A stretch of 64,000 nucleotides of DNA, from the NCBI GenBank assembly GCA_963832025.1, contig CAWHSF010000003.1, positions 79,665 through 143,664 on the forward strand. Direction: 5' to 3'. This document shows positions 1 to 64,000 of this stretch, piece after piece. The first letter of the stretch is position 1; each line of letters begins with the position of its first letter. A program made the translations under genes and the position numbers. Under the pieces are notes generated by a model. The model worked only from the letters and a program-made list of their open reading frames with translations. It searched no databases and was not told the DNA's origin. The stretch comes from Candidatus Nomurabacteria bacterium (GTDB lineage: Bacteria; Patescibacteriota; Minisyncoccia; Phycocordibacterales; UBA9973).

Positions 1-234
1 TCACTGACGAGTCAGAATTCAACCGAAATCGAATCCTTCAACCTCTCCCATCTATGCTACGCAGACAAAAAACATGCTCAATATCAAGTTATAGTAAAGC
101 TTCTAGGGTCTTTTCGTCTAACTGCAGGTAACCGGCATCTTCACCGGTATTGTATTTTCACCGAGCTGGTCCCCGAGACAGTTCTCCAGTCATTACACCA
201 TTCGTGCGCGTCGGAACTTACCCGACAAGGATTG

Positions 235-273
<39 letters not shown>

Positions 274-1163
274 AGGGCTTATATCAGTCACCATATAATA
301 TTGCTACCATACAACGTCGATATTTGACCTTCTGGCATTGGTCAGGTGTCACCCCCTATACATCCTCTTGCGAGTTCGCAGGGAGCTGTGTTTTTGGTAA
401 ACAGTTGCCAGAGATACTTTCGCTGCGGCCCCTCGACTCGGTGCTAAGCACCTCGCTCGGACCTTCGGCCCAAAACATTTTTCAATATTTCTAGGCTGAA
501 AGTCCTGAGAGAGATACGCATATCAATCGAAGGGCAAGCCTTATCCCGAAGTTACGGCTGCTTTTTTGCCGAGTTCCTTGGGGACCACTCACTCGTTCGT
601 CTTGGTCTACTCGACCTGATCACCTGTGTCGGTTTGCGGTACGGATTCTATATTTATAAGTTTAGAGAGTTTTCTTGGAAGCGTGCTTTGTATCATTATC
701 CTCTGCCGAAGCGAAAACTTTTTGCTTCTCTTTCATGCGCCATTTAAGGCACTCTACGGATTTTCCTATAGAGCATCAATCAAGACACAAACTCAAATCC
801 AATAATGAGCGATACATACTACACTCCGTCACTCCCGTCACTAAATACAGAAGTCAGGGAATATTAACCCTGTGTCCATCGGGTGCGGCTTTCGCCATTC
901 CCTTAGGCCCGACTAACCCTTGGCTGATAGACATTGCCAAGGAAACCTTGATCTTTCGACGTGGGGGTTCTCACCCCATTGCGGTTACTTGTGCCAACAT
1001 TCTTACTTCCACACGCTCCAGAAGCTCTCACGGTCTTCCTTCACAGCAGAGTGGAACACTCTCCTACCACTCGTAGACTTCATCAAGAAGCCAAGCAACT
1101 ATTCTTGATTAGAAATAATTGCTTAGCAATGTAAATATTTTATACTCTCTCACTTGAGAGAGC

Positions 1164-1280
1164 TGGCGGGGATGGTGGGACTCGAACCCACGATCTCCAA
1201 GTTTGAATACATGGCCTTTACTTATGATACCAGCCACTTCTTCTCCACTGGCGCTCTAACCAACTAAGCCACAACCCCGC
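1164..1280 (-). tRNA. tRNA-like unit with ~40-nt expansion in the anticodon-arm region; anticodon not assignable
   Basis: Minus strand: acceptor GGGGTTG/CATCCCC (one T-T mismatch), D arm GCTT-AGTTGGTTA-GAGC, T arm GTGGG-TTCGAGT-CCCAC, 3' GCCA. About 115 nt instead of 76. Confidence 0.35.
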
Positions 1281-1319
1281 GTTTTCTGCGAACAAAGACT
1301 TTAATTTAGATTTAAGAAT

Positions 1320-1420
1320 TGGTCGGACCTGGGCAGATTGAACTGCCACTCCCTGAAGTTTACGGGTTAGCACTTCATGGCATAGGAACGCTCTTTCCAA
1401 CTACCCAAGAGCCAGGTCCG
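1320..1420 (-). tRNA. tRNA-like unit with ~25-nt expansion in the anticodon-arm region; possible GCC anticodon in a non-canonical context
   Basis: Minus strand: 7-8 bp acceptor (C)GGACCTG/CAGGTCC(G) followed by ACCA, D arm CTCTT...AAGAG, T arm GGCAG-TTCAAT-CTGCC (6-nt loop). Internal 6-bp hairpin TGAAGT/ACTTCA. 101 nt. Confidence 0.35.
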
Positions 1421-1450
1421 TAAAACTTTAAATCTAAATTCCAATTGGAT

Positions 1451-1524
1451 TGGCGTTCCAGGGATTCGAACCCTGATATTCGGCTCCAGAGGCCGGTGTC
1501 CTGCCGTTGAACGAGGCGAACGCT
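1451..1524 (-). tRNA. tRNA, anticodon loop CUCUGGA (CUG, Gln by position), atypical D arm
   Basis: Minus strand, 74 nt: acceptor AGCGTTC/GAACGCC (A1-C72 mismatch), anticodon stem CGGC/GCCG, variable ATAT, perfect T arm CAGGG-TTCGAAT-CCCTG. Confidence 0.55.
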
Positions 1525-2332
1525 TTTGAAGTTGAAAAAGTTACTATGCTTGTTTTCACCAGCACACTAATTTCTCAACTCCTTCCAATTTTTTACTAAA
1601 ACAAAGAACAATTTTTTCTTGATGAAGTCTACGAATCCTCAAATTCGGTAATATACTTAGCCCCAATTATTTTCGGCGCAAAATCTCTAGATGAGTGAGC
1701 TGTTACGCTATCTTTAAAGGATGGCTGCTTCTAAGCCAACCTCCTCATTGTTAAAGAAATCTCACCTTCTTGTCTTACACTTAGTATATATTTAGGGACC
1801 TTAAATGAGATCCGGGCTGTTTCCCTTTTGACCAATGGAGCTTAGCCCCCACGGCCTAACTGCCGAGCTATGGTCTCTGGTATTCGGAGTTTGATAGGTT
1901 TCGCGAGATTTCTCCCTGTCGAGACCTTCCAGTGCTCTACCCCCAGAGGAAACACTCGACGCTAGCCCAAAAGCTATTTCGGAGAGAACCAGCTATTACC
2001 AGGTTCGATTAGCTTTTCACTCCTTACCACAAGTCATCGGAAGACGTTGTACGATCTACCCGTTCGGACCTCCACAGATCTTTCGACCTACTTCATCCTG
2101 CTCATGGCAAGCTCACCTGGCTTCGGGTCTTATGCATGCTACTATCAATTAAGATAGCGCGCTATTAACACTCGGTTTCCCTTTGGTTCTGTGGTTTTAG
2201 TCCACTTACCAGCAGCATGAATAAACTCGTTGGCTCATTCTTCAATAGGCACGCTGTCGCAGATCCGAAGACCTGCTTCAACTCCTTGTAGACATATGGT
2301 TTCAGGTCTATTTCACCGCCCTAATCGGGCTG

Positions 2333-2369
<37 letters not shown>

Positions 2370-3000
2370 ATCTTTAAGAATATTTAGTCTTAGCGGTTAG
2401 TTCCGGCTGGATTCCCCCGGCCATTCATGTCCTGGGGTACTCAAGAATAACAATAAAAGAGATAAGAAATTTTCGCTTACAGGACTATCACCCTCTATGG
2501 TGTTGCTTTCCAGCAACTTAAGCTAATAACTTATTTTTTAACTCCTCTTTAAATAAATAAAACATTGTCTACCTTACAACCCCCATCGTATTGCTACTGA
2601 CGGTTTGGGCTCCTTCCTTTTCGCTCGCCGCTACTAAGGAAATGCATATTTGTTTCTTTTCCTCCTGGTACTGAGATGTTTCACTTCCCAGGGTGCGCTC
2701 TTTTATCATAAAGATAAAAATTATCAAGGTTTACTTGATAGGGTTTCCCCATTCGGAAATCTCCGGATCAAAGGTTGCTAAGCACCTCCCCGAAGCTTAT
2801 CGCAGCAACGCCACGTCCTTCATCGCTTCTTAAAGTCAAGGCATCCACCGTACGCCCTTAAATTTCCTGTTAGGAAATTTGAAAACCACATCCCGACTTT
2901 ACGCCGGGAAAAAACAAAGCTAGACTCAAACTTTTTTCACGACCGCTCGTTACTAAAATATTTGCCTTAGCTTTTTTCTGTCTGGGCTAAAAGACCCATC

Positions 3001-3029
3001 TTAATACCCGACAGATTTTCAATTTTCAA
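3001..3029 (-). promoter_or_regulatory. candidate sigma70-type promoter for the 23S gene
   Basis: Minus-sense TTGAAA (3024-3029), 17-nt spacer, TATTAA (3001-3006). Lies ~130 nt upstream of the 23S 5' end, inside a tandem ttgaaaa(t) repeat. Confidence 0.3.
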
Positions 3030-3054
3030 TTTTCAAACCGTCCTGATTTTTCCA

Positions 3055-3078
3055 CAAAAAAAACCGCTTTTGAGCGGC
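3055..3078 (-). terminator. rho-independent terminator (minus sense)
   Basis: Hairpin ccgcttttgagcgg (3064-3077) followed on the minus strand by a T8 run (3056-3063). Confidence 0.45.
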
Positions 3079-3178
3079 CTTCACAGACAAAGAAAGTCTG
3101 CTCTTAGCGCCGCCTTCTTAAACTGTTTCTTGTGATTATCATACTGATTAAACGAGTATAATCTATAACAAAAAAGAT

Positions 3179-3310
3179 GTCAACCCGGTAGTAGAGCTTT
3201 GCGATGTGTATAACACATTCCGACCTTTTGCTCGGAATATCGCAAAGTCTCACTACCGGGTCAACCTTGTAAACAAAACTAAAAAAGCACCTCTTTTGAG
3301 GTGCTTTTTT
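3179..3310 (+). ncRNA. candidate small structured RNA (~130 nt), family unknown
   Basis: Perfect TATAAT at 3167-3172. Outer stem acccggtag/ctaccgggt (3183-3191/3253-3261) and ctttgcgat/atcgcaaag (3197-3205/3239-3247) encloses hairpins atgtgtataacacat and attccga...tcggaat. Ends in an intrinsic terminator at 3286-3310. No ORF. Confidence 0.35.
3281..3310. terminator. bidirectional intrinsic terminator
   Basis: aaaaaagcacctc-tttt-gaggtgctttttt; A-run and T-run flank an 8-bp GC-rich stem. Sits directly downstream of the minus-strand CDS ending at 3331. Confidence 0.6.
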
Positions 3311-3330
3311 AGTCTCTAAACTATTAAATT

Positions 3331-4023
3331 TTATTTCTCGTAAGTTGAATGTTCGCCGAGTTTGGAAATCAAACGTCCGGCTGCTTCCTTTCCACCCAAG
3401 CCGAAAGCGAGAGCGCCAGAGAGCGCCAGCATCGCTACTAAGCCTGTGAAGAGAATACTCATGTAATCACCGAGGCCAAGTTTGCCGAGCACGATGATGA
3501 TTGCAAAAATCCAAATGGCATATTTGGCAACCATGGAAAGCATGTGTGCTGATTTCAAATTTACAGATTTTGCGGTAGCTAAAACAAGTTTAGCTAATCC
3601 TTCAGAAACGATAGCTGCGATAATCAAGACAAAAGCTGCGATGACGACTTGTGGTAAAAATCCAAGCACCCCGTCACTCAAAAAAGATGACACATCTGTC
3701 AAACCGACCAAGGAAAGAGAAGGAAGAAGGAAAACGATAATTACAAACCATCTGACGACTTCTCCGACAAAATATCCGGAGTTTAAATTTACTCCAGCCC
3801 TTTTAAAGAAGCTGTCTGCTCCGACAGAAGAGAAGAGGCTATCAATTTTTAAACTACTGAAAACTTGCTGAATGGCTTTGGAAATAAGTGAACCCAAAAG
3901 CCAACCGATTATAAAGAAAACAACCGCTAGGATAAGTCTTGGTGCAAATTGCACAAAACCAAACCACAAACCTTGAAGGGATGTGTTAAAAACGTCACCC
4001 CATGTCATCCAAATATTACTCAT
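3331..4023 (-). CDS. multi-pass membrane protein with repeated conserved-TM-helix modules (MscS N-terminal-like)
   Basis: 230-aa ORF with several long hydrophobic helices and a terminator downstream. Family assignment from sequence pattern only. Confidence 0.55.
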   Translation of the reverse strand: MSNIWMTWGDVFNTSLQGLWFGFVQFAPRLILAVVFFIIGWLLGSLISKAIQQVFSSLKIDSLFSSVGADSFFKRAGVNLNSGYFVGEVVRWFVIIVFLLPSLSLVGLTDVSSFLSDGVLGFLPQVVIAAFVLIIAAIVSEGLAKLVLATAKSVNLKSAHMLSMVAKYAIWIFAIIIVLGKLGLGDYMSILFTGLVAMLALSGALAFGLGGKEAAGRLISKLGEHSTYEK

Positions 4024-4134
4024 AAAATATTATAGTTATTAATAAAACTTACTAATAAATCCGGGTTCGACCCCCGCCTGCAACGCTGTGCGTAAGCACT
4101 GCGGGCAGGTTATAAAAGTTGTATGATTATTATA

Positions 4135-4200
4135 GCAGTTTCTAGACCTTTTTTAAGGCTTGTGTGGATAACTTCTTGCGTTAGGTCTTGCCTAACGCAG
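4135..4200. repeat. 38-nt unit (gcagtttctagaccttttttaaggcttgtgtggataac, 4135-4172) plus REP hairpin tgcgttagg-tcttg-cctaacgca (4177-4199)
   Basis: The 38-mer recurs exactly at 5971-6008 and the hairpin recurs at 5951-5973. The hairpin overlaps the RAYT stop codon. Confidence 0.9.
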
Positions 4201-4851
4201 AGCTAACCAATCAAAAATCTCTTCAATAAATGAGGATTTGTTGGGAAAGTATTTCGGAAATTCTTCTATATTTAAAATCTTGCTCTGAATTCTTTTTTCT
4301 CCAACAAAATCTAGATAGCTTGAGTAGGTATATTTATTTAAATAATTGATGGCTTCTTTTTTGTTTTTAATCCCCCTTTCTTTCCAATCTCTCTGAATAA
4401 GTTTTATTGGGTTTAAATGTATATAAGAAAATAAATATTTCAGATGCTGATCTATGCTTGTATGCTGAGATTTAAATTTACCTTCAAATAATCCACCTGT
4501 TCTTTTATATTTTTTATTGTAATACATTGAATAAGCAGTGCTCAATTTTTGCATAAATTTACTTATTCCACCTTCAACTTTTTCAGTGATTAGTATATGA
4601 AAATGATTTGGCATAATACAATATGCTCCAATACCAACTAGAAGATTTTTTCTCTCTAGCTCATAAACATTAAAATTGATATCTCTATTTAAATCGTAAA
4701 AATTAAAACTTTGATTTGAGTTTGAAACATAGAGTAAGGAAATAAATCTTAAATAATCTCCCTTATCGTGAAAAATTTTCTGTTTACTATTTCCACGATT
4801 ATAGAGGTGATAATACTCACCTTGAGCAAAATTAGTTTCTCTAAAAGACAT
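4192..4851 (-). CDS. rayT: REP-associated tyrosine transposase (RAYT; IS200/IS605 Y1 HUH family)
   Basis: YHLYNRG N-terminal block, HUH motif PNHFHIL, GGLFEGKFKS block, catalytic-Tyr block YIHLNP. Flanked by oppositely oriented REP hairpins. Confidence 0.8.
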   Translation of the reverse strand: MSFRETNFAQGEYYHLYNRGNSKQKIFHDKGDYLRFISLLYVSNSNQSFNFYDLNRDINFNVYELERKNLLVGIGAYCIMPNHFHILITEKVEGGISKFMQKLSTAYSMYYNKKYKRTGGLFEGKFKSQHTSIDQHLKYLFSYIHLNPIKLIQRDWKERGIKNKKEAINYLNKYTYSSYLDFVGEKRIQSKILNIEEFPKYFPNKSSFIEEIFDWLALR

Positions 4852-4872
4852 ATAAATATACTATCAAACATT

Positions 4873-4900
4873 CTCTGCGTTAGGCAAGGCCTAACGCAAG
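4873..4900. repeat. REP hairpin tgcgttagg-caagg-cctaacgca, inverted relative to copies at 4177 and 5951
   Basis: Same 9-bp stem as the 4177-4199 copy; the loop is nearly its reverse complement. Confidence 0.85.
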
Positions 4901-4908
4901 TAAATATT

Positions 4909-5934
4909 TTATTGTTTTACTTTATGAACACAATTTTCTTGAAATCCAGATCCTTGTCCACCATCTTGAATATAAATTCTTCCTCCATTTGGCAATGCAT
5001 CCCATTTCTCATACGGAGGCTTAAGAGAATCTCCTTTACCTTGCGGCGTCTCCCAAGCACTAGTATCTTTCAATAATTTTTCTTTCATTACCTTTTCTAC
5101 CACCTTACGTATCAATGCTGGATCCTGAATAAGTTGTTCTGAAAAAGCTCTTGCTATTGATTCTGGCAACACTATTTCAACACTTAAGCATTGTCCTTGT
5201 CTGCCCGTATAATCTCTCCATTCAGTTTGAGGAATTTGATAAGTAATTCTTACTGCTGGTTCATTTTTTCCAGCGCTAACAATCTCACTATGAAGTACTG
5301 GTTGATATTTCCCTGTAGCTTTTCTTTCGATGCGATCTGGAGTACTTCCCACACCAAACACTCCCTTTCTGCCTTTTATGGTTGATTCCTCATAAACCTC
5401 TTTCATTTCGGGACGAATATCAATAATTTCTCTAATACCATGTTCTTCAACTAATACATTTTTTAAAGTTTTCCCCTGGTTAACATCATTTCTTGAGAGA
5501 AAAACGTGTTCCATCGTTTTCAATGCAGAAGAAGGCATATGCCCATCTTGAATGCGTGTTGAAAGATCTCCAAATCCAGCATATCCTGTTGAGGATAAAT
5601 TTTGTGGAACCGATGTGAATATTCTTATACCACCATCTTGAAGCACCGTATTTATTGTTTTCTCGCGAGATTTTTGTTGCTCAGTCTGACTTTCAACACC
5701 CAGTTTTTTATGCAGAGCTTCCATCTCGGCTTCTTTCTTTTTTCTATTATGCTCTTCTGATTTACGCCAAAGTTCATCCAACTTTCTCCGACTTTCTTCT
5801 AACTCTTGTTCGCTCATTGCATTGCTGGGTGGTTTCTTCTCTGGTGTTTTTTTATATTCCATAGCCCTTGAAAAATCCAGTGTTCCATCTGGTTTTCTTT
5901 CAACACCTACAAAAAGTTTTTTCTCTAGACTCAT
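4909..5934 (-). CDS. hypothetical protein (341 aa), Lys/Glu-rich N-terminal region, no recognisable domain
   Basis: Long uninterrupted ORF bounded on both sides by REP hairpins. Confidence 0.55.
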   Translation of the reverse strand: MSLEKKLFVGVERKPDGTLDFSRAMEYKKTPEKKPPSNAMSEQELEESRRKLDELWRKSEEHNRKKKEAEMEALHKKLGVESQTEQQKSREKTINTVLQDGGIRIFTSVPQNLSSTGYAGFGDLSTRIQDGHMPSSALKTMEHVFLSRNDVNQGKTLKNVLVEEHGIREIIDIRPEMKEVYEESTIKGRKGVFGVGSTPDRIERKATGKYQPVLHSEIVSAGKNEPAVRITYQIPQTEWRDYTGRQGQCLSVEIVLPESIARAFSEQLIQDPALIRKVVEKVMKEKLLKDTSAWETPQGKGDSLKPPYEKWDALPNGGRIYIQDGGQGSGFQENCVHKVKQ

Positions 5935-5950
5935 AATAAAATTAATGTCT

Positions 5951-6016
5951 TGCGTTAGGTCTTGCCTAACGCAGTTTCTAGACCTTTTTTAAGGCTTGTG
6001 TGGATAACCCCCACAC
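5951..6016. repeat. REP hairpin (5951-5973), second copy of the 38-nt unit (5971-6008), then CCCCCACAC-family arm
   Basis: Exact repeat of 4135-4172. gtgtggataacccccacac is itself a hairpin. ccccacacttattgcaaag (6008-6030) pairs with ctttgcgataagtgtggggg (6057-6079). Confidence 0.9.
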
Positions 6017-6048
6017 TTATTGCAAAGATGCTCAAAAGAGCTTTATTT

Positions 6049-6633
6049 TTATAACTTCTTTGCGATAAGTGTGGGGGATAACTCTTTTGCCTGCAAAAGC
6101 ACTTCATGCGGGTAATCTAAAATATCCCGAACTAGCTTGTCGTACATATTTAGCCTATAAAGAAACTCTTTGGTTTCAAAAATTGCATAGACAAGTTCGG
6201 CTCCAATTTCCGCTTCAAGTTTGCGCATACCTTCTTCTATTTTTCCACGTTTCATTTTGTCTCCGACAATCAACAAATCCACTCGACTATCGTCGTTTTT
6301 AATAAAAACACCAGAAACTATGACCAGTTTTACTCGTCCAGCTTTTTTAAAAGTATCCAAGATAGTTTCTCTGTTTAAACTGTCTGAACGAACCAATAAA
6401 TCCTCAAATTCTTCACCATATTTGAAAGAAAAATTGAAAGACCAGCTTACGTCACGCTTTTTTATAAAACCAACAGAAGAAAGCAGTTTGAGTTCACGAC
6501 GAACGATACCGGGGTTTACTCTACTTCTTTTGACAATCTCTTTACTGGAAAAACCTTTATGTTTATTGAGTAGAAAGAGTCGCATGATCTTCACCCGGGC
6601 CGCATTACCCAATATTTTTTCTAGAATTTCCAT
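6049..6633 (-). CDS. winged-helix (ArsR-like) DNA-binding protein with a C-terminal nucleotidyltransferase-like domain
   Basis: N-terminal ARVKIMRLFLLN...SSKEIVKRSRVNPGIVRRELKLLSSVGFIKKR pattern. C-terminal half is a mixed alpha/beta region (VDLLIVGD). Confidence 0.5.
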   Translation of the reverse strand: MEILEKILGNAARVKIMRLFLLNKHKGFSSKEIVKRSRVNPGIVRRELKLLSSVGFIKKRDVSWSFNFSFKYGEEFEDLLVRSDSLNRETILDTFKKAGRVKLVIVSGVFIKNDDSRVDLLIVGDKMKRGKIEEGMRKLEAEIGAELVYAIFETKEFLYRLNMYDKLVRDILDYPHEVLLQAKELSPTLIAKKL

Positions 6634-6679
6634 CTATGCATTGTATCGCTTTCGCTAAAAAAATCAAGGAGAAAATGGA

Positions 6680-6716
6680 GACGTTCGACACCCGCCAGAG
6701 GCGGATGTCGAACGTC
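6680..6716. repeat. 37-nt nested palindrome gacgttcgacacccgcc-aga-ggcggatgtcgaacgtc
   Basis: Inverted-orientation relative of 26661-26697. Lies ~45 nt upstream of the 6633 start codon. Confidence 0.85.
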
Positions 6717-6742
6717 TGGAATTTAATTCTAATACAGTATAT

Positions 6743-9586
6743 TTAATTATGAATCTCAACCGAGCCTTCTGGGTAATTATAGAGCAGAATTCCATTTAAG
6801 TTGCCGATATTATTGCCATTTATATCATCCCAGATAAAACTAGCTTCTGAGCCTAAACCTTCTGATTCACCTATGCTTGTGTCTGCACTTGCTCCTGTAC
6901 CCAAAGTACCGGAAATATTTGCATGAATTTCAAAAGTCTTGGATTGACCAGCTCCAATTCTATAATGATTACCACTACTCCAAGTTTGGTCGCACTCATT
7001 TGTTGGAGTAGTGCCTGAGCAAGAAGAAGTAAGATTTGGAAGAGCAACTCCGTTAGTATCAGTAAGATTTATGGCAGTTATATTGGCTGTACTATTTGCA
7101 CCAGCATTAAGCGACGCGACTACTGGAATTTTAGCCAAGGCGATATCACCGGAAGTGTCAGCGGTCACAGTAAGTGTTCCAAGAAAAACTCTAGTTCCAG
7201 CCGTCAGAGTTACGTTTGAAGATGCTAAGGTTATATTAGGCTTCGAACCAACAAGTGTCATGAAAGGAGAAGCAACTGAAAGATTGTTTAGATATGCAAC
7301 ACTGCTACCAGAAGTATATTTTACAGTGGTGAGAATAATAAAGGCCGAACCAGAAGGAATACCATTTGGCCCAACTGGTGCATAAGAAATGTAAGCAACA
7401 ACATCTGCACCTCCCCCACTAGCAGGAACTGGAATATTTAAACCAGTAAGATATGCAGTACCTCCGACAGCTGGAGCGGTCACTCCATTAACCGTAACTG
7501 AAGTAACATTGCCGTTAACAGTGGCACCTATACCATTCGTAGCAAATTTCAGTTCAGTGATAGTTGAGGCACTACCATTTGAAGCAAAATTAAAATCAAC
7601 CTTCGCAGCATTCTGAGCCCCTACTGTATTTCCTACCGCAATATATTGAGAAGCAGTTGAGTTGCTTGAGACTATAATTGGAGAAGAGAGAACAGAAATT
7701 GTGGTAGTCGTTCCGGAAACAACATTGAACCCATTACTTGTGCCACAAATAGTTGTGCCGGTTTCACAAACTTTAACGGTATAATAACCTACCGCAAACG
7801 AGCTTGGAATTGCCACACTATATGAGGAACCCGAAACACCAGTCGCAAGAATTGTGTTTGTCATTGATTTATCAAAGTACGAAATGTCATATTTATGTGC
7901 GCTTGTAGGACAAACACCACCAGATAAACTAACTGGACAAGCTCCAAACTGAGCTATGGGTGTGATGTCTACCCAACTGATTGTGTGTGTTGAACCTTGT
8001 GCCCATTGTGCGCTACTAGTTGAGGAAGTAATGGTAATTGCTGGAGTCGTTGGCGTTGTTGTTAAAACATTCACTGTCGCAGAAGCACTAGCTGAAACGC
8101 CAGCACTATTTGTACAAGTAACAGAATAATTAGTTGTATTAGTTAAAGTTCCGGTATTAATAGTACCGGACAAACTGTTGGCTCCATTCCAACTATTGTA
8201 ACAAGAAGTTGCATTTGTAGAATTCCAAGTCAAAGTGCTTGAACTACCGTAGGCTATACTCGTTGGATTAGCAACTAAAGTTATAGTTGGAGCTTGGGTT
8301 GTCGTTCCACTGGTTACTGTAAATGACACTGAGTTGCTTGCACCGTTTGCATTTAGCACATATATAGAATAAGTTCCCGGTAATATATTTGTTTCAAAAT
8401 TACTTGAACAGGAAGAAGATTGTACTCCGGGACAACCGCCAGTTGGAATTGTCACTGTCATTGAACTATCATTTGTCACTTGCAAAGTACCATTGTTAAA
8501 ATAATTTGGACCTAATAATTGAGCTGAGGTGGAACCAGATAACCACACACCATATTGTTCACCACCAGTTAATCCCGAAAGAGAACTAAATCCACTACCA
8601 GTTATTGTAACTTGAGTTCCAGTCGGACCTGAGGCTGGAGACAGAGAACTGATAGTCACTGAAGAGGTTGTTGTTGTTGAAACTGGTGTCGTAAATGTTA
8701 CTCCATTCAAAACATTCTTTAATGCAGTAATATCAGCATTATTTACATCCGTGATGCCATTTGACCCCACACTACCGGCAGAAACCTGATCACCAAGATA
8801 AAATTCATAACAATTTCCATTTGTATAACCTGAATAGCTGTATCTATTAAATTCTGTTCCAGCAGCAGCGCTTCCAGCGGAAGTCCAGTTAAAAGGAACC
8901 CCATCAATAGTCGTCGTACCCATACCAGGTGTGCTATTATTTTGCGGATTCAAAGCTAGACATTGAGTTGCATTTAATTGTTGGGTATTTATACTCAAAT
9001 TCAGATATGCCCCATCGAAATCTGTGCTTGGGTATGAAGTTGCAGGAATCTCTACAGTAACTAGAGAAGTTGAATTTGCTAGTTCACCAATTCCATAATC
9101 ACCCAAGGGGTTATTGCTTGTACCTAGAGCACCATTACCCAATTTTTCTGTCCAAGTATTTGGATAGTTAAAACTAACTCCATAAGTACTGTTTGAATAA
9201 GTTTGTGTTGGTGAAACTGGAGTGACTGGTACTATAGGCAAAGGATGTGTTTTGTAATATTGAGTTGCGGCGGCGGCAGTAATTTTTCCATAAATACCGT
9301 CAATCTTGCCGACAGAAAAACCGGCGTTCTCTAGCATTTGTTGAAAGGCCAAAACAGCAGCTCCCCTTGCGCCAATTTGAAATGTCGGAGCAGAAGGAGT
9401 AGTACTACTGGAATTATTTTGCGTTGTAGTAGTCGAACAAGGCTGGCCTGTCAAATAGCTAAACTTATCTCCCGGGGCACAAGCTGAAGGAGTAGTAGGA
9501 GTTGTGCTACAAAGCTGACCGGTCGTGGTGCTATATGGACCAGCACCATTACAACCTGAATCATATGCACTTACCTTTGGAGCCAA
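6743..9586 (-). CDS. large secreted surface protein: Cys-motif repeats, peptidoglycan-binding (PG_binding_1-like) domain, IPT/TIG- and Ig-like beta-sandwich repeats
   Basis: 947-aa ORF. GARGAAVLAFQQMLENAGFSVGKIDGIYG resembles PG-binding; VTISSLSPASGPTGTQVTITGSGF is IPT-like. A signal-peptide-like ATG at 9648 (MKKHIVFSFRFCFIP...) is one nt out of frame across a T-run near 9588. Confidence 0.6.
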   Translation of the reverse strand: MAPKVSAYDSGCNGAGPYSTTTGQLCSTTPTTPSACAPGDKFSYLTGQPCSTTTTQNNSSSTTPSAPTFQIGARGAAVLAFQQMLENAGFSVGKIDGIYGKITAAAATQYYKTHPLPIVPVTPVSPTQTYSNSTYGVSFNYPNTWTEKLGNGALGTSNNPLGDYGIGELANSTSLVTVEIPATSYPSTDFDGAYLNLSINTQQLNATQCLALNPQNNSTPGMGTTTIDGVPFNWTSAGSAAAGTEFNRYSYSGYTNGNCYEFYLGDQVSAGSVGSNGITDVNNADITALKNVLNGVTFTTPVSTTTTSSVTISSLSPASGPTGTQVTITGSGFSSLSGLTGGEQYGVWLSGSTSAQLLGPNYFNNGTLQVTNDSSMTVTIPTGGCPGVQSSSCSSNFETNILPGTYSIYVLNANGASNSVSFTVTSGTTTQAPTITLVANPTSIAYGSSSTLTWNSTNATSCYNSWNGANSLSGTINTGTLTNTTNYSVTCTNSAGVSASASATVNVLTTTPTTPAITITSSTSSAQWAQGSTHTISWVDITPIAQFGACPVSLSGGVCPTSAHKYDISYFDKSMTNTILATGVSGSSYSVAIPSSFAVGYYTVKVCETGTTICGTSNGFNVVSGTTTTISVLSSPIIVSSNSTASQYIAVGNTVGAQNAAKVDFNFASNGSASTITELKFATNGIGATVNGNVTSVTVNGVTAPAVGGTAYLTGLNIPVPASGGGADVVAYISYAPVGPNGIPSGSAFIILTTVKYTSGSSVAYLNNLSVASPFMTLVGSKPNITLASSNVTLTAGTRVFLGTLTVTADTSGDIALAKIPVVASLNAGANSTANITAINLTDTNGVALPNLTSSCSGTTPTNECDQTWSSGNHYRIGAGQSKTFEIHANISGTLGTGASADTSIGESEGLGSEASFIWDDINGNNIGNLNGILLYNYPEGSVEIHN

Positions 9587-9687
9587 AAGAACTTAATAAA
9601 ATTAGGGATAAAACAAAAACGAAACGAAAACACAATGTGTTTTTTCATATATATAATGATATAACTCACACCTATGGTTGTCAAACC

Positions 9688-11454
9688 TCAGTGCTGATAA
9701 AATCCTCTCGCTTCAGAGTCTGGAAGCATGATTAGATTCACGTTTTTTGCTTTGCAAAGTTCAATAACCTTTTCGTCATTCACTGAACCACTTGTAGAAA
9801 AAATAGTTTTGATTCCGCGATTAATCAAAACTTCCGGCGCGTCGGGAAAAGGAAAAAAACTATCGCTGTAAGCAACAGCGTTTTCTAGGTCTGCTGTTTC
9901 TTCAAGAGGCAGAAGCAAATTTTTCAGCTTTCCTCCATCCTCCGGATGGACCCTTCCGCTAGAAAAATTTGCTTCTGCCTCTTTTCGAAATTTAGCTGCA
10001 TCATCTGCACGAAAAATAGCAAGCTTGGCGGCGCCGACACGATCTTGCTGTCCGACACCGTTTCCATATAGCCTACCTTCTTTGACGATAGTTATCGTGT
10101 TACTATTTGAGGTGCATCCAATGGCCCAAGCTAAAATAACGTCTTTCAAGATATTCTCAGGCACACCCGCCGTCGCTAAAGCTATGTCGGGTAAGAAAGT
10201 ATAGTTTGGCTGGGTTAAAAATCCGCCCCGCACATAACGAATTCTGGAAGTTAAGTCCAAGGAAGACAATCCTGCTTTTTCAATTACCGGATTTACCAAA
10301 ATTCTACACTTTCCTTTTTTGCGAGACAAAATTTCCACAGCTTCGGCAGAAAATGAAGGTGCGGCGACAATGTCTAGTAAACGTCTCCCCTCACCTGCAT
10401 ATTTATGGATAAGTTCTTCCGCAATTTTTTCGTCAACATTAAAATTCAACATAACTGAACCACCGAAAATTGCGCGCAAATCACCCAAGAGCATTCTATC
10501 TATTGCTAGAGTCGCCTCGGCTGTGTGTTTTTCTGAAGGAGTGGCTGAGCGGAGCGAGGTACCGAGCGACTGAGGAAAAACATCAGCCGAGGCGACCCCC
10601 ACTCCGCAAGCGTTCCCATGTTTGGCGCCGATAGCAACATGTGGAACTTTCGCAAAATTCTTCTCAAAACCAGCACCAACGTGCGTCATCGTTTGCATCA
10701 TTCGGTCTATATCACAAATATTGTTGTAAGAAAGCGGACTGCCAGCCACGAGTTGCCAGTTATGAATTGCCAAAGGGTCATTTTTTATATTTAAATTTTC
10801 GTAAAGACTCGCTGGTTTTTGATAAGCATTTTCTCCGTAGGCGCATTCTAATTTTTTCTGACCCAAAACACCACGATATTCTCCACCACTATGATACTTA
10901 CCAGAAAGCAAACAATATCTTGAGACAATTATTTCCGCTTTGGCGGCTAAATTATTTAAAAATTCTTCGCGATCGGGTTCACCATTTTTTAGCCATTCAA
11001 TCACTTTCGTTCTATCTGCCGGATCGCAAATAGTTATACGTCTGCCTTTCGCCGCCGAACGAAGCATTGTCGGACCGCCGATATCTGTTTTTTCTATCAC
11101 TGACTCTCGTGTTGCATTTGGATTTTTCGTTTCTTCTTCTAGTGGATACAAATCACAGCAGACCAAATCAATCCAAGGTATCTTATATTTTTCTAGTTCT
11201 GCTAAATGTTCCGGAGTATCGAGCGCTAAAAGTCCGCCGTGAATTTTCGGATGCAAGGTCACAACCCGATGGCTCAAAACAGCCGGAAAGCCAGTAATCT
11301 CTGCGACATCAGTAACCGGCACTCCAGCTTCGGATAAATATTTTGCGGTACCACCGGAAGAAATTATTTTCCAACCTAAAGTAACTAAATTTTCGGCAAA
11401 TTCTTTTATACCTGTTTTATCATATACGGAAATGAGAGCTATTTTTTGTTTCAT
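9688..11454 (-). CDS. purH: bifunctional AICAR transformylase / IMP cyclohydrolase
   Basis: MGS-like N-terminus KIALISVYDKTGI...SSGGTAKYL, AICARFT blocks DIGGPTMLRSAAKG and HGNACGV. Start taken at the internal Met (MKQKIAL). Confidence 0.9.
   Translation of the reverse strand: MKQKIALISVYDKTGIKEFAENLVTLGWKIISSGGTAKYLSEAGVPVTDVAEITGFPAVLSHRVVTLHPKIHGGLLALDTPEHLAELEKYKIPWIDLVCCDLYPLEEETKNPNATRESVIEKTDIGGPTMLRSAAKGRRITICDPADRTKVIEWLKNGEPDREEFLNNLAAKAEIIVSRYCLLSGKYHSGGEYRGVLGQKKLECAYGENAYQKPASLYENLNIKNDPLAIHNWQLVAGSPLSYNNICDIDRMMQTMTHVGAGFEKNFAKVPHVAIGAKHGNACGVGVASADVFPQSLGTSLRSATPSEKHTAEATLAIDRMLLGDLRAIFGGSVMLNFNVDEKIAEELIHKYAGEGRRLLDIVAAPSFSAEAVEILSRKKGKCRILVNPVIEKAGLSSLDLTSRIRYVRGGFLTQPNYTFLPDIALATAGVPENILKDVILAWAIGCTSNSNTITIVKEGRLYGNGVGQQDRVGAAKLAIFRADDAAKFRKEAEANFSSGRVHPEDGGKLKNLLLPLEETADLENAVAYSDSFFPFPDAPEVLINRGIKTIFSTSGSVNDEKVIELCKAKNVNLIMLPDSEARGFYQH
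10511..10596. repeat. ~86-nt palindromic element inside purH (GTCGCC...GGCGAC family)
   Basis: Perfect 13-bp termini gtcgcctcggctg / cagccgaggcgac. Encodes ~29 extra residues, ASADVFPQSLGTSLRSATPSEKHTAEATL. Confidence 0.75.
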
Positions 11455-11461
11455 AAAAAAT

Positions 11462-11485
11462 AAAAATACCCGTACGGGTATTTTT
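11462..11485. terminator. bidirectional hairpin terminator downstream of rplL
   Basis: aaaaatacccgtacgggtattttt. Confidence 0.5.
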
Positions 11486-11617
11486 ATTTTAGTACTTTCA
11501 GCGTATGAAAGCAATTATTGTTTTATTTCAACTCCACTTTGGCTACACGTAAATTTCTGCTGAAATTTCGCGCAGCCCCGCCTCAGCGCCGTCGCGCTTC
11601 CGGCCGAAAAATTGAAC

Positions 11618-11986
11618 CTATTTTAGTTCAATTTTTCCTCCAGCTGCTTCTACCTTTTTCTTCAAATCTTCAGCTTCCGCTTTCTTCATTCCGTCTTTCA
11701 ATGTCGAAGGAGCGGCATCAACTAAGTCTTTTGCATCTTTCAAGCCAAGACCGAGAGCTTCTTTGACTACTTTCATTACCGCAATTTTTTGTTCACCAGC
11801 TGAAGCGAGAACAACAGTAAATGCGTCTTTTTCTTCAGTTGCATCGGCAGCTCCAGCAGCAGGACCTGCAACTGCGACAGCCGCAGCGGATACTCCGAAT
11901 TTTTCTTCCAAAGCTTTTACCAAAGCGTGAAGGTCGGCAACGGACATTGTTTCTATTTGTTTTATAAGATCTGCAAATTTTTCCAT
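11618..11986 (-). CDS. rplL: 50S ribosomal protein L7/L12
   Basis: 122 aa with Ala-rich hinge and C-terminal [19 protein letters not shown]...[14 protein letters not shown]. Confidence 0.95.
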
Positions 11987-12006
11987 AAAATTTTATAATT
12001 TAATTA

Positions 12007-12489
12007 TTAATTTTTCGACTGTGCTATTTGGTCCAAGACAACCGCGAAACGTTGGATTGGAGAATTGATAAGATTGACGAACTGCGCATAGAGAACTTCA
12101 CGACTTGGAATCATCGCTATTTCCATCATCGCCTCTTTACCAAGAAATTTTCCATCAAAAATTCCTCCGATAATTTCCAAAATTCCTTTATGGGTTTTTT
12201 GAAAATTATAAATTTCTCGAGCAGAAGATGTGGCATCCTTAGAATATGCGACAGCAACTTCACCGGAAAGCTCAGGAATTTCTCCCGCCGCTTTGCCCGT
12301 AAGTGCGCGCTTGAGCAAAGTTTTTCGGCCAACTTTATAGCTGACACCCTGCCCTCGTAAAGCACTTCGTAGACTAGTCTCATCGCTTACTTTTAAACCA
12401 TGGAAATTTACAAAGACCATTGATTCAGAACCTTTTATAGCCCCCTCAAAGTCTTTTATCATTTCTTCTTTTTTTGATTTTTGTAACAT
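12007..12489 (-). CDS. rplJ: 50S ribosomal protein L10
   Basis: Directly upstream of rplL. L10-like sequence starts at the internal Met (MLQKSKKEEMI...); residues upstream of it are leader sequence. Confidence 0.85.
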   Translation of the reverse strand: MLQKSKKEEMIKDFEGAIKGSESMVFVNFHGLKVSDETSLRSALRGQGVSYKVGRKTLLKRALTGKAAGEIPELSGEVAVAYSKDATSSAREIYNFQKTHKGILEIIGGIFDGKFLGKEAMMEIAMIPSREVLYAQFVNLINSPIQRFAVVLDQIAQSKN

Positions 12490-12658
12490 AATTTTTTCTA
12501 TTTTTCCAATAAAAAAACGGCTTTCGCCGCAAGCTTGTCCCGCCTCTGGAGGATTTTCATCCAACAATAAACGGAATATCGACCCACTAAATAGGACTTA
12601 TTGTTTGCCTATCTTCTCTGCGGTAAATACAATATAGCACAAATTTACTACTTTGCAA
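12490..12658 (-). promoter_or_regulatory. rplJL promoter plus ~135-nt leader (possible L10 autoregulatory leader)
   Basis: Minus-sense TTGCAA (12653-12658), 16-nt spacer, TATATT (12631-12636). Followed by a long untranslated, partly GC-rich leader. Confidence 0.4.
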
Positions 12659-12785
12659 CCTGAACGGAATTTGTCGTGGCCGATGCTCCATTTTGTTCAA
12701 GATAATTCACTAAGATAACCCCAGCCATCCCGAAAACAATTATCACCAGAAAAAGAAATAGCGCTTTTAAAAAGTGTTTAACCAT
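12648..12785 (-). CDS. possible small membrane protein (45 aa)
   Basis: MVKHFLKALFLFLVIIVFGMAGVILVNYLEQ... has one TM helix. TATAAT (12795-12800, minus sense) lies 9 nt upstream of the ATG. Below the ORF-track size cutoff. Confidence 0.3.
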   Translation of the reverse strand: MVKHFLKALFLFLVIIVFGMAGVILVNYLEQNGASATTNSVQVAK

Positions 12786-12810
12786 CGTGTTTTCATTATA
12801 GCATAAGAGC

Positions 12811-12846
12811 CCTGTGGAAAAACCTCCAGACGTTGGACGTCTGGAG
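12811..12846. repeat. GTGGAAAAACC flank plus 23-nt palindrome ctccagacgttggacgtctggag (12824-12846)
   Basis: Core family member, also seen at 17177, 20219, 21729, 22213, 32351 and 35289. Confidence 0.9.
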
Positions 12847-12847
12847 T

Positions 12848-15800
12848 CTAACTCGGAATACTCACATTGATTACGTAAGGAGAAAGGTAATCATCGTATT
12901 CATTGCCTAGAGTATCTTGGATATGAACTTTCAAACGAAACGTTCCGTTTTGTAACAGTCCCCCTTTTGACAAAATACCGTCCCAAGTCTTGGTGCAAGT
13001 ATTAGTGCCATCAACACAACCGGCTCCGGATTGAAATAATTTATAAATACTTGCATCGTCTACGTTTTCAATTTTAACAGACATCCAATTTACATTTTCA
13101 TTCGCGGACAAAAAAAGTGTTAGGTTGTTTGTTAAGGGATTAGTTGTTATATCTCCTGCGATATTGTTGAATGTATAGCTGGTGATTAAAGGTGAGGAAA
13201 CTTGAGCAGGTGGAGACGGAGGATTAGGATTTGGGGCGACTGTTACTGTTACAATATAATTTTGTGTAGAATTATCTTCCGCGGTTACTGTATAAGTGAC
13301 CGGGCTGGTAAAATTCTGAGCTGTTATATTACTCGGACTGATTGAAGCCTTATCGGAAATTGTAATCGTGGGTACCAAAGACGTCACGTCAGTTCCATAC
13401 GGAACGGTCAAAGAAATAGTGTGATTACTTTCATCGACAACACCGACAATACTTGGATTTGAGCCCAAAAAATTAAAAGAGGAAATTATTTTAGCAGAAC
13501 TAAATTGCGGAACTGATTCATTTACAATATAAACAGTTCCGTCGCCACTTTTTATGCCATTTCCGTTAGTACCACTTGCCACAGTTGTGCCTGTAAATGA
13601 TGATGTTTGATAATAAATAGCGATTCTTCCTCCGCCACCTGGACCATAACATATATACGGACAAAATAGCCCTCCACCATTCGCTTGAAAACTTCCTGCA
13701 CCACTCAAGGTATTTGTCGTTATATAAATACTTCCACCACTTGAGGTATTGGCTCCATTGGCTGAGATTGTGCCATTGTTTATAATTGAATTAGCAATAA
13801 ATCGTATGGCGCCTCCTCCTGCGGCATGAGATCCATTACCTCCGCTACCTAAATCTGTCGGCATAGTAGAAGAACCGTATGTCGATGTCGAAGTGTTTAA
13901 ATATCCTACTCCACCATAACTCGCCCCGGCATAATATGGATTAGGATTATTTGGGTCGTAAACAGCCGTAGGAGCTCCGGGTCCAGCAGCTACTCCATAA
14001 CCTTTTGCATCAGCAGAAATGAATGAACCAGAATCAACATTAATATTCTGGATTGCTAAAGAAATCGTTTGCCCCGGAATAATAGAAAGAGAAGAATTTC
14101 CAACCACACTTAAATAACTAGATGTAATTTGTTCGGTACCTGAGAGAGTTAAAGTAGAATTTCTGTTCACCATCAACGTCGGAGCATTTAGTATCTCGCC
14201 TTTTGCTAAAGTAAAAGATGAATTTTGATCAACAATAAAATTATTTTTAGCTGTGATGGTCACCCCATCTTCCGATGTAACTACGGCACCATTTGAAATA
14301 TAAATATCATTGAATAAGAATGGTGCATCTGCTTGAAGAAATTTCCACGATGAACCAGTCAAGAAAAGGTCATCTGTTGATTCATTAAAAAGACCGACGG
14401 TGCCACTTTGCCCGCAAGATTCCGTGTAGCTATCATAACTCCCACATCCTCCTTTCGCATCTATCGTTCCACTGAAATTTGAATTTTGATAATGAACAGC
14501 TATTCGTCCTCCGCCTCCGGGACTTTTGAAATAACCCGATGCCAGAAGATTGCCACCATTCGCATGCACAACACCATTTCCTGTTATGTCATCTGCATTT
14601 ATATAGATACTGCCACCACTACTTGAAGTATTTCCATCGGCAGAAATAATTCCATTGTCAGTAAGAGCACCAGAGACTGCAAGATAGATAGCTCCCCCGC
14701 CACTCGATGCGCCTCCACTTCCTAAATCCATCGGCTTGGTGGCTGAGCCATATGTCGTAGAATAAGAAACACCGCTAAAACTAAATCCACCGTAACTCGC
14801 CCCGACAGAATATTCGGAAGAGATTCCGGGTCCGCTATTTTGACCATATCCTTGTCCATTGGCAGAAATAGAAGAACCAGGATCAATAGTAATATTCTGT
14901 GCATTGATTTTTACTCCCTTGAAAGAATTTGAGGAATTTGGATCACCCTGTAATGTTAAAGTTGCATTATTGGTGATTACCAAGTCTTCATAAGTATATT
15001 CTCCTGAAACCAAAGTAGTATTTTGATCTATTGTTGTAATATCGTGTGAAGGCTGTGGATTTGTTGGTGGAGTATTAGTATCGGAACCTGAGTCCGATGG
15101 TGGATTGGTCGTCGATCCATTTTGATCTGCTGGGTTCTGGTCTGTGCCGGAAGAAGTATTTGACGAGGAATTGTCAGGAGAAGAGTCTGTGGAATTTGAA
15201 GAACTATCATCTGTCGATGATGTATTTTGTGCTGATTGGGGATTTCCTGTTGTTGTTCCAGTAATTGTTCCAGGATTATCTTCCGGAATAGACGTCGTAA
15301 TTTCTCCTCCACCTCCTTTGCCGATAAATGAAGGAAAAGAAGAAACAGGCGGAGCTAATGAGATAATATTTCCGGTGGAAGTATCCTGAAGTGCGGGAGG
15401 TTGTTCGGCTGATGGAGAATTTACTGTTGTATCATTTGTAGTAGGGCTACTCGGCGGCGTCATTTGATTAAGCGCATTTATCGCGTCCCCACTATCATTA
15501 ACCGCTAAATTATTTATATCGTTTGCAGCCGGAGCAAAAAAAGAAGAAACGGAAGAAATTGCCGAACCGGTAATATTTGCAGTTGTATTGCCTACAGCAA
15601 CAGCAACACTACTCACACCATTGGCTACATAAACGAGAGCATCTTGTGCTGTAATTGTCACAGGGTCGAGAATAGACAAAACAGTACCTTGAATTTTCTG
15701 CGCTAGGGTTAATTTCGGGGGGTTGATACAAAGAGAATTTTCATCTTGAATATTATTATTTTTTAATTTATTTAAAGAAGTTTTTATATCAGACACAATT

Positions 15801-16489
15801 CGGTCACCCTCATAGTTTAAATAAATTTTTAAAAAATCGTGTCCCATTCCACCATCGTCGCTACTTTTAAAATCTATATGCACATTGGGTTTTAAAATAT
15901 TTGTAAAAGGTGCCTTAGCTACGGCCCCAGCAATTACATTATCTGTATCGGAAGTTAAATACAAACCATCTCCAGCCACATGAGTGGCTGGAGATGCCAG
16001 ACTATAAACACCAATAGACTCACTCGGAACGCCACCGGACATATCAGCAACAGCATCATAGAAAGTGTTAGCATAGAAATTTCCCTGTGAATGCCCAACA
16101 AGTAAAAGTTTTTGCGTAGCCACTTTAGTACTTGCATCCGTAAGCATTTGAGCAAAATCTGAATCCTGCACATCAAACGAATTTTGGTCGAAATATTTTT
16201 GCAAAACAGAATCCAAAGAATCGATAATCACACCGTGAGTCGGATTGAGAACATAATCAACGATAAGTGGTTGGTTGTTGTAAGTTGTATTATTAAGTTT
16301 CCTCGCAAGAGCAATCGAATTGTCTCTTGCTCCTGCATCATATGTTAATACGCCATTTACTGTTAATATTGTATATCCGCTTTTTGAACATTGATTGTAT
16401 GCTAGAGACAATTTTGGAATAAAAAATAAAACAAGAAACATTAAACAACTAATAACTTTGCCATATTTTTTTATTAAATTATTTATCAT
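12848..16489 (-). CDS. 1213-aa secreted protein: signal peptide, lipase-like alpha/beta-hydrolase domain, low-complexity linker, duplicated Gly-rich beta-helix module, Ig-like domains
   Basis: Nucleophile-elbow LLLVGHSQGNFY. S/T/N/P-rich stretch. Two paralogous ~150-aa modules (GYG..SGPG...ASYGG...DLGSGG...GGGAI...SSGGSIYI...GGGGRIA..YQ). Stop abuts the repeat at 12846. Confidence 0.6.
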   Translation of the reverse strand: MINNLIKKYGKVISCLMFLVLFFIPKLSLAYNQCSKSGYTILTVNGVLTYDAGARDNSIALARKLNNTTYNNQPLIVDYVLNPTHGVIIDSLDSVLQKYFDQNSFDVQDSDFAQMLTDASTKVATQKLLLVGHSQGNFYANTFYDAVADMSGGVPSESIGVYSLASPATHVAGDGLYLTSDTDNVIAGAVAKAPFTNILKPNVHIDFKSSDDGGMGHDFLKIYLNYEGDRIVSDIKTSLNKLKNNNIQDENSLCINPPKLTLAQKIQGTVLSILDPVTITAQDALVYVANGVSSVAVAVGNTTANITGSAISSVSSFFAPAANDINNLAVNDSGDAINALNQMTPPSSPTTNDTTVNSPSAEQPPALQDTSTGNIISLAPPVSSFPSFIGKGGGGEITTSIPEDNPGTITGTTTGNPQSAQNTSSTDDSSSNSTDSSPDNSSSNTSSGTDQNPADQNGSTTNPPSDSGSDTNTPPTNPQPSHDITTIDQNTTLVSGEYTYEDLVITNNATLTLQGDPNSSNSFKGVKINAQNITIDPGSSISANGQGYGQNSGPGISSEYSVGASYGGFSFSGVSYSTTYGSATKPMDLGSGGASSGGGAIYLAVSGALTDNGIISADGNTSSSGGSIYINADDITGNGVVHANGGNLLASGYFKSPGGGGRIAVHYQNSNFSGTIDAKGGCGSYDSYTESCGQSGTVGLFNESTDDLFLTGSSWKFLQADAPFLFNDIYISNGAVVTSEDGVTITAKNNFIVDQNSSFTLAKGEILNAPTLMVNRNSTLTLSGTEQITSSYLSVVGNSSLSIIPGQTISLAIQNINVDSGSFISADAKGYGVAAGPGAPTAVYDPNNPNPYYAGASYGGVGYLNTSTSTYGSSTMPTDLGSGGNGSHAAGGGAIRFIANSIINNGTISANGANTSSGGSIYITTNTLSGAGSFQANGGGLFCPYICYGPGGGGRIAIYYQTSSFTGTTVASGTNGNGIKSGDGTVYIVNESVPQFSSAKIISSFNFLGSNPSIVGVVDESNHTISLTVPYGTDVTSLVPTITISDKASISPSNITAQNFTSPVTYTVTAEDNSTQNYIVTVTVAPNPNPPSPPAQVSSPLITSYTFNNIAGDITTNPLTNNLTLFLSANENVNWMSVKIENVDDASIYKLFQSGAGCVDGTNTCTKTWDGILSKGGLLQNGTFRLKVHIQDTLGNEYDDYLSPYVINVSIPS

Positions 16490-16498
16490 TTTTTTACT

Positions 16499-17032
16499 TT
16501 AGTTTGGTAAAGTTTTTAAATTCACATCACAACCATGTTGTAATTCAAAACTTTCTATTAGATTGTCAAAATTTGTTTTTATGTATTTTCTCTTTGTTGT
16601 ATTTAGCTGTTTATTGTCAACAAAAGTAATATATGCTTGAATCTTTTGGATATCATCATTACTTTTAGGAACAATTTCCCCAACACAATCAAACGCTCTG
16701 GAATATTCTTCTCCTGCAATTACCGTTGCTATTTGCTTGTTGACAACTGGCTCTGTTTCTTCGGTTTGTAATAAAAGTGCATACTGCAAAAGTACTGCTC
16801 TGGTTTTGGCAGAATCGGGATACGCATTGAAAATCGCAAGTTCCACGTCATCGCGAATGCCATTGTCATTTGCATCAACCCCAGCAATCGTCTGGTCGGC
16901 CAAGGTTCCAGGGTCAGGTGGCAGATTTGTGCCTATCACGTCGTCCAAGGTGAGTTTGGTATTATGGATTTTTTCCACTTCCTGCATTTGTCTTGGCATC
17001 ATTTTTGGATTTAATAAAAAGATAAACTCCAC
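16499..17032 (-). CDS. hypothetical protein; probably membrane-anchored if joined to an upstream out-of-frame segment
   Basis: 177-aa ORF. An ATG at 17132 opens a TM-helix segment (MEKIKIFFTRKIFKILMWAFLILVGLYLVLG...) that is out of frame across an A-run near 17005. Confidence 0.5.
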   Translation of the reverse strand: MEFIFLLNPKMMPRQMQEVEKIHNTKLTLDDVIGTNLPPDPGTLADQTIAGVDANDNGIRDDVELAIFNAYPDSAKTRAVLLQYALLLQTEETEPVVNKQIATVIAGEEYSRAFDCVGEIVPKSNDDIQKIQAYITFVDNKQLNTTKRKYIKTNFDNLIESFELQHGCDVNLKTLPN

Positions 17033-17164
17033 GAGCGATACCTAGGACAAGATACAGCCCGACTAAAATCAAAAAAGCCCACATTAATATTTTAAAAATT
17101 TTGCGCGTAAAAAATATTTTTATTTTTTCCATTATTAAATTGTATGCCGAAGATAAAATTGCAG

Positions 17165-17279
17165 AAGTGGAAAAACCTCCAGACGTTGGACGTCTGTAAG
17201 GATACAGACGTCCAACGTCTGGAGGCTGATGTTGGACATCTGCTAAAGCAGGTGTACAACATCATTCAACGTCTGGAGG
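17165..17279. repeat. composite repeat: GTGGAAAAACC, 49-nt double palindrome (17177-17225), gatgttggacatctgctaaagcaggtgtacaacatc (17228-17263), aacgtctggagg
   Basis: Members of two families fused. Lies ~33 nt upstream of the 17132 ATG. Confidence 0.9.
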
Positions 17280-17288
17280 TGCTAAAAC

Positions 17289-17316
17289 AAAAAACCACCC
17301 TCTGGGTGGTTTTTTG
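17289..17316. terminator. bidirectional terminator aaaaaaccaccc-tct-gggtggtttttt
   Basis: Downstream of the minus-strand gene ending at 17335. The same hairpin type recurs at 21806-21835 and 22296-22325. Confidence 0.6.
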
Positions 17317-17334
17317 TTTTGTTTTTAATAATAA

Positions 17335-19241
17335 CTACTGACCCATTCCATTCATCAATGCTTTGGTCTTTGGACCAACCAAACCATCAGCTGTGAGTCC
17401 ATGAGCTTTCTGCCATTGCTTGATGATAGCAATCGTTTTCGAACCGAGCCATCCATCGACAGCCAAATTAAGATTCAAATTTTTATTCAAGAACATTTGA
17501 AGTTGTTTGACTGCATCACCCTTGCTACCGTTTTTCAAAACTGTTGTTCCGAAATTGTAGGTTGTGGTGGTAGTTGTAGTCGTGCCATTGTTGTTCATTG
17601 TCGTTGTGGTCACAGAAACACCACCAGCACATGATTGACCTGTAGTAGGACTAAACCAGTATTTGAGGAACAACCTGGAACCGACCCAGATGGAGTAACT
17701 GTAATGACTGGAGTAGAGTTGGGGTTGTGGTAACTGGAGTCGTGGTTGGGGTGGTTGTGGTCGTAGTAGTCGTGGTTGTTGTGGTAGAAGAACCTGAACC
17801 GCCACCCATATTTAGTTGTCCTCCACCGCCGCCAGTAACATAACAAGTCTGTGTCGTATCTGGAGTAATAGTAAATGTTGAACCTGTACCAGTGATTGTC
17901 ACTATAGTTATTAAACATGGAAGCAGTACAAGTCTGAGGAGCAACGACTGCACCACCGTCAACATTGTTTAATGGATATCCATTAGGCGATGTAAGTGTG
18001 AAGGTGCCACTTGCAGATATTTCAGCAATAGTACTACCACCAATGTTTATAGAAGTAACTGTTGAACCGCTCGAAACTGTGTAGTTGTGACCACCCATGA
18101 CTACTGTGAAGACACCGGTAAAGGTAGGAGTAGCTACAGTTTTTAGTCCACTACCACTCAAAGTAAGATTGAAGTAAGGTACAGCTAGAACTGTTTGAGA
18201 ACCAGCTGCGTTGTAATTTACAGTGTTTCCAGTTGCAGTTGCAGTAAATGTTCCCATCGCCGAAGTTCCACCAATGTTCAAAGTCGCGCCTGCGCCGTTG
18301 GTAAGAGCTCCTGAGCCAGAGAGGGCTGTCGTTACCGTCAAGGTTCCATTGTTCGTATACGTTCCAGTAACCGCCAAAGAAGGAATGGAAACCGTTCCTG
18401 TAATAGTTTTAGTTGTTCCGCTCAGAGTATATACGCCTGTGCCGGCAGTTAAAGTACCGCTGTCGGCAAGATTTCCGCCGATACCCACCGTATAGGTGGA
18501 GTTGGCCACAGTGGCCCCGCTATCTATTGTGAGATTGCCAGCAAGAGATGTGCTTGCGCCCAAGGTGAGAGTGCCGGAAGTTGGTTCCATGTTGCCAAAC
18601 GTGTACGCACCGTTTACAGCGCTAGTGCCTGTAGTAAAAAATCCGGAAGTAGCACTCATGCTCACAGTTCCACCCGCAGAAAGAGTACCGCCATTCATAG
18701 TAATATACCCGTTGCTGGTAGTGGTGAGCTGAGCTTTAGCCAATGTACCAGTAAAAGTAATATTTCCATTAACTGTCAAAATTGAGTTTGATGTCAATAC
18801 TGAATTTCCACCAGAACCTCCGTTCATCGCTAGGCTTCCAGTATTTATGGAAGCGAGAGTATCGGTTATGGTAGAGTTACCGGTGCCCGAAGAACCAGCA
18901 AAGGTCAGAGCTCCTGTGATTACGAGATAAGAACCAGAGTTGAGCGTAATCGCATTTGAAGCGTTTACAGGATCTTGCAAGGTTACCGATGCCGCCACGG
19001 CAGGGGTACTCAAATCATTGGCACTCGTTATCGTCACAGTGACGCCAGCTGGGATAATAACACTATCAGCAGACGTAGGGACTACTCCCCCGCAGCCACT
19101 CCAAGTGCCCGTATCGCTCCAGTTTCCTGTAGCTGCGGTACATGTATTTGCTGCATGCACATTACTTACGCCAACAAAACTAAAAAAAGCGAAAACAAAA
19201 ACAAAAATTCCCACACTTAACAATAATTTATTTTTTAACAT
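17335..19241 (-). pseudogene. secreted beta-helix surface protein with C-terminal PG-binding domain, at least 3 frameshifts near 17650-17930
   Basis: Signal peptide MLKNKLLLSVGIFVFVFAFFSFVGVSNVHA. C-terminal GSKGDAVKQLQMFLN...HGLTADGLVGPKT. Coding sense jumps between the three listed ORFs (17610-19241, 17651-17965, 17335-17805). Confidence 0.6.
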
Positions 19242-19363
19242 TATTTTTAATTTTAATAATAAACATAAAAGAAAAATCTTTGATTCTCGACCAGAAGAAT
19301 CAAATTAGAACACACTTATTATACAATAGATTAATTCATGAAGAAATGGTGAGAATAAGCCCC

Positions 19364-19410
19364 TGTGGATAACCCCCACACCTTTTGTTTTAAACGAAAG
19401 GTATGGGTTA
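19364..19410. repeat. ctgtggataac plus CCCCCACAC-family hairpin (cccacaccttt / aaaggtatggg)
   Basis: Immediately 3' of the second RAYT gene's stop codon. Confidence 0.8.
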
Positions 19411-19413
19411 ATT

Positions 19414-20097
19414 TTATACTTCCTGTGACAGCTCTTCTTCCAGCCCCAGAAAAGAAGAAACTTCTTTTCTTTGTTCCCTAATTACAGAGGACACCTTTAG
19501 GCACTCATTCTTGAAGTTATTGTTGGTACCAAAAAAACTGAGCAGGTTCTTCGCTTCTTTTTTGGACACAACATTAAAATCCATGTTTTCGTATTCAGCA
19601 TCACTGGACAAAATCAACTCCCGCTTTTCTTCGGGAATATTGTGAATCATGTGATTGATATTCACATATGGAAAAATTTTCAAAAAATATTTATTGTTTT
19701 TAATTAAGCTTGATTTAAACCTGCCTTGAAACAAAGCGCCATTCCTTTTATGCACCAAATTGAAATATTTCGTATAGCCACCGAGTAATCTTTTTAAAAA
19801 TTCGGAGATGCCTCCATCTACTTCTTGTTTTAAAATAAAATGAAAGTGATTCGGATTGAGACAATAACAAACAACAGCAACTAAGTTCCCTTCCTTGCTT
19901 TTTCTTTTCAAGCGTCGAGAAAATAACTTGTCTCGTGAATTGTCCCTGATACTACCAACCGGATAAATTTTATTGAATTGTTTTATGCTCAAAACAAAAC
20001 GATTGAGGTCCTTCTTATTCATAAAGATATCCCTCTTATCGACTCCTCTGTTGTAAATGTGATAATACTCGTTAGTTACAAGCGGATGTTTTCTCAT
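19414..20097 (-). CDS. rayT: REP-associated tyrosine transposase (RAYT-like, HUH Y1 family), second copy
   Basis: YYHIYNRGV, HUH motif NPNHFHFIL, GALFQGRFKS. Tyr block is degenerate (PYVNINHMIH). Start taken at the internal Met. Confidence 0.7.
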   Translation of the reverse strand: MRKHPLVTNEYYHIYNRGVDKRDIFMNKKDLNRFVLSIKQFNKIYPVGSIRDNSRDKLFSRRLKRKSKEGNLVAVVCYCLNPNHFHFILKQEVDGGISEFLKRLLGGYTKYFNLVHKRNGALFQGRFKSSLIKNNKYFLKIFPYVNINHMIHNIPEEKRELILSSDAEYENMDFNVVSKKEAKNLLSFFGTNNNFKNECLKVSSVIREQRKEVSSFLGLEEELSQEV

Positions 20098-20206
20098 AAA
20101 ATAATAAAAAATTTCTAGAGGAACGCGACCAGAAATTAAAAACAATTTATAAAAACTAAGCTTAATTAAGCTATTTAGTAATCATAGCGAAAAACTTCAT
20201 GAAGTC

Positions 20207-20266
20207 ATGTGGATAACCCTCCAGACGTTGGACGTCTGTAAGCTTACAGACGTCCAACGTCTGGAG
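20207..20266. repeat. catgtggataacc flank plus perfect 48-nt palindrome (20219-20266)
   Basis: ctccagacgttggacgtctgtaag|cttacagacgtccaacgtctggag. An identical copy sits at 35289-35336. Confidence 0.95.
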
Positions 20267-20276
20267 CTAGAACTAG

Positions 20277-20474
20277 TTACCAGGGGTAGCCGAAGAGAAG
20301 CAAGAGAACGAGGATGACGATAAAAAGGATGAGTAGGACATACACAAGATGCATCCAATCCGTGGGACGATTGTGTTTGGTCATGTAATTTTTATATATA
20401 TCAAGGCCTTTGTGGAAAATAAGAATCGGCAGGATGGCTATCAAAAACCAGGCTTTAAATAATATTTCAAACAT
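20277..20474 (-). CDS. small two-TM membrane protein (65 aa)
   Basis: Two hydrophobic helices; bounded by palindromic elements on both sides. Confidence 0.45.
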   Translation of the reverse strand: MFEILFKAWFLIAILPILIFHKGLDIYKNYMTKHNRPTDWMHLVYVLLILFIVILVLLLLFGYPW

Positions 20475-20502
20475 GGATTAATGATAGCAAAATTGGGAAA
20501 AA

Positions 20503-20610
20503 AACAAAACAGACGTTGGACGTCTGTTTTGTTTAGAACGCAGGCGTTGGACGCTTATAAGATGTTGGACAACTGCTAAAGCAGGTATACAACATCACGT
20601 ACAACGTCTC
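20503..20610. repeat. composite repeat: long hairpin aaacaaaacagacgt-tgg-acgtctgttttgttt, gcgttggacgc, gatgttggacaactgctaaagcaggtatacaacatc (20561-20596)
   Basis: Same families as at 17165-17279. Confidence 0.85.
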
Positions 20611-20613
20611 CTA

Positions 20614-21111
20614 TTATTTTTCCAAGGTAATCGTGGCGACGTTTTGGGAAGTTCCACAGTCTACCATGAACGTTGCGGGCAACTTTGCGCTGGAAAGTTG
20701 AATGATTTTAAAGCCATAAGCTTTAATGCTGAATACTGAACCGATGTGCACGGTACGTGCAACCGGAGCGCGGTTATCAACCATTAAATATGCATTGTTT
20801 TTGAAAATTAAGTTTGAAGGGCTGGCTAGAGCCTGACAATTGGTATCGAGCTGGAGACGAGCATCGGCATATTTTACTAATGCATCTGTATAACTGATAG
20901 AGACAGCTTTACCGGCGTTTATATCACCAGTGGTGGTGTCTTCAGTAGAGGTCGGCGTAAGCGCAGTTTGGTCTGTCGGATTCACTCCGGTGTTATTGGT
21001 CATAACCGAAGAATCTGATATATGTCTAACCCATATAATTAAAGCAATAACGACCACTACTACGACGACTGTCCAAATCCACATATTCTTTTTTTTGTTT
21101 TCTGTTTCCAT
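20614..21111 (-). CDS. membrane-anchored hypothetical protein (165 aa)
   Basis: N-terminal TM helix WIWTVVVVVVVIALIIWV followed by a Thr-rich linker and a beta-rich domain. Confidence 0.55.
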   Translation of the reverse strand: METENKKKNMWIWTVVVVVVVIALIIWVRHISDSSVMTNNTGVNPTDQTALTPTSTEDTTTGDINAGKAVSISYTDALVKYADARLQLDTNCQALASPSNLIFKNNAYLMVDNRAPVARTVHIGSVFSIKAYGFKIIQLSSAKLPATFMVDCGTSQNVATITLEK

Positions 21112-21310
21112 TCACATTTGAAGTAAAAGAGTATTTTTTGCTTTTACTTTATTTAAATAATAATCAAAAACGTTTTTCCCCGTAAGAACCTTGTTATATA
21201 AACTTCTAACGGGATTCATAAAAACTGACCAAACTTAATGATAAACAGTATAAGTATACCATTATTATACATGACGTAGTAGCTTCATGAATATTACACG
21301 AACCGCACCT

Positions 21311-21393
21311 GGGGATAACCTTGAAGACGTTGTACACCTGCTTTAACAGTTGTCCAACGTCTGAAAACAAAAAAGCCCCTTAGGGGGCTTTTT
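21311..21393. repeat. ggggataacc flank, agacgttgtacacctgctttaacagttgtccaacgtct (21325-21362), terminator aaaaaagcccc-tta-ggggcttttt
   Basis: Inverted-orientation member of the GTTGGACA...TGTACAAC family. Confidence 0.85.
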
Positions 21394-21402
21394 ATTTAAA
21401 TT

Positions 21403-21696
21403 TTATTTTCTTTTTTTCTCAAGGTTATAGACCCTACTGGAAAGTTCATCAAGAGCAAACCTGGATGGAAAACGGTCTGCTAAACTAATGATATCGTGAC
21501 GAATGTTTTTATAATTTTGCTGAACTTCAATAAAGTTATTTTCTAGTACATCTAATCGATTTTCCACACTATTAAATCCCTTGGCAACAGAAATGGCTAA
21601 GGAGTCCACTGTTTTGATAAGGGTGTTAACTTTTGAATTTAGATTGTTTTCTTTTGCGACAACCTTTCTCATGTTTTCCATTATACCAATCTTCAT
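21403..21696 (-). CDS. small coiled-coil protein (97 aa)
   Basis: Heptad-like sequence with no TM helix; bounded by repeats. Confidence 0.5.
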   Translation of the reverse strand: MKIGIMENMRKVVAKENNLNSKVNTLIKTVDSLAISVAKGFNSVENRLDVLENNFIEVQQNYKNIRHDIISLADRFPSRFALDELSSRVYNLEKKRK

Positions 21697-21717
21697 TTGG
21701 GGTGCAATTGATAAAAA

Positions 21718-21835
21718 AGTGGATAACCCTCCAGACGTTGGACGTCTGTAAGGTTACAGACGTCCACGTCTGGAGACTCCCCTTTTGGGGTGCTCCTAAG
21801 ACGCAAAAAACCACCCCCGAAGGATTGGTTTTTTG
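21718..21835. repeat. ~118-nt composite: agtggataacc, 47-nt double palindrome (21729-21775, 1-nt deletion), ccccttttgggg...aagacgcaaaaaacc-hairpin-ttttttg
   Basis: Same layout as 22203-22325. Confidence 0.9.
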
Positions 21836-21907
21836 AACTTAGTATATAATGCATCCGCAATTTTATCGTACTTTGTACTGATAAATAATAAGCTGTGATT
21901 GTTTTTA

Positions 21908-22198
21908 TTATGTAACTAACTTAATTCCGACTTTTTCTGCGATTGGTTTTATCCATTCTTCATGTCTATTTATCTGATTTTTTATAGCAGCATATTCTAA
22001 TGTTAAGTCACCTATTGATTTTGCAACAGAATCACTGGAAATAATGACGCCCTGAACGAGCTCTTTTAAATCTCCCAAGTCGCTTTTAACCTCTTCAACA
22101 TCTTTCTTTGAAGCAAGGACGGAAGTGAGTCTATCTATATCTTTATCATCTAACATTTCCCCATTATAGCAACTAAAATGGTTTGCGCAAATTAACAA
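21908..22198 (-). CDS. small coiled-coil protein (start possibly at the internal Met at 22156)
   Basis: MLDDKDIDRLTSVLASKKDVEEVKSDLGDLKELVQG...; bounded by repeats. Confidence 0.5.
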   Translation of the reverse strand: MLICANHFSCYNGEMLDDKDIDRLTSVLASKKDVEEVKSDLGDLKELVQGVIISSDSVAKSIGDLTLEYAAIKNQINRHEEWIKPIAEKVGIKLVT

Positions 22199-22202
22199 AT
22201 AA

Positions 22203-22325
22203 GTGCATAAACCTCCAGACGTTGGACGTCTGTAAGAGTCCGGACGTCCAACGTCTGGAGGGCCCCGTTTGGGGTGGCTCCTCCAAGACGCAAAAAACCA
22301 CCCCGGTAAGGGGTGGTTTTTTGTT
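22203..22325. repeat. ~120-nt composite: gtgcataaacc, 48-nt double palindrome (22213-22260), ccccgtttgggg...aagacgcaaaaaaccacccc-ggtaa-ggggtggttttttg
   Basis: Second copy of the 21718-21835 layout. The terminator hairpin is perfect here. Confidence 0.9.
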
Positions 22326-22369
22326 TCTCGTTTTTTAAGCGAGAGGCTAATAGAATGTTCGACTTTCTA

Positions 22370-25300
22370 TTAGTTATGAATACTAACTGATCCACTTGGG
22401 TAAGCGTATAGTGCAGAACCAGTAGACCTGATGTAGGAGTACCACCAGTTGTAGCAACACTGACTGACGTTACGCCACCGTTGATATCATCCCATACGAA
22501 GTAGCTGAAGTACCAAGACTTACAGAAGCAGTTGCACTTGTACCAAAGGTAGAACCAGTGAAGTTCGCATGAATTTCAAAGGTCTTTGAAGTTACCTGCT
22601 GAGATTCTGTAGTGGTTAGCAGTTGTCAGAACCGAAGACCTTCGGAAGCAGTAGCACTGGTAGTACCAGAAGTGTTTGTAGCAGTGAAAGTTTGCAAGAG
22701 TAACACCGTTAGTATCAGTAAGTGTTACGATCCAGGTGCAGCGATAACTGGAGTTCCACTAGTACCAGCGTTAAGTGAAACACTTAATGGGATTTCACTA
22801 AGAGCGATATCACCACCATTGTCTGCTGTAACAGTTACTGTTCCAAGAAGAACACTGTTTCCGTTGGTAAGAGCTTGAGTTGAAGCATTCAAAGTAATTG
22901 TTGGCTTTGAACCGACAAGAGTAAGATCAGTACCAGGCACTGAAGGAGCTAAGTAAGAAGTAGTACTTCCTGTCTGGTATTGAACATATTCAAGAAGAAT
23001 TTGTCCTGTTGATCCAGAAGCAACACCACCGTTTGTATTGACAGGTCCAAAGGACATGAACACAGGAACAGTGACACCGGAAGGATTGTTAGGAACAAGA
23101 ATGCTTGAACCTGTTGCACCAGTAATAGATGAAACGTATGCAATACCATTGTTAAAGATGCAGAACCTGTAGCAACACCTGGACTATTTAGAGCAACACC
23201 AGTGACACCACTAGTTGCAAGCTTGTAAATAGTTGAAGGAACACCAGCAGCAATAGACAGTTGCACTTGTAGATCCAAGAACCAACGGAGTGGTAAGGTT
23301 TACTGTCAAAGTTGACAGAACCGTGTGCAGTAACTGTACCAACAGCATTAGTACCACCATAGATACCAGTTGTAGTGATAGATTATATTATCACCAGTTG
23401 TAATACAAGTCTACCAGAAGTAGTTGCAATTACAGTTGAACCAGTTGAAGTAAGTCCAGCACCTGAAGTAGTAGCATGCAGTACGTCTCACTTACTCACA
23501 GTCAATAGCAGCAAATTTAAGACCTAGAATAGTTGCTGTACCTGTTGAAGCAACAAAGTTATATGTCTCTTGAGCTGCATTTGTAGCACCAGTACCAGCA
23601 GTTGAAATGTATTGAGCATTAGTTGATGCACTTCCAACAATGTAGGGTAACCTAACGTACCTACGCCGAGTGCATTGTTTGACCGCAACAGTATGTAGGA
23701 GTTAATGGAACTCGTGAGATTGCACCGACAGCTGTACAAGTCCAAGATCTGTAACAAGGTTACCCGTGTTAGTTGAACCTAAGTTAGCCAATGACATTAA
23801 CAGTCTGTGAGCCACCTGCAGGAATAACAAAGTTCGTTGAGAACGTGTTCAGATGCAGTAGGTTGACCGATTGGTGTAATAGTTCCTGGAACACCAGAAA
23901 TGACTCAAAGTTGAGAAGTTAGTAATCGGAGTAAATATGCAACAGTAACTAGCTGTTAGTACCAGTAGTTGAACAGAGGCCAATAATCAAACTGTTAACT
24001 TGAACTGCCTTCAGAAGTACTGTTGTTCTGAAGTGTGAATGAACCAATCTCTGCACCAGAAGTATTTGGACTGATTGTTTGACCCAAGTAACCGGTATTT
24101 GTACCGAGAGTCAAGGAACCAGTCGCAATAGTCATTGCGTTAGATGCTGGGAATGATAATCAGAAGTATTTGTCTGACCAGACGTCATACCTTGATAATC
24201 ACCGACTGGAATGTAAATTCCAGTAGTGGTTGTTCCAACTGGAATCGAGTACCAGAAGTGTATTTAATCCACCGCTATTTACTAGGTCAGCATGAATCTG
24301 GAATGTTCAGTCGTCCCTCCAGCAATAGTAAGGTTTGAACCTGGATTGAATATCAATGGAGTAATCGCACAAGAACCAGCAGTGGTAGAATACTGCATTT
24401 TGGCTTGAGCCAACTGGGGCACCATTGTAGTAAAGAGTAACATTACTCAATGCTGCAATCCAGGGTCATAGTTGTGGTAATACTACAGCATGCTATGCAT
24501 TTGACCAGGAAGTAACTTGTGGAGTAACATAAATCGTATTGACTTTTACATTTTCTCCGTATGAAGCAAAATGAATCCACCAATAGCAACATTGGTTGCA
24601 CCACCAGTAACGTTAGTATGTGAATTAAATGCAGGATCAGTTGAAGCACTAGTGAACCTGGTTGAATCTGGAACAGACCTGCCATTGTTTGAGAGAATAT
24701 TGCTTGGTTTGGACCCAACACTGAAACATTTACGCCAACTTGTGAGTCTGTAACCATAAGGTCAGATGCATTTTGGAGTGAAAGTTGAGCAGTACGAGCA
24801 GAACCATTTACAATATCACCGCGAACTTCAAGAGTTGTAGCACCAGTAATCATAGTATAAGGATTTGAAGTTAAATCAAATGCGATATAACCCATAGAAT
24901 TGATACCAGTTGAAGTTGCGATTTGAACGCCATTTGCGTAAAGTCCAAGATTTGCAAATGAATTTGCTGGAGCTGAACCGATGACATCAAAATTTGCACT
25001 CTTCAACAATACTGAGTGAAGGGAAACAGTTACAGGAGCTGACCAAAGAGATAACGCTGGTTGTTCCAGCTGATAGTTGACTTTTAAAGTGCATGCATCA
25101 CTGTATTTGCCACCAACACTTACTGTTGAAAGAATACCTAAACCACTGTTGATGTAGAAAGAATTACCAGCGACACTTACAGTGTTGGCTGAGCCACCAC
25201 TAACCGTGTAACTAGTAAGAACTACTTGAACTGTAGATTCAGTATTAGGTTGTTGAAGATACGATATCAGCGTGAACAGAAACATCAAGTGAACCATTTA

Positions 25301-26054
25301 CAGCGATGTTTAGACCGTTGAAAATGATTTGACCCAATGTGAATTGATAGAAGCTGCGTCTGTCAAACGAGTATTACCACTATATAGGTATACGTTTGGG
25401 AAGACTGGGTTATCTGAAATTCCTGTTCTCTGTAATGTAAGTTGTGTAAGTGTTCCTGTTCCAGTGAACATAAAGTGAGCCAAGTCAGCAGTAGCTTGAC
25501 CTTGGATAAGGTTGCCAGCTGCTGGATTGTCTGTAGCAAGAGAAACAGTTAGAGGACCAGTTGATGTAACCGGTACGCCACTTGAACATGGTTGACCAGT
25601 CAATGAACTATATCCTGTAGATGAGACACATCCTGCTGGAAGAGTCGTAGTGGTGGTCGTTGTGCCAGTTGAACAGGTTGCGCCAGTTGTAGGACTGAAT
25701 CCTGAAGTTGAAGTACAACCTGCTGGAAGGCTCATAGTCATACCGCCACCAAATGCAGCGAGAGACTTAGGACCGAATACTCCATCAGCTGTCAAACCTT
25801 CCTTTGTCTGCCAAGCTTCAACAGCGGCTTTGGTTTTTGGACCGAAGCTACCATCGGAAGTAATACCGAGAGCAGTCTGAAGGATCATAACTTCAGCATG
25901 ATATGTGGAACCAACTCTCAAGGTGTGTGTGATTGAAGTAACAGTTGCTGTTTGTGCAGCAGCTGTATTAACAGCGAGAACACCAGCAACCTACAAGCAA
26001 AACTGCAGCAATCATAACTCCAAGAAAGAATTTTGATTTTAATAAATTACTCAT
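22370..26054 (-). pseudogene. heavily decayed paralog of the 6743-9586 surface protein (signal peptide, PG-binding domain, Cys motifs, beta-sandwich repeats)
   Basis: Fragments in all three minus frames: N-terminus MSNLLKSKFFLGVMIAAVLL then a stop; ILQTALGITSDGSFGPKTKAAVEAWQ; LVGSKPTITLNAS...TVTVTADNGGDIALSEIPL (compare LVGSKPNITLASS...TLTVTADTSGDIALAKIPV); C-terminus LYAYPSGSVSIHN-stop at 22370. No ORF of 60 aa or more across most of 23280-24440. Confidence 0.75.
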
Positions 26055-26520
26055 AAAATTTTTCTAATTTATCCTTCGACAAAATTTGCTTCGCAAATAA
26101 TTTGTCTCAGGATGCTACGCCATTAATTAGTTTCGACAAAACTAAAAGCGTATTTTTTTCCTATCGTTAATCATCACCTACTAATAACTAATAATTTTTA
26201 ATAATGAAGCAGATGAATAAAAAACGAACAGAGATAAACAAACATTGAAAAACGAAACACAAAATTTTACAAAATAAAATGTGAGTTATTTCATAAAACT
26301 TTTATTCAGTTTTCAATGACCTTTCTTTTACCCTTTTAAATCTTCCAAGTGATTGAAAAATCTAATCAGGCTATCTATCCTCCTTTGAGATTTTTTCGAC
26401 GAAATCGCAAACGAAAATAAATATTTTCTACAAACAAATCTATGTGCACAGAAAACACAGCGTGTGCTTCTGTAAACATAAACACATTATAATATGTAGC
26501 TCTAAAATAGAGCAATATAT

Positions 26521-26700
26521 TATGTGGATAACTCGCCATGTAGGCGAGCCACTCCAGCTATATGTTCTCATACTTTTATACGGATTGCAAGGAGAAATGG
26601 GTGCTTTGAGATAAATAGGAGCGCCGAGACGTTGGACGTCAGCTGGAGATTCAAATTCATGACGTTGGACATCCGCCTCTGGCGGGTGTCCAACGTCTAG
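26521..26700. repeat. repeat cluster: atgtggataac plus tcgcc-atgta-ggcga hairpin, gagacgttggacgtc, 37-nt gacgttggacatccgcc-tct-ggcgggtgtccaacgtc (26661-26697)
   Basis: Three family members in 180 nt; the last is the partner of 6680-6716. Confidence 0.85.
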
Positions 26701-26711
26701 TTTCTTTAGCT

Positions 26712-27578
26712 CTATTTCAAAAAATATCTACTCCAACGCTTCTCTCCGGTCTTATCAAGGACGTTGTCTTTTACCATAGAAACTAGCTCGCGCTGCAATG
26801 TCTTTTCACTGCAAACTATAAGGACATTAAATTTTTCAGTGTGTGCTTGGGCTTTGTCCTTTATGTCCTTTATGGTAGCTCCCCCTGTTATTGTTTTAAT
26901 TATAGCTATGATGCTTTCACGTCGCTGTCTTTTAAGAATATTAAACCCCGCATCAAATCCTTCACGGGCAGAGATATTTTTATCGGACACAGAAATATGT
27001 CTTAGGGCTTTCAATAAAGTGCTTCCCTTTTGAACGCCAAGATTGGTGGAATTGTGATGTCCGATAACCTGACGTCGGACATCTGCTAAAGCAGGTGTCC
27101 GACGTCTCTCCTCATCGAGAGTAGAATTTGCAAAAAATTCTGCTAAATTTATCTCCTTGTTTGATATATCAGCCTTGTTTGTGGAATCCAAAATAGATTG
27201 ATTCAATTCAGAAAATTCCTTCTTTAAGATATTGCAATTCATCTCGGAAATAATATTCACCGCGGAAGCAATCTCTAAAAAGGACATGATTTCGGCTATC
27301 TTGTTACTCATAAAAGACAATGTGTGCCCGGTATTATTTCGTTGTAATAAATGTATGTCCGTTATGATTTCAGCGCCCAATGTCCTTAATTTATTTCTTA
27401 GAGGTTCGTCTTTGTCTATGATGTCCGTAACCATGTAAAGAGCTGTAATTAGCTTATCTGTTTTAGTATAAGAACCCACCATAAAAATCGCTGTTTGGTA
27501 TGGAACAGGCACAGAGGAAGAAGTGTCTTTTACAGAGTTTTTATTAGAGTCCTTGAGATTTTTTTCATCTCTAAACAT
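26712..27578 (-). CDS. hypothetical protein (288 aa) with probable C-terminal winged-helix domain
   Basis: C-terminal ...SEKTLQRELVSMVKDNVLDKTGEKRWSRYFLK pattern. Contains an in-frame palindromic insert. Confidence 0.55.
   Translation of the reverse strand: MFRDEKNLKDSNKNSVKDTSSSVPVPYQTAIFMVGSYTKTDKLITALYMVTDIIDKDEPLRNKLRTLGAEIITDIHLLQRNNTGHTLSFMSNKIAEIMSFLEIASAVNIISEMNCNILKKEFSELNQSILDSTNKADISNKEINLAEFFANSTLDEERRRTPALADVRRQVIGHHNSTNLGVQKGSTLLKALRHISVSDKNISAREGFDAGFNILKRQRRESIIAIIKTITGGATIKDIKDKAQAHTEKFNVLIVCSEKTLQRELVSMVKDNVLDKTGEKRWSRYFLK
27071..27106. repeat. 36-nt palindrome gacgtcggacatctgctaaagcaggtgtccgacgtc inside the 288-aa ORF
   Basis: Same core (ctgctaaagcag) as the intergenic copies at 17228 and 20561. 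Preceded by cgataacc. 12 codons (RRTPALADVRRQ). Confidence 0.85.
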
Positions 27579-27591
27579 TTGTCCATTATAT

Positions 27592-27637
27592 ACACCCCCA
27601 CACTTTTTGCAAGTCCTTTAAAAAAGTGTGGGGGTGT
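27592..27637. repeat. CCCCCACAC-family hairpin with perfect 17-bp arms
   Basis: acacccccacacttttt (27592-27608) / aaaaagtgtgggggtgt (27621-27637). Confidence 0.9.
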
Positions 27638-27671
27638 GGGACAAGAAAAAAGCAAGGGAATTTTAAGAGAC

Positions 27672-27743
27672 GTTGCTAAAATTTTTTCCTCCTGCACCCT
27701 CCCCTTCGGGGTGGGAACCTCGGAGATAAAAAATTTTAGCAAC
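27672..27743. repeat. 72-nt hairpin: ~21-bp AT-rich stem capped by a GC-rich tetraloop hairpin
   Basis: gttgctaaaattttttcctcc / ggagataaaaaattttagcaac with core caccctcccc-ttcg-gggtggg. Confidence 0.7.
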
Positions 27744-27797
27744 TTCTCTTTTTTAACTTTTATTCTAATTTAAAGAATTGTGTTAAAATATTCCTAT

Positions 27798-30029
27798 ATG
27801 GCAAAAAATAAGAAAAACAATTCCAATGATAAAAAATCTTCCGGATTAAAAACTCAAACCAAACATGGAATTGTCGCAGTCATTTTTTTTGTACTCGCAT
27901 TATTTCTCTTGATGTCGATGTCGGTGTTTAATGTGGCAGGAGTGGCGGGGAAAAATGTTTATCAATTTTTAGATCTTCTTTTCGGATACGGTTACGTTCT
28001 CTTACCAATTCTTTTTATCTTACTCGGAATTTCTTTTATCAAATCAGAAGTGCCAGACATCGGATGGGTTCGCACTCTCTCCGGGATATTGTTTTTGCTT
28101 TCAAGTTTGGGAATTATTGATATCGCTTCCGGTAAAGGTGTCCATGGAGGCGGACTCCTGGGAGAAATTTTATCGACTCCATTTGTCGCGCTTTTTGATA
28201 TTTATGCAAGTTTAATTTTTCTCGGAGCACTCCTCATAATTTCAATTTTGATAATGTTTGACACCAAACCAAACTTCGCGCCATTTTTTGCAAAAATTTG
28301 GTCATTCTTTAAAAAAGAAAAAGGAGAAGAGGCAAATAAATCGGAACTGAACAAAAATGAACTGGAGGAAGTGGCAAAATCTATGCCAGAGGAAGAAGAA
28401 AAAGAAAATGCAAAAGAAAGTGCTACCGATAAAATAAAAAATGCGCTGGGTGTAGGTAAAAAAGCAGAAGAAAAAACAGAAGAGGAAGAAATGCCGATTA
28501 GAAAAAGGAAAAGTACTTTGAGCTCTTATACCCCTCCCTCGATTGATCTTCTCGAAGAAGACAAAGGCAAACCAAACACCGGTGATATCAAAGCGAATGC
28601 AAACATCATCAAACGAACGCTTGCAAACTTTGGCATTGAAGTGGAAATGGATGAAATAACCATCGGACCGACCGTCACCCGTTATGCTTTGAAACCAGCC
28701 GAAGGAGTGAAACTTTCGCGCATCGTAGGTTTGCAAAACGATTTGGCTCTGTCGCTCGCCGCACATCCGATACGTATAGAAGCACCGATTCCGGGAAAAA
28801 GTTTAGTCGGTATTGAAATTCCAAATAAATCAAAATCTATTGTTGGGCTCGCCACTCTTCTCTCCGATGAGAAGTTCCAAAATTCTCCAAAACCTTTGAC
28901 GATTGCCTTGGGTAGAAATATTTCCGGCAAAGCAACTTTTGGGAATCTGGCGAAGATGCCACACGTGCTCGTCGCCGGAACTACCGGTTCTGGAAAATCA
29001 GTAACCATTCACTCCATGATAACTTCCCTACTGTATAGAAATGGCCCAGATGATTTGAAACTCATATTGATAGACCCAAAACGCGTCGAGTTAACTTTGT
29101 ACAATAATATTCCGCATCTGCTGACGCCGGTAATCACCGAAGCAAAGAAAACAATTCTCGCTTTGAAATGGGCAGCCAAAGAAATGGACCGCCGTTATGA
29201 TATCTTGGAAGCCGAATCTGTGCGAGACATAGAGTCTTACCATAAAAATGTTTTTGATAAAAATCCTAAAAAGACTACCAAAAATAGTGATGGAGTAGAA
29301 GAGGAAATAAATGCAGACCGCATGCCATACATCGTCATCATCATAGACGAATTAGCAGATATTATGAGCAGTTACCCGAGAGAGCTGGAAGCTGCGATTG
29401 TCCGCCTAGCCCAAATGTCTAGAGCGGTCGGAATCCATTTAATACTTTCTACTCAACGCCCAGAGGTTAATGTTATCACTGGACTCATAAAAGCCAACAT
29501 TCCAGCCCGCGTCGCTTTGAAAGTTTCTTCACAAGTAGATTCACGCACGATATTGGATGCTGGAGGAGCGGAAAAACTTTTGGGCGCCGGCGATATGTTG
29601 TACTCTTCAGGGGAAGCTCAACCAGAAAGATTGCAAAGCGCATTTATTTCCGAAACAGAAGTAAAAAAAGTGGTGAAGTATTTAGCCGATGCTTATCGTG
29701 ATGAAGTATCCGAAGAAATAACTTTGACTGCAGGCTCTATCTCGGCTGATAAAAGTATTTTTGAAGCTTCACTCGAAGATAATGGCGAAGAAGATGACGA
29801 CGAACTATACGAAGAGGCCAGAGCTTGTGTAATAGAAGCAGGTAAAGCATCCACATCTTATCTGCAAAGAAAATTAAAACTTGGATACGCGAGAGCCGCC
29901 CGACTGATGGATGTACTCGAAGAACGCGGAGTTATCGGACCAGGAGACGGAGCAAAACCAAGAGAAGTGCTGGAAAAAATTGAGCACACAGAAAATGGAG
30001 ACCTGCCTGCCGGCAGGCAGGGAATGTGA
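27798..30029 (+). CDS. ftsK: DNA translocase FtsK/SpoIIIE
   Basis: N-terminal TM helices, Walker A GTTGSGKS, motor domain, gamma winged helix YLQRKLKLGYARAARLMDVLEERGVIGP. TGTTAAAAT extended -10 (27781-27789) lies 8 nt before the ATG. Confidence 0.9.
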   Translation: MAKNKKNNSNDKKSSGLKTQTKHGIVAVIFFVLALFLLMSMSVFNVAGVAGKNVYQFLDLLFGYGYVLLPILFILLGISFIKSEVPDIGWVRTLSGILFLLSSLGIIDIASGKGVHGGGLLGEILSTPFVALFDIYASLIFLGALLIISILIMFDTKPNFAPFFAKIWSFFKKEKGEEANKSELNKNELEEVAKSMPEEEEKENAKESATDKIKNALGVGKKAEEKTEEEEMPIRKRKSTLSSYTPPSIDLLEEDKGKPNTGDIKANANIIKRTLANFGIEVEMDEITIGPTVTRYALKPAEGVKLSRIVGLQNDLALSLAAHPIRIEAPIPGKSLVGIEIPNKSKSIVGLATLLSDEKFQNSPKPLTIALGRNISGKATFGNLAKMPHVLVAGTTGSGKSVTIHSMITSLLYRNGPDDLKLILIDPKRVELTLYNNIPHLLTPVITEAKKTILALKWAAKEMDRRYDILEAESVRDIESYHKNVFDKNPKKTTKNSDGVEEEINADRMPYIVIIIDELADIMSSYPRELEAAIVRLAQMSRAVGIHLILSTQRPEVNVITGLIKANIPARVALKVSSQVDSRTILDAGGAEKLLGAGDMLYSSGEAQPERLQSAFISETEVKKVVKYLADAYRDEVSEEITLTAGSISADKSIFEASLEDNGEEDDDELYEEARACVIEAGKASTSYLQRKLKLGYARAARLMDVLEERGVIGPGDGAKPREVLEKIEHTENGDLPAGRQGM
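30003..30022. repeat. perfect 20-nt GC palindrome cctgcctgccggcaggcagg
   Basis: Self-complementary. Encodes the last ftsK residues (LPAGRQ) just before the stop. Confidence 0.9.
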
Positions 30030-30030
30030 T

Positions 30031-30402
30031 ATGAATACCAATGCAAAAAAAATAGTAAAAATAGGAGGTATGACTATTTTTTTTCTGGTAATTATACTTT
30101 ACGCTTTTTTTCGCTCAAGGGATTTGATTTTCGGAGTACAAGTCATGAATGTAGACATAAATGGAGCACCAATACAATCAGGAGCCACTATCACCGACAA
30201 CACAGTAGAGATAACCGGTGTCGCGAGAAATGCAATAGATTTAACCTTGGATGGCCGAGCAATATCGGTGAACCAAGCCGGAAATTTTGATGAGACAATT
30301 GCGCTTCTGCCGGGTTATAATATAATCAATATTAGAGCAAAAGATAAGTTTGGACATGTGGATGAAAAAAATTATCAATTAATGCATGTTGTAGGGCAGT
30401 AG
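30031..30402 (+). CDS. membrane-anchored hypothetical protein with Ig-like fold (123 aa)
   Basis: Start at MNTNAKKIVKIGGMTIFFLVIILYAF (TM helix); the longer ORF-track start overlaps ftsK. Confidence 0.55.
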   Translation: MNTNAKKIVKIGGMTIFFLVIILYAFFRSRDLIFGVQVMNVDINGAPIQSGATITDNTVEITGVARNAIDLTLDGRAISVNQAGNFDETIALLPGYNIINIRAKDKFGHVDEKNYQLMHVVGQ

Positions 30403-30479
30403 TTACTTTTATTCAGGTCCTCGGTCCTCCGGGGCCCCACACCCCGGCCAGACCATTCATAAAAGCAACTACTACCCTA
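30392..30479. repeat. ~88-nt imperfect hairpin: 28-nt AT-rich arms, GC-rich core ccgggg-ccccaca-ccccgg
   Basis: tagggcagtagttacttttattcaggtc / gaccattcataaaagcaactactacccta. Overlaps the stop codon at 30400-30402. Confidence 0.7.
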
Positions 30480-30489
30480 TAACTAAATA

Positions 30490-30649
30490 TTTTTAAATTC
30501 GTTGAAGGTGTAGTTTTTGAGAGACCTTGCGCAGGTCATTCGACTCTGAGAGTCTCAGACTCGAATGAGCGGGTAGCCGAGCAGGAACAAATTTTCAGCA
30601 GAAAATTATGTATGTCGAGCAAAAACTATACCGAGAAAGAATTTAAAAA
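30490..30649. other. 160-nt nested inverted-repeat element directly upstream of recA (MITE-like or structured 5' region)
   Basis: Termini tttttaaattc / gaatttaaaaa and tagtttttg / caaaaacta. Inner hairpins gacct-tgcgc-aggtc and cattcgactctgagagtctcagactcgaatg. Confidence 0.55.
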
Positions 30650-30660
30650 ACGTAAATTAT

Positions 30661-31709
30661 ATGCAAAAGAAAAAAGAAAAGAAGGCGGACAAGACAATGG
30701 GAGGTGAAGATGCGACAGTTTTAAATGACACCCTGAAAGCTATCCAGACAAAGTTTGGAGAAGGCGCAATCATGAAATTTGGTGATTCTCCAAAAGTGGA
30801 TATCAATGTCATCCCGACCGGTTCAATCGGACTGGACATGGCGCTCGGTATCGGTGGAATTCCTCGAGGGAGAATCATTGAAATATTTGGACCGGAATCT
30901 TCCGGAAGACTACCCTTTCACTGCACATCGTGGCCGAAGCGCAAAAAAAAGGTGGTGTCTGCGCATACATTGATGCTGAACACGCCATGGATCCGGACTA
31001 TACAAAAAAACTCGGCGTCAACATAAATGATTTACTTATTTCTCAACCGGACAACGGCGAACAAGCACTGGAAATAGTAGAGAGTCTCGTGCGAACAGGA
31101 AAAATTGATGTCATCGTGGTGGACTCGGTAGCTGCGCTCACCCCCAAAGATGAAATTGAAGGAGATATGGGAGCATACCATGTCGGCAAGCAAGCGCGCC
31201 TGATGTCGCAAGCGCTTCGCAAATTGACCGCCATCGTCGCCCGTTCGAAAACTGTCGTAATTTTCATCAACCAAATACGCATGCAAATCGGAGTGATGTT
31301 TGGCAATCCGGAAACGACTCCCGGAGGAAAGGCTTTAAAATTTTATACTTCGGTTCGACTCGACATTCGCAAAATTGCGCAGATTAAAAAAGGAGAAGAA
31401 GTCGTCGGCGGACGCACTCGGGTGAAAGTGGTGAAAAACAAAGTTGCCGCACCATTCAAACAAACGGAATTTGATATCATTTACAACGAAGGCATTTCCA
31501 AAGAAGGCGAATTGATGGCCTTGGGAGAAAAATATAAAATCATTGAGAAAAGTGGCAACTCATACTTTTATACACCCGCGGGTGAAGGAAAGGAAAAGAT
31601 AAAATTGGGTGTTGGTTACGATTCCACTCGAAAATTCTTGAAAGAAGAAAAAAAGATTTCCGAACAAATCTTAAAAGAAATTAAAAAGAAGTTTGCGGAA
31701 GAGGCATAA
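30661..31709 (+). CDS. recA: recombinase RecA (apparent -1 indel in the P-loop codons near 30904)
   Basis: GPESSG then a frame change, then [50 protein letters not shown]. Restoring one A in tccggaa(a)gact gives GPESSGKTT. Confidence 0.9.
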
Positions 31710-31725
31710 AAAAAGATTATAAAAA

Positions 31726-31756
31726 CCAAAAAATTTGCCAAAAGCAAATTTTTTGG
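31726..31756 (+). terminator. recA terminator hairpin
   Basis: ccaaaaaatttgc-caaaa-gcaaattttttgg. Confidence 0.6.
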
Positions 31757-31768
31757 TAGTATGGAGAG

Positions 31769-32350
31769 ATGTCACAATTACAATACAATGAAATTCGCGA
31801 GAAGAAAATCATTATTCATGACGATGAGCCGTGCGAGGTCGTGGAGTCCCATGTCGCCCGCACTCAGCAACGCAAACCGCAAAACCAGGTAAAACTAAGA
31901 AGCTTAATTTCCGGCAAGGTCTTCCCTGCCACTTTCCACGTTTCCGATTCAGCCGATGAAGCAGATATGGAGAAACGCGAAGTTACTTTCCTGTATCACA
32001 ATAAGGGTGAATATTGGTTTTGTGATCCCACAGACAAAAGTAAAAGATTTAAACTGGACGAAGCATTGCTCGGAGATACGGTAAAATTTTTAAAAGAAAA
32101 CAGCAATGTCACCGCTTTGGTTTGGACAAACGAAGACGAAGAAGAAAAAATCATCAAATTAAGCATGCCTATCAAAATGGAATTTAAGGTAAAAGAAGCT
32201 CCGCCGGCGGTGCGCGGAGACACTTCTAAGGGAGGGATCAAGGTTATCATTTTAGAAAATGGAGCCAAGCTCAATGCTCCGATGTTCGTAAACGAAGGAG
32301 ATATCATTCGGGTAAATACGGAAACCGGAGATTACGTGGAGCGAGTCTAG
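31769..32350 (+). CDS. efp: elongation factor P
   Basis: 193 aa with an EF-P three-domain pattern, ending GDIIRVNTETGDYVERV. TAGTAT lies 6 nt upstream of the ATG. Confidence 0.85.
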   Translation: MSQLQYNEIREKKIIIHDDEPCEVVESHVARTQQRKPQNQVKLRSLISGKVFPATFHVSDSADEADMEKREVTFLYHNKGEYWFCDPTDKSKRFKLDEALLGDTVKFLKENSNVTALVWTNEDEEEKIIKLSMPIKMEFKVKEAPPAVRGDTSKGGIKVIILENGAKLNAPMFVNEGDIIRVNTETGDYVERV

Positions 32351-32384
32351 CTCCAGACGTCCAACGTCTGGAGGTTTATCCACA
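32350..32384. repeat. 23-nt palindrome ctccagacgtccaacgtctggag plus gtttatccaca (perfect TTATCCACA), reverse orientation
   Basis: Mirror image of the 12811-12846 element. Confidence 0.9.
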
Positions 32385-32387
32385 ATC

Positions 32388-32416
32388 AAAAAATCCCCTT
32401 TCGGGGATTTTTTGAT
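32388..32416. terminator. bidirectional terminator aaaaaatcccc-tttc-ggggatttttt
   Basis: The same hairpin is repeated at 34013-34040. Confidence 0.65.
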
Positions 32417-33435
32417 TACTTACCTATTATAAAATTTTTATTTAAATAATAAGTCACATAACCTACACCTATCACAAAAAATCCTACAAATATCAAAGAA
32501 ACAGGCCATCCAACAGAATTAACAAAATATTTTGAAGTAAGTTTTATAATATGAGCCATTAAAAACAAAGCTCCAAACAAAAGCATCGACTGACTCTTTA
32601 GATAAACGCTGGCATAAAAAGCTACAAAAATTAAAGCAATAAAAATTATATCGAAAAATCCTCCGACAAGAATACCTGAACCCAAAATAGCTAATGTGCC
32701 AAAACCATAAAGTACATTTTGAATGGCTTTTTTTTCTTTTCCATCCGCAGAATCCACAGCGACAGCAATAGATTTGTAACCATAAGATATAAGAATATAA
32801 GAAAATCCCCAAAGCATAGTGGCCCATTTCAACAAATCAGAATTAAATTGTGGTGGAAACATTTGCAACAAGAATGAAAAGTAAGCCCACGAAGCAAAAC
32901 CTATGGTAATTAAAATTAAAATATTTTTTTTATTAACAAGGCAGGCAGCTCCAAAAATTAAAAATAAAAGACAGGCGGAAAAAAACGTGTATGGCCAAAC
33001 AAAATTAATATTGGCTTCGTGTAAGAGAACATATATCCCTAAGGGGGCAAGCGCTGCAGAGATAGTAAACATAACCTGAGAAAGCATTCTTTGAGATGGT
33101 TGGTAAAGAAAAAAGGCCAGAACGTAAGTCACAAGAGAAATACCCAAAGTCACCGAAACACGACCTGAAAATCCTATTTGTGTCCAATTTTGACTAATCA
33201 AAATTATCACACCAACCAAAACAATCATCGCACCAATTCCATAAAAAGTATGGATTAAGTTTTTTGAGTTTTCTTCTTTGCTCGAAGGTTGCTGAGGAGG
33301 GACCGGAATAAAGTTTGAAGCTGTATTATTAGGAGTGGCAGAACTGTCATTTATCAAAGTCATTAAATCTGCCTTAGAAATTTTACCGTTTTCCAATTGT
33401 CCTTGTATTAACGAAATAATTTGCTGTTTATCCAT
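32416..33435 (-). CDS. multi-pass membrane protein (339 aa; soluble N-terminal helix then ~9 TM helices)
   Basis: Hydrophobicity pattern only. Confidence 0.55.
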   Translation of the reverse strand: MDKQQIISLIQGQLENGKISKADLMTLINDSSATPNNTASNFIPVPPQQPSSKEENSKNLIHTFYGIGAMIVLVGVIILISQNWTQIGFSGRVSVTLGISLVTYVLAFFLYQPSQRMLSQVMFTISAALAPLGIYVLLHEANINFVWPYTFFSACLLFLIFGAACLVNKKNILILITIGFASWAYFSFLLQMFPPQFNSDLLKWATMLWGFSYILISYGYKSIAVAVDSADGKEKKAIQNVLYGFGTLAILGSGILVGGFFDIIFIALIFVAFYASVYLKSQSMLLFGALFLMAHIIKLTSKYFVNSVGWPVSLIFVGFFVIGVGYVTYYLNKNFIIGK

Positions 33436-33439
33436 ATAT

Positions 33440-33970
33440 TTATTTTATCCAACCAAGAAATTTAAAATTATTTGAATAATAATCACTTCCACTCACATTT
33501 AAGCCGTCTAAACTTTTTGAAGCATTACCTTTAGCAATGACATATCCATTTTGATTACTATTAGAACCAAATAAAGCAAAAATTCCTTCATTGCTGTATT
33601 GATATTTCACGATATATCCATCAGGCGAAGAGGGTCCTGGGTCAACAACAATATTTTTTACATCATTAAAATCAACCTGATGCGTAGAATTATCTTTTAC
33701 ATTATAAATAAATAGCGGTGGATTAATGGCAGTATTAGAAGCGACATATCCCTTAGCAACCGGTAGAGGGCTTAATACAAGAAAGTTGTTTTGAACTGCA
33801 TAAGTGTTTGTGTATAGTTGATTGTTATAATAAGAATTTGCATTGGAGTAAAGAAAATCATACTGTGGTTTTATAAACCAATTAGGAACAAAAATAACAA
33901 TAGAAATTATGAGAATGAAAAAAACTGGCAACGCAATCCCCACAACTAGAGGCAAGTTTTTTATTTTCAT
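33440..33970 (-). CDS. membrane-anchored hypothetical protein
   Basis: Start at MKIKNLPLVVGIALPVFFILIISIVIF (TM helix). Confidence 0.5.
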   Translation of the reverse strand: MKIKNLPLVVGIALPVFFILIISIVIFVPNWFIKPQYDFLYSNANSYYNNQLYTNTYAVQNNFLVLSPLPVAKGYVASNTAINPPLFIYNVKDNSTHQVDFNDVKNIVVDPGPSSPDGYIVKYQYSNEGIFALFGSNSNQNGYVIAKGNASKSLDGLNVSGSDYYSNNFKFLGWIK

Positions 33971-34012
33971 ATACTTACATTTATTATACCAAGATATTAA
34001 TCTCTTCACAAA

Positions 34013-34040
34013 CTAAAAATCCCCTTTCGGGGATTTTTAG
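34013..34040. terminator. bidirectional terminator, second copy of atcccctttcggggat
   Basis: ctaaaaatcccctttcggggatttttag. Confidence 0.65.
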
Positions 34041-34045
34041 TTTCT

Positions 34046-34246
34046 TTATTTAACTACAAAAGGAAGCAAGCCGAGGAATCGAGCGTGTTTGATGGCGTTT
34101 GCCAAAGCGCGTTGGTTTTTGGAAGTTACCCCGCTGCGTTTATGGCTCACAATCTTACCATTTGGATTTAAAAATTTCTTTAGAATTTCTATATCCTTGT
34201 AATCTATATATTTTATATTGTTGGCTGAAAAATAATCTTGTCTCAT
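34046..34246 (-). CDS. rpsR: 30S ribosomal protein S18
   Basis: 66 aa, IDYKDIEILKKFLNPNGKIVSHKRSGVTSKNQRALANAIKHARFLGLLPF. Confidence 0.9.
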   Translation of the reverse strand: MRQDYFSANNIKYIDYKDIEILKKFLNPNGKIVSHKRSGVTSKNQRALANAIKHARFLGLLPFVVK

Positions 34247-34258
34247 AAATTTTTATTA

Positions 34259-34708
34259 TTAAAAAGGTATATCCTCCGGATTAATATCTTCTTCTGGGTA
34301 TTCTATTGCATCTACTTCTCCTTCAGATGCCGGAGCTTTTGAACCGACACTATTCGTACCTCCACTTGCCGTGTTAGCTCCCTTTGGACCAAACTGTGTG
34401 CGATCCGCAACTATCTCGGTGCGATATTTTTTCTCTCCACTCGTTTTATCATCCCAACTACGTGTCTGCATTCTGCCTTCAACTAAAATAGAACTTCCTT
34501 TTTTCATATATTGTGCGACGGTTTCTGCTTGACGTCCAAACACGACAACGTTGTGATAATCGGCTGATTCTTGGCGAGCGCCATTCTTGTCTTTCCAAAC
34601 ACGATTGGTGGCCAAAGAAAATGTGCAAACTTTTATACCGGAAGGCAAAGAACGAAGTTCCGGGTCGCGAGTAAGGTTTCCTATTACAATTGCTTTGTTT
34701 AAATACAT
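34259..34708 (-). CDS. ssb: single-stranded DNA-binding protein
   Basis: OB-fold N-terminus MYLNKAIVIGNLTRDPELR and acidic tail ending DIPF. Sits in the conserved rpsF-ssb-rpsR order. Confidence 0.9.
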   Translation of the reverse strand: MYLNKAIVIGNLTRDPELRSLPSGIKVCTFSLATNRVWKDKNGARQESADYHNVVVFGRQAETVAQYMKKGSSILVEGRMQTRSWDDKTSGEKKYRTEIVADRTQFGPKGANTASGGTNSVGSKAPASEGEVDAIEYPEEDINPEDIPF

Positions 34709-34726
34709 GGTTAAAAAAATTTACAA

Positions 34727-35251
34727 TTACACTGCTACTAAGGCATCGATCTCTTTATCAATTTCTTCTTTGTTTATAGGGGTAACATTTTCAACATCAT
34801 CATTTTTGGCTTTAAATCTTTTATGTGTGGCATCTCTACCAACAAATCTCTTTGCCGCAATAGTATTTTCTTTAACTGTCTTTAATATTAAAAATCGGAT
34901 AACATTTGGGTCTAAATCCATTTTCTTTTTCAACTCTAAAACTTTATCTGAGTCCATAGTAAATTTAACCCAGCCAAAATATGCAGAGTTAAATTTATTT
35001 CGTACGTTCGCCACGGTTTTTACCATAGAATAAGCGAGTGGCGTCAGTTTCGGCATTTCATCGGAGATATGAACACCTCCCAAAGAAGACACCAGTTCTT
35101 TCAAATTGCCGAAAACAGTCGGAACGTTGACTTCCTCAATTGTAGGCACTAAAAGATAACCAAGCTCATAAACTCTGTTGTTTGTTTCTTCCGTAATTTC
35201 ATTTGCGTCTTTTATTTCGACGTCTTTTTCACTTGACTGCATGAATCTCAT
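34727..35251 (-). CDS. rpsF: 30S ribosomal protein S6 (with terminal extensions)
   Basis: YELGYLLVP... core, positioned upstream of ssb and rpsR. Confidence 0.75.
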   Translation of the reverse strand: MRFMQSSEKDVEIKDANEITEETNNRVYELGYLLVPTIEEVNVPTVFGNLKELVSSLGGVHISDEMPKLTPLAYSMVKTVANVRNKFNSAYFGWVKFTMDSDKVLELKKKMDLDPNVIRFLILKTVKENTIAAKRFVGRDATHKRFKAKNDDVENVTPINKEEIDKEIDALVAV

Positions 35252-35285
35252 ACTAGCAAAAAGCCCTGAAAAAGTAAAGTTTATT

Positions 35286-35346
35286 ACCCTCCAGACGTTG
35301 GACGTCTGTAAGCTTACAGACGTCCAACGTCTGGAGGTTTATCCCC
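35286..35346. repeat. perfect 48-nt palindrome (35289-35336) plus gtttatcccc flank
   Basis: Identical to 20219-20266. Lies ~35 nt upstream of the rpsF start. Confidence 0.95.
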
Positions 35347-35350
35347 AACA

Positions 35351-36214
35351 TTAAATTTTGAATAGTCTTTTGGCGTTTGCGATAATAGCTCCTGCCACTT
35401 CCGCTTCGGAAAGGTTTTTAATTTCAGCGATTTTTTTCACAATTTCTTGCACATACACAGGTTCATTGCGTTTGCCACGATACGGCACCGGCGCCACATA
35501 AGGCGCATCGGTCTCGGACATAATCATATCAAGTGGAGTATTTTTTATAACTTCATCATAATCATGCGTAAAGGTTATAACCGGTAAAAGAAAGAGTGAA
35601 ACCAAAATCTAAAAATGCTTTCGCTGTATTCCAGTCACCCGCAAAAAAATGCACGTCGCCTTTTACTTTGGAATATTTTTTTAAAAGCTCCAATGCATCC
35701 ATGTAAGCATTTTGGGTTGCTTGTGGTGAGCCCGTCGAACCATTGCGAATGTGCAACATGAGTGGCTTGTTAAATTCGTTCGCAAGTTCTATTTGCGCGA
35801 TAAAAGCTTCCTTTTGTTTTGAGATTGATTCTTCTTCTAAGCGATAATAATCCAACCCACATTCACCTATCGCAACTATTTTCTTATTTGCTTTTTCATC
35901 TTTTAAAAGTTCCCGATAAATATTTTTATCAAAAATTTCTCCACGTGAAGTAAATTCACCACCTTCTTCTCCTAATTCTTGTTTATCATGAAAAGAAGCG
36001 CCGGTATGTATCGGATGTAAACCAACAATCGCATAAACTCCTTCTTCATATTTATGCGCCAACGTCTACGGCATTTTTGGAAGTATCCGCTTGCGTGCCG
36101 ACATTTATCACCCAAGTATCATTATCCAAGGCGCGTTTAATAACGACATCTCTGTCTTCATCAAATGCTTTGAAATTAACGTGTGCTGTGAATGTCTATG
36201 TATTTTGGGGTCAT
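35351..36214 (-). pseudogene. tatD: TatD-family metal-dependent hydrolase with at least 3 frame disruptions
   Basis: MTPKYIDIHS(H)VNF..., HKYEEGVYAIVGLHPIH, GECGLDYY, PLMLHIRN, DAPYVAPVPYRGKRNEP spread over three frames (breaks near 36190, 36065, 35590). Confidence 0.7.
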
Positions 36215-36226
36215 AATTTAATTCAA

Positions 36227-36277
36227 GACCCCCTCCTTTCTCCTCCCCCTTAGTAAGGGGGAGGCTGGGTGGGGGTC
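36227..36277. repeat. 51-nt GC-rich palindrome gaccccctcctttctcctccccc-ttagtaa-gggggaggctgggtgggggtc
   Basis: Family copies at 36638-36677 and 37232-37283. Confidence 0.9.
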
Positions 36278-36628
36278 AACTTAGTTTGCTAAAAATTTTT
36301 TGTATAACCCCTTCAATATTAGTATTTATCTCTGTGTTTGTAAAACGTAAAACTTTTATATTAAGACCTTTAAAATAATTGCTTCTTACTTTGTCATATT
36401 CTTTAGCTTCTTTTTCAAAATGTTGTGAACCATCAATTTCAATTACCAATTCTTTGACGGACAATAAAAATCAGCAATGTATCCTCCAATACTATGCTGT
36501 CTTCTAAATTTAAAACCCAATTGCTCTCTGCGTAGTCGTGACCATAATAAAATTTCTTGCGGGGTTTGATTGCTTCTTAAGTCAACTCGTCTATCTTTCA
36601 GCTTTAAAATGTTATATACAACTGTCAT
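36276..36628 (-). pseudogene. DUF559 (Vsr-like endonuclease fold) protein, one frameshift near 36450
   Basis: LRSNQTPQEILLWSRLRREQLGFKFRRQHSIGGYIADFYCP then ELVIEIDGSQH...LRFTN in a second frame. Confidence 0.65.
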
Positions 36629-36637
36629 TGGTATTTT

Positions 36638-36677
36638 AGCTCCTCCGCCTTAGTAAGGGGGAGGTTAGGAGGGGGTC
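36638..36677. repeat. second copy of the CCCCTTAGTAAGGGGG family (shorter left arm)
   Basis: agctcctccgcc-ttagtaa-gggggaggttaggagggggtc. Confidence 0.85.
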
Positions 36678-37231
36678 TAAAGTTTTATCCAAAATCTAAG
36701 TTTACTAGGCTCGCCGTTTTCACCAGGAACTTCATTTTCCAAAACTCCACCATTGGCCTCAATAATTTTTCTTGAACCCATGTTTGTACTATCACAAGTA
36801 AGTAAAACTTTTTCTAGGCCCAAGTCACGAGCTTTTGGTAAAATAAGGGCAAGAGCCTTTTCTCCGTAACCTAATTTTCTTTTGGATGGACGGATTGCGT
36901 ATCCTATATGACCACCAACCTTTAAAAGATTTTCATTGAGTTTATGTCTCAAAGAAACTCTCCCAGCATATCCATCTTTATCAATTACCCAGTATGTAGT
37001 TTGCGGAACATAATCTGACTGTATATTCACACCTTGTGATTCATCCTTTAAATGTTTAATAAGATTGGGAAAATCATTTTTCGTCTCTTCTTCGCTCTCA
37101 TCTAATTCTGTTCCTTCTTTCCGAAACTCTTCCAATGCAGATAAATAACTATCCTTATACTTTACAGAAGGTTCTTGAATTTCACACTCTACTTTCTTTT
37201 GTTCTGGTTTTATTTTTTCCATAAACTTCAA
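36677..37231 (-). CDS. GNAT-family N-acetyltransferase
   Basis: HIGYAIRPSKRKLGYGEKALALILPKARDLGLEKVLLTCDSTNMGSRKIIEANGG. Confidence 0.75.
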   Translation of the reverse strand: MKFMEKIKPEQKKVECEIQEPSVKYKDSYLSALEEFRKEGTELDESEEETKNDFPNLIKHLKDESQGVNIQSDYVPQTTYWVIDKDGYAGRVSLRHKLNENLLKVGGHIGYAIRPSKRKLGYGEKALALILPKARDLGLEKVLLTCDSTNMGSRKIIEANGGVLENEVPGENGEPSKLRFWIKL

Positions 37232-37283
37232 GATCCCCCTCCTTTCTCCTCCCCCTTAGTAAGGGGGAGGCTGGGTAGGGGTC
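37232..37283. repeat. third copy of the CCCCTTAGTAAGGGGG family
   Basis: Nearly identical to 36227-36277. Confidence 0.9.
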
Positions 37284-37286
37284 TCT

Positions 37287-38732
37287 TTATTCTTTTCTTA
37301 AAAACAAAGGCTTCTCTGGCTTTTTATTTTCTTTGATTAATTTTTTGAGTAAAATATTTGTCTCCGGCATTATCGGATTTAACATACGAGCGATAGTGTA
37401 TAGACGCAAAATCATTTCCGTAATTAATTCTTTTCCTTTTTTCTCATCAACTTTTACAACTTTAAATGGCTCTGTCGTTTGAATAAACTTATCTAGTTCT
37501 CCAATCTCATTCCAGACAAAATCTGCTGCTTGTTTTACATCAAATTTTTCATAAAAAGTGAAGTACTCTGCAAAATCAGATTTTTCCGGAATCTCCGGAC
37601 ATTTTTCCAAATATTTTTCCGACAAGGTTAAAATTCTCGAAGCTAAGTTTCCCAAACCATTCGCAAGTCCTGCATTGTAAGCTTCTTTAAATCTCTCTAT
37701 AGTAAATGGGCTGTCTTCGAAGGAAGAAACTTCACGTAGAAGAAAATAGCGAAGCGCATCGATTCCATATTCCGATACGACATCTCTGGGGTCTATGACA
37801 TTTCCCAAAGTTTTAGACATTCTTACTCCGTTTTCCCCGGTAATAAAACCGTCCACCACTATCTGATGTGAATTCGGTAATTCTGCGGCAAAAAGCATGG
37901 CTTGCCACATGGCACCTTGAAAACGCGTATTATCTTTTCCGCAGTATTGTGTAGGATGTCCATCTATCCAATATTTTTTAAATTGTTCCGTATTTTCGGG
38001 CCAGCCCAGAGTAGAAATATAATTGACCAGCGCATCAAACCAGACATACATAACATGCTCATTGTCTCCAGGCACCTCTATTCCCCAAGGCATTTTTGCT
38101 TTTAATCGGGAAATAGAAAAATCTTGCAATCCATTCTTAACAAAATTCTTTATCTCATTATAGCGAAAATCTGGAACAATAAAATTTGGATTCTTTTCAT
38201 AAAAATGTAGAAGCTTCCCTCCAAAAGCGGAATATTTGAAAAAATAATTTTCTTCTTTGATTATTTCTACGGGACGGCCAGGATGAAGCAAACACTCCCC
38301 TTGTTCATTTAATTCGGAATCGGTCTTTTCGCTTTCACACCCGACACAGTATTTTGCTTCGTAATTTTTTTTGTAAATATAACCATTTTTATTAACAATT
38401 TTCCAAAACTCTTGAGTGGCTTTCACGTGATGTTCATCTGTCGTACGAACGAAGTGAACACTTTCATTTATACCAAACATTTTTAGTTGTTCTTTAAATG
38501 TTTCAAAACCTTGGTCCACAAAAGCTTGAACGGTTAAACCGCTCTCTTGCGCTTTTTCGTAAATTTTTATTCCATGTTCATCCGTACCGGTATTAAAGTA
38601 TACATCCTCTCCAAGTAATGCTTTATACCGAGCAATTGCATCTGCGCGCACAAGCTCAAGCGCATGACCCAAATGAAGAGGTGCATTTACATATGGAAGA
38701 GTCGTCGTGATGTAGAAACTATTTTTTTTCAT
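37287..38732 (-). CDS. metG: methionine--tRNA ligase (short form)
   Basis: PYVNAPLHLGH (HIGH class) and RMSKTLGN (KMSKS). Confidence 0.9.
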   Translation of the reverse strand: MKKNSFYITTTLPYVNAPLHLGHALELVRADAIARYKALLGEDVYFNTGTDEHGIKIYEKAQESGLTVQAFVDQGFETFKEQLKMFGINESVHFVRTTDEHHVKATQEFWKIVNKNGYIYKKNYEAKYCVGCESEKTDSELNEQGECLLHPGRPVEIIKEENYFFKYSAFGGKLLHFYEKNPNFIVPDFRYNEIKNFVKNGLQDFSISRLKAKMPWGIEVPGDNEHVMYVWFDALVNYISTLGWPENTEQFKKYWIDGHPTQYCGKDNTRFQGAMWQAMLFAAELPNSHQIVVDGFITGENGVRMSKTLGNVIDPRDVVSEYGIDALRYFLLREVSSFEDSPFTIERFKEAYNAGLANGLGNLASRILTLSEKYLEKCPEIPEKSDFAEYFTFYEKFDVKQAADFVWNEIGELDKFIQTTEPFKVVKVDEKKGKELITEMILRLYTIARMLNPIMPETNILLKKLIKENKKPEKPLFLRKE

Positions 38733-39798
38733 TGTTTATTTTTAAAGAATGTTTCTTTTTTTCCAGGTCTCCAAGAAACTCCATTACAAAAACAGAAACC
38801 GGGATGGCGAGAACCAATCCCCAGAAACCACCCAACTTGAAACCAATCAAGGCCGCAATTATCACCACCAGCGGAGAAAGTCCTACCACGCTTCGGATAA
38901 CCAACGGGGAAAAAAGAAAAACTTCAAATTGGTGAAGGATGATATACAACAAAGCGACCGCTAGTGCGCTACCGGTGCCTCCGGAAAGATAAGAAAAATA
39001 CACAGCCGGAATCAGCGCAATTAAAATACCATATGGGATGAGTTCCATTGCACCCGCAATCAAAGCGAGAAGAAGCGCGTATTGTATGCCCAAAAGAGAC
39101 AGCATCAAATATGTCAAAATAGCGATCAGGACGCCGAGAAGCATTTGTCCTTTCATCCACAGAGCAATTTTTCTGCGTGAACGATGCCACAAGTCCACTG
39201 CGTATTCTTCATGTTCTACCGGCAAAATAATTCTTAAAAAATTTTCCATGCCATTTTCTTGGATTGAAAGATAAAAAGAAATTAAAATTATGAGTACAAC
39301 ATTAAAAATACTGCCAAAGGCCGCGGTAAGAACTTGGAAAAATCCACCGGAAAGATTTTCAATAAAAGTATTGGAAGTAGAAACCAGAGTCGTCAAAGAT
39401 AAGCTGTGAGAGAGATTGTTGACGATATCTTTTGCGCCGCCAAAAGCATCGTTGCTAAAATAATTTAAAATTGGAGAATTCGGCACATAGGACGACAAGA
39501 AAGTGGAAAAATTATAAACTTCCGTTATCAAAAGCGGCGCAAAAAGATAAAACAGCAAAGCGAGAAGAAGAATTGTGCAAATATATAAAATGACTACAGC
39601 CAAAACTCTGTTTATTTTAAGTTTCTTGAAGTAAGGGATGCCTGACTCCACAAAAGAAGAGATAATTATGGCAGTCAAAATAACCAGCATTATTTCTCTC
39701 AAATACCAGAACAAATAAAATGCCAACGCCACCAAAAAGAAGCGGATTATCGTTCCGAGAGAGATGGTCGTAGTGTTTGCATTATTCTTTTCAAACAT
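38719..39798 (-). CDS. AI-2E family transporter (PerM/UPF0118)
   Basis: 8-TM pattern with ...AGAMELIPYGILIALIPAV... block. Confidence 0.75.
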   Translation of the reverse strand: MFEKNNANTTTISLGTIIRFFLVALAFYLFWYLREIMLVILTAIIISSFVESGIPYFKKLKINRVLAVVILYICTILLLALLFYLFAPLLITEVYNFSTFLSSYVPNSPILNYFSNDAFGGAKDIVNNLSHSLSLTTLVSTSNTFIENLSGGFFQVLTAAFGSIFNVVLIILISFYLSIQENGMENFLRIILPVEHEEYAVDLWHRSRRKIALWMKGQMLLGVLIAILTYLMLSLLGIQYALLLALIAGAMELIPYGILIALIPAVYFSYLSGGTGSALAVALLYIILHQFEVFLFSPLVIRSVVGLSPLVVIIAALIGFKLGGFWGLVLAIPVSVFVMEFLGDLEKKKHSLKINNEKK

Positions 39799-39820
39799 AT
39801 GAACATATTACCACAAAATA

Positions 39821-39870
39821 CACCTCTCCCCAACCCCTCTCCTTGCCAAGGAGAGGGGCAAGGGTGGGGT
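39821..39870. repeat. 50-nt GC-rich palindrome ...cccctctcc-ttgccaa-ggagagggg...
   Basis: A relative lies inside ileS at 46949-47006. Confidence 0.85.
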
Positions 39871-39874
39871 TTAA

Positions 39875-41143
39875 TTAGAATTTTAGAATCTTCAAAAACT
39901 TGGATTTATCTTTAAAAGGCCCGATGAGCGCCATATTTAACTTGTCATCTTTAAAAATCTGCTTGGCTAAGTTTTGAATTTGCAGAGCCGTGACTTTGCG
40001 TATTTCGGCTGATTTTTCTTCTATATTTTTTAGTTCACGTTTCAAAAGTTCCTGCCCACCATAAAAATTGGCGATATCATCGCTAGACTCCAAGGAAAGT
40101 TTCATGTTGCCGATTATATATTCTTTCACTTTGTTCAATTCTTCTTCGCTTATTTTTTTTGTTTTTAATAAGTTGCATTCAACTAACACCGCTTTTATTA
40201 CTTCTTCAATTCTTTTATTATCTACGCCGGCAGAAATTTGAAAAAAGCCGTGATCCGTATAAGCATCGTTATAAGCGCGAACATAGTAACCGACGCCCAT
40301 CTCTTCGCGCAGTTTTTGAAACAGGCGCGAGCTCATTCCTCCTCCGAGTGCGCAACCGAGTACGGAAAGTATCGCGTTTTTTTTATCAAACAAACCATAA
40401 CTGCGAACTCCTAAAACAAAATGAGTTTGATCGGTCTCTTTGAATTTCAGCAAAACCTGCGGGCGAGTCTGAATTTCTTTTACTTTCAATTTGCCTTTTT
40501 TCTTGCCGCGGGAAACTTTTCCAAAAATTTTATTTACCTCATTCATCACCTCACGCTCCGTCACCGCTCCGGCGACGACTAGCACGGTTGCCTCCGGCAA
40601 ATAATGATCTTTTTTATAAGCAACAAAATCATCCCGTTTCATTTCTAAAACATTTTTCTTTTCACCGGCAATGTTCCACCCCGCAGGCTGGTCACCATAG
40701 AGTAACTGCATCAACAAATCCTGGACGTGCCTCTGAGGCACGTCTTCATACATATTTATCTCCTCAATAATCACACCTTTTTCTTTTTGCATTTCAGCTT
40801 CCGGAAAAGTGGAATTTAAATAAATATCGGAAATAATATCAAAAATTTTATGGAAATGTTTCGCGTCCGATTTGGCATAATATCCGGTATATTCCTGCGC
40901 CGTGAAAGCATTGTACTGACTGCCGAGCGCGTCCAATTCCTTTGATATATCAATTGCTTTTGGTCTTTTTATCGTCCCTTTGAAACACATATGCTCCAAA
41001 AAATGTGAAATTCCGTTCACCTTTTTTGTTTCGTATTTTGAACCGGCTTCAACCAGAACCAATACCGTCGCTGTCGGATTGTCTTTCATTGGTATCGTTA
41101 CAACACGCAATCCGTTTTTTAAAACTTTTTTTGAGAATTTCAT
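39875..41143 (-). CDS. M16-family zinc peptidase (pitrilysin-like)
   Basis: Inverted zinc motif HFLEH plus a downstream Glu region. Confidence 0.8.
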   Translation of the reverse strand: MKFSKKVLKNGLRVVTIPMKDNPTATVLVLVEAGSKYETKKVNGISHFLEHMCFKGTIKRPKAIDISKELDALGSQYNAFTAQEYTGYYAKSDAKHFHKIFDIISDIYLNSTFPEAEMQKEKGVIIEEINMYEDVPQRHVQDLLMQLLYGDQPAGWNIAGEKKNVLEMKRDDFVAYKKDHYLPEATVLVVAGAVTEREVMNEVNKIFGKVSRGKKKGKLKVKEIQTRPQVLLKFKETDQTHFVLGVRSYGLFDKKNAILSVLGCALGGGMSSRLFQKLREEMGVGYYVRAYNDAYTDHGFFQISAGVDNKRIEEVIKAVLVECNLLKTKKISEEELNKVKEYIIGNMKLSLESSDDIANFYGGQELLKRELKNIEEKSAEIRKVTALQIQNLAKQIFKDDKLNMALIGPFKDKSKFLKILKF

Positions 41144-41146
41144 TTT

Positions 41147-41578
41147 TTATATTAATTTATCTTTATATAACGCTAATTCTTTTAGTGTTTGAGAGTGGAG
41201 TGGCTGAGGTAAGTTGTCTAATGTAAACCACCCAATTTCATCAAATTTATGCGGTTCGCCGTTTTTTATTTCTTTTGGTTCAACCAGCACTGAAAAATGA
41301 AATTGTATCCAGTGAACCTTTTTCCCATTTTGCTCCCGAAAATTATCGTTGAACCCAATAAAAGAATATTGTATGTTCAGGGCACAATACTCTTCCTTTA
41401 CTTCTTTGCGAAGAGTTTCTTCGACTGTGTCGCCAAAATCTATTCCACCTCCACCAAAATCCCAACAACCATGTTCGTCGCGACAATTTATTCCTCGCTT
41501 GTTCATTACATAATTTCCTTTGCCGTCATGGCAATAGTACGAAACCCCAACTCCGATGTAATCAATCCCTTTTTCCAT
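41147..41578 (-). CDS. NUDIX hydrolase
   Basis: Nudix box GGGGIDFGDTVEETLRKEVKEEYC. Confidence 0.8.
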   Translation of the reverse strand: MEKGIDYIGVGVSYYCHDGKGNYVMNKRGINCRDEHGCWDFGGGGIDFGDTVEETLRKEVKEEYCALNIQYSFIGFNDNFREQNGKKVHWIQFHFSVLVEPKEIKNGEPHKFDEIGWFTLDNLPQPLHSQTLKELALYKDKLI

Positions 41579-41579
41579 C

Positions 41580-42896
41580 TTAGATTTTTTCCTTGATATA
41601 ATTTTTTAAATCGGATACTTTTACCCTCTCTTGTTTGCCTGTGTCACGGTCGCGAACAGTCACGGTGTCGTCGGTAAGTGTGTCAAAGTCAATTACGATG
41701 CAAAATGGTGTACCAATTTCATCCTGACGGCGATAGCGTTTGCCGATATTGCCATTGTCATCCCAAGCAACTCTTCCGAATTCTGCTTTGAGTAGAGCGT
41801 AAACTTTTGTTTTAGCATATTCCACGAGTTCTGGTTTATTTTTTAAAAGCGGAGATACTGCGCAAATAACCGGCGCAATACTCGGTTTAAATTTTAAATA
41901 GGAACGAATTTCGTTTTCTTTCTTCGTCTTCCGTATATGCAGACAAAAGCAAAACAAGCACGGTGCGATCCACACCAAAAGTCGGTTCTATCACGTGCGG
42001 AACCATTTTTTCGGAGTTTTCTTCGTCAATATATTCGAGTTTGTGTTGTTTTAAATCAAAATCCGTACGATAGGCAAGTCCAAAAAGTTCTTTTCTGCCG
42101 AAAGGAAAATCAAATTCAAAATCAACTGTGCGGCTAGAGTAATGCGCCCTATCTTCTTTCGCCACCTCAAGCTCGTGGACCTTACTCATATCTATACCTA
42201 CTTCTTCCATCCAATCCAGCATCTCCCCTTTCCAGTATTCAAAATATTTCTCCCAATCGGTCGGGCGAATAAAATACTCAATTTCCATTTGCTCAAATTC
42301 TCGAGCGCGAAAAATGAAAATCTCGCGGAGTAATTTCATTTCGAAAAGCTTTGCCGATTTGCGCCATGCCAAAAGGAAGCTTCGGATGAAAAGCATCCAC
42401 AGTATTTTTAAAATTCACAAACATCCCTTGCGCGGTTTCTGGACGCAGATAAGAAGTCGCACTGGAATCATCGGAGTGCGCCGACTTTTGTCTGAAACAT
42501 CATGTTAAATTGTCTGGCTTCACCTAATTTTCCGCCACAATTTGGACATTTGATTTTATCTTTTTCTATTTGGTCTGCGCGAAATTTCGAATGACATTTT
42601 TCACACTCCACCATAGGGTCAGCGAAGCCAGCCACGTGACCGGACGCTTGCCAGACTTCTTGACGCATCAAAATTGCCGCATCCACGCCATACATATCCA
42701 TCCTGCTATCGACAAATTTTTTCCACCAATTTTGTTTAATATTATTTTTGAGAGCCACACCGAAATGCCCCCAATCAAAAGTGCCTCCGAGCCCTCCGTA
42801 AATTTCCGAACCTTGAAAAATAAATCCTCGCCTCTTGCAAAGCGAAACTATTTTTTCCATCAAATCATTTTTATCTCTTTTTTCTTCTTCTGCCAT
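41580..42896 (-). CDS. glyQS: glycine--tRNA ligase (dimeric GlyQS type), 3 apparent frameshifts
   Basis: [13 protein letters not shown]; [23 protein letters not shown] readable only in a shifted frame near 42400-42465; [14 protein letters not shown]; C-terminal anticodon-binding block. Breaks near 42465, 42320, 41925. Confidence 0.85.
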
Positions 42897-42915
42897 TTTT
42901 ATTTTTTACTTAATT

Positions 42916-44850
42916 TTAATGACTTACGACAGTGGCTTCCGGAGCAGAAAATGTGGGGTCGCTGGTGAGATTGGTATTGAGACTACCTTTATCCACACTT
43001 ACATTTACATTAGCAAAATCATCATGTCCAGTCAAAATTGCATCGTTCAAAATAATTGGCGTAGTGTTGACTTGCGAAATGGAAGGATTGAGAGAAACCT
43101 GGAAAGACACGGAGCGTGGAACACCAGTGATGCCTGTCCCTGCCACCACCCTATCTACATTCCAAACTATGGCTCTGGTGGAAGCATTGTAAGTTAAATT
43201 TTCAGTTGCCGGTAAAAATGATCCTACAAAGTTTGCCCATGCAGGTAAAGAAGAAGTAACTTGTACGTTAGAAATGCTATTGGCGGTATTAGAAATGGTC
43301 CAGACTACCGTATAAGTGGTAGTTTTACCGACAGTCGGCGGAAGCGGACCAGTGTTGGTAAAAAGTCCAGAACCGTAAAGTGCTTTACTGGATAATCCAA
43401 CATCGGAAATAATATTTATGCTTGCCGAAGAAGAGTTGGCTAGATTGTTTACCGCAAACCCAGAAGCGGATTGTTGTCCAGAAATATCCACTTCTATATT
43501 TATGGAAGGATTGGAAAGTATCCCGCCCGAAGCAGATACCAGTGAAAGTGGAGACAGGGAAAAACTCAAGTTGCCCGAATCGCCAGGATTTACTTGTGCG
43601 AGCCCACCCACGCCAGTTTTATCCCAAGTGATAGTATCTGTCGATGAGTCATAAAAACCTTCCGGCACGAGAATCGTGCTACGGTCAAATGCATTGCCGG
43701 AAAGTTTTGCTTGTATTTGTAAATTGTCTACTTGGGTATCTAGATTATTTATATATTGAATCTGCCCGTTAATAATTGACTGGTCATTTACCGCATAAGT
43801 GCCTTGCGAAACACCGTTGATGGAAAGATCTGCTTCCACGAAAGGTTTTTGAATAGTTACGACTTGTTGCATGGAATTATAGACAACATCAATCTCTGAT
43901 TTGTTGGTGCTAGATTGCGAACCACTAGACACGTTAAAAGTTTTTTGGTCTCCGTTAAAAACACCAATCATTTTACCAGAGATAGCAATGTCGTGTTCTG
44001 AACCGGGAGCCAGGTTGCCTAAATTCCAAACATCGTTGCCAAAAGAAGGCGCTGGCGTTGCTGATAAAAATTGAAAACCGACTGGGTAGTCAAGCTTTAC
44101 GAGTATACCTGGGGCTGTGGTAGTGGAATTGAGTGTCGCTTTCACATCCAAGGTTATGGTTTGGTTTGGACTAATACTTTGAGGCGCATCAACCGATAAA
44201 TTTATAGGAGTGGAATTTATTGTTACATTGTATGGTTGGTCTTTGACGAAAATAGCATTCGAGCCGGCAACACTGTATTCAAGAGAAATTGTTATCGGAA
44301 CGACACTGCCCTGTTCGCCGAAAAGAATCGGATTTAAATTTTCATTTACAACAGTCCCGGCCGAAATAGTGCCGATGGACAAACGAGTAGTCACCGTGTC
44401 GGAAGGCGAACTCGAGCTCGAACCTTTGGGATAGCTCATGACGAGGTCTGCAAGCTCTAGCGAAGAATTGTTTTTATTGGTAATACCGACAACAAGTGGA
44501 AGCTCTTGTCCCCCGGCAGTAGAATTATTACCGAGAATAGCAATATCAATATTGTTATTGGAAACAGTGTTGCCTCCGATAAAAAATACATAACCTGCAT
44601 ATCCCAATGCCAAGATAAAGATAATAATGGAAAAAATAAAAAACTTTTTGAAAAAAGATGTTTTCATAAAAAATTTATGTCCGCTTGTGGGACTGCCTGT
44701 TTCATCCACCTTCCAAGAGTCTACAACTGTTTTCGGTGGTAAAGGAGAAAAAACGTCTCTATGTTCTATTTGAGTCTTGTAATTCTTGCTGAATAATTTA
44801 CTTTTTAGGTCCTCTAGCCTATTGAGGTTGTTTCTATCATCGAGCGGCAT
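42916..44850 (-). CDS. membrane-anchored protein (644 aa) with repeated beta-sandwich-like domains
   Basis: One TM helix (FFIFSIIIFILALGYAGYVFFIGG), then Ser/Thr/Asn-rich repeats. Confidence 0.55.
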   Translation of the reverse strand: MPLDDRNNLNRLEDLKSKLFSKNYKTQIEHRDVFSPLPPKTVVDSWKVDETGSPTSGHKFFMKTSFFKKFFIFSIIIFILALGYAGYVFFIGGNTVSNNNIDIAILGNNSTAGGQELPLVVGITNKNNSSLELADLVMSYPKGSSSSSPSDTVTTRLSIGTISAGTVVNENLNPILFGEQGSVVPITISLEYSVAGSNAIFVKDQPYNVTINSTPINLSVDAPQSISPNQTITLDVKATLNSTTTAPGILVKLDYPVGFQFLSATPAPSFGNDVWNLGNLAPGSEHDIAISGKMIGVFNGDQKTFNVSSGSQSSTNKSEIDVVYNSMQQVVTIQKPFVEADLSINGVSQGTYAVNDQSIINGQIQYINNLDTQVDNLQIQAKLSGNAFDRSTILVPEGFYDSSTDTITWDKTGVGGLAQVNPGDSGNLSFSLSPLSLVSASGGILSNPSINIEVDISGQQSASGFAVNNLANSSSASINIISDVGLSSKALYGSGLFTNTGPLPPTVGKTTTYTVVWTISNTANSISNVQVTSSLPAWANFVGSFLPATENLTYNASTRAIVWNVDRVVAGTGITGVPRSVSFQVSLNPSISQVNTTPIILNDAILTGHDDFANVNVSVDKGSLNTNLTSDPTFSAPEATVVSH

Positions 44851-44906
44851 ATGAGTATTGTATCACTCTGAACGAAATTTTAGAAATTTCCTACTGGGTA
44901 AGTATT

Positions 44907-45488
44907 TTAGAGATGTGTCTCTTTTAGAGCCTTGTTTATTTGACGCAATACTTCCATTCTGGATTTAGAAATTTCAAATATTAATTCTTGCTCAAATGGA
45001 GATTTGATAAGGTTTTGCAAAGTTTCGTCTCCTCCGATATATCCGAGGTTGTTTAAAATACGCAAAACTAAAACTGCTTCAATGTTTCGTAAGTCTTCCT
45101 TATTTTCTATTTTTTCTAGAACAGATAAACCATTTATTAAATCAATAAATAAAGTTTCATTGGGTTCAACTCCGGCAAGTAATCTTTTTAATAAATTTGC
45201 GATATTATAAAACACCTGAAAAGTTTCTCGATTTTTAGAGAGTGCTTCAAGCCTATTTGTTTTTGATGCGCTGGTCACTCGCCAAAAATCACGCCCTTGA
45301 ACTAGATCAATTTTTACGTAAGCAAAATCTTGCAAAATAAAACGTAATTTTGAAGACATTTTGCGCACACCTTGCGCCGAAGCATAAATCATTCCGAGTT
45401 CACGAGTGAAAATGGAATAATATTTTCCCGTTTCGCCGAAATTTTTACTTCCCAATATTAAACCTTCTGTGTGATAAATATGGTGCAT
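44907..45488 (-). CDS. recO: DNA repair protein RecO (short)
   Basis: N-terminal OB pattern HTEGLILGSKNFGETGKYYSIFTRELGMIYASAQGVRK. Confidence 0.75.
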   Translation of the reverse strand: MHHIYHTEGLILGSKNFGETGKYYSIFTRELGMIYASAQGVRKMSSKLRFILQDFAYVKIDLVQGRDFWRVTSASKTNRLEALSKNRETFQVFYNIANLLKRLLAGVEPNETLFIDLINGLSVLEKIENKEDLRNIEAVLVLRILNNLGYIGGDETLQNLIKSPFEQELIFEISKSRMEVLRQINKALKETHL

Positions 45489-46132
45489 TAAAATTCTTCT
45501 TCTTTTCTATCTTCAAAATTTTTAAAATCAATATTAAATAGCGATAAAGATAAATGACATATTCTGTGAGTGAGATCAATGCCAGATTGATTCAGCATTC
45601 CATCGTGCACAGGAAAACAAACTTGTGGCTTTACTTCTAAGGCATATTTTATTGCATCTTTTATTTTAGCCCAGGGACCAGCGACCGGCAATGCCAGAAT
45701 TTCTATTTTTTTCTTTGGATTATAAAAGGCGTCTCCGGGATAAAATAATCTTTTATCAATAATATAGCCGGTGTTTAGTACCTGTCCGTAATCTTGAAAA
45801 ATCTCTTCATGTTTGCAATCATGAGCTTCAATATCTATCCCGAGAATTTCTTTTGAAATTTTGTTTTCTAAGACTTCATATTTTATACTTTCAACATCGA
45901 GTAACTTCCCAACGCCGTCATTCGTAATTATTTTTACATCTGGATTATTCGCTAAAATTTCTTTTAGTGAATCAATGTGAAAATGATCTCCGTGTTCATG
46001 AGTTATTAAAATTAAATCAATATTTTTTTCTTTTGATTGTTCGTCAACAGCATAAGACCCCGGATCAGTCATTATTCTCTTCCCATTTGTTTCTATCACT
46101 AAACAACAATGCCCTAGTTTTTTGATTTTCAT
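45488..46132 (-). CDS. MBL-fold metallo-hydrolase
   Basis: ILITHEHGDHFH motif. Confidence 0.75.
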   Translation of the reverse strand: MKIKKLGHCCLVIETNGKRIMTDPGSYAVDEQSKEKNIDLILITHEHGDHFHIDSLKEILANNPDVKIITNDGVGKLLDVESIKYEVLENKISKEILGIDIEAHDCKHEEIFQDYGQVLNTGYIIDKRLFYPGDAFYNPKKKIEILALPVAGPWAKIKDAIKYALEVKPQVCFPVHDGMLNQSGIDLTHRICHLSLSLFNIDFKNFEDRKEEEF

Positions 46133-46134
46133 AG

Positions 46135-49100
46135 TTATATTTTCTCAATCTTTACCTTGAAAAGCAAATCGTCGATTTTGATTTCTTCGCCATCTGTCGG
46201 TCCATCTGGGCCAACTTTTATTTCGCGAGCATTCAAAGCCTTCATTAATGATTTTTCATCACTTTTTATTAAATTCTCACCAGCAGGACCAGTCGCACCA
46301 CTAATAATAATGATATCACTTGGTATAAGATTTTTTTCTTTCCTTATATCTTGAAGTGCACGTATAAATTCACGACGATTTCCTTCTAATTTAAGTTCTG
46401 GCGTCATATTTGTGTTTAATGTATAAAATCCTGTACCTGTATAATTTTTTACATTTATTTCTTCTTTGATAATTTCAGCATAACTACCTAAGACTGCTGG
46501 TCCCGTCGCTTCAGAGAGAACTTGTCGAACTGGAATATTTTTTTGCTGTCTTTCTTTGAGCAAAATGGAAACACTATCCCTTGCTTGCGCCATTTTTTCA
46601 ATCGCTTCTCTATCAACTTTCTCCGCTTTAGGCCAATTTTCTAAATGCACGCTTTCTTTATTTTTTTCATTTTTTAATTTCAACCAGATGTCTTCTGCAG
46701 AAAATGGAGCAAATGGAGCCATAACTTTTGCCAGAGTTTTTAACACAAAGTATAGAGTTTGCTTCGCCTCTTTGTCTCCTTCTTTAATTCTTTCTCGAGA
46801 GCGCCGTAAATACCAGGTGGATAGGTCTCCAACAAAATCACGAATCGCACGTGTGGGTTCAAGTAATTTATACTCATTTAAATTATCAGTAGAAAGTTTT
46901 ACTAATTCATTCAATCTAGCCAAAATCCACTGGTCTAGAATATTTGACTTCTCCCCCGACCCCTCTCCAAAAAGTTTTTTGGAGAGGGGTGAAGGGGTGA
47001 GGTGGGTTTCTTCTAAACTTTTATCTCGATAAAGTTCGTAAAATGCCAAAACATTGTAAAGTAATCCAAAAACTTGCTGGTGTAAAAGAGAAACAGTTTT
47101 CTCATCGAAGTTTTTAGATTCTCCCGGCTGATTGACGGAATACATCCACAAACGAAGCGTATCCACGCCATATTTATCCATTGCACTCCACGGATCCACA
47201 ATATTGCCGAGTGATTTGGACATTTTCTTGCCTTTGGCATCAAGCAGGTGCCCAAGACAAATCACGTTTTTATAGGCCAATCCCCGCCCCATCAAAACTC
47301 CAACGGCGTGTAAGGTATAAAACCATCCTCTGGTCTGATCTATCGCTTCAGAAATAAAATCTGCCGGATATCCCGCTCCATCCACCCATTTTTTGTTTTC
47401 AAAGGGGTAATGGTCTTGCGCAAAGGGCATGGCGCCAGAATCGAGCCAAACATCCATGACTTCTTTGGTGCGTACAAGATTTCCTCCGCATTCACAAACA
47501 AGCTTTACTTCGTCAATGTATGGCCGATGCAAATCAAGCTCATAATTTTCGTTGTGAGGAATTGGGATAAAATCTATCTTGTGAAGTTCTGCAGTTTTGT
47601 CGTGACATTCTTTATCAAAAATTTCTTCTGAGCGTTTTTTATTTGCTCCTTCGACAACGGCTGGAGCAACTTCGAGTGAAAAACCATGAGATACAATTAG
47701 AATATTTTCATTTTTATACTTTTCTTCGAGTTCATATAAAAACTTTCCGATTCGATTCTTGGCATCTTGGAAGCTTTCACCTTCTGGATTTTTTACATCA
47801 AAATCCCAACCATTTTCTGTCATGTAGTTGTTGTATTCACTACCGTGTTTGCCAGAAAAATTTCCAAATCCGAATTCACGAAGTTCATCTCGAAAAATTA
47901 TTTCATCTTTAGGGAAGCCTATCTTGTCAGAAATAATTTCAGCTGTTTCTTTGGTCCGAAGAAGTGGTGAAGCAAAAATCATTGCTATTTTTTTGCTGGA
48001 AAGTTCTTTCGCGTGCTTTTCTGTTTCCAAGCGCCCTTTGACAGTAAGAGGATAGACGCCCAATTCATCTGAATAAATATTTATTACATTGTTTTCTGCT
48101 TCGCCATGTCGCATGACAAAATATTTATTGCCAGATTTCTTGGTTTTTTGCTTCAGTTCTTCCACACTCCCGACAACTTCAAGCTTTTTACATTTTTCAC
48201 AAGCCCAAACCGGAAGCGGAGTGCCCCAGTATCGTTCGCGTGAGATTGCCCAATCTTTTATCTCGCGAAGCCATTCGCCAAAACGCCCATCGCGGATATG
48301 TGAAGGTTCCCAATTTATTTTTTTATTCTCGGCAATCATTTTTTCCTTGATTTTCGGATCGGAAACTTTGATATACCAAGAATCTCGTGCGTAATAAATA
48401 AGCGCGGTGTGGCAACGCCAACAATGCGGATAGGAGTGTTCATATTTTTCTTTTTTAAACAAAAGTCCGCGGTGCGCCAAATCTTTGATGACATCCACCG
48501 CCACTTCTTCGTCGCGAACAAATCTGCCTTCAAATATTCCGGTCCCTGCCAAAAATTTTCCATCCAGGCCAACCAAATGATGTTTTGGCAAACCAACCTT
48601 TGTTCCCAACACAAAATCATCTTGTCCATACATCACTGCCGTATGCACCACGCCGGTACCGTCTTCGGTCGTGACAAAATCTGCCGGATAAACTTTGTAA
48701 GCCTTTTCCATTTTATGCTTCTCGGTTTCAAAAATCGTGTTTGAGAGAAATGGGTAAAGCGGTTCGTATTCCAGGCCAATCAAATCTTTGCCTTTCATTT
48801 CTTCTATAATTTCATATTCGCCTTCAACTATAGAAAGTCGTGCCTTGGCTAAAATTAAAATTTCATTTCCAACTTTAATTTTTACGTAATCAAGTTTTTC
48901 TCCCACAGCCAGCGCCACATTGCCCGGCAGAGTCCAAGGAGTTGTCGTCCATGCGAGAACATAGGTGTCGTCAGTCGCCGCAGAAGAATTCTTCGGCATT
49001 ACTCCACCCTCTGGGCGGAACCTTCCGCCTTCAGAATTCTTCTGCGGCGACGCGACGACTTTAAATTTTACGGTCACCGACAAATCTTTCACATCTTCAT

Positions 49101-49695
49101 ATCCTTGCGCAAGTTCGTGCGAAGAAAGAGAAGTTCCGCATCTTGGGCACCAAGGCACAACTTTATAATCTTTATAAAGTAATTTCTGTTCATTTATTTT
49201 TTTTACAATATTCCAGACCGATTCAATGTAGCTATTATGATAAGTGACATATGCGTTTTTTTGGTCTACCCAATATCCAATACGCTTAGTAAATTTATTC
49301 CAAACTTCCAGATATTCCCAGACAGATTCTTTACATTCTTGGTTGAATTTCGCAATACCGTATTCTTCAATTCCCTTTTTTGAATTCAAGCCAAGTTTTT
49401 TCTCCACCTGAAGCTCTACCGGCAACCCTTGCGTATCCCATCCACCTTTTCTACGCACATGAAAACCCTGCATCGTTTTATATCGCGGAATCACATCCTT
49501 AAATGCTCGCGCTTCTAAATGGTGTATTCCTGGCTTGCCATTTGCTGTTGGCGGACCTTCGTAAAAAATAAATTCTTTTTCCCCTTCCGTTTGCTTTAGA
49601 GATTTATCGAAAATTTTATTCTCTTTCCAAAATTCCAAAATGCGTTCCTCGCGCAAAGCAGTCTCACTTTTTTTGTTTTCTAGATTTTCAGCCAT
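46135..49695 (-). CDS. ileS: isoleucine--tRNA ligase with an inserted histidine-phosphatase domain and two palindromic-element inserts
   Basis: PTANGKPGIHH, editing-domain WTTTPWTLPGN, KMSKSLGN, Zn-type CxxC pairs. 1186 aa. Confidence 0.9.
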   Translation of the reverse strand: MAENLENKKSETALREERILEFWKENKIFDKSLKQTEGEKEFIFYEGPPTANGKPGIHHLEARAFKDVIPRYKTMQGFHVRRKGGWDTQGLPVELQVEKKLGLNSKKGIEEYGIAKFNQECKESVWEYLEVWNKFTKRIGYWVDQKNAYVTYHNSYIESVWNIVKKINEQKLLYKDYKVVPWCPRCGTSLSSHELAQGYEDVKDLSVTVKFKVVASPQKNSEGGRFRPEGGVMPKNSSAATDDTYVLAWTTTPWTLPGNVALAVGEKLDYVKIKVGNEILILAKARLSIVEGEYEIIEEMKGKDLIGLEYEPLYPFLSNTIFETEKHKMEKAYKVYPADFVTTEDGTGVVHTAVMYGQDDFVLGTKVGLPKHHLVGLDGKFLAGTGIFEGRFVRDEEVAVDVIKDLAHRGLLFKKEKYEHSYPHCWRCHTALIYYARDSWYIKVSDPKIKEKMIAENKKINWEPSHIRDGRFGEWLREIKDWAISRERYWGTPLPVWACEKCKKLEVVGSVEELKQKTKKSGNKYFVMRHGEAENNVINIYSDELGVYPLTVKGRLETEKHAKELSSKKIAMIFASPLLRTKETAEIISDKIGFPKDEIIFRDELREFGFGNFSGKHGSEYNNYMTENGWDFDVKNPEGESFQDAKNRIGKFLYELEEKYKNENILIVSHGFSLEVAPAVVEGANKKRSEEIFDKECHDKTAELHKIDFIPIPHNENYELDLHRPYIDEVKLVCECGGNLVRTKEVMDVWLDSGAMPFAQDHYPFENKKWVDGAGYPADFISEAIDQTRGWFYTLHAVGVLMGRGLAYKNVICLGHLLDAKGKKMSKSLGNIVDPWSAMDKYGVDTLRLWMYSVNQPGESKNFDEKTVSLLHQQVFGLLYNVLAFYELYRDKSLEETHLTPSPLSKKLFGEGSGEKSNILDQWILARLNELVKLSTDNLNEYKLLEPTRAIRDFVGDLSTWYLRRSRERIKEGDKEAKQTLYFVLKTLAKVMAPFAPFSAEDIWLKLKNEKNKESVHLENWPKAEKVDREAIEKMAQARDSVSILLKERQQKNIPVRQVLSEATGPAVLGSYAEIIKEEINVKNYTGTGFYTLNTNMTPELKLEGNRREFIRALQDIRKEKNLIPSDIIIISGATGPAGENLIKSDEKSLMKALNAREIKVGPDGPTDGEEIKIDDLLFKVKIEKI
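46949..47006. repeat. GC-rich palindrome cccctctccaaaaa-gt-tttttggagagggg with flanks, inside ileS
   Basis: Family of 39821-39870. Encodes ...LTPSPLSKKLFGEGSGEKS... Confidence 0.8.
48974..49051. repeat. 78-nt palindromic element with perfect 19-bp termini inside ileS (GTCGCC...GGCGAC family)
   Basis: gtcgccgcagaagaattct (48974-48992) / agaattcttctgcggcgac (49033-49051). Inner hairpin ggcggaa-cc-ttccgcc. Exactly 26 codons. Confidence 0.9.
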
Positions 49696-49727
49696 TATTG
49701 GCTGATTTTAACATAAAATATAGATTT

Positions 49728-51391
49728 TTACATCTTTCTTGGAGCCTCTATGCCCAGGAGATGTAAGCCATTTTTCATCACAAAAGAAAACGCATAAGTC
49801 AGAGCTACTTTGTATGGAGAAGTTTCGTCTGCTTTATTTACGATTACATTGTTCCCATAAAAACTATTGAAGGAGCGAGCGACTTCGATTAAATAGTTTG
49901 CAATATGATGCGGTTCGTATGCAGATACAGAACGAGCGACAACTTCTGGAAACTTATACAACATTTTTTCTACTTCAAAAATTTCATTTGGAACATTTTC
50001 AAAATCTGGAATAATATTTTCCTTTTGCGCTTTTTCTAAAACAGAATTTGCTCGAGTGTAAGAATACTGCAAGTATGGACCGGAGTCTCCTTCAAAAGAA
50101 ATAGATTTTTCAAAATCATAAATTATATCTCCGCCAATTCCCTGTTTTAATATTGAATACTTGATTGCAGACACCGCCACCGCAGAAACAATACTTTCTC
50201 TTTCTTCTTCGGAAAATTCTCGGTCGCTCATTTTTTGAAATACTGCTTCTCGTGCATCAGCAATCAATGATTCTCCAGTAACTGCATTCCCTTTTCTAGA
50301 GCCCATCTTGCCAGTAGTTAACCTCATCATGCCGTGCGTGATGTGTTTCATTCTATTTTCGAATTCTGGATAAATTAGAGAAAGGGCTTTTGCCACTACG
50401 CGCATATAGTCCGCTTGTTCGTTTGCCGTAATGACAATAGACAAATCCATGTTTGGTTCAGTTTTAAACTTTTCTTCACTCAAACCGAGTTCTTTTGTCT
50501 CATAAGTCGGCAAGCCCGCAGATGTGATAAAAACTCTTGTATGCAGTTTCGGATCATGTTTTTCGGCTTTAAAGACAACTGCTCCATCAGATTCCTCAAA
50601 AACTTTACCCATGTTATCCTGAACAATGTCTCGGCCGATATCTGCCATCGCGCTTTCTAAAAAGTAATAATCAAATTTTGTGCCAAGCATCTTATATAAG
50701 TCTTCAAAAGCTTCCATCGTCACTTTAAAACCCCAGTCATAAACTTGATTTACTTCTTCGTCTTCTCTCTTGTAAATTCTTTGGTTCAAAATATCAATTT
50801 CTTTTTTGGCTTCAGGGTCTTCCTCGTAGGCTTTACACCTAACACATAAGAGTCTCCAATATATTGCGCGAGAATGGCAACAGGGGCATCCATATCTTTC
50901 GGCATCCCCTTTTTCTGCATACCATAAAACGCTTTGGCCACATGAAGTCCAACATCTCCTTGATAATTTGCACGCGCGACATCTGCCCCAGCGTGTTCTA
51001 AAATTCTGGCGATGGATTCGCCGATGGCGTTTGTCATCAAGTGACCGATATGAAAAGGTTTGAAAGGGTTCGGGTCGGTATATTCAACCATGAATTTTTT
51101 TCCTTTCATGAGATTGTTTTTCCCGACATCTGCCCCTTTACCCAAAATTTCTTCAATACTTTTACTAAAAAATTCGCGAGAAAGATGGAAATTTATAAAC
51201 CTGTCAATTACTTCTATCTTTCCTATCTCAGATATCTTATGTGTGTCTAGTTTTTTGAAATATTCTTCCGCGTTTTCGGAGGTTGAGATAAAAGTATAAT
51301 CGCCATTCTTTATGTCTTTGGGATGCACCAAAACAAAATCTCCTTCGATTTTCAAAATTTCTTTTATCCAATTTTTTATTTTGTCTTCCAT
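49728..51391 (-). CDS. argS: arginine--tRNA ligase (one apparent frameshift near 50800)
   Basis: PFHIGHLMTNAIGE (HIGH) and a DALR-type C-terminus. Restoring one A in gtaaa(a)gcc joins ...LGVKAYEEDPEAKKEIDILNQRIY... Confidence 0.88.
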
Positions 51392-51402
51392 CTTATTTGA
51401 TT

Positions 51403-51825
51403 TTACTTTTTTCCCGTACTGCCAAATTTGCCTTCGCCACGAGCTGATTCACTCAAGGTGTCTGTCTCAACAATTTCCGCTATCTCCACAGGCACAATCA
51501 CCAGTTGGGCAACTTTATCTCCCTCCTCAAAAGTATAAGGCTTATCAGATAGATTTACCAATAGTGTATTGTATTCACCTCTATATCCTGCATCAAAAAC
51601 ACCCCCTGTGTGAACAAATCCTTCTTTAGAAATACTACTTTTATCCATAATTATCGCTCCATAACCTTCGGGAAATTCTAAAGCAAATCCGTGCCAAAAA
51701 CGATAATGCTCTCCTGGTTTAACTGTCACTGTCTCCATGGAATATACATCCATACCCACATCCCCCGGGTGGTGGTATTTCGGCAATTTTGCATTTTCTT
51801 TTAATTTTTTAACTTTGAGAATCAT
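51403..51825 (-). CDS. dut: dUTP diphosphatase
   Basis: GDVGMDVYS, GVFDAGYRGE, C-terminal RGEGKFGSTG. Confidence 0.88.
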   Translation of the reverse strand: MILKVKKLKENAKLPKYHHPGDVGMDVYSMETVTVKPGEHYRFWHGFALEFPEGYGAIIMDKSSISKEGFVHTGGVFDAGYRGEYNTLLVNLSDKPYTFEEGDKVAQLVIVPVEIAEIVETDTLSESARGEGKFGSTGKK

Positions 51826-52507
51826 TTGATAATTTTTTTAACTTTTTCATAAATCATTTCGTGAATTTGCTCACGAGACAGCATTTCTCCATTTTTCGAA
51901 CATTCTATTTTTATAAAATGTTTCAAAAGCTTTGAAAGCCAAACTGCACTCTTGATGGAATTTTTCTTGAACTCCAAATCGACTTCGTGTACATCTTTTT
52001 TGTTGCCTGAATATTTGCGAACAGAAGTTTTGTTTCTTTTTTTAATTAAAACCTCCACTAGCGAAAGTGGCAAGGAAAGATAAAAAGTAATGTCGGGACG
52101 AGGAATTTTAAAAACATCATATTCCAGTTCATCCAGCCACTTGATAAAACTGCACGCTTTTTAGCATTCGCAATTTTCCCGCCTTGGTGAATCTGATTTG
52201 CAGAAACATATCTATCCAGCACAACCATATAACCTGCTTTTAAATATTTTTTTATTTCTTCCGAGGATTCCCATCTATCGGCAGCGTAAAGAACCGAAAC
52301 TATTTTGGGGTGAACGTTTATGAAATTATAATATTGCTCGGTTAAACAATGCCCGATAAATCCTCCGATAAAATTTTCGTAATGAGGAAAATGAATTGTT
52401 TTTACTTTATAGCCATCTTTTTTAAGCTTCTTTGATAAAAGATTTATTTGCGTGGTTTTTCCGCTTCCATCCGTGCCGTCTATTACAATAAGTTTGCCTT
52501 TTACCAT
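51822..52507 (-). CDS. tmk: thymidylate kinase (one apparent frameshift near 52160)
   Basis: P-loop IDGTDGSGKTT, LDRYV. The second half (FIKWLDELEYDVFKIPRPDITFYL...) is in another frame across a T-run. Confidence 0.85.
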
Positions 52508-52543
52508 ACAGAAAATATAGCAGAAAAAGGGGTAAATTGAAAA

Positions 52544-53272
52544 TTACTTCCCTGAGATTGAATAACCACCATCAACCAAAATTGTTTGTCCAGTTATAAA
52601 ACTAGCCTTATCGCCCGCCAAGAATAAAATCGCTTCTGCAATTTCTTCTGGCTGTGCAATCCTGCTAAGCAGATTGTCTTTGGCTTGTGTTTGAACTTGC
52701 TCATTCCAAGTTTTCGCAATTGGGGTATCAGTAAAACCTGGTGCGACCGCGTTGACTAGAATATTTGGAGCAAATTGCTTGGCTAACACAGATGTAAGAT
52801 TCACAATAGCTGCCTTTGAAGCAGAATATGAACATTCCCTGACGTTGTATAAAATCCACGGATTGAGGCAATATTTACTATTCTTCCATAATTATTTTTC
52901 TGCATTTCGGGAATAACTGCTTTAACAAAAATGGGTTGTACCCAAAACATTTGTTTTGAAAACATCCAACCAAACTTCATCCGTCAATTTTAGAAATTTT
53001 TGGTTAAGAGAAATCCCCGCAGAGTTTACAAGGATATCAATTCTTTTTATTTTCTCCAGAATTCTGCTTACTTCAGATTCTACAGATGCTTTGTCTGTGA
53101 TATCGCAAAAAATATATTCACACTCTAGTTCCTTAGCTAGATTTTTTAAATCCTCGCTTTCATTTCTGCCATGCAATATCACATTGGCTCCATACCCTTT
53201 TGCCAAACGCGCAGTCGCCGCCCCAATTCCGGATGATGACCCAGTAATTAAAATAATTTTATTTTTTAACAT
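52544..53272 (-). CDS. short-chain dehydrogenase/reductase (at least 2 apparent frameshifts)
   Basis: TGSSSGIG, NSAG. The YSASKAA catalytic motif is readable only in a third frame near 52830-52850. Confidence 0.75.
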
Positions 53273-53326
53273 AATTTTATTTTTTATACAAACTTTTTTG
53301 GTATTGGAAAATTTTTCGCCAAAGCT

Positions 53327-54531
53327 TTAATTTCTTTGTGAACTTTGTTCTTTTATTTTTTTATTATCTTTATTTTTGAGCGTCATAATCATGAGCTCTG
53401 CCACACGTTTACACTCTTTCTCTTTAAATCCACGCGTCGTAATTGCCGGTGTGCCAAAACGAATACCGGAAGGATCCATCGGCTTGCGGACATCGCCCGC
53501 AATTGAATTCATGTTTAAAGTAATTCCAACTTCGTCGAGCACTGTCTGCGCTTCTTTGCCGGTCACCCCCAAAGAACCAAAAACATCAGCTAAAATAAGG
53601 TGATTTTCAGTTCCGCCGCCAATCATCCGAATTTTATTCTTCTTAAATACTTCTGCCATTGCTTTAGCATTTTTCAAAATTTGCTTTGCATATTTTTTAT
53701 ATTTTGGCGTCATCGCTTCTCCAAAAGCCACAGCTTTGGCAGCAATCGTGTGCATATGTGGACCACCTTGAATTCCTGGGAAAATCGATTTATCAATTTT
53801 TTTTGCAATCTCTTCGCTTTCACGAGTAAGAATTATTCCTCCGCGCGGACCACGAAGTGTTTTGTGTGTAGTGGAAGTGATAATATCAAAACCATCATCA
53901 AACGGATTGCGAAGAACTCCGGCTGCAATCAGACCTGCAATGTGTGCCATGTCTGCCATGGTGACAGCTCCTACTTCATGCGCAATATCTGCGAATTTTT
54001 TATAATTCAAAGTTTTTGGATACGCAGAAAATCCAGCCAAAATTATTTTTGGTTTATGTTCTTTAGCAAGTCGGCGAAGATTTCATCATAATCAATTTCT
54101 CCCGTATCAGGATCTTTCATTTTATATCCGATAAATTTATATATTTTGGCAGGCAGGGTGAGAGGATGTCCATGGGTAAGATGTCCGCCATGGGACAAAT
54201 CCATGCCGAGTACTGTGTCCCCTGGTTCCAAGAGTGCAGCATAAACAGCTAAATTTGCGGGTGCGCCGGAATGCGGTTGAACATTGGCATATTTGCATTT
54301 AAATAATTTACAAACACGTTCAATTGCAAGCTTTCGACTTGATCGGTCCAGTCTTGTCCCCCATAATAACGACTGCCCAGGATACCCTTCGGAATATTTA
54401 TTTGTGAAAACAGAACCATTAGCTTTTAATACATCTTCTGAGACATAGTTCTCGGAAGGGATGAGTTCTAATCCTTCCGCTTGTCTCTTTTCCTCACCTT
54501 TTATTAACTTTTCAATTAGTTTGTCATGCAT
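53327..54531 (-). CDS. glyA: serine hydroxymethyltransferase (one apparent frameshift near 54050)
   Basis: SENYVSEDVL, GGHLTHGH, TTHKTLRGPRGG. TAGTAT lies 6 nt upstream of the ATG. Confidence 0.9.
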
Positions 54532-54588
54532 ATAAATATACTATCACAAAGCATAAATAATGGTAATATTTTGTATAATTAATCGTCA

Positions 54589-54597
54589 TGTTATAAT
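54589..54597 (+). promoter_or_regulatory. extended -10 element TGTTATAAT upstream of the SOD-like gene
   Basis: Perfect TGnTATAAT 33 nt upstream of the ATG at 54631. Confidence 0.4.
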
Positions 54598-54630
54598 GTA
54601 AACCCATTATTAATTAATAATTAAAATTAT

Positions 54631-55224
54631 ATGGAAAAATTTATCGAACAAAAATTTAATATCGGGCCTTTAAAAGGTATCTCAGCCAAAAATATTGAGG
54701 AACATTTAAAGCTATATTCAGGCTATGTAAAGAATTTTAATTTAATATTTGAGAAACTTGGAGAACTGATGGCTGACCCTGAGAAAAATGCTTATGTTAT
54801 CGGTGAACTTCACCGCCGAATCGGTTTTGAATTTAACGGTATGAGAAATCATGAATATTATTTCAAATCTTTGGAAGGTGGACCAAAGCCACTTCCGGAA
54901 AATTCACAATTAAAAAAAGCCGTAGAAAAAGTAGCAGGCTCAATGGAAAATGCAATGATGGGTTTCAAAACTCTAGCCATGACTCGTGGAATCGGCTGGG
55001 CAATGCTCTACTGGGATAAACAATCAAAACAATTTATTCCTACGTGGGTGGACGAGCAACATTTGGGACAATTGAATGGGCTTTCATATGTTCTCGGCAT
55101 TGATATGTGGGAACATGCATATGTCTATGATTACCCAACTTCCGAAAAGAAAAAATATATAGAAGCTTTTTTTGAAAATCTAAATTGGGAAGTCATCGAA
55201 GAAAATTTTAGAAAGGCACAGTAA
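54631..55224 (+). CDS. Fe/Mn-family superoxide dismutase-like protein
   Basis: C-terminal metal-ligand block GIDMWEHAYVYDY and an NH motif in FNGMRNHEYYF. The N-terminal HHxKHH block is degenerate. Confidence 0.65.
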   Translation: MEKFIEQKFNIGPLKGISAKNIEEHLKLYSGYVKNFNLIFEKLGELMADPEKNAYVIGELHRRIGFEFNGMRNHEYYFKSLEGGPKPLPENSQLKKAVEKVAGSMENAMMGFKTLAMTRGIGWAMLYWDKQSKQFIPTWVDEQHLGQLNGLSYVLGIDMWEHAYVYDYPTSEKKKYIEAFFENLNWEVIEENFRKAQ

Positions 55225-56710
55225 AGAAACTTTTGATACTTTTCCAAAAAAGCAAATAAATAAAATATGCGTAGATTAAAAGTGTCAGGAAAAATGAAAA
55301 ATTAGACATGGTAAAAGTGGCAAATGAAAAATTGGAAAATAAATTAATGACCCACAATTGATAATGCAACAAATAATACGATATATAAGCGAAAGGAACA
55401 GCCAGTACATTGGACAACAGTCCGACAAAGCCGGTCAGAAAACCAAAAATAATCGTCATCGGGAAAAATGGCATAATTAAAATATTCGCCGGCAGGGTGA
55501 CGAAGGAAAAGGTTCCCATGTCGTAAAGAATAAATGGAGCAACAAAAATATAGATGGCAAAAGTCATCGTAATGATATCACGCAAACCAAAACGCTCTGG
55601 CACCCACAGAAAATATTTTTCAATTTTCGGCACAAAAAATATGATAGCAATTGTCCCGACAAAAGAAAGCTGAAAAGAAGCATCGTAAACCAAAACGAAC
55701 GGGTTTAGAAGAACCATCACAACACCAGTCAAAATGAGTGCTCGCGCCACATCATAATTTCTGCCGGTCACGCGAGCAAAGAGTGCCAAAGTAGCCATAA
55801 TTCCGGCTCTCACGGCGCTCGCCGCACCACCAGTCATTAAGACAAAACACCACACTGCCAAAATACCTATCCAAATACTAAAAATTACAGGCAAAAAGGA
55901 AAATAGTTTTATAAACCAGCCAGCCACCATCGTAACTTTGTAGCCGGAAAGCGTGACAAGATGTATCATGCCGGTATCTATAAAACTTTGCTTTAACGTT
56001 TGGTCAAAATTGGATTTTTCACCGAGCATCAATCCCCCGGCAAAAATAGATTCCGGGCTAGGAATCAAAAAATTTATTTTGTCCAAGAATTTTTCTTTCA
56101 GAGAAAAGAGAGCGCTCTTAATAATGTTACCATCGCCTTCTTTGATAATTTGAATCTGCGGATAGCTTGCGAGATATAAAATTCCGTCTTTGCGTAAATA
56201 ATTTATATAATCAAAAGTTTTTCCTTCGTCGGTTAAAAAATTATCCGGTTTTTTTAGTTTGCCCGTAAAATTTATCGCATCTCCATATTTAAAACTTTGG
56301 CTCAAATCTGTGGAAACCAAAACTTTTGTTGAAAAAGGTTGTACACCGGGAGCACCCGATGTCCAACCTTGAGAAATTTCCACTGTGAGTAATTGATTTG
56401 TCTGCCTGACATCCGGTTCGTCCATAATTTCTCCTTGAAATGTTTGCGTTTGCCCAACCTTTGACTCAAAAATTTTAGGCGCGCCTATATCAACCATGTG
56501 AAATCTAAAAATTCCAAAGCAAAGAGCTAAAATAAAAACTGAAGTTATAATCCCCCAGTTATTATTTTCAATAACAATAAAGAATAAAAATAAACCAGTA
56601 AAAATTAGTACGAATAAAATAATTAAATATAAATTCACAAAAACAAAAGAGCGTAATAAAACTCCCAATAAAAACCCAAAACAAATTGAATAGAAAATTC
56701 TATCCCGCAT
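55208..56710 (-). CDS. comEC: ComEC/Rec2 DNA internalisation channel (no beta-lactamase domain)
   Basis: DUF4131-like N-terminus (FDYINYLRKDGI) followed by a multi-TM competence domain. Confidence 0.8.
   Translation of the reverse strand: MRDRIFYSICFGFLLGVLLRSFVFVNLYLIILFVLIFTGLFLFFIVIENNNWGIITSVFILALCFGIFRFHMVDIGAPKIFESKVGQTQTFQGEIMDEPDVRQTNQLLTVEISQGWTSGAPGVQPFSTKVLVSTDLSQSFKYGDAINFTGKLKKPDNFLTDEGKTFDYINYLRKDGILYLASYPQIQIIKEGDGNIIKSALFSLKEKFLDKINFLIPSPESIFAGGLMLGEKSNFDQTLKQSFIDTGMIHLVTLSGYKVTMVAGWFIKLFSFLPVIFSIWIGILAVWCFVLMTGGAASAVRAGIMATLALFARVTGRNYDVARALILTGVVMVLLNPFVLVYDASFQLSFVGTIAIIFFVPKIEKYFLWVPERFGLRDIITMTFAIYIFVAPFILYDMGTFSFVTLPANILIMPFFPMTIIFGFLTGFVGLLSNVLAVPFAYISYYLLHYQLWVINLFSNFSFATFTMSNFSFFLTLLIYAYFIYLLFWKSIKSFFTVPF
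56338..56369. repeat. 32-nt palindrome ggttgtacaccgggagcacccgatgtccaacc inside comEC
   Basis: Arms match the GTTGGACATC...GGTGTACAAC family (17228, 20561) with a different core hairpin, cggg-agca-cccg. Encodes GWTSGAPGVQP. Confidence 0.75.
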
Positions 56711-56719
56711 TTAAATTAA

Positions 56720-57210
56720 TTATTTTTTAAGTTCTACTGGTTCACCTTCCGCAAAACTGGTCGCTATTTCGTCGGCTCGTTCATTCCATTTATCTTCATT
56801 GTGTCCTTTGACATAAGTCCATTTTGGTTTTATCTCCAGGACGAGTCCGTAAAGCTCTTCCCAAAGTTCGCGATTTAGAACAGGTTTTTTTGCCGCATTG
56901 CGCCAGTTATTTTTTTGCCAATTAAAAATCCATTCAGTAATTCCCAAAATTACATATTTTGAATCCGAAATAATTTCAATATCTTTTTCAGCTAGGCAAG
57001 GCCTGCTGAAGGCCTAGTTGAAATTTTGTTTACATATTTTAAGGCTTCTATTGGCGCAGTTAGTTCCATTTGATTATTGGTGGCATGGTCCGTCCTGCCA
57101 CCCAATTCAGTTATTTTCTTCCCTTGCAAGACAATCGCTCCCCACCCTGCTTTGCCTGGATTTCCTTTCGCTGCTCCATCCGTATAAATAATTATTTTTT
57201 CTTGTTTCAT
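56720..57210 (-). CDS. rnhA: ribonuclease HI, interrupted at a REP-like palindrome
   Basis: IYTDGAAKGNPGKAGWG, NNQMEL, ISDSKYV, GHNEDKWNERADE. The two ORFs meet at 56992-57017. Confidence 0.85.
56992..57017. repeat. 26-nt REP-like element ctaggcaaggcctgctgaaggcctag at the rnhA break
   Basis: Shares taggcaaggcct with the RAYT-flanking hairpin at 4876-4898. Contains TAG in both reading frames. Confidence 0.65.
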
Positions 57211-57212
57211 GG

Positions 57213-59006
57213 TTAATAAATGTCTTCTATCCTCAATCTTAACTCTTCTCTGCCTCTAAATCTAGATAAGTCAAAAGTTGCAAGCAAATCCACTCTGAGT
57301 CCTAGGGAAAGTTGTTTTTTGAAAGAATCAATGTTGGAGAAAAAAGAAATTGCCGTAGCATTACTCTTGTTGTCATCCGAAAAAGTAATTTCTAAATGCT
57401 CTCCGGAACCATTCTTGCCGAATTTTTTTAATTTTTCTATTTTCACTCCTTCAAAGAGAAAAACTGGCTTTGGATTCCCTAGTCCAAAGGGTTCCATCTT
57501 CTCCAGTTCACGCCAATTTTTCATATTTACAATATTAAGACTAGATTTAATATCGTGATTAACATCTTTTTCTATTTTGTCCCCGCCTACGCGGGCAGGT
57601 CTTTTCACTTTATGAAAAGATTTCGCAAGCGCTTCTTCCAAGAAATGAATTTTATCTTCATGCACCGTAAAACCTCCAGCCAATTCATGTCCACCGAAAT
57701 CTAAGAAGGAATCCTTACTGTCTTCCATGAGTTCCACAATAGAGACTGAACCATCACTACGACAGGAACCTTTAATGCAATTATTTTCATCTTTACCCCA
57801 GACAAAAACTGGTTTTTTGTGTTGGTCGGAAATTTTTCCAGCCACCAAGCCGAGCACCCCCACTCGCCAGCCAGGATTACCGATAACTATTACCTCTTTA
57901 TTTTCTCGCATGGGATCTGCATCAAACTTTTTATTTACCTCACGCATGATTCCCGTAACAATACTTTTTCTTTCATCATTTATTTTTGATAAATGGTCCG
58001 CAAGCACTCCACCCTCTTTCGCATCTACTGTGGAAAGAAGTTCATAAGCTCGCATCGGGTCATCCATTCGGGAGGCAGCATTTAATCTGGGAGTAACCAT
58101 AAAACCAATATCATCGGGCGACAAATATCTTTGGTCAATATTCATTTTGGCAAGAAGTTTTTGTAACCCTGGACGTGGAGATTTTTTCAGAACTTTCATG
58201 CCAAAATATGCGATAGCTCTGTTTTCGCCCGTTAAAGGAACCATATCGGAAAGCGTCGCCAGACCAGCCATGTCCAGCATCCATTTTTCAAAGCCATGAC
58301 TAGGGGCAGAGGGCAGTAAAGTTTTAGCAGCCGAGGACTGTCTGAGCAGAGCGAGTTCCGCAGGCAAGAAAATTTTGCTGTCCTCTACTCCCCCGGCTTC
58401 TTCTATGTATTTTATTAATCCCTGTATCAATTTAAAAACCACGCCAGCACCGCAAAGCATTTTTTCGGGGTAATCATCTGTCTTTGGATTCAAAATTGCA
58501 TAAGCTTTGGGTAATTTTTCTTGAGGCAAGTGGTGGTCTGTAATTATGACATCAATTCCCTCTTTTTTTGCTTGCGCAACTTCTTCTACCGCTGTAATTC
58601 CCAAATCAATTGTAATCAAAAGTTTTACTTTTGATTCTGCAAACTGTTTGACTGCCTCCATATTTAACCCATATCCCTCAGAATTTCTTTGGGGAATGTA
58701 AACCCCCACACCAAAATCTTTGGTGTGGGGGTAAACTTCGACGGGAACACCAATTTTTTTAAAGAAATCACTTAAGATAACTGCCCCCGGAATACCGTCA
58801 CAATCATAGTCCGCATAGATAATTATCTTTTCTTTTGCTGTTATAGCCTCAAATATACGAGAACAAGCCTTTGACATGTCCTTCATTAAAAATGGGTCGT
58901 GAAAATCTCGCTCGTAATTTGGATTTAAAAATATTTCAGCTTGTCCCAAGTCAGTAATCCCTCTTTTTTCTAAAATTGTTCGGAGTAATTCGGCATACTT
59001 TTGCAT
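57213..59006 (-). CDS. recJ: single-stranded-DNA exonuclease RecJ
   Basis: YADYDCDG, ITDHH, DHHA1 block GGHELAGG. Confidence 0.9.
   Translation of the reverse strand: MQKYAELLRTILEKRGITDLGQAEIFLNPNYERDFHDPFLMKDMSKACSRIFEAITAKEKIIIYADYDCDGIPGAVILSDFFKKIGVPVEVYPHTKDFGVGVYIPQRNSEGYGLNMEAVKQFAESKVKLLITIDLGITAVEEVAQAKKEGIDVIITDHHLPQEKLPKAYAILNPKTDDYPEKMLCGAGVVFKLIQGLIKYIEEAGGVEDSKIFLPAELALLRQSSAAKTLLPSAPSHGFEKWMLDMAGLATLSDMVPLTGENRAIAYFGMKVLKKSPRPGLQKLLAKMNIDQRYLSPDDIGFMVTPRLNAASRMDDPMRAYELLSTVDAKEGGVLADHLSKINDERKSIVTGIMREVNKKFDADPMRENKEVIVIGNPGWRVGVLGLVAGKISDQHKKPVFVWGKDENNCIKGSCRSDGSVSIVELMEDSKDSFLDFGGHELAGGFTVHEDKIHFLEEALAKSFHKVKRPARVGGDKIEKDVNHDIKSSLNIVNMKNWRELEKMEPFGLGNPKPVFLFEGVKIEKLKKFGKNGSGEHLEITFSDDNKSNATAISFFSNIDSFKKQLSLGLRVDLLATFDLSRFRGREELRLRIEDIY
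58702..58732. repeat. 31-nt CCCCCACAC-family palindrome inside recJ
   Basis: acccccacaccaaa-atc-tttggtgtgggggt. Encodes ...YPHTKDFGVGVY... between the DYDCDG region and IPQRNSEGYG. Confidence 0.85.
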
Positions 59007-59043
59007 AAATGCAATTTTAACATACTTTGCTATAATCTATCAT

Positions 59044-59448
59044 ATGGAGAATTGTATTTTTTGCAAAATTTCAAAAGGGGAAATATTACCTGATAAGATT
59101 TATGAGGATAAAAACTTTTTAGCTTTTCTTGATATTAAACCAGTTTCTCACGGACATATTCTAATAATTCCAAAAGAACATATTGTCTGGATGCAAGATG
59201 CGAATGATGAAACAATTTCAAAAATTTTTATACTGACTAAAAAAATAATGGTTGCCATGAAGAAAGGTTTGAAATGCGATTTTGTGCTCGAAAGCGTTGC
59301 CGGCAACGAAGTTCCTCATTTTCATATTCATTTAATTCCTAGATATCTTAACGATGGTTTACAAGAATTTCCAAGAATTGAATATAGTAGTGACGAACAT
59401 CAAAAAGAAATTAAAGAAAAAATTATTGCAGAGCTTGCCCGTCCTTAG
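59044..59448 (+). CDS. HIT-family nucleotide hydrolase
   Basis: Histidine triad HFHIHLIPR. TATAAT (59031-59036) lies 7 nt upstream of the ATG. Confidence 0.85.
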   Translation: MENCIFCKISKGEILPDKIYEDKNFLAFLDIKPVSHGHILIIPKEHIVWMQDANDETISKIFILTKKIMVAMKKGLKCDFVLESVAGNEVPHFHIHLIPRYLNDGLQEFPRIEYSSDEHQKEIKEKIIAELARP

Positions 59449-59450
59449 CT

Positions 59451-60473
59451 TTAGCGATGGAGGGCTTTAATTCCCGGCAAGGTTCCGTTTGCCAAGAAAT
59501 CCAAGGTGGCTCCGCCCCCGGTAGAAACAAAGGAAAATTTCTTTTGCATTTTCATTTCGGAGATTAGAGCCACTGTATCTCCTCCACCGATAATACTTTC
59601 GGCTTTACTGTTCCCGACAAATTTCAATATTTTTTTTGTTGCCATTGCGCCACCATCCTCATACTTGCCAAGTGGACCATTCCATAGAATGAGTTTGGAT
59701 TTTTTAATAACTGCTTCAAGATTTTTTACCGATTCTTTCCCGATATCGATGATGGCCTCTTTTTTTGTCACAAAATCAGTAGGTAAAATTAGCTTTTTAT
59801 TCTTTAAAATTCCTCCGATTCCGTAATTTGTGTCATCAACAAGAGATTTACCTACATTATATCCTTTAGCTTTTAAAAAATCATTTGCCAGAGCTCCACC
59901 GACAAAAACATGGTCGGCTAATTTTAAATATTTTTTAATTAAAGGCATTTTGGTGGAAAATTTAGCTCCGCCTAGAATAAACAGGAATGGATGTTTAGGA
60001 TTTTTAAAAGCGTGCGATAAATTTTTTACTTCTTCTTCTAATTGAAAACCGGCATAAGCAGGCAGAAGTTTAGGCAAGAGAACAATTGAAGCATGAGCTC
60101 GGTGGGAAACCGAAAAAGCATCATTTACGTAAATGTCTCCCATTTTTGCCAGTTTTTTGGCAAAAAACAAATCGTTCTTTATTTCTCCCGGGAATTTTCT
60201 GACATTTTCAAAAAAGGTAACTTTGTCTTTCTTTATTTTTGAAATTTTAAAAAAACTGTTAATCACTGGGGTTAGGCTGGCTGTCCCATCTTTGCCCAGA
60301 TGTGTAATTAAAATTATCTTTGCGCCTTTTTTAAGTAAAAAATTTACGGTGGGAAGGGCAGCTTTAATACGAAAATTATCTTCTATAATGCCATTTTTCA
60401 TCGGCACATTAAAATCGACTCTAAGTAGCACTGTTTTTCCTTTTAAATTTTTTATTTGTCTAATGCTTCGCAT
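59451..60473 (-). CDS. pgk: phosphoglycerate kinase (short)
   Basis: LLRVDFNVP, DAFSVSHRAHAS, GGGDTV, STGGGATL. Confidence 0.88.
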   Translation of the reverse strand: MRSIRQIKNLKGKTVLLRVDFNVPMKNGIIEDNFRIKAALPTVNFLLKKGAKIILITHLGKDGTASLTPVINSFFKISKIKKDKVTFFENVRKFPGEIKNDLFFAKKLAKMGDIYVNDAFSVSHRAHASIVLLPKLLPAYAGFQLEEEVKNLSHAFKNPKHPFLFILGGAKFSTKMPLIKKYLKLADHVFVGGALANDFLKAKGYNVGKSLVDDTNYGIGGILKNKKLILPTDFVTKKEAIIDIGKESVKNLEAVIKKSKLILWNGPLGKYEDGGAMATKKILKFVGNSKAESIIGGGDTVALISEMKMQKKFSFVSTGGGATLDFLANGTLPGIKALHR

Positions 60474-61231
60474 ATTTTTACAATTTGTGAAAACTTTTTC
60501 GCATCCAAAGAAGCGCGACCGACCAAGAGACCATCCACTCCGCCATTTTTCAAAAAATTTTCGGCATCTTTTTCATTTACCGAACCGCCGTAAAGAATTT
60601 TTATCTTTCCCGCATCTTTCCCAAATTTATCAAAAAGGTTTCTGCGAATAAAAATAGCCATTTCACTGGAATCATTTGCTGTGGCATCTTTTCTGTCTTT
60701 TGTCGTAGAGATGGCCCAAATCGGCTCATAAGCGACAATTATTTTATGCGCAGAATTTTTTGAAACTCCTGCTAAGCAACTTTCCAACTGTGTTTTGATT
60801 AAATTGAAATAATCATGAGCTTCATCTCGTACGTTCTCTCCCACACATAAAACTGGTCGGAGTCCCATCGCAAGAGATGATTTTATTTTTTTATTTATAT
60901 CATTATTCGTTTCTCCCAAAGCTCTCCTCTCCGAATGGCCCAATATCACATATCTAACACCAATATTGTAAAGCATCTCAGCTGAAACTTCTCCAGTGGA
61001 AGCGCCCACATCTCCAGGAAAAGTGTTTTGCGCTCCCAGCATTATTTTTTGGGAAATTTTTTTTAGTTTTTGCAAATACAAAAACGGTGGGCAGACAATA
61101 ATTTCTGTTTTTTTGATACCAATAACATTCTTGGCCGTATCGTTAAACAATCTTTCCGCTTCTTTCAGGGAACGTGGATTCATTTTCCAATTAGCGCAGA
61201 TTATTTTTTTTGTAATTTTACTCTTTATCAT
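60452..61231 (-). CDS. tpiA: triose-phosphate isomerase
   Basis: CANWKMN, LGHSERR, AYEPIWAI, YGGSV. Confidence 0.88.
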   Translation of the reverse strand: MIKSKITKKIICANWKMNPRSLKEAERLFNDTAKNVIGIKKTEIIVCPPFLYLQKLKKISQKIMLGAQNTFPGDVGASTGEVSAEMLYNIGVRYVILGHSERRALGETNNDINKKIKSSLAMGLRPVLCVGENVRDEAHDYFNLIKTQLESCLAGVSKNSAHKIIVAYEPIWAISTTKDRKDATANDSSEMAIFIRRNLFDKFGKDAGKIKILYGGSVNEKDAENFLKNGGVDGLLVGRASLDAKKFSQIVKICEALDK

Positions 61232-61267
61232 ATAGCAAATTATATCATAATGCGTTAAAATATAAAC

Positions 61268-63052
61268 ATGAATCAAAAGGGTTTTTCTCTTGTTGAAAGC
61301 CTGGTGGCTATAGCGATTTTTGTGACGATGGCTCTAGTAGTAACTGAAGCAATTTTTTTAATTTACAAAGATGCAGCCACAAATTGGCAAAACATTACCA
61401 TTTCTTCTTTAGCAAGACAGTACCTGGAAGATGCAAGAAATATTCCCTATGCTCAGATAGGAACAATTCAAGGAAATCCTCATGGTAATTTGCCGGATGC
61501 TTTTAATCCAAATACCACAACCATCAGCAACACAACTTATCAAATCTATTATGAAGTGACTTATGTGGATGATCCAGCCGATGGCACAGCGCTCCTTGGC
61601 ACTGACTCCGCCCCAGATGATTACAAGCAAGTAAAATTATCGGTCAAAAACGTAACCACCGGCCAAATAGACAGTTTTGTCACAAATATTGTCCCTAGTG
61701 GATTGGAAAATATGACGAATGGCGGTTCACTTTCTTTGAGTGTCATAGATGCAGTGGGTCAACCGGTAGCAGGTGCAACAATAAATATCACTAACAATTT
61801 ATTAAATCCGAGCATAAATTTATCAAGAATAAGTGATGCAAACGGAAATTGGGTTGAAGTTGGATTGCCTGACAGTGTTAATGGTTACCATATTGTTGTG
61901 ACAAAAAATGGTTATTCCACTGATCAAACTTACCCGATAACTGGACAAAATCCGAGTCCGATAAAGCCGGATGCAACGATTGCGAACGGACAAGTCACAA
62001 AAATAAGTTTTGCAATTGATCAAACTAGTAATTTAACTTTTAACACCTTAAATCAAACTTGTGGTCCTATTTCTGGAGTTGGAATGGAAATCAAAGGAGC
62101 AAAATTAATCGGCACTCCAAACGTTGTAAAATACGACAACACTTTCACGTCAAACGGTAGCGGGCAAGTGACCCTCAACAATATCGAATGGGATAATTAT
62201 ACCCCCGCCCTGACTGGTAACACTTACATGATTTACGGCTCTTCCCCCATTCAACAAATTAATCTCCTGCCAAACACAACCCAGCTCTTTAATTTAATTC
62301 TTGGCACGAAAACCACAAATAGCTTATTGGTAATTGTAAAAAATTCATCAACCGGCAATCCGATAGAAGGAGCAACCGTGAACCTGACAAATAGTAGCCC
62401 TTCGGTAAACACAAGCGGAGTGACTGGTGGAAGTTTATGGAGCCAACAGTATTGGAACGGAGGTTCTGGACAAGCAAACTGGAGCGATACGACAAAATAC
62501 TGGGCAGACAGCGGAGGAATAAGCACCACAAACACTCCCCTCGCCATCCGACTCTTAACCAGTAACGGACAAACCGTGGTAAATTCCGCCTATTTGGATT
62601 CATCAACTTTTGACACGGGGAGTGGAAGCACTACTTATACCACCCTAAACTGGCAACCAACTTCACAAAGTCCTGCCGCGACCGTTAAGTTTCAAATAGC
62701 TACCAACAACGACAATGCCACTTGGAATTTTATCGGCCCAGATGGAACATCGGGAACATATTATACGACATCAGGTTCAAGCATAGGTTCTGCCAACAAC
62801 AATAATCGATACGTGAGATATAGAGCTTTTCTTTCAACAACCAACAACACGCAGAATCCTACGATTACCAGCGTCGGCGTCAATTATGTTTCCGGCTGTT
62901 TTACGCCAGGACAAGTTTTCTTTCCTGGGCTCACATCTTCGACATATTATGGAGTAGCCACAAGCATGACAGGCTACACGACAAAAACAGTTTCTAACTT
63001 GAGCATAAGTGGCTATCAGGTATTACAAGTATTGTTAACACCAAGTTCATGA
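61268..63052 (+). CDS. large type IV pilin-like protein (prepilin N-terminus plus CarboxypepD_reg-like repeats)
   Basis: MNQKGFSLVESLVAIAIFV prepilin-type cleavage/methylation motif. TAAAAT lies 6 nt upstream of the ATG. Confidence 0.75.
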   Translation: MNQKGFSLVESLVAIAIFVTMALVVTEAIFLIYKDAATNWQNITISSLARQYLEDARNIPYAQIGTIQGNPHGNLPDAFNPNTTTISNTTYQIYYEVTYVDDPADGTALLGTDSAPDDYKQVKLSVKNVTTGQIDSFVTNIVPSGLENMTNGGSLSLSVIDAVGQPVAGATINITNNLLNPSINLSRISDANGNWVEVGLPDSVNGYHIVVTKNGYSTDQTYPITGQNPSPIKPDATIANGQVTKISFAIDQTSNLTFNTLNQTCGPISGVGMEIKGAKLIGTPNVVKYDNTFTSNGSGQVTLNNIEWDNYTPALTGNTYMIYGSSPIQQINLLPNTTQLFNLILGTKTTNSLLVIVKNSSTGNPIEGATVNLTNSSPSVNTSGVTGGSLWSQQYWNGGSGQANWSDTTKYWADSGGISTTNTPLAIRLLTSNGQTVVNSAYLDSSTFDTGSGSTTYTTLNWQPTSQSPAATVKFQIATNNDNATWNFIGPDGTSGTYYTTSGSSIGSANNNNRYVRYRAFLSTTNNTQNPTITSVGVNYVSGCFTPGQVFFPGLTSSTYYGVATSMTGYTTKTVSNLSISGYQVLQVLLTPSS

Positions 63053-63663
63053 GGAAAAAATCCGGATTTACTTTAATAGAAACACTTTTAACCATATTTA
63101 TATTCGGTCTTTTGATGATGGGAACAACATTAATGATAAAAGATATTTTTTCGGTCAGTGAGCAACAAAATGGAATTCTTTCAAACACCAATCAAGCTAC
63201 TTTAATTTCCAGCACCTTTGCCAACGAGATTCGTAATGCGACCTACGGAGCAAATGGCGCGTATCCGATAAATCAAGCGAGTAATACCCAATTGATTTTT
63301 TATTCTACCGGAGATAACACAAATGGAACCGTATCACAAATCCGATATTACATATCTGGGAATACTTTATATAAAGGCGTTACCAATCCTGGAGGTAGTC
63401 CCTTGTCTTATGTCGGGCAAACAGAAAATATCACCACTCTATCCACGCAGATGTCTATGGGCAATAATCCTTTATTTTATTATTATGATGGAACTTATAA
63501 TGGAAGTGGCAGTGCTTTGACTCAACCGGTTAACATTAATGCGATAAGATTTATAAAAATAAATTTAATAGTCAATAAAGATGTCACGCCTACCGGTGCC
63601 AGCACCTTTACCGTAACTGCCGGAGCAAGCATTAGAAATTTAAAAACAAATTTAGGTAATTAG
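63049..63663 (+). CDS. type IV pilin-like / pseudopilin protein
   Basis: MRKKSGFTLIETLLTIFIFGLL motif. ATGA overlap with the upstream gene. Confidence 0.75.
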   Translation: MRKKSGFTLIETLLTIFIFGLLMMGTTLMIKDIFSVSEQQNGILSNTNQATLISSTFANEIRNATYGANGAYPINQASNTQLIFYSTGDNTNGTVSQIRYYISGNTLYKGVTNPGGSPLSYVGQTENITTLSTQMSMGNNPLFYYYDGTYNGSGSALTQPVNINAIRFIKINLIVNKDVTPTGASTFTVTAGASIRNLKTNLGN

Positions 63664-63668
63664 AAATT

Positions 63669-64000
63669 ATGTCAAAGCAAAATCAAAAAAATAATGGCGA
63701 TGTCTTGGTGCTTTTGCTGATTATTATTGCGGTTTTCTCAATCGTGATGCCACCAATAATTTCTTGGGCTATCACTACGAATAATTTAATCAAGGAAACT
63801 GTCAGTAAAGAACAAGCTTTACAGATAGCAGAGGCTGGAATAAATTATTACCAATGGCATTTGGCGCATTTCCCCACTGACTACAAAGATGGCACAAATA
63901 CAAACGGACCTTATGTGCATAATTACGTAGATACAGACACACAAAATATTTTAGGGCAATATAGTTTGACTATCACTCCACCATCCAACGGAAGCACAAT
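63669..64000 (+). CDS. PilX-like minor pilin / pilus assembly protein, partial (runs off the window)
   Basis: MSKQNQKNNGDVLVLLLIIIAVFSIVMPP...KEQALQIAEAGINYYQWHLA. Open to the window end and not in the ORF track. Confidence 0.5.
   Translation, partial: MSKQNQKNNGDVLVLLLIIIAVFSIVMPPIISWAITTNNLIKETVSKEQALQIAEAGINYYQWHLAHFPTDYKDGTNTNGPYVHNYVDTDTQNILGQYSLTITPPSNGST

Follow-up and report, generated by a model that had tools for sequence, protein, structure and literature searches.

The palindrome that interrupts the isoleucyl-tRNA synthetase gene (ileS) of this Candidatus Nomurabacteria genome is probably a selfish repeat, comparable to the RPEs of Rickettsia, that is translated as a tolerated loop of the enzyme. 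It belongs to a repeat family, here called type A, with sister copies in other genes and in intergenic DNA both of the same genome and of its relatives. All coordinates refer to the window, i.e. the whole stretch of 64,000 nucleotides that was analysed, in which the ileS locus is composed as follows.

46135-49695, minus strand: host gene, isoleucyl-tRNA synthetase (IleRS), 1186 aa; the insert is codons 215-241
48974-49051, coding strand minus: type A palindromic element in ileS, 78 nt, encoding SPQKNSEGGRFRPEGGVMPKNSSAAT
48967-49059, minus strand: full hairpin around the element, 93 nt, with the same extent as the covariance-model match (93.8 bits)
48974-48992, plus-strand reading: left arm, GTCGCCGCAGAAGAATTCT, 19 nt
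49033-49051, plus-strand reading: right arm, 100% complementary to the left arm
48995-49029, minus strand: short helix P2 around the core; 48995-48998 pairs with 49026-49029, 3-4 bp
49002-49020, minus strand: conserved apical hairpin P3, coding strand UUCCGCCC-AGA-GGGUGGAG

The two arms are separated by 40 nt and pair throughout, in agreement with the predicted 78-nt palindrome with perfect 19-bp termini, and the arm 19-mer occurs only twice in the window, each time as an ileS arm (0.01 occurrences expected). GTCGTC/GACGAC prolongs the 19-bp stem over small bulges out to 48967-49059, and the coding strand of the element, folded as RNA, reaches -66.2 kcal/mol with z = -11.5 relative to shuffles. 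The inner end of the left arm, AGAATTCT, is a RAATTY palindrome that is conserved in type A, and its outer part is found in the ileS copy alone. P3 consists of 8 bp, one of them G-U, closed by a triloop and carrying an invariant GGAAGG on its 5' side; in P2, three of three base pairs covary among type A copies. The inner hairpin proposed originally, GGCGGAA-CC-TTCCGCC, can be read in the sequence but is not conserved in the sister copies, and folding together with covariation replaces it by CTCCACCC-TCT-GGGCGGAA (49002-49020) plus the 3-4 bp helix. Likenesses to tRNA, SRP RNA, K-turn and hammerhead, noted by eye, were not supported. A search of Rfam with all elements returned no match, whether the gathering thresholds were applied or E values of up to 10 allowed.

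Within the open IleRS frame the element amounts to 26 codons placed directly ahead of DDTYVLAWTTTPWTLPGN, and the ORF stays intact across it. The closest IleRS orthologues (75-83% identity) have an empty site, reading KFKAKGQENTY, which bears out the claim of an in-frame insertion just before the WTTTPWT block, and no lineage lacking the repeats carries the segment in its IleRS. When the window IleRS is aligned with the orthologue P0001 there is one gap, of 25 residues; the 26 codons predicted for the insert hold for the element itself (78 nt) but overstate the net gain over the nearest orthologue, which is 25 residues. The insertion sits on the tip of a beta-hairpin and lies 8 residues ahead of the WTTTPWT editing motif; in the solved IleRS structure 8c8u, residues 211 and 215 are joined at this position by a turn of 3 residues. 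AF2 assigns residues 220-240 pLDDT values below 50 and no secondary structure, and the ten-residue blocks downstream of the insert average about 90-98. The insert is thus modelled as a disordered loop, which, lying 8 residues from a Thr-rich editing-site motif, may affect editing. Any target duplication at ileS, judged against an empty-site orthologue of 81% identity, is at most a 3-nt GCG repeat, such that none can be clearly defined. We also considered that an arm had been copied from the ancestral target, which was not supported: the peptides of the two arms, SPQKNS and PKNSSAAT, do not resemble the ancestral KAKGQENTY.

Covariance model R1 detected three type A copies in the window, i.e. 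the ileS element and the two listed here, plus a second copy in locus L006.

9898-9990 (also given as 9904-9983), minus strand: type A sister copy in purH, in frame, peptide NFSSGRVHPEDGGKLKN
27661-27755, minus strand: diverged type A copy, intergenic (spacer of a divergent gene pair), 46 bits with R1

What type A copies have in common is the core GGAAGG-TTCCNNCC-RGA-GGNNGGAG and the RAATTY inner arms; the outer arms differ in every copy and are self-complementary in each. Across nine copies 90% of cells are paired, as against 37-49% in slid controls, and 19 of 33 pairs have changed on both sides, a value that none of 500 shuffles attained. Sequence is conserved in the core and the internal loop (GGAAGG, GGAG-UAA) and covaries in all three helices; fold z-scores run from -7 to -11.5. 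On the GGAAGG strand G-T wobbles outnumber A-C mismatches by 8 to 3, with one conserved U-G left out, and the copy richest in wobbles (L006) is antisense to its host gene.

Type A copies measure 78-95 nt and are mostly intragenic. The DNA search yielded 10 distinct copies, 8 of which lie inside long ORFs, and every one of these eight is read through in the host frame without a stop; by frame alone, the chance of this for about 7 independent insertions is about (1/3)^7. Judging from the open frame alone, type A appears to be translated in frame. Matches to the core pattern that were flanked by palindromes came only from Nomurabacteria/Paceibacterota MAGs and metagenome contigs, and the hosts comprise IleRS, PurH, a LeuRS-like enzyme, the CCA-adding enzyme, DNA pol III delta' and an FAD oxidase, the last four being in other Nomurabacteria/Paceibacterota; this taxonomic and host-protein census consists of DNA pattern matches alone, and a protein search with the doubled type A peptide gave no match at E up to 10. 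Exact-sequence look-ups of IleRS and PurH (P0121) from the window gave no record. Most coding copies share a one-frame peptide motif, ..KNS-GGRFxPExGG-KN.., and the reverse orientation, present at the same PurH site and in L006, gives the unrelated peptide LHPSGGTFRE. A comparison of the flanks revealed neither a common target motif nor a conserved terminal tetranucleotide.

The window also contains hairpins with a second core, type B, one of which is the purH element that the original prediction had tied to the ileS palindrome.

10511-10596, minus strand: purH element of the original prediction, type B core, in frame in purH (FPQSLGTSLRSATPSEKH)
30388-30483, plus strand: type B copy, core TCAGGTCCTCGG..CCAGACCATTC

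The GTCGCC/GGCGAC termini on which this tie was based are indeed common to ileS and to 10511-10596, but they are no family signature: the termini differ in every other copy, and it is the conserved core that defines membership. The element at 10511-10596 has a core different from type A and is not detected by R1, and the true purH sibling of the ileS element is the copy at 9898-9990. The type B core recurs in IleRS inserts of other genomes (L002 and L003); its pattern also gave 61 matches in viral contigs, none with flanking arms, which we attribute to chance.

An insert of at least 12 aa occupies the IleRS hairpin in 12 of 121 IleRS sequences, with at least three different cores. Of 120 PurH orthologues, more than half have some insert between RADDAAKF and ADLENAVAYSDSF; among these inserts are type B, a short GACGTTGGACGTC hairpin, and type A, which is present in both orientations. 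Several hairpin families share these insertion hotspots, namely the IleRS hairpin and two loops of PurH. Traces of repeated events are seen in L006, where two type A copies are adjacent, in L085, where a remnant arm adjoins a new element, and in L086, which has arms in common with the window around cores that align only as reverse complements. Copies at orthologous positions have been kept, with compensatory changes, across genomes of about 80% identity; among independent assemblies and samples, L085 carries orthologous purH copies and L001-L003 carry other IleRS inserts.

Two genes in the window may be relevant to how such hairpins move.

4192-4851, minus strand: RAYT-like Y1 HUH transposase gene, flanked by GCGTTAGG..CCTAACGC hairpins
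19414-20145, minus strand: second RAYT-like gene, adjoining a GACGTTGGACGTC palindrome

Their ORFs score 38.3 and 22.8 bits against Pfam Y1_Tnp, and 43 and 27.7 bits against NCBIfam REP_Tyr_transpos, where they fall far under the 80-bit cutoff. Neither gene is flanked by type A or type B in the window, their neighbors being other hairpin families, of which the GACGTTGGACGTC family forms both single copies and inverted pairs. A tblastn search of the loci that carry type A, which are short, found no RAYT-like gene, and the window has no IS with ends matching type A. By their kind, these proteins suggest a candidate class of mobilising enzyme.

We propose that type A is a dispersed, non-autonomous hairpin repeat of Nomurabacteria/Paceibacterota-type Patescibacteria, and that its insertion into ileS either postdates the split from the nearest sampled relatives or was precisely lost in them. 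The element would persist in ileS because its length keeps the frame, because the frame used has no stop codon, and because its landing site, at the entry of the CP1 editing domain, is the tip of a beta-hairpin on the surface. Translation would add a loop of about 25 residues, rich in Gly, Ser, Pro, Asn and Lys, that is flexible and tolerated by the enzyme; IleRS would gain nothing from it, and the element would be selfish or neutral DNA filtered by selection. The conserved core, together with pairing as the sole demand on the arms, points to recognition of a folded single strand. Conceivably, HUH Y1 enzymes of the RAYT/IS200-like kind mobilise and maintain type A through single-stranded hairpin DNA, hairpins already in place draw new insertions, and the core can flip over between the arms. 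The repeated occupation of the same sites would follow from this combined with selection for permissive loops. Also counter to the model, the outer arms are unrelated between copies, unlike those of a recently amplified MITE family, and the strong covariation and conserved core could mean a host function. A further-reaching version, which we put forward tentatively and regard as rather doubtful, is a previously undescribed Patescibacteria system in which several hairpin families are recognised by their folded core and not by their ends, are moved single-stranded by RAYT-like HUH enzymes, home with preference into hairpins already present, flip their cores in place and are translated. If true, essential enzymes (such as IleRS, LeuRS, PurH and the CCA-adding enzyme) would have a permanent supply of loop variants from these hairpins, which would amount to a REP/RAYT-type system transferred into coding DNA.

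A host function would imply that selection maintains the hairpin as structured nucleic acid, either as a protein-bound or RNase III-cut mRNA element that tunes expression or as a replication or repair hairpin in DNA, with the peptide as a by-product. This would be consistent with the conservation of GGAAGG and GGAG-UAA while three helices covary, with the fold z-scores, with the preference for G-T wobbles over A-C mismatches, and with the compensated copies retained at orthologous positions. It is nevertheless unlikely: the genes that host it bear no relation to one another, the element is absent from the closest orthologues, the occurrence of both orientations at one PurH site fits poorly with an mRNA-strand-specific signal, the wobble-richest copy is antisense to its gene, Rfam offers no match, and there is no U-run 3' of the ileS hairpin, which is thus not an intrinsic terminator. 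Improbable, too, is that the inserted peptide is an adaptive module conferring a common property, such as a binding site or a localisation signal, on housekeeping enzymes. The conserved one-frame motif, and the reuse of the same surface loops by many lineages, would be expected of such a module, but not the unrelated peptide of the reverse orientation, the intergenic copies, the predicted disorder or the several unrelated hairpin families in the same loops; moreover, the nucleotide level accounts for the conservation no less well.

Excision of the element from the RNA, as an intron or other intervening sequence, would leave mature IleRS without the loop. Candidate-phyla bacteria have rRNA-gene insertions that are reportedly absent from mature rRNA, and the long terminal helix would juxtapose both junctions. 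We nonetheless consider excision very unlikely, given that every coding copy from the DNA search is in frame and free of stops, which would be needless if it were excised, that no ribozyme or intron family was matched at E up to 10, and that excision of the RNase III type cuts mRNA without religation. The chance that the palindrome is an assembly or sequencing artefact appears smaller still. Essential genes of the window (ArgRS, RecA and SHMT) are split by frameshifts, which suggests indel errors in the assembly, but the ORF is intact through the element, equivalents exist in independent assemblies and samples (L085 for purH, L001-L003 for IleRS), and indel errors do not make 78-nt structured palindromes with a family-specific core.

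The reading that we favor, a selfish repeat tolerated as a loop, agrees with the likeness to RPEs proposed originally, in that type A comprises dispersed palindromes found both in frame in genes and between them. In Rickettsia, RPEs (Ogata et al. 2000, 2002) are translated as in-frame parts of proteins, and for gmk the insert was shown to be tolerated but not required (PMC2229807, PMC10969869). Like type A, RPEs and the protein-coding palindromic repeats of Wolbachia are small, dispersed and non-autonomous, form long stem-loops through terminal inverted repeats, and lie between genes as well as fused in frame inside conserved housekeeping genes, with several families per genome in hosts with reduced genomes. 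Type A is set apart by its host, a different phylum (Patescibacteria, not Rickettsiales), and by its length (78-95 nt versus the 105-146 bp of RPEs). It further differs in that its conserved part is the central core with the RAATTY inner arms, the outer arms being unique to each copy, that the same protein loops are struck repeatedly by different families in both orientations, and that RAYT-like genes are present in the same genome. In its behavior type A resembles an RPE, but we do not classify it among them.

Protein-coding palindromes have so far been regarded as peculiar to Rickettsia and Wolbachia, and a literature search covering the candidate phyla radiation, Patescibacteria and Parcubacteria turned up nothing relevant on in-frame elements of the palindromic or MITE type. 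That free-standing candidate-phyla bacteria show the same behavior suggests that it generally arises in small, hairpin-rich genomes. The hotspots of this clade affect about 10% of the IleRS and over half of the PurH orthologues, through several unrelated hairpin families. Gene calls in Patescibacteria MAGs are inflated and fragmented by such inserts, which also distort protein alignments and phylogenies and pass for lineage-specific "signature inserts". Type A is also a natural experiment on enzyme loops that tolerate 25-residue insertions, and it could serve to test the mobilisation of intragenic hairpins by RAYT-like enzymes.

The REP/BIME-RAYT system resembles the present one in that hairpins are recognised by structure, as proposed for type A, that two RAYT-like HUH Y1 proteins adjoin hairpin repeats in the window, that REPs within BIMEs, like the GACGTTGGACGTC family, occur singly and as inverted pairs, and that elements are clustered and adjacent in both. 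REPs are, however, palindromes of 20-40 nt that are extragenic by definition and have a conserved 5' tetranucleotide, whereas type A is a three-helix element of 78-95 nt, mostly intragenic and apparently translated; no RAYT gene was found with type A flanks, and the RAYT matches lie under the curated cutoff. ERIC/IRU, the 107-bp Correia elements and YPAL likewise form long stem-loop transcripts and are occasionally fused in frame to host ORFs (PMC2229807). These MITEs have conserved terminal inverted repeats common to identifiable parent IS families and TA target duplications, whereas type A has no conserved termini, no evident duplication and no known parent IS. Nor does it have the distinct left and right subterminal hairpins and fixed tetra- or pentanucleotide of IS200/IS605 derivatives, being a single symmetric hairpin whose copies have 5' flanks without a common motif. 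Finally, perfect inverted repeats of up to 284 bp with both arms translated occur in mitochondrial genes of Nematomorpha (PMC6649704); these coding palindromes are organellar and, unlike type A, apparently do not constitute a dispersed family with a conserved core.

The ileS element is a palindrome of 78 nt (48974-49051) in which the left arm GTCGCCGCAGAAGAATTCT (48974-48992) is separated by 40 nt from its exact reverse complement (49033-49051), just as the original prediction of perfect 19-bp termini had it. The 19-mer arm occurs at no other place in the window, 0.01 matches being expected from shuffles. When the coding (minus) strand is folded as RNA, its energy is -66.2 kcal/mol, a z-score of -11.5 relative to dinucleotide-shuffled sequences, and the helix runs on through GTCGTC/GACGAC beyond two small bulges; the full hairpin therefore spans 48967-49059. 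The predicted inner hairpin GGCGGAA-CC-TTCCGCC is present, but it rivals the conserved apical helix P3 (49002-49020) and is impossible in the purH copy. The host is a minus-strand ORF of 1186 aa (46135..49695) with a class I tRNA synthetase and an anticodon-binding domain (Pfam), whose closest solved relatives are the IleRS structures 8c8u and 1ile. The reading of the element as 26 in-frame codons ahead of a conserved block also holds, since it encodes SPQKNSEGGRFRPEGGVMPKNSSAAT, with DDTYVLAWTTTPWTLPGN immediately after.

The insertion is restricted in lineage. Homologue names put the organism in Patescibacteria, near Candidatus Nomurabacteria/Paceibacterota, and in the four nearest IleRS sequences, 75-83% identical across the N-terminal half, this stretch is KFK-AKGQE-NTYILAWTTTPW without the insert. 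The empty-site DNA was read directly in L004, a related locus, and BLASTP of the window IleRS against the protein encoded there (P0001) leaves a single clean gap of 25 residues. At the same site 8c8u reads VTVKFKV(211) then D(215)NEYFLGWTTTPWT; as the chain passes from residue 211 to 215, the insert site is a three-residue beta-hairpin turn, just ahead of the Thr-rich editing motif. Ortholog alignment and structure mapping, both suggested with the original prediction, are thus in agreement with it. In an AlphaFold2 prediction for residues 1-514 (mean pLDDT 84.6), strands occupy 199-213 and 244-250, residues 220-240 show no secondary structure and pLDDT <50, and the ten-residue blocks downstream of the insert have a mean pLDDT of about 90-98. 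Given the low pLDDT and the missing secondary structure, the insert is predicted to form a floppy loop at the hairpin tip, disordered and exposed.

The element belongs to a dispersed family. Scanning the window for hairpins with 20-70 nt spacers yielded elements whose arms all differ and whose centres are of two types.

Type A and type B hairpins in the window
48974-49051, minus strand, in ileS, type A
9904-9983, in frame in purH (9688-11514, minus strand), type A
10511-10596, in frame in purH, type B, diverged
27665-27750, intergenic, type A
30388-30483, plus strand, 3' end of an ORF, type B

On the ileS-coding strand, type A reads ..RAATTYT-(3 bp)-GGAAGG-TTCCNNCC-RGA-GGNNGGAG-KAA-(3 bp)-ARAATT.. 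The exact pattern GGAAGGKTCCNNCCNGAGGNNGGAG has seven matches in the genomes of 185,579 species, only three of them with complementary arms and all three in Nomurabacteria/Paceibacterota MAGs; eight of 12 matches in JGI metagenomes have arms and represent five distinct elements. An ungapped alignment of nine type A copies has 31 invariant columns, exclusively in the core and inner arms. The fold is kept with compensating changes: a three-helix structure pairs 90% of cells over these copies, against 37-49% with slid partners, both sides have changed in 19 of 33 pairs, and none of 500 shuffles matched the observed pairing and covariation values. A covariance model built from this alignment scores the ileS, purH and intergenic copies at 93.8, 95.3 and 46.4 bits, respectively, and finds a second copy adjoining the first in L006, another related locus. 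The type B core, TCAGGTCCTCGG...CCAGACCATTC, is found at 30388-30483, in the diverged purH element and in the IleRS inserts of two related loci, L002 and L003. The GTCGCC/GGCGAC termini are indeed common to ileS and purH 10511-10596, as predicted, but the latter has a type B core and they are therefore no family mark; we rejected them as such also because the orthologous purH element in L085 starts with ATAGCC. Rfam holds no family matching any type A or B element.

Coding copies are read through in frame. The DNA search alone gave ten distinct type A copies. Long ORFs contain eight of them, and each of these ORFs goes on in frame without a stop; for about seven independent events, the probability that the frame was kept by chance alone would be about (1/3)^7.

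Hosts of coding type A copies
IleRS
PurH, twice, possibly one ancient site
class I LeuRS-like synthetase
DNA polymerase III delta'
FAD-linked oxidase
CCA-adding/poly(A) polymerase-family enzyme (L006), two adjacent copies, one per orientation

The common orientation encodes ..KNS-x-GGRFxPExGG-x-KN.S.. and the other ..NSS-x-LHPxGGTFR-x-NSS..

Insertion recurs at the same loops. Inserts of at least 12 residues occupy exactly the beta-hairpin that carries the ileS insert in 12 of 121 IleRS sequences, making it the most-inserted position of the N-terminal half. The DNA of three of these inserts (L001, L002 and L003) is also palindromic; the arms are unrelated, and the core is of type A in one and of type B in two. 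More extreme still, 120 PurH orthologues (P0121-P0240; 521-601 aa) have two loops as hotspots, and between RADDAAKF and ADLENAVAYSDSF more than half carry something: type A forward, type A reverse, type B or a short SDVGRPDSGRPTSEL, which by hand back-translation would be a translated GACGTTGGACGTC hairpin. The PurH of L085, a sister genome whose sample also yielded L004 and which, we infer from that shared origin, is probably the genome of L004, is 80% identical to that of the window. Its site 1 holds a type B element as in the window, in whose arms at least one pair shows a double change, G-C to A-T, and its site 2 a type A element with perfect 20-bp arms completely unlike the window's; ahead of the latter lies a remnant similar to the left arm of the window copy. 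Between the window and the related locus L086 the arms align and the cores align only as reverse complement (score 17 vs -6). The inner arms are RAATTY palindromes, so that direct and inverted repeats surround the core and its inversion in place is plausible; because purines dominate the arms and their complexity is low, this comparison is suggestive only.

How should these elements be understood? Were the structure, as RNA or DNA, under host selection, covariation would be expected, and it is seen; this reading nevertheless struggles to explain why the hosts are unrelated, why orthologues lack the element and why one site has it in both orientations. That the inserted peptide is an adaptive module is contradicted by the unrelated peptide of the reverse orientation, the intergenic copies and the predicted disorder. 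Excision at the RNA level is contradicted as well, since an excised element would not need the frame that every coding copy keeps, and it would have to proceed without any ribozyme or intron signal. Finally, an artefact could be suspected because several essential genes in the window are each broken up over two ORFs that differ in frame, suggesting indel errors elsewhere, but equivalent elements in independent assemblies contradict it. The splits themselves may be assembly indel errors, genuine frameshifts or pseudogenes.

Essential genes split into two ORFs
49728-51391, ArgRS
30661-31709, RecA
53327-54531, SHMT
41580-42396, class II aaRS

We favor a type A element that would be selfish or neutral DNA, translated as a tolerated loop, on the precedent of Rickettsia palindromic elements (RPEs): in Rickettsia, a gmk protein with such an insert is both produced and active (PMC2229807, PMC10969869). 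Hotspots would then arise from selection for few permissive loops. Resident hairpins may also attract new ones or exchange with them, as suggested by the adjacent copies in L006 and in the PurH orthologue P0166 and by the remnant in L085. More speculatively, HUH Y1 enzymes could mobilise the elements in folded single-stranded form, and the window encodes two proteins resembling RAYTs (REP-associated tyrosine transposases).

RAYT-like HUH Y1 genes
4192-4851, minus strand, flanked by GCGTTAGG-N5-CCTAACGC hairpins at 4178, 4877 and 5952
19414-20145, minus strand, adjoining a GACGTTGGACGTC palindrome at 20219-20266

These paralogues (37% identical) both have, by eye, an NHFH variant of the HUH motif; they score 38.3 and 22.8 bits against Pfam Y1_Tnp and 43 and 27.7 bits against the NCBIfam REP-associated tyrosine transposase model, under its 80-bit cutoff. 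No type A or B copy in the window flanks either gene. On the GGAAGG strand, G-T mismatches slightly outnumber A-C ones (the counts are small), and they do so also in a copy antisense to its host gene, which hints that the folding strand is the element's own rather than the mRNA. A REP/RAYT-type system that has spread into coding sequence and shows both hairpin homing and core flipping appears rather unlikely to us.

The original label "RPE-like" is apt for the behavior of the ileS element, but it is no actual RPE: the phylum differs, and type A is shorter and of another design, with a conserved core and free outer arms. Nor is it a classical MITE, since conserved ends, an evident duplication and a known parent IS are all lacking, or a REP, being too long and intragenic. 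In the full-text literature, covered incompletely so that absence is not proof, our searches met no account of in-frame palindromes from candidate phyla radiation bacteria.

The window IleRS has further peculiarities. A histidine-phosphatase (His_Phos_1) domain at aa 526-685 lies between its catalytic and C-terminal parts, as in most Patescibacteria IleRS homologues; our literature search found no paper treating IleRS and histidine phosphatase together. In many homologues, including the closest (P0001), the ORF ends at about aa 760 and unrelated genes follow; these may have a split IleRS. The window IleRS also holds another in-frame palindrome, from a different family (46951-47003, minus strand, aa ~897-915, CCCCTCTCCAAAAA / TTTTTGGAGAGGGG, peptide PSPLSKKLFGEGSGE), at a point where it exceeds T. 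thermophilus IleRS by about 10 residues; the palindrome's family also occurs between genes (39816-39876). P0001 carries PLPSPLLSGEGEGE at a different site.

Elsewhere, type B element 30388-30483 overlaps the end of ORF 29911-30402, providing its last residues and stop codon, and a further 42-nt imperfect inverted repeat follows (30478-30661). The REP-like family GACGTTGGACGTC, whose hairpin has a stem of 5-6 bp and TGG as its loop (21 matches in the window vs 0.55 expected), is abundant between genes, singly or as perfect, BIME-like inverted pairs. The DnaA-box consensus TTATCCACA has TGTGGATAA(C) as its reverse complement, and this has seven exact matches in the window; at all four inspected sites (4163, 5999, 19364, 20208) it directly abuts an intergenic hairpin, between a gene end and the next start. 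Its role might be that of a promoter or regulator site, or it might belong to the repeats.

Further repeats in the window
17176-17225, 20219-20266, 22212-22261, 35288-35337, GACGTTGGACGTC examples
4163, 5999, 19364, 20208, 26523, plus strand, TGTGGATAA(C)
32376, 42989, minus strand, TGTGGATAA(C)
6005-6080, 19373-19407, 27592-27637, intergenic hairpins built on CCCCCACAC..GTGTGGGGG

In the 23S rRNA (1-2871, minus strand), Rfam model positions 1-2195 are spread over 2871 nt, an excess of about 676 nt, with two above-threshold tRNA matches inside (1167-1278 and 1454-1521), both ending in CCA and one with a roughly 40-nt insert; ARAGORN reported no tRNA. This looks like tRNA genes within an rRNA insertion, or a fragmented 23S gene. 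Lastly, 21100-24450 (3.3 kb) has no ORF >112 aa and contains several GACGTTGGACGTC hairpins.
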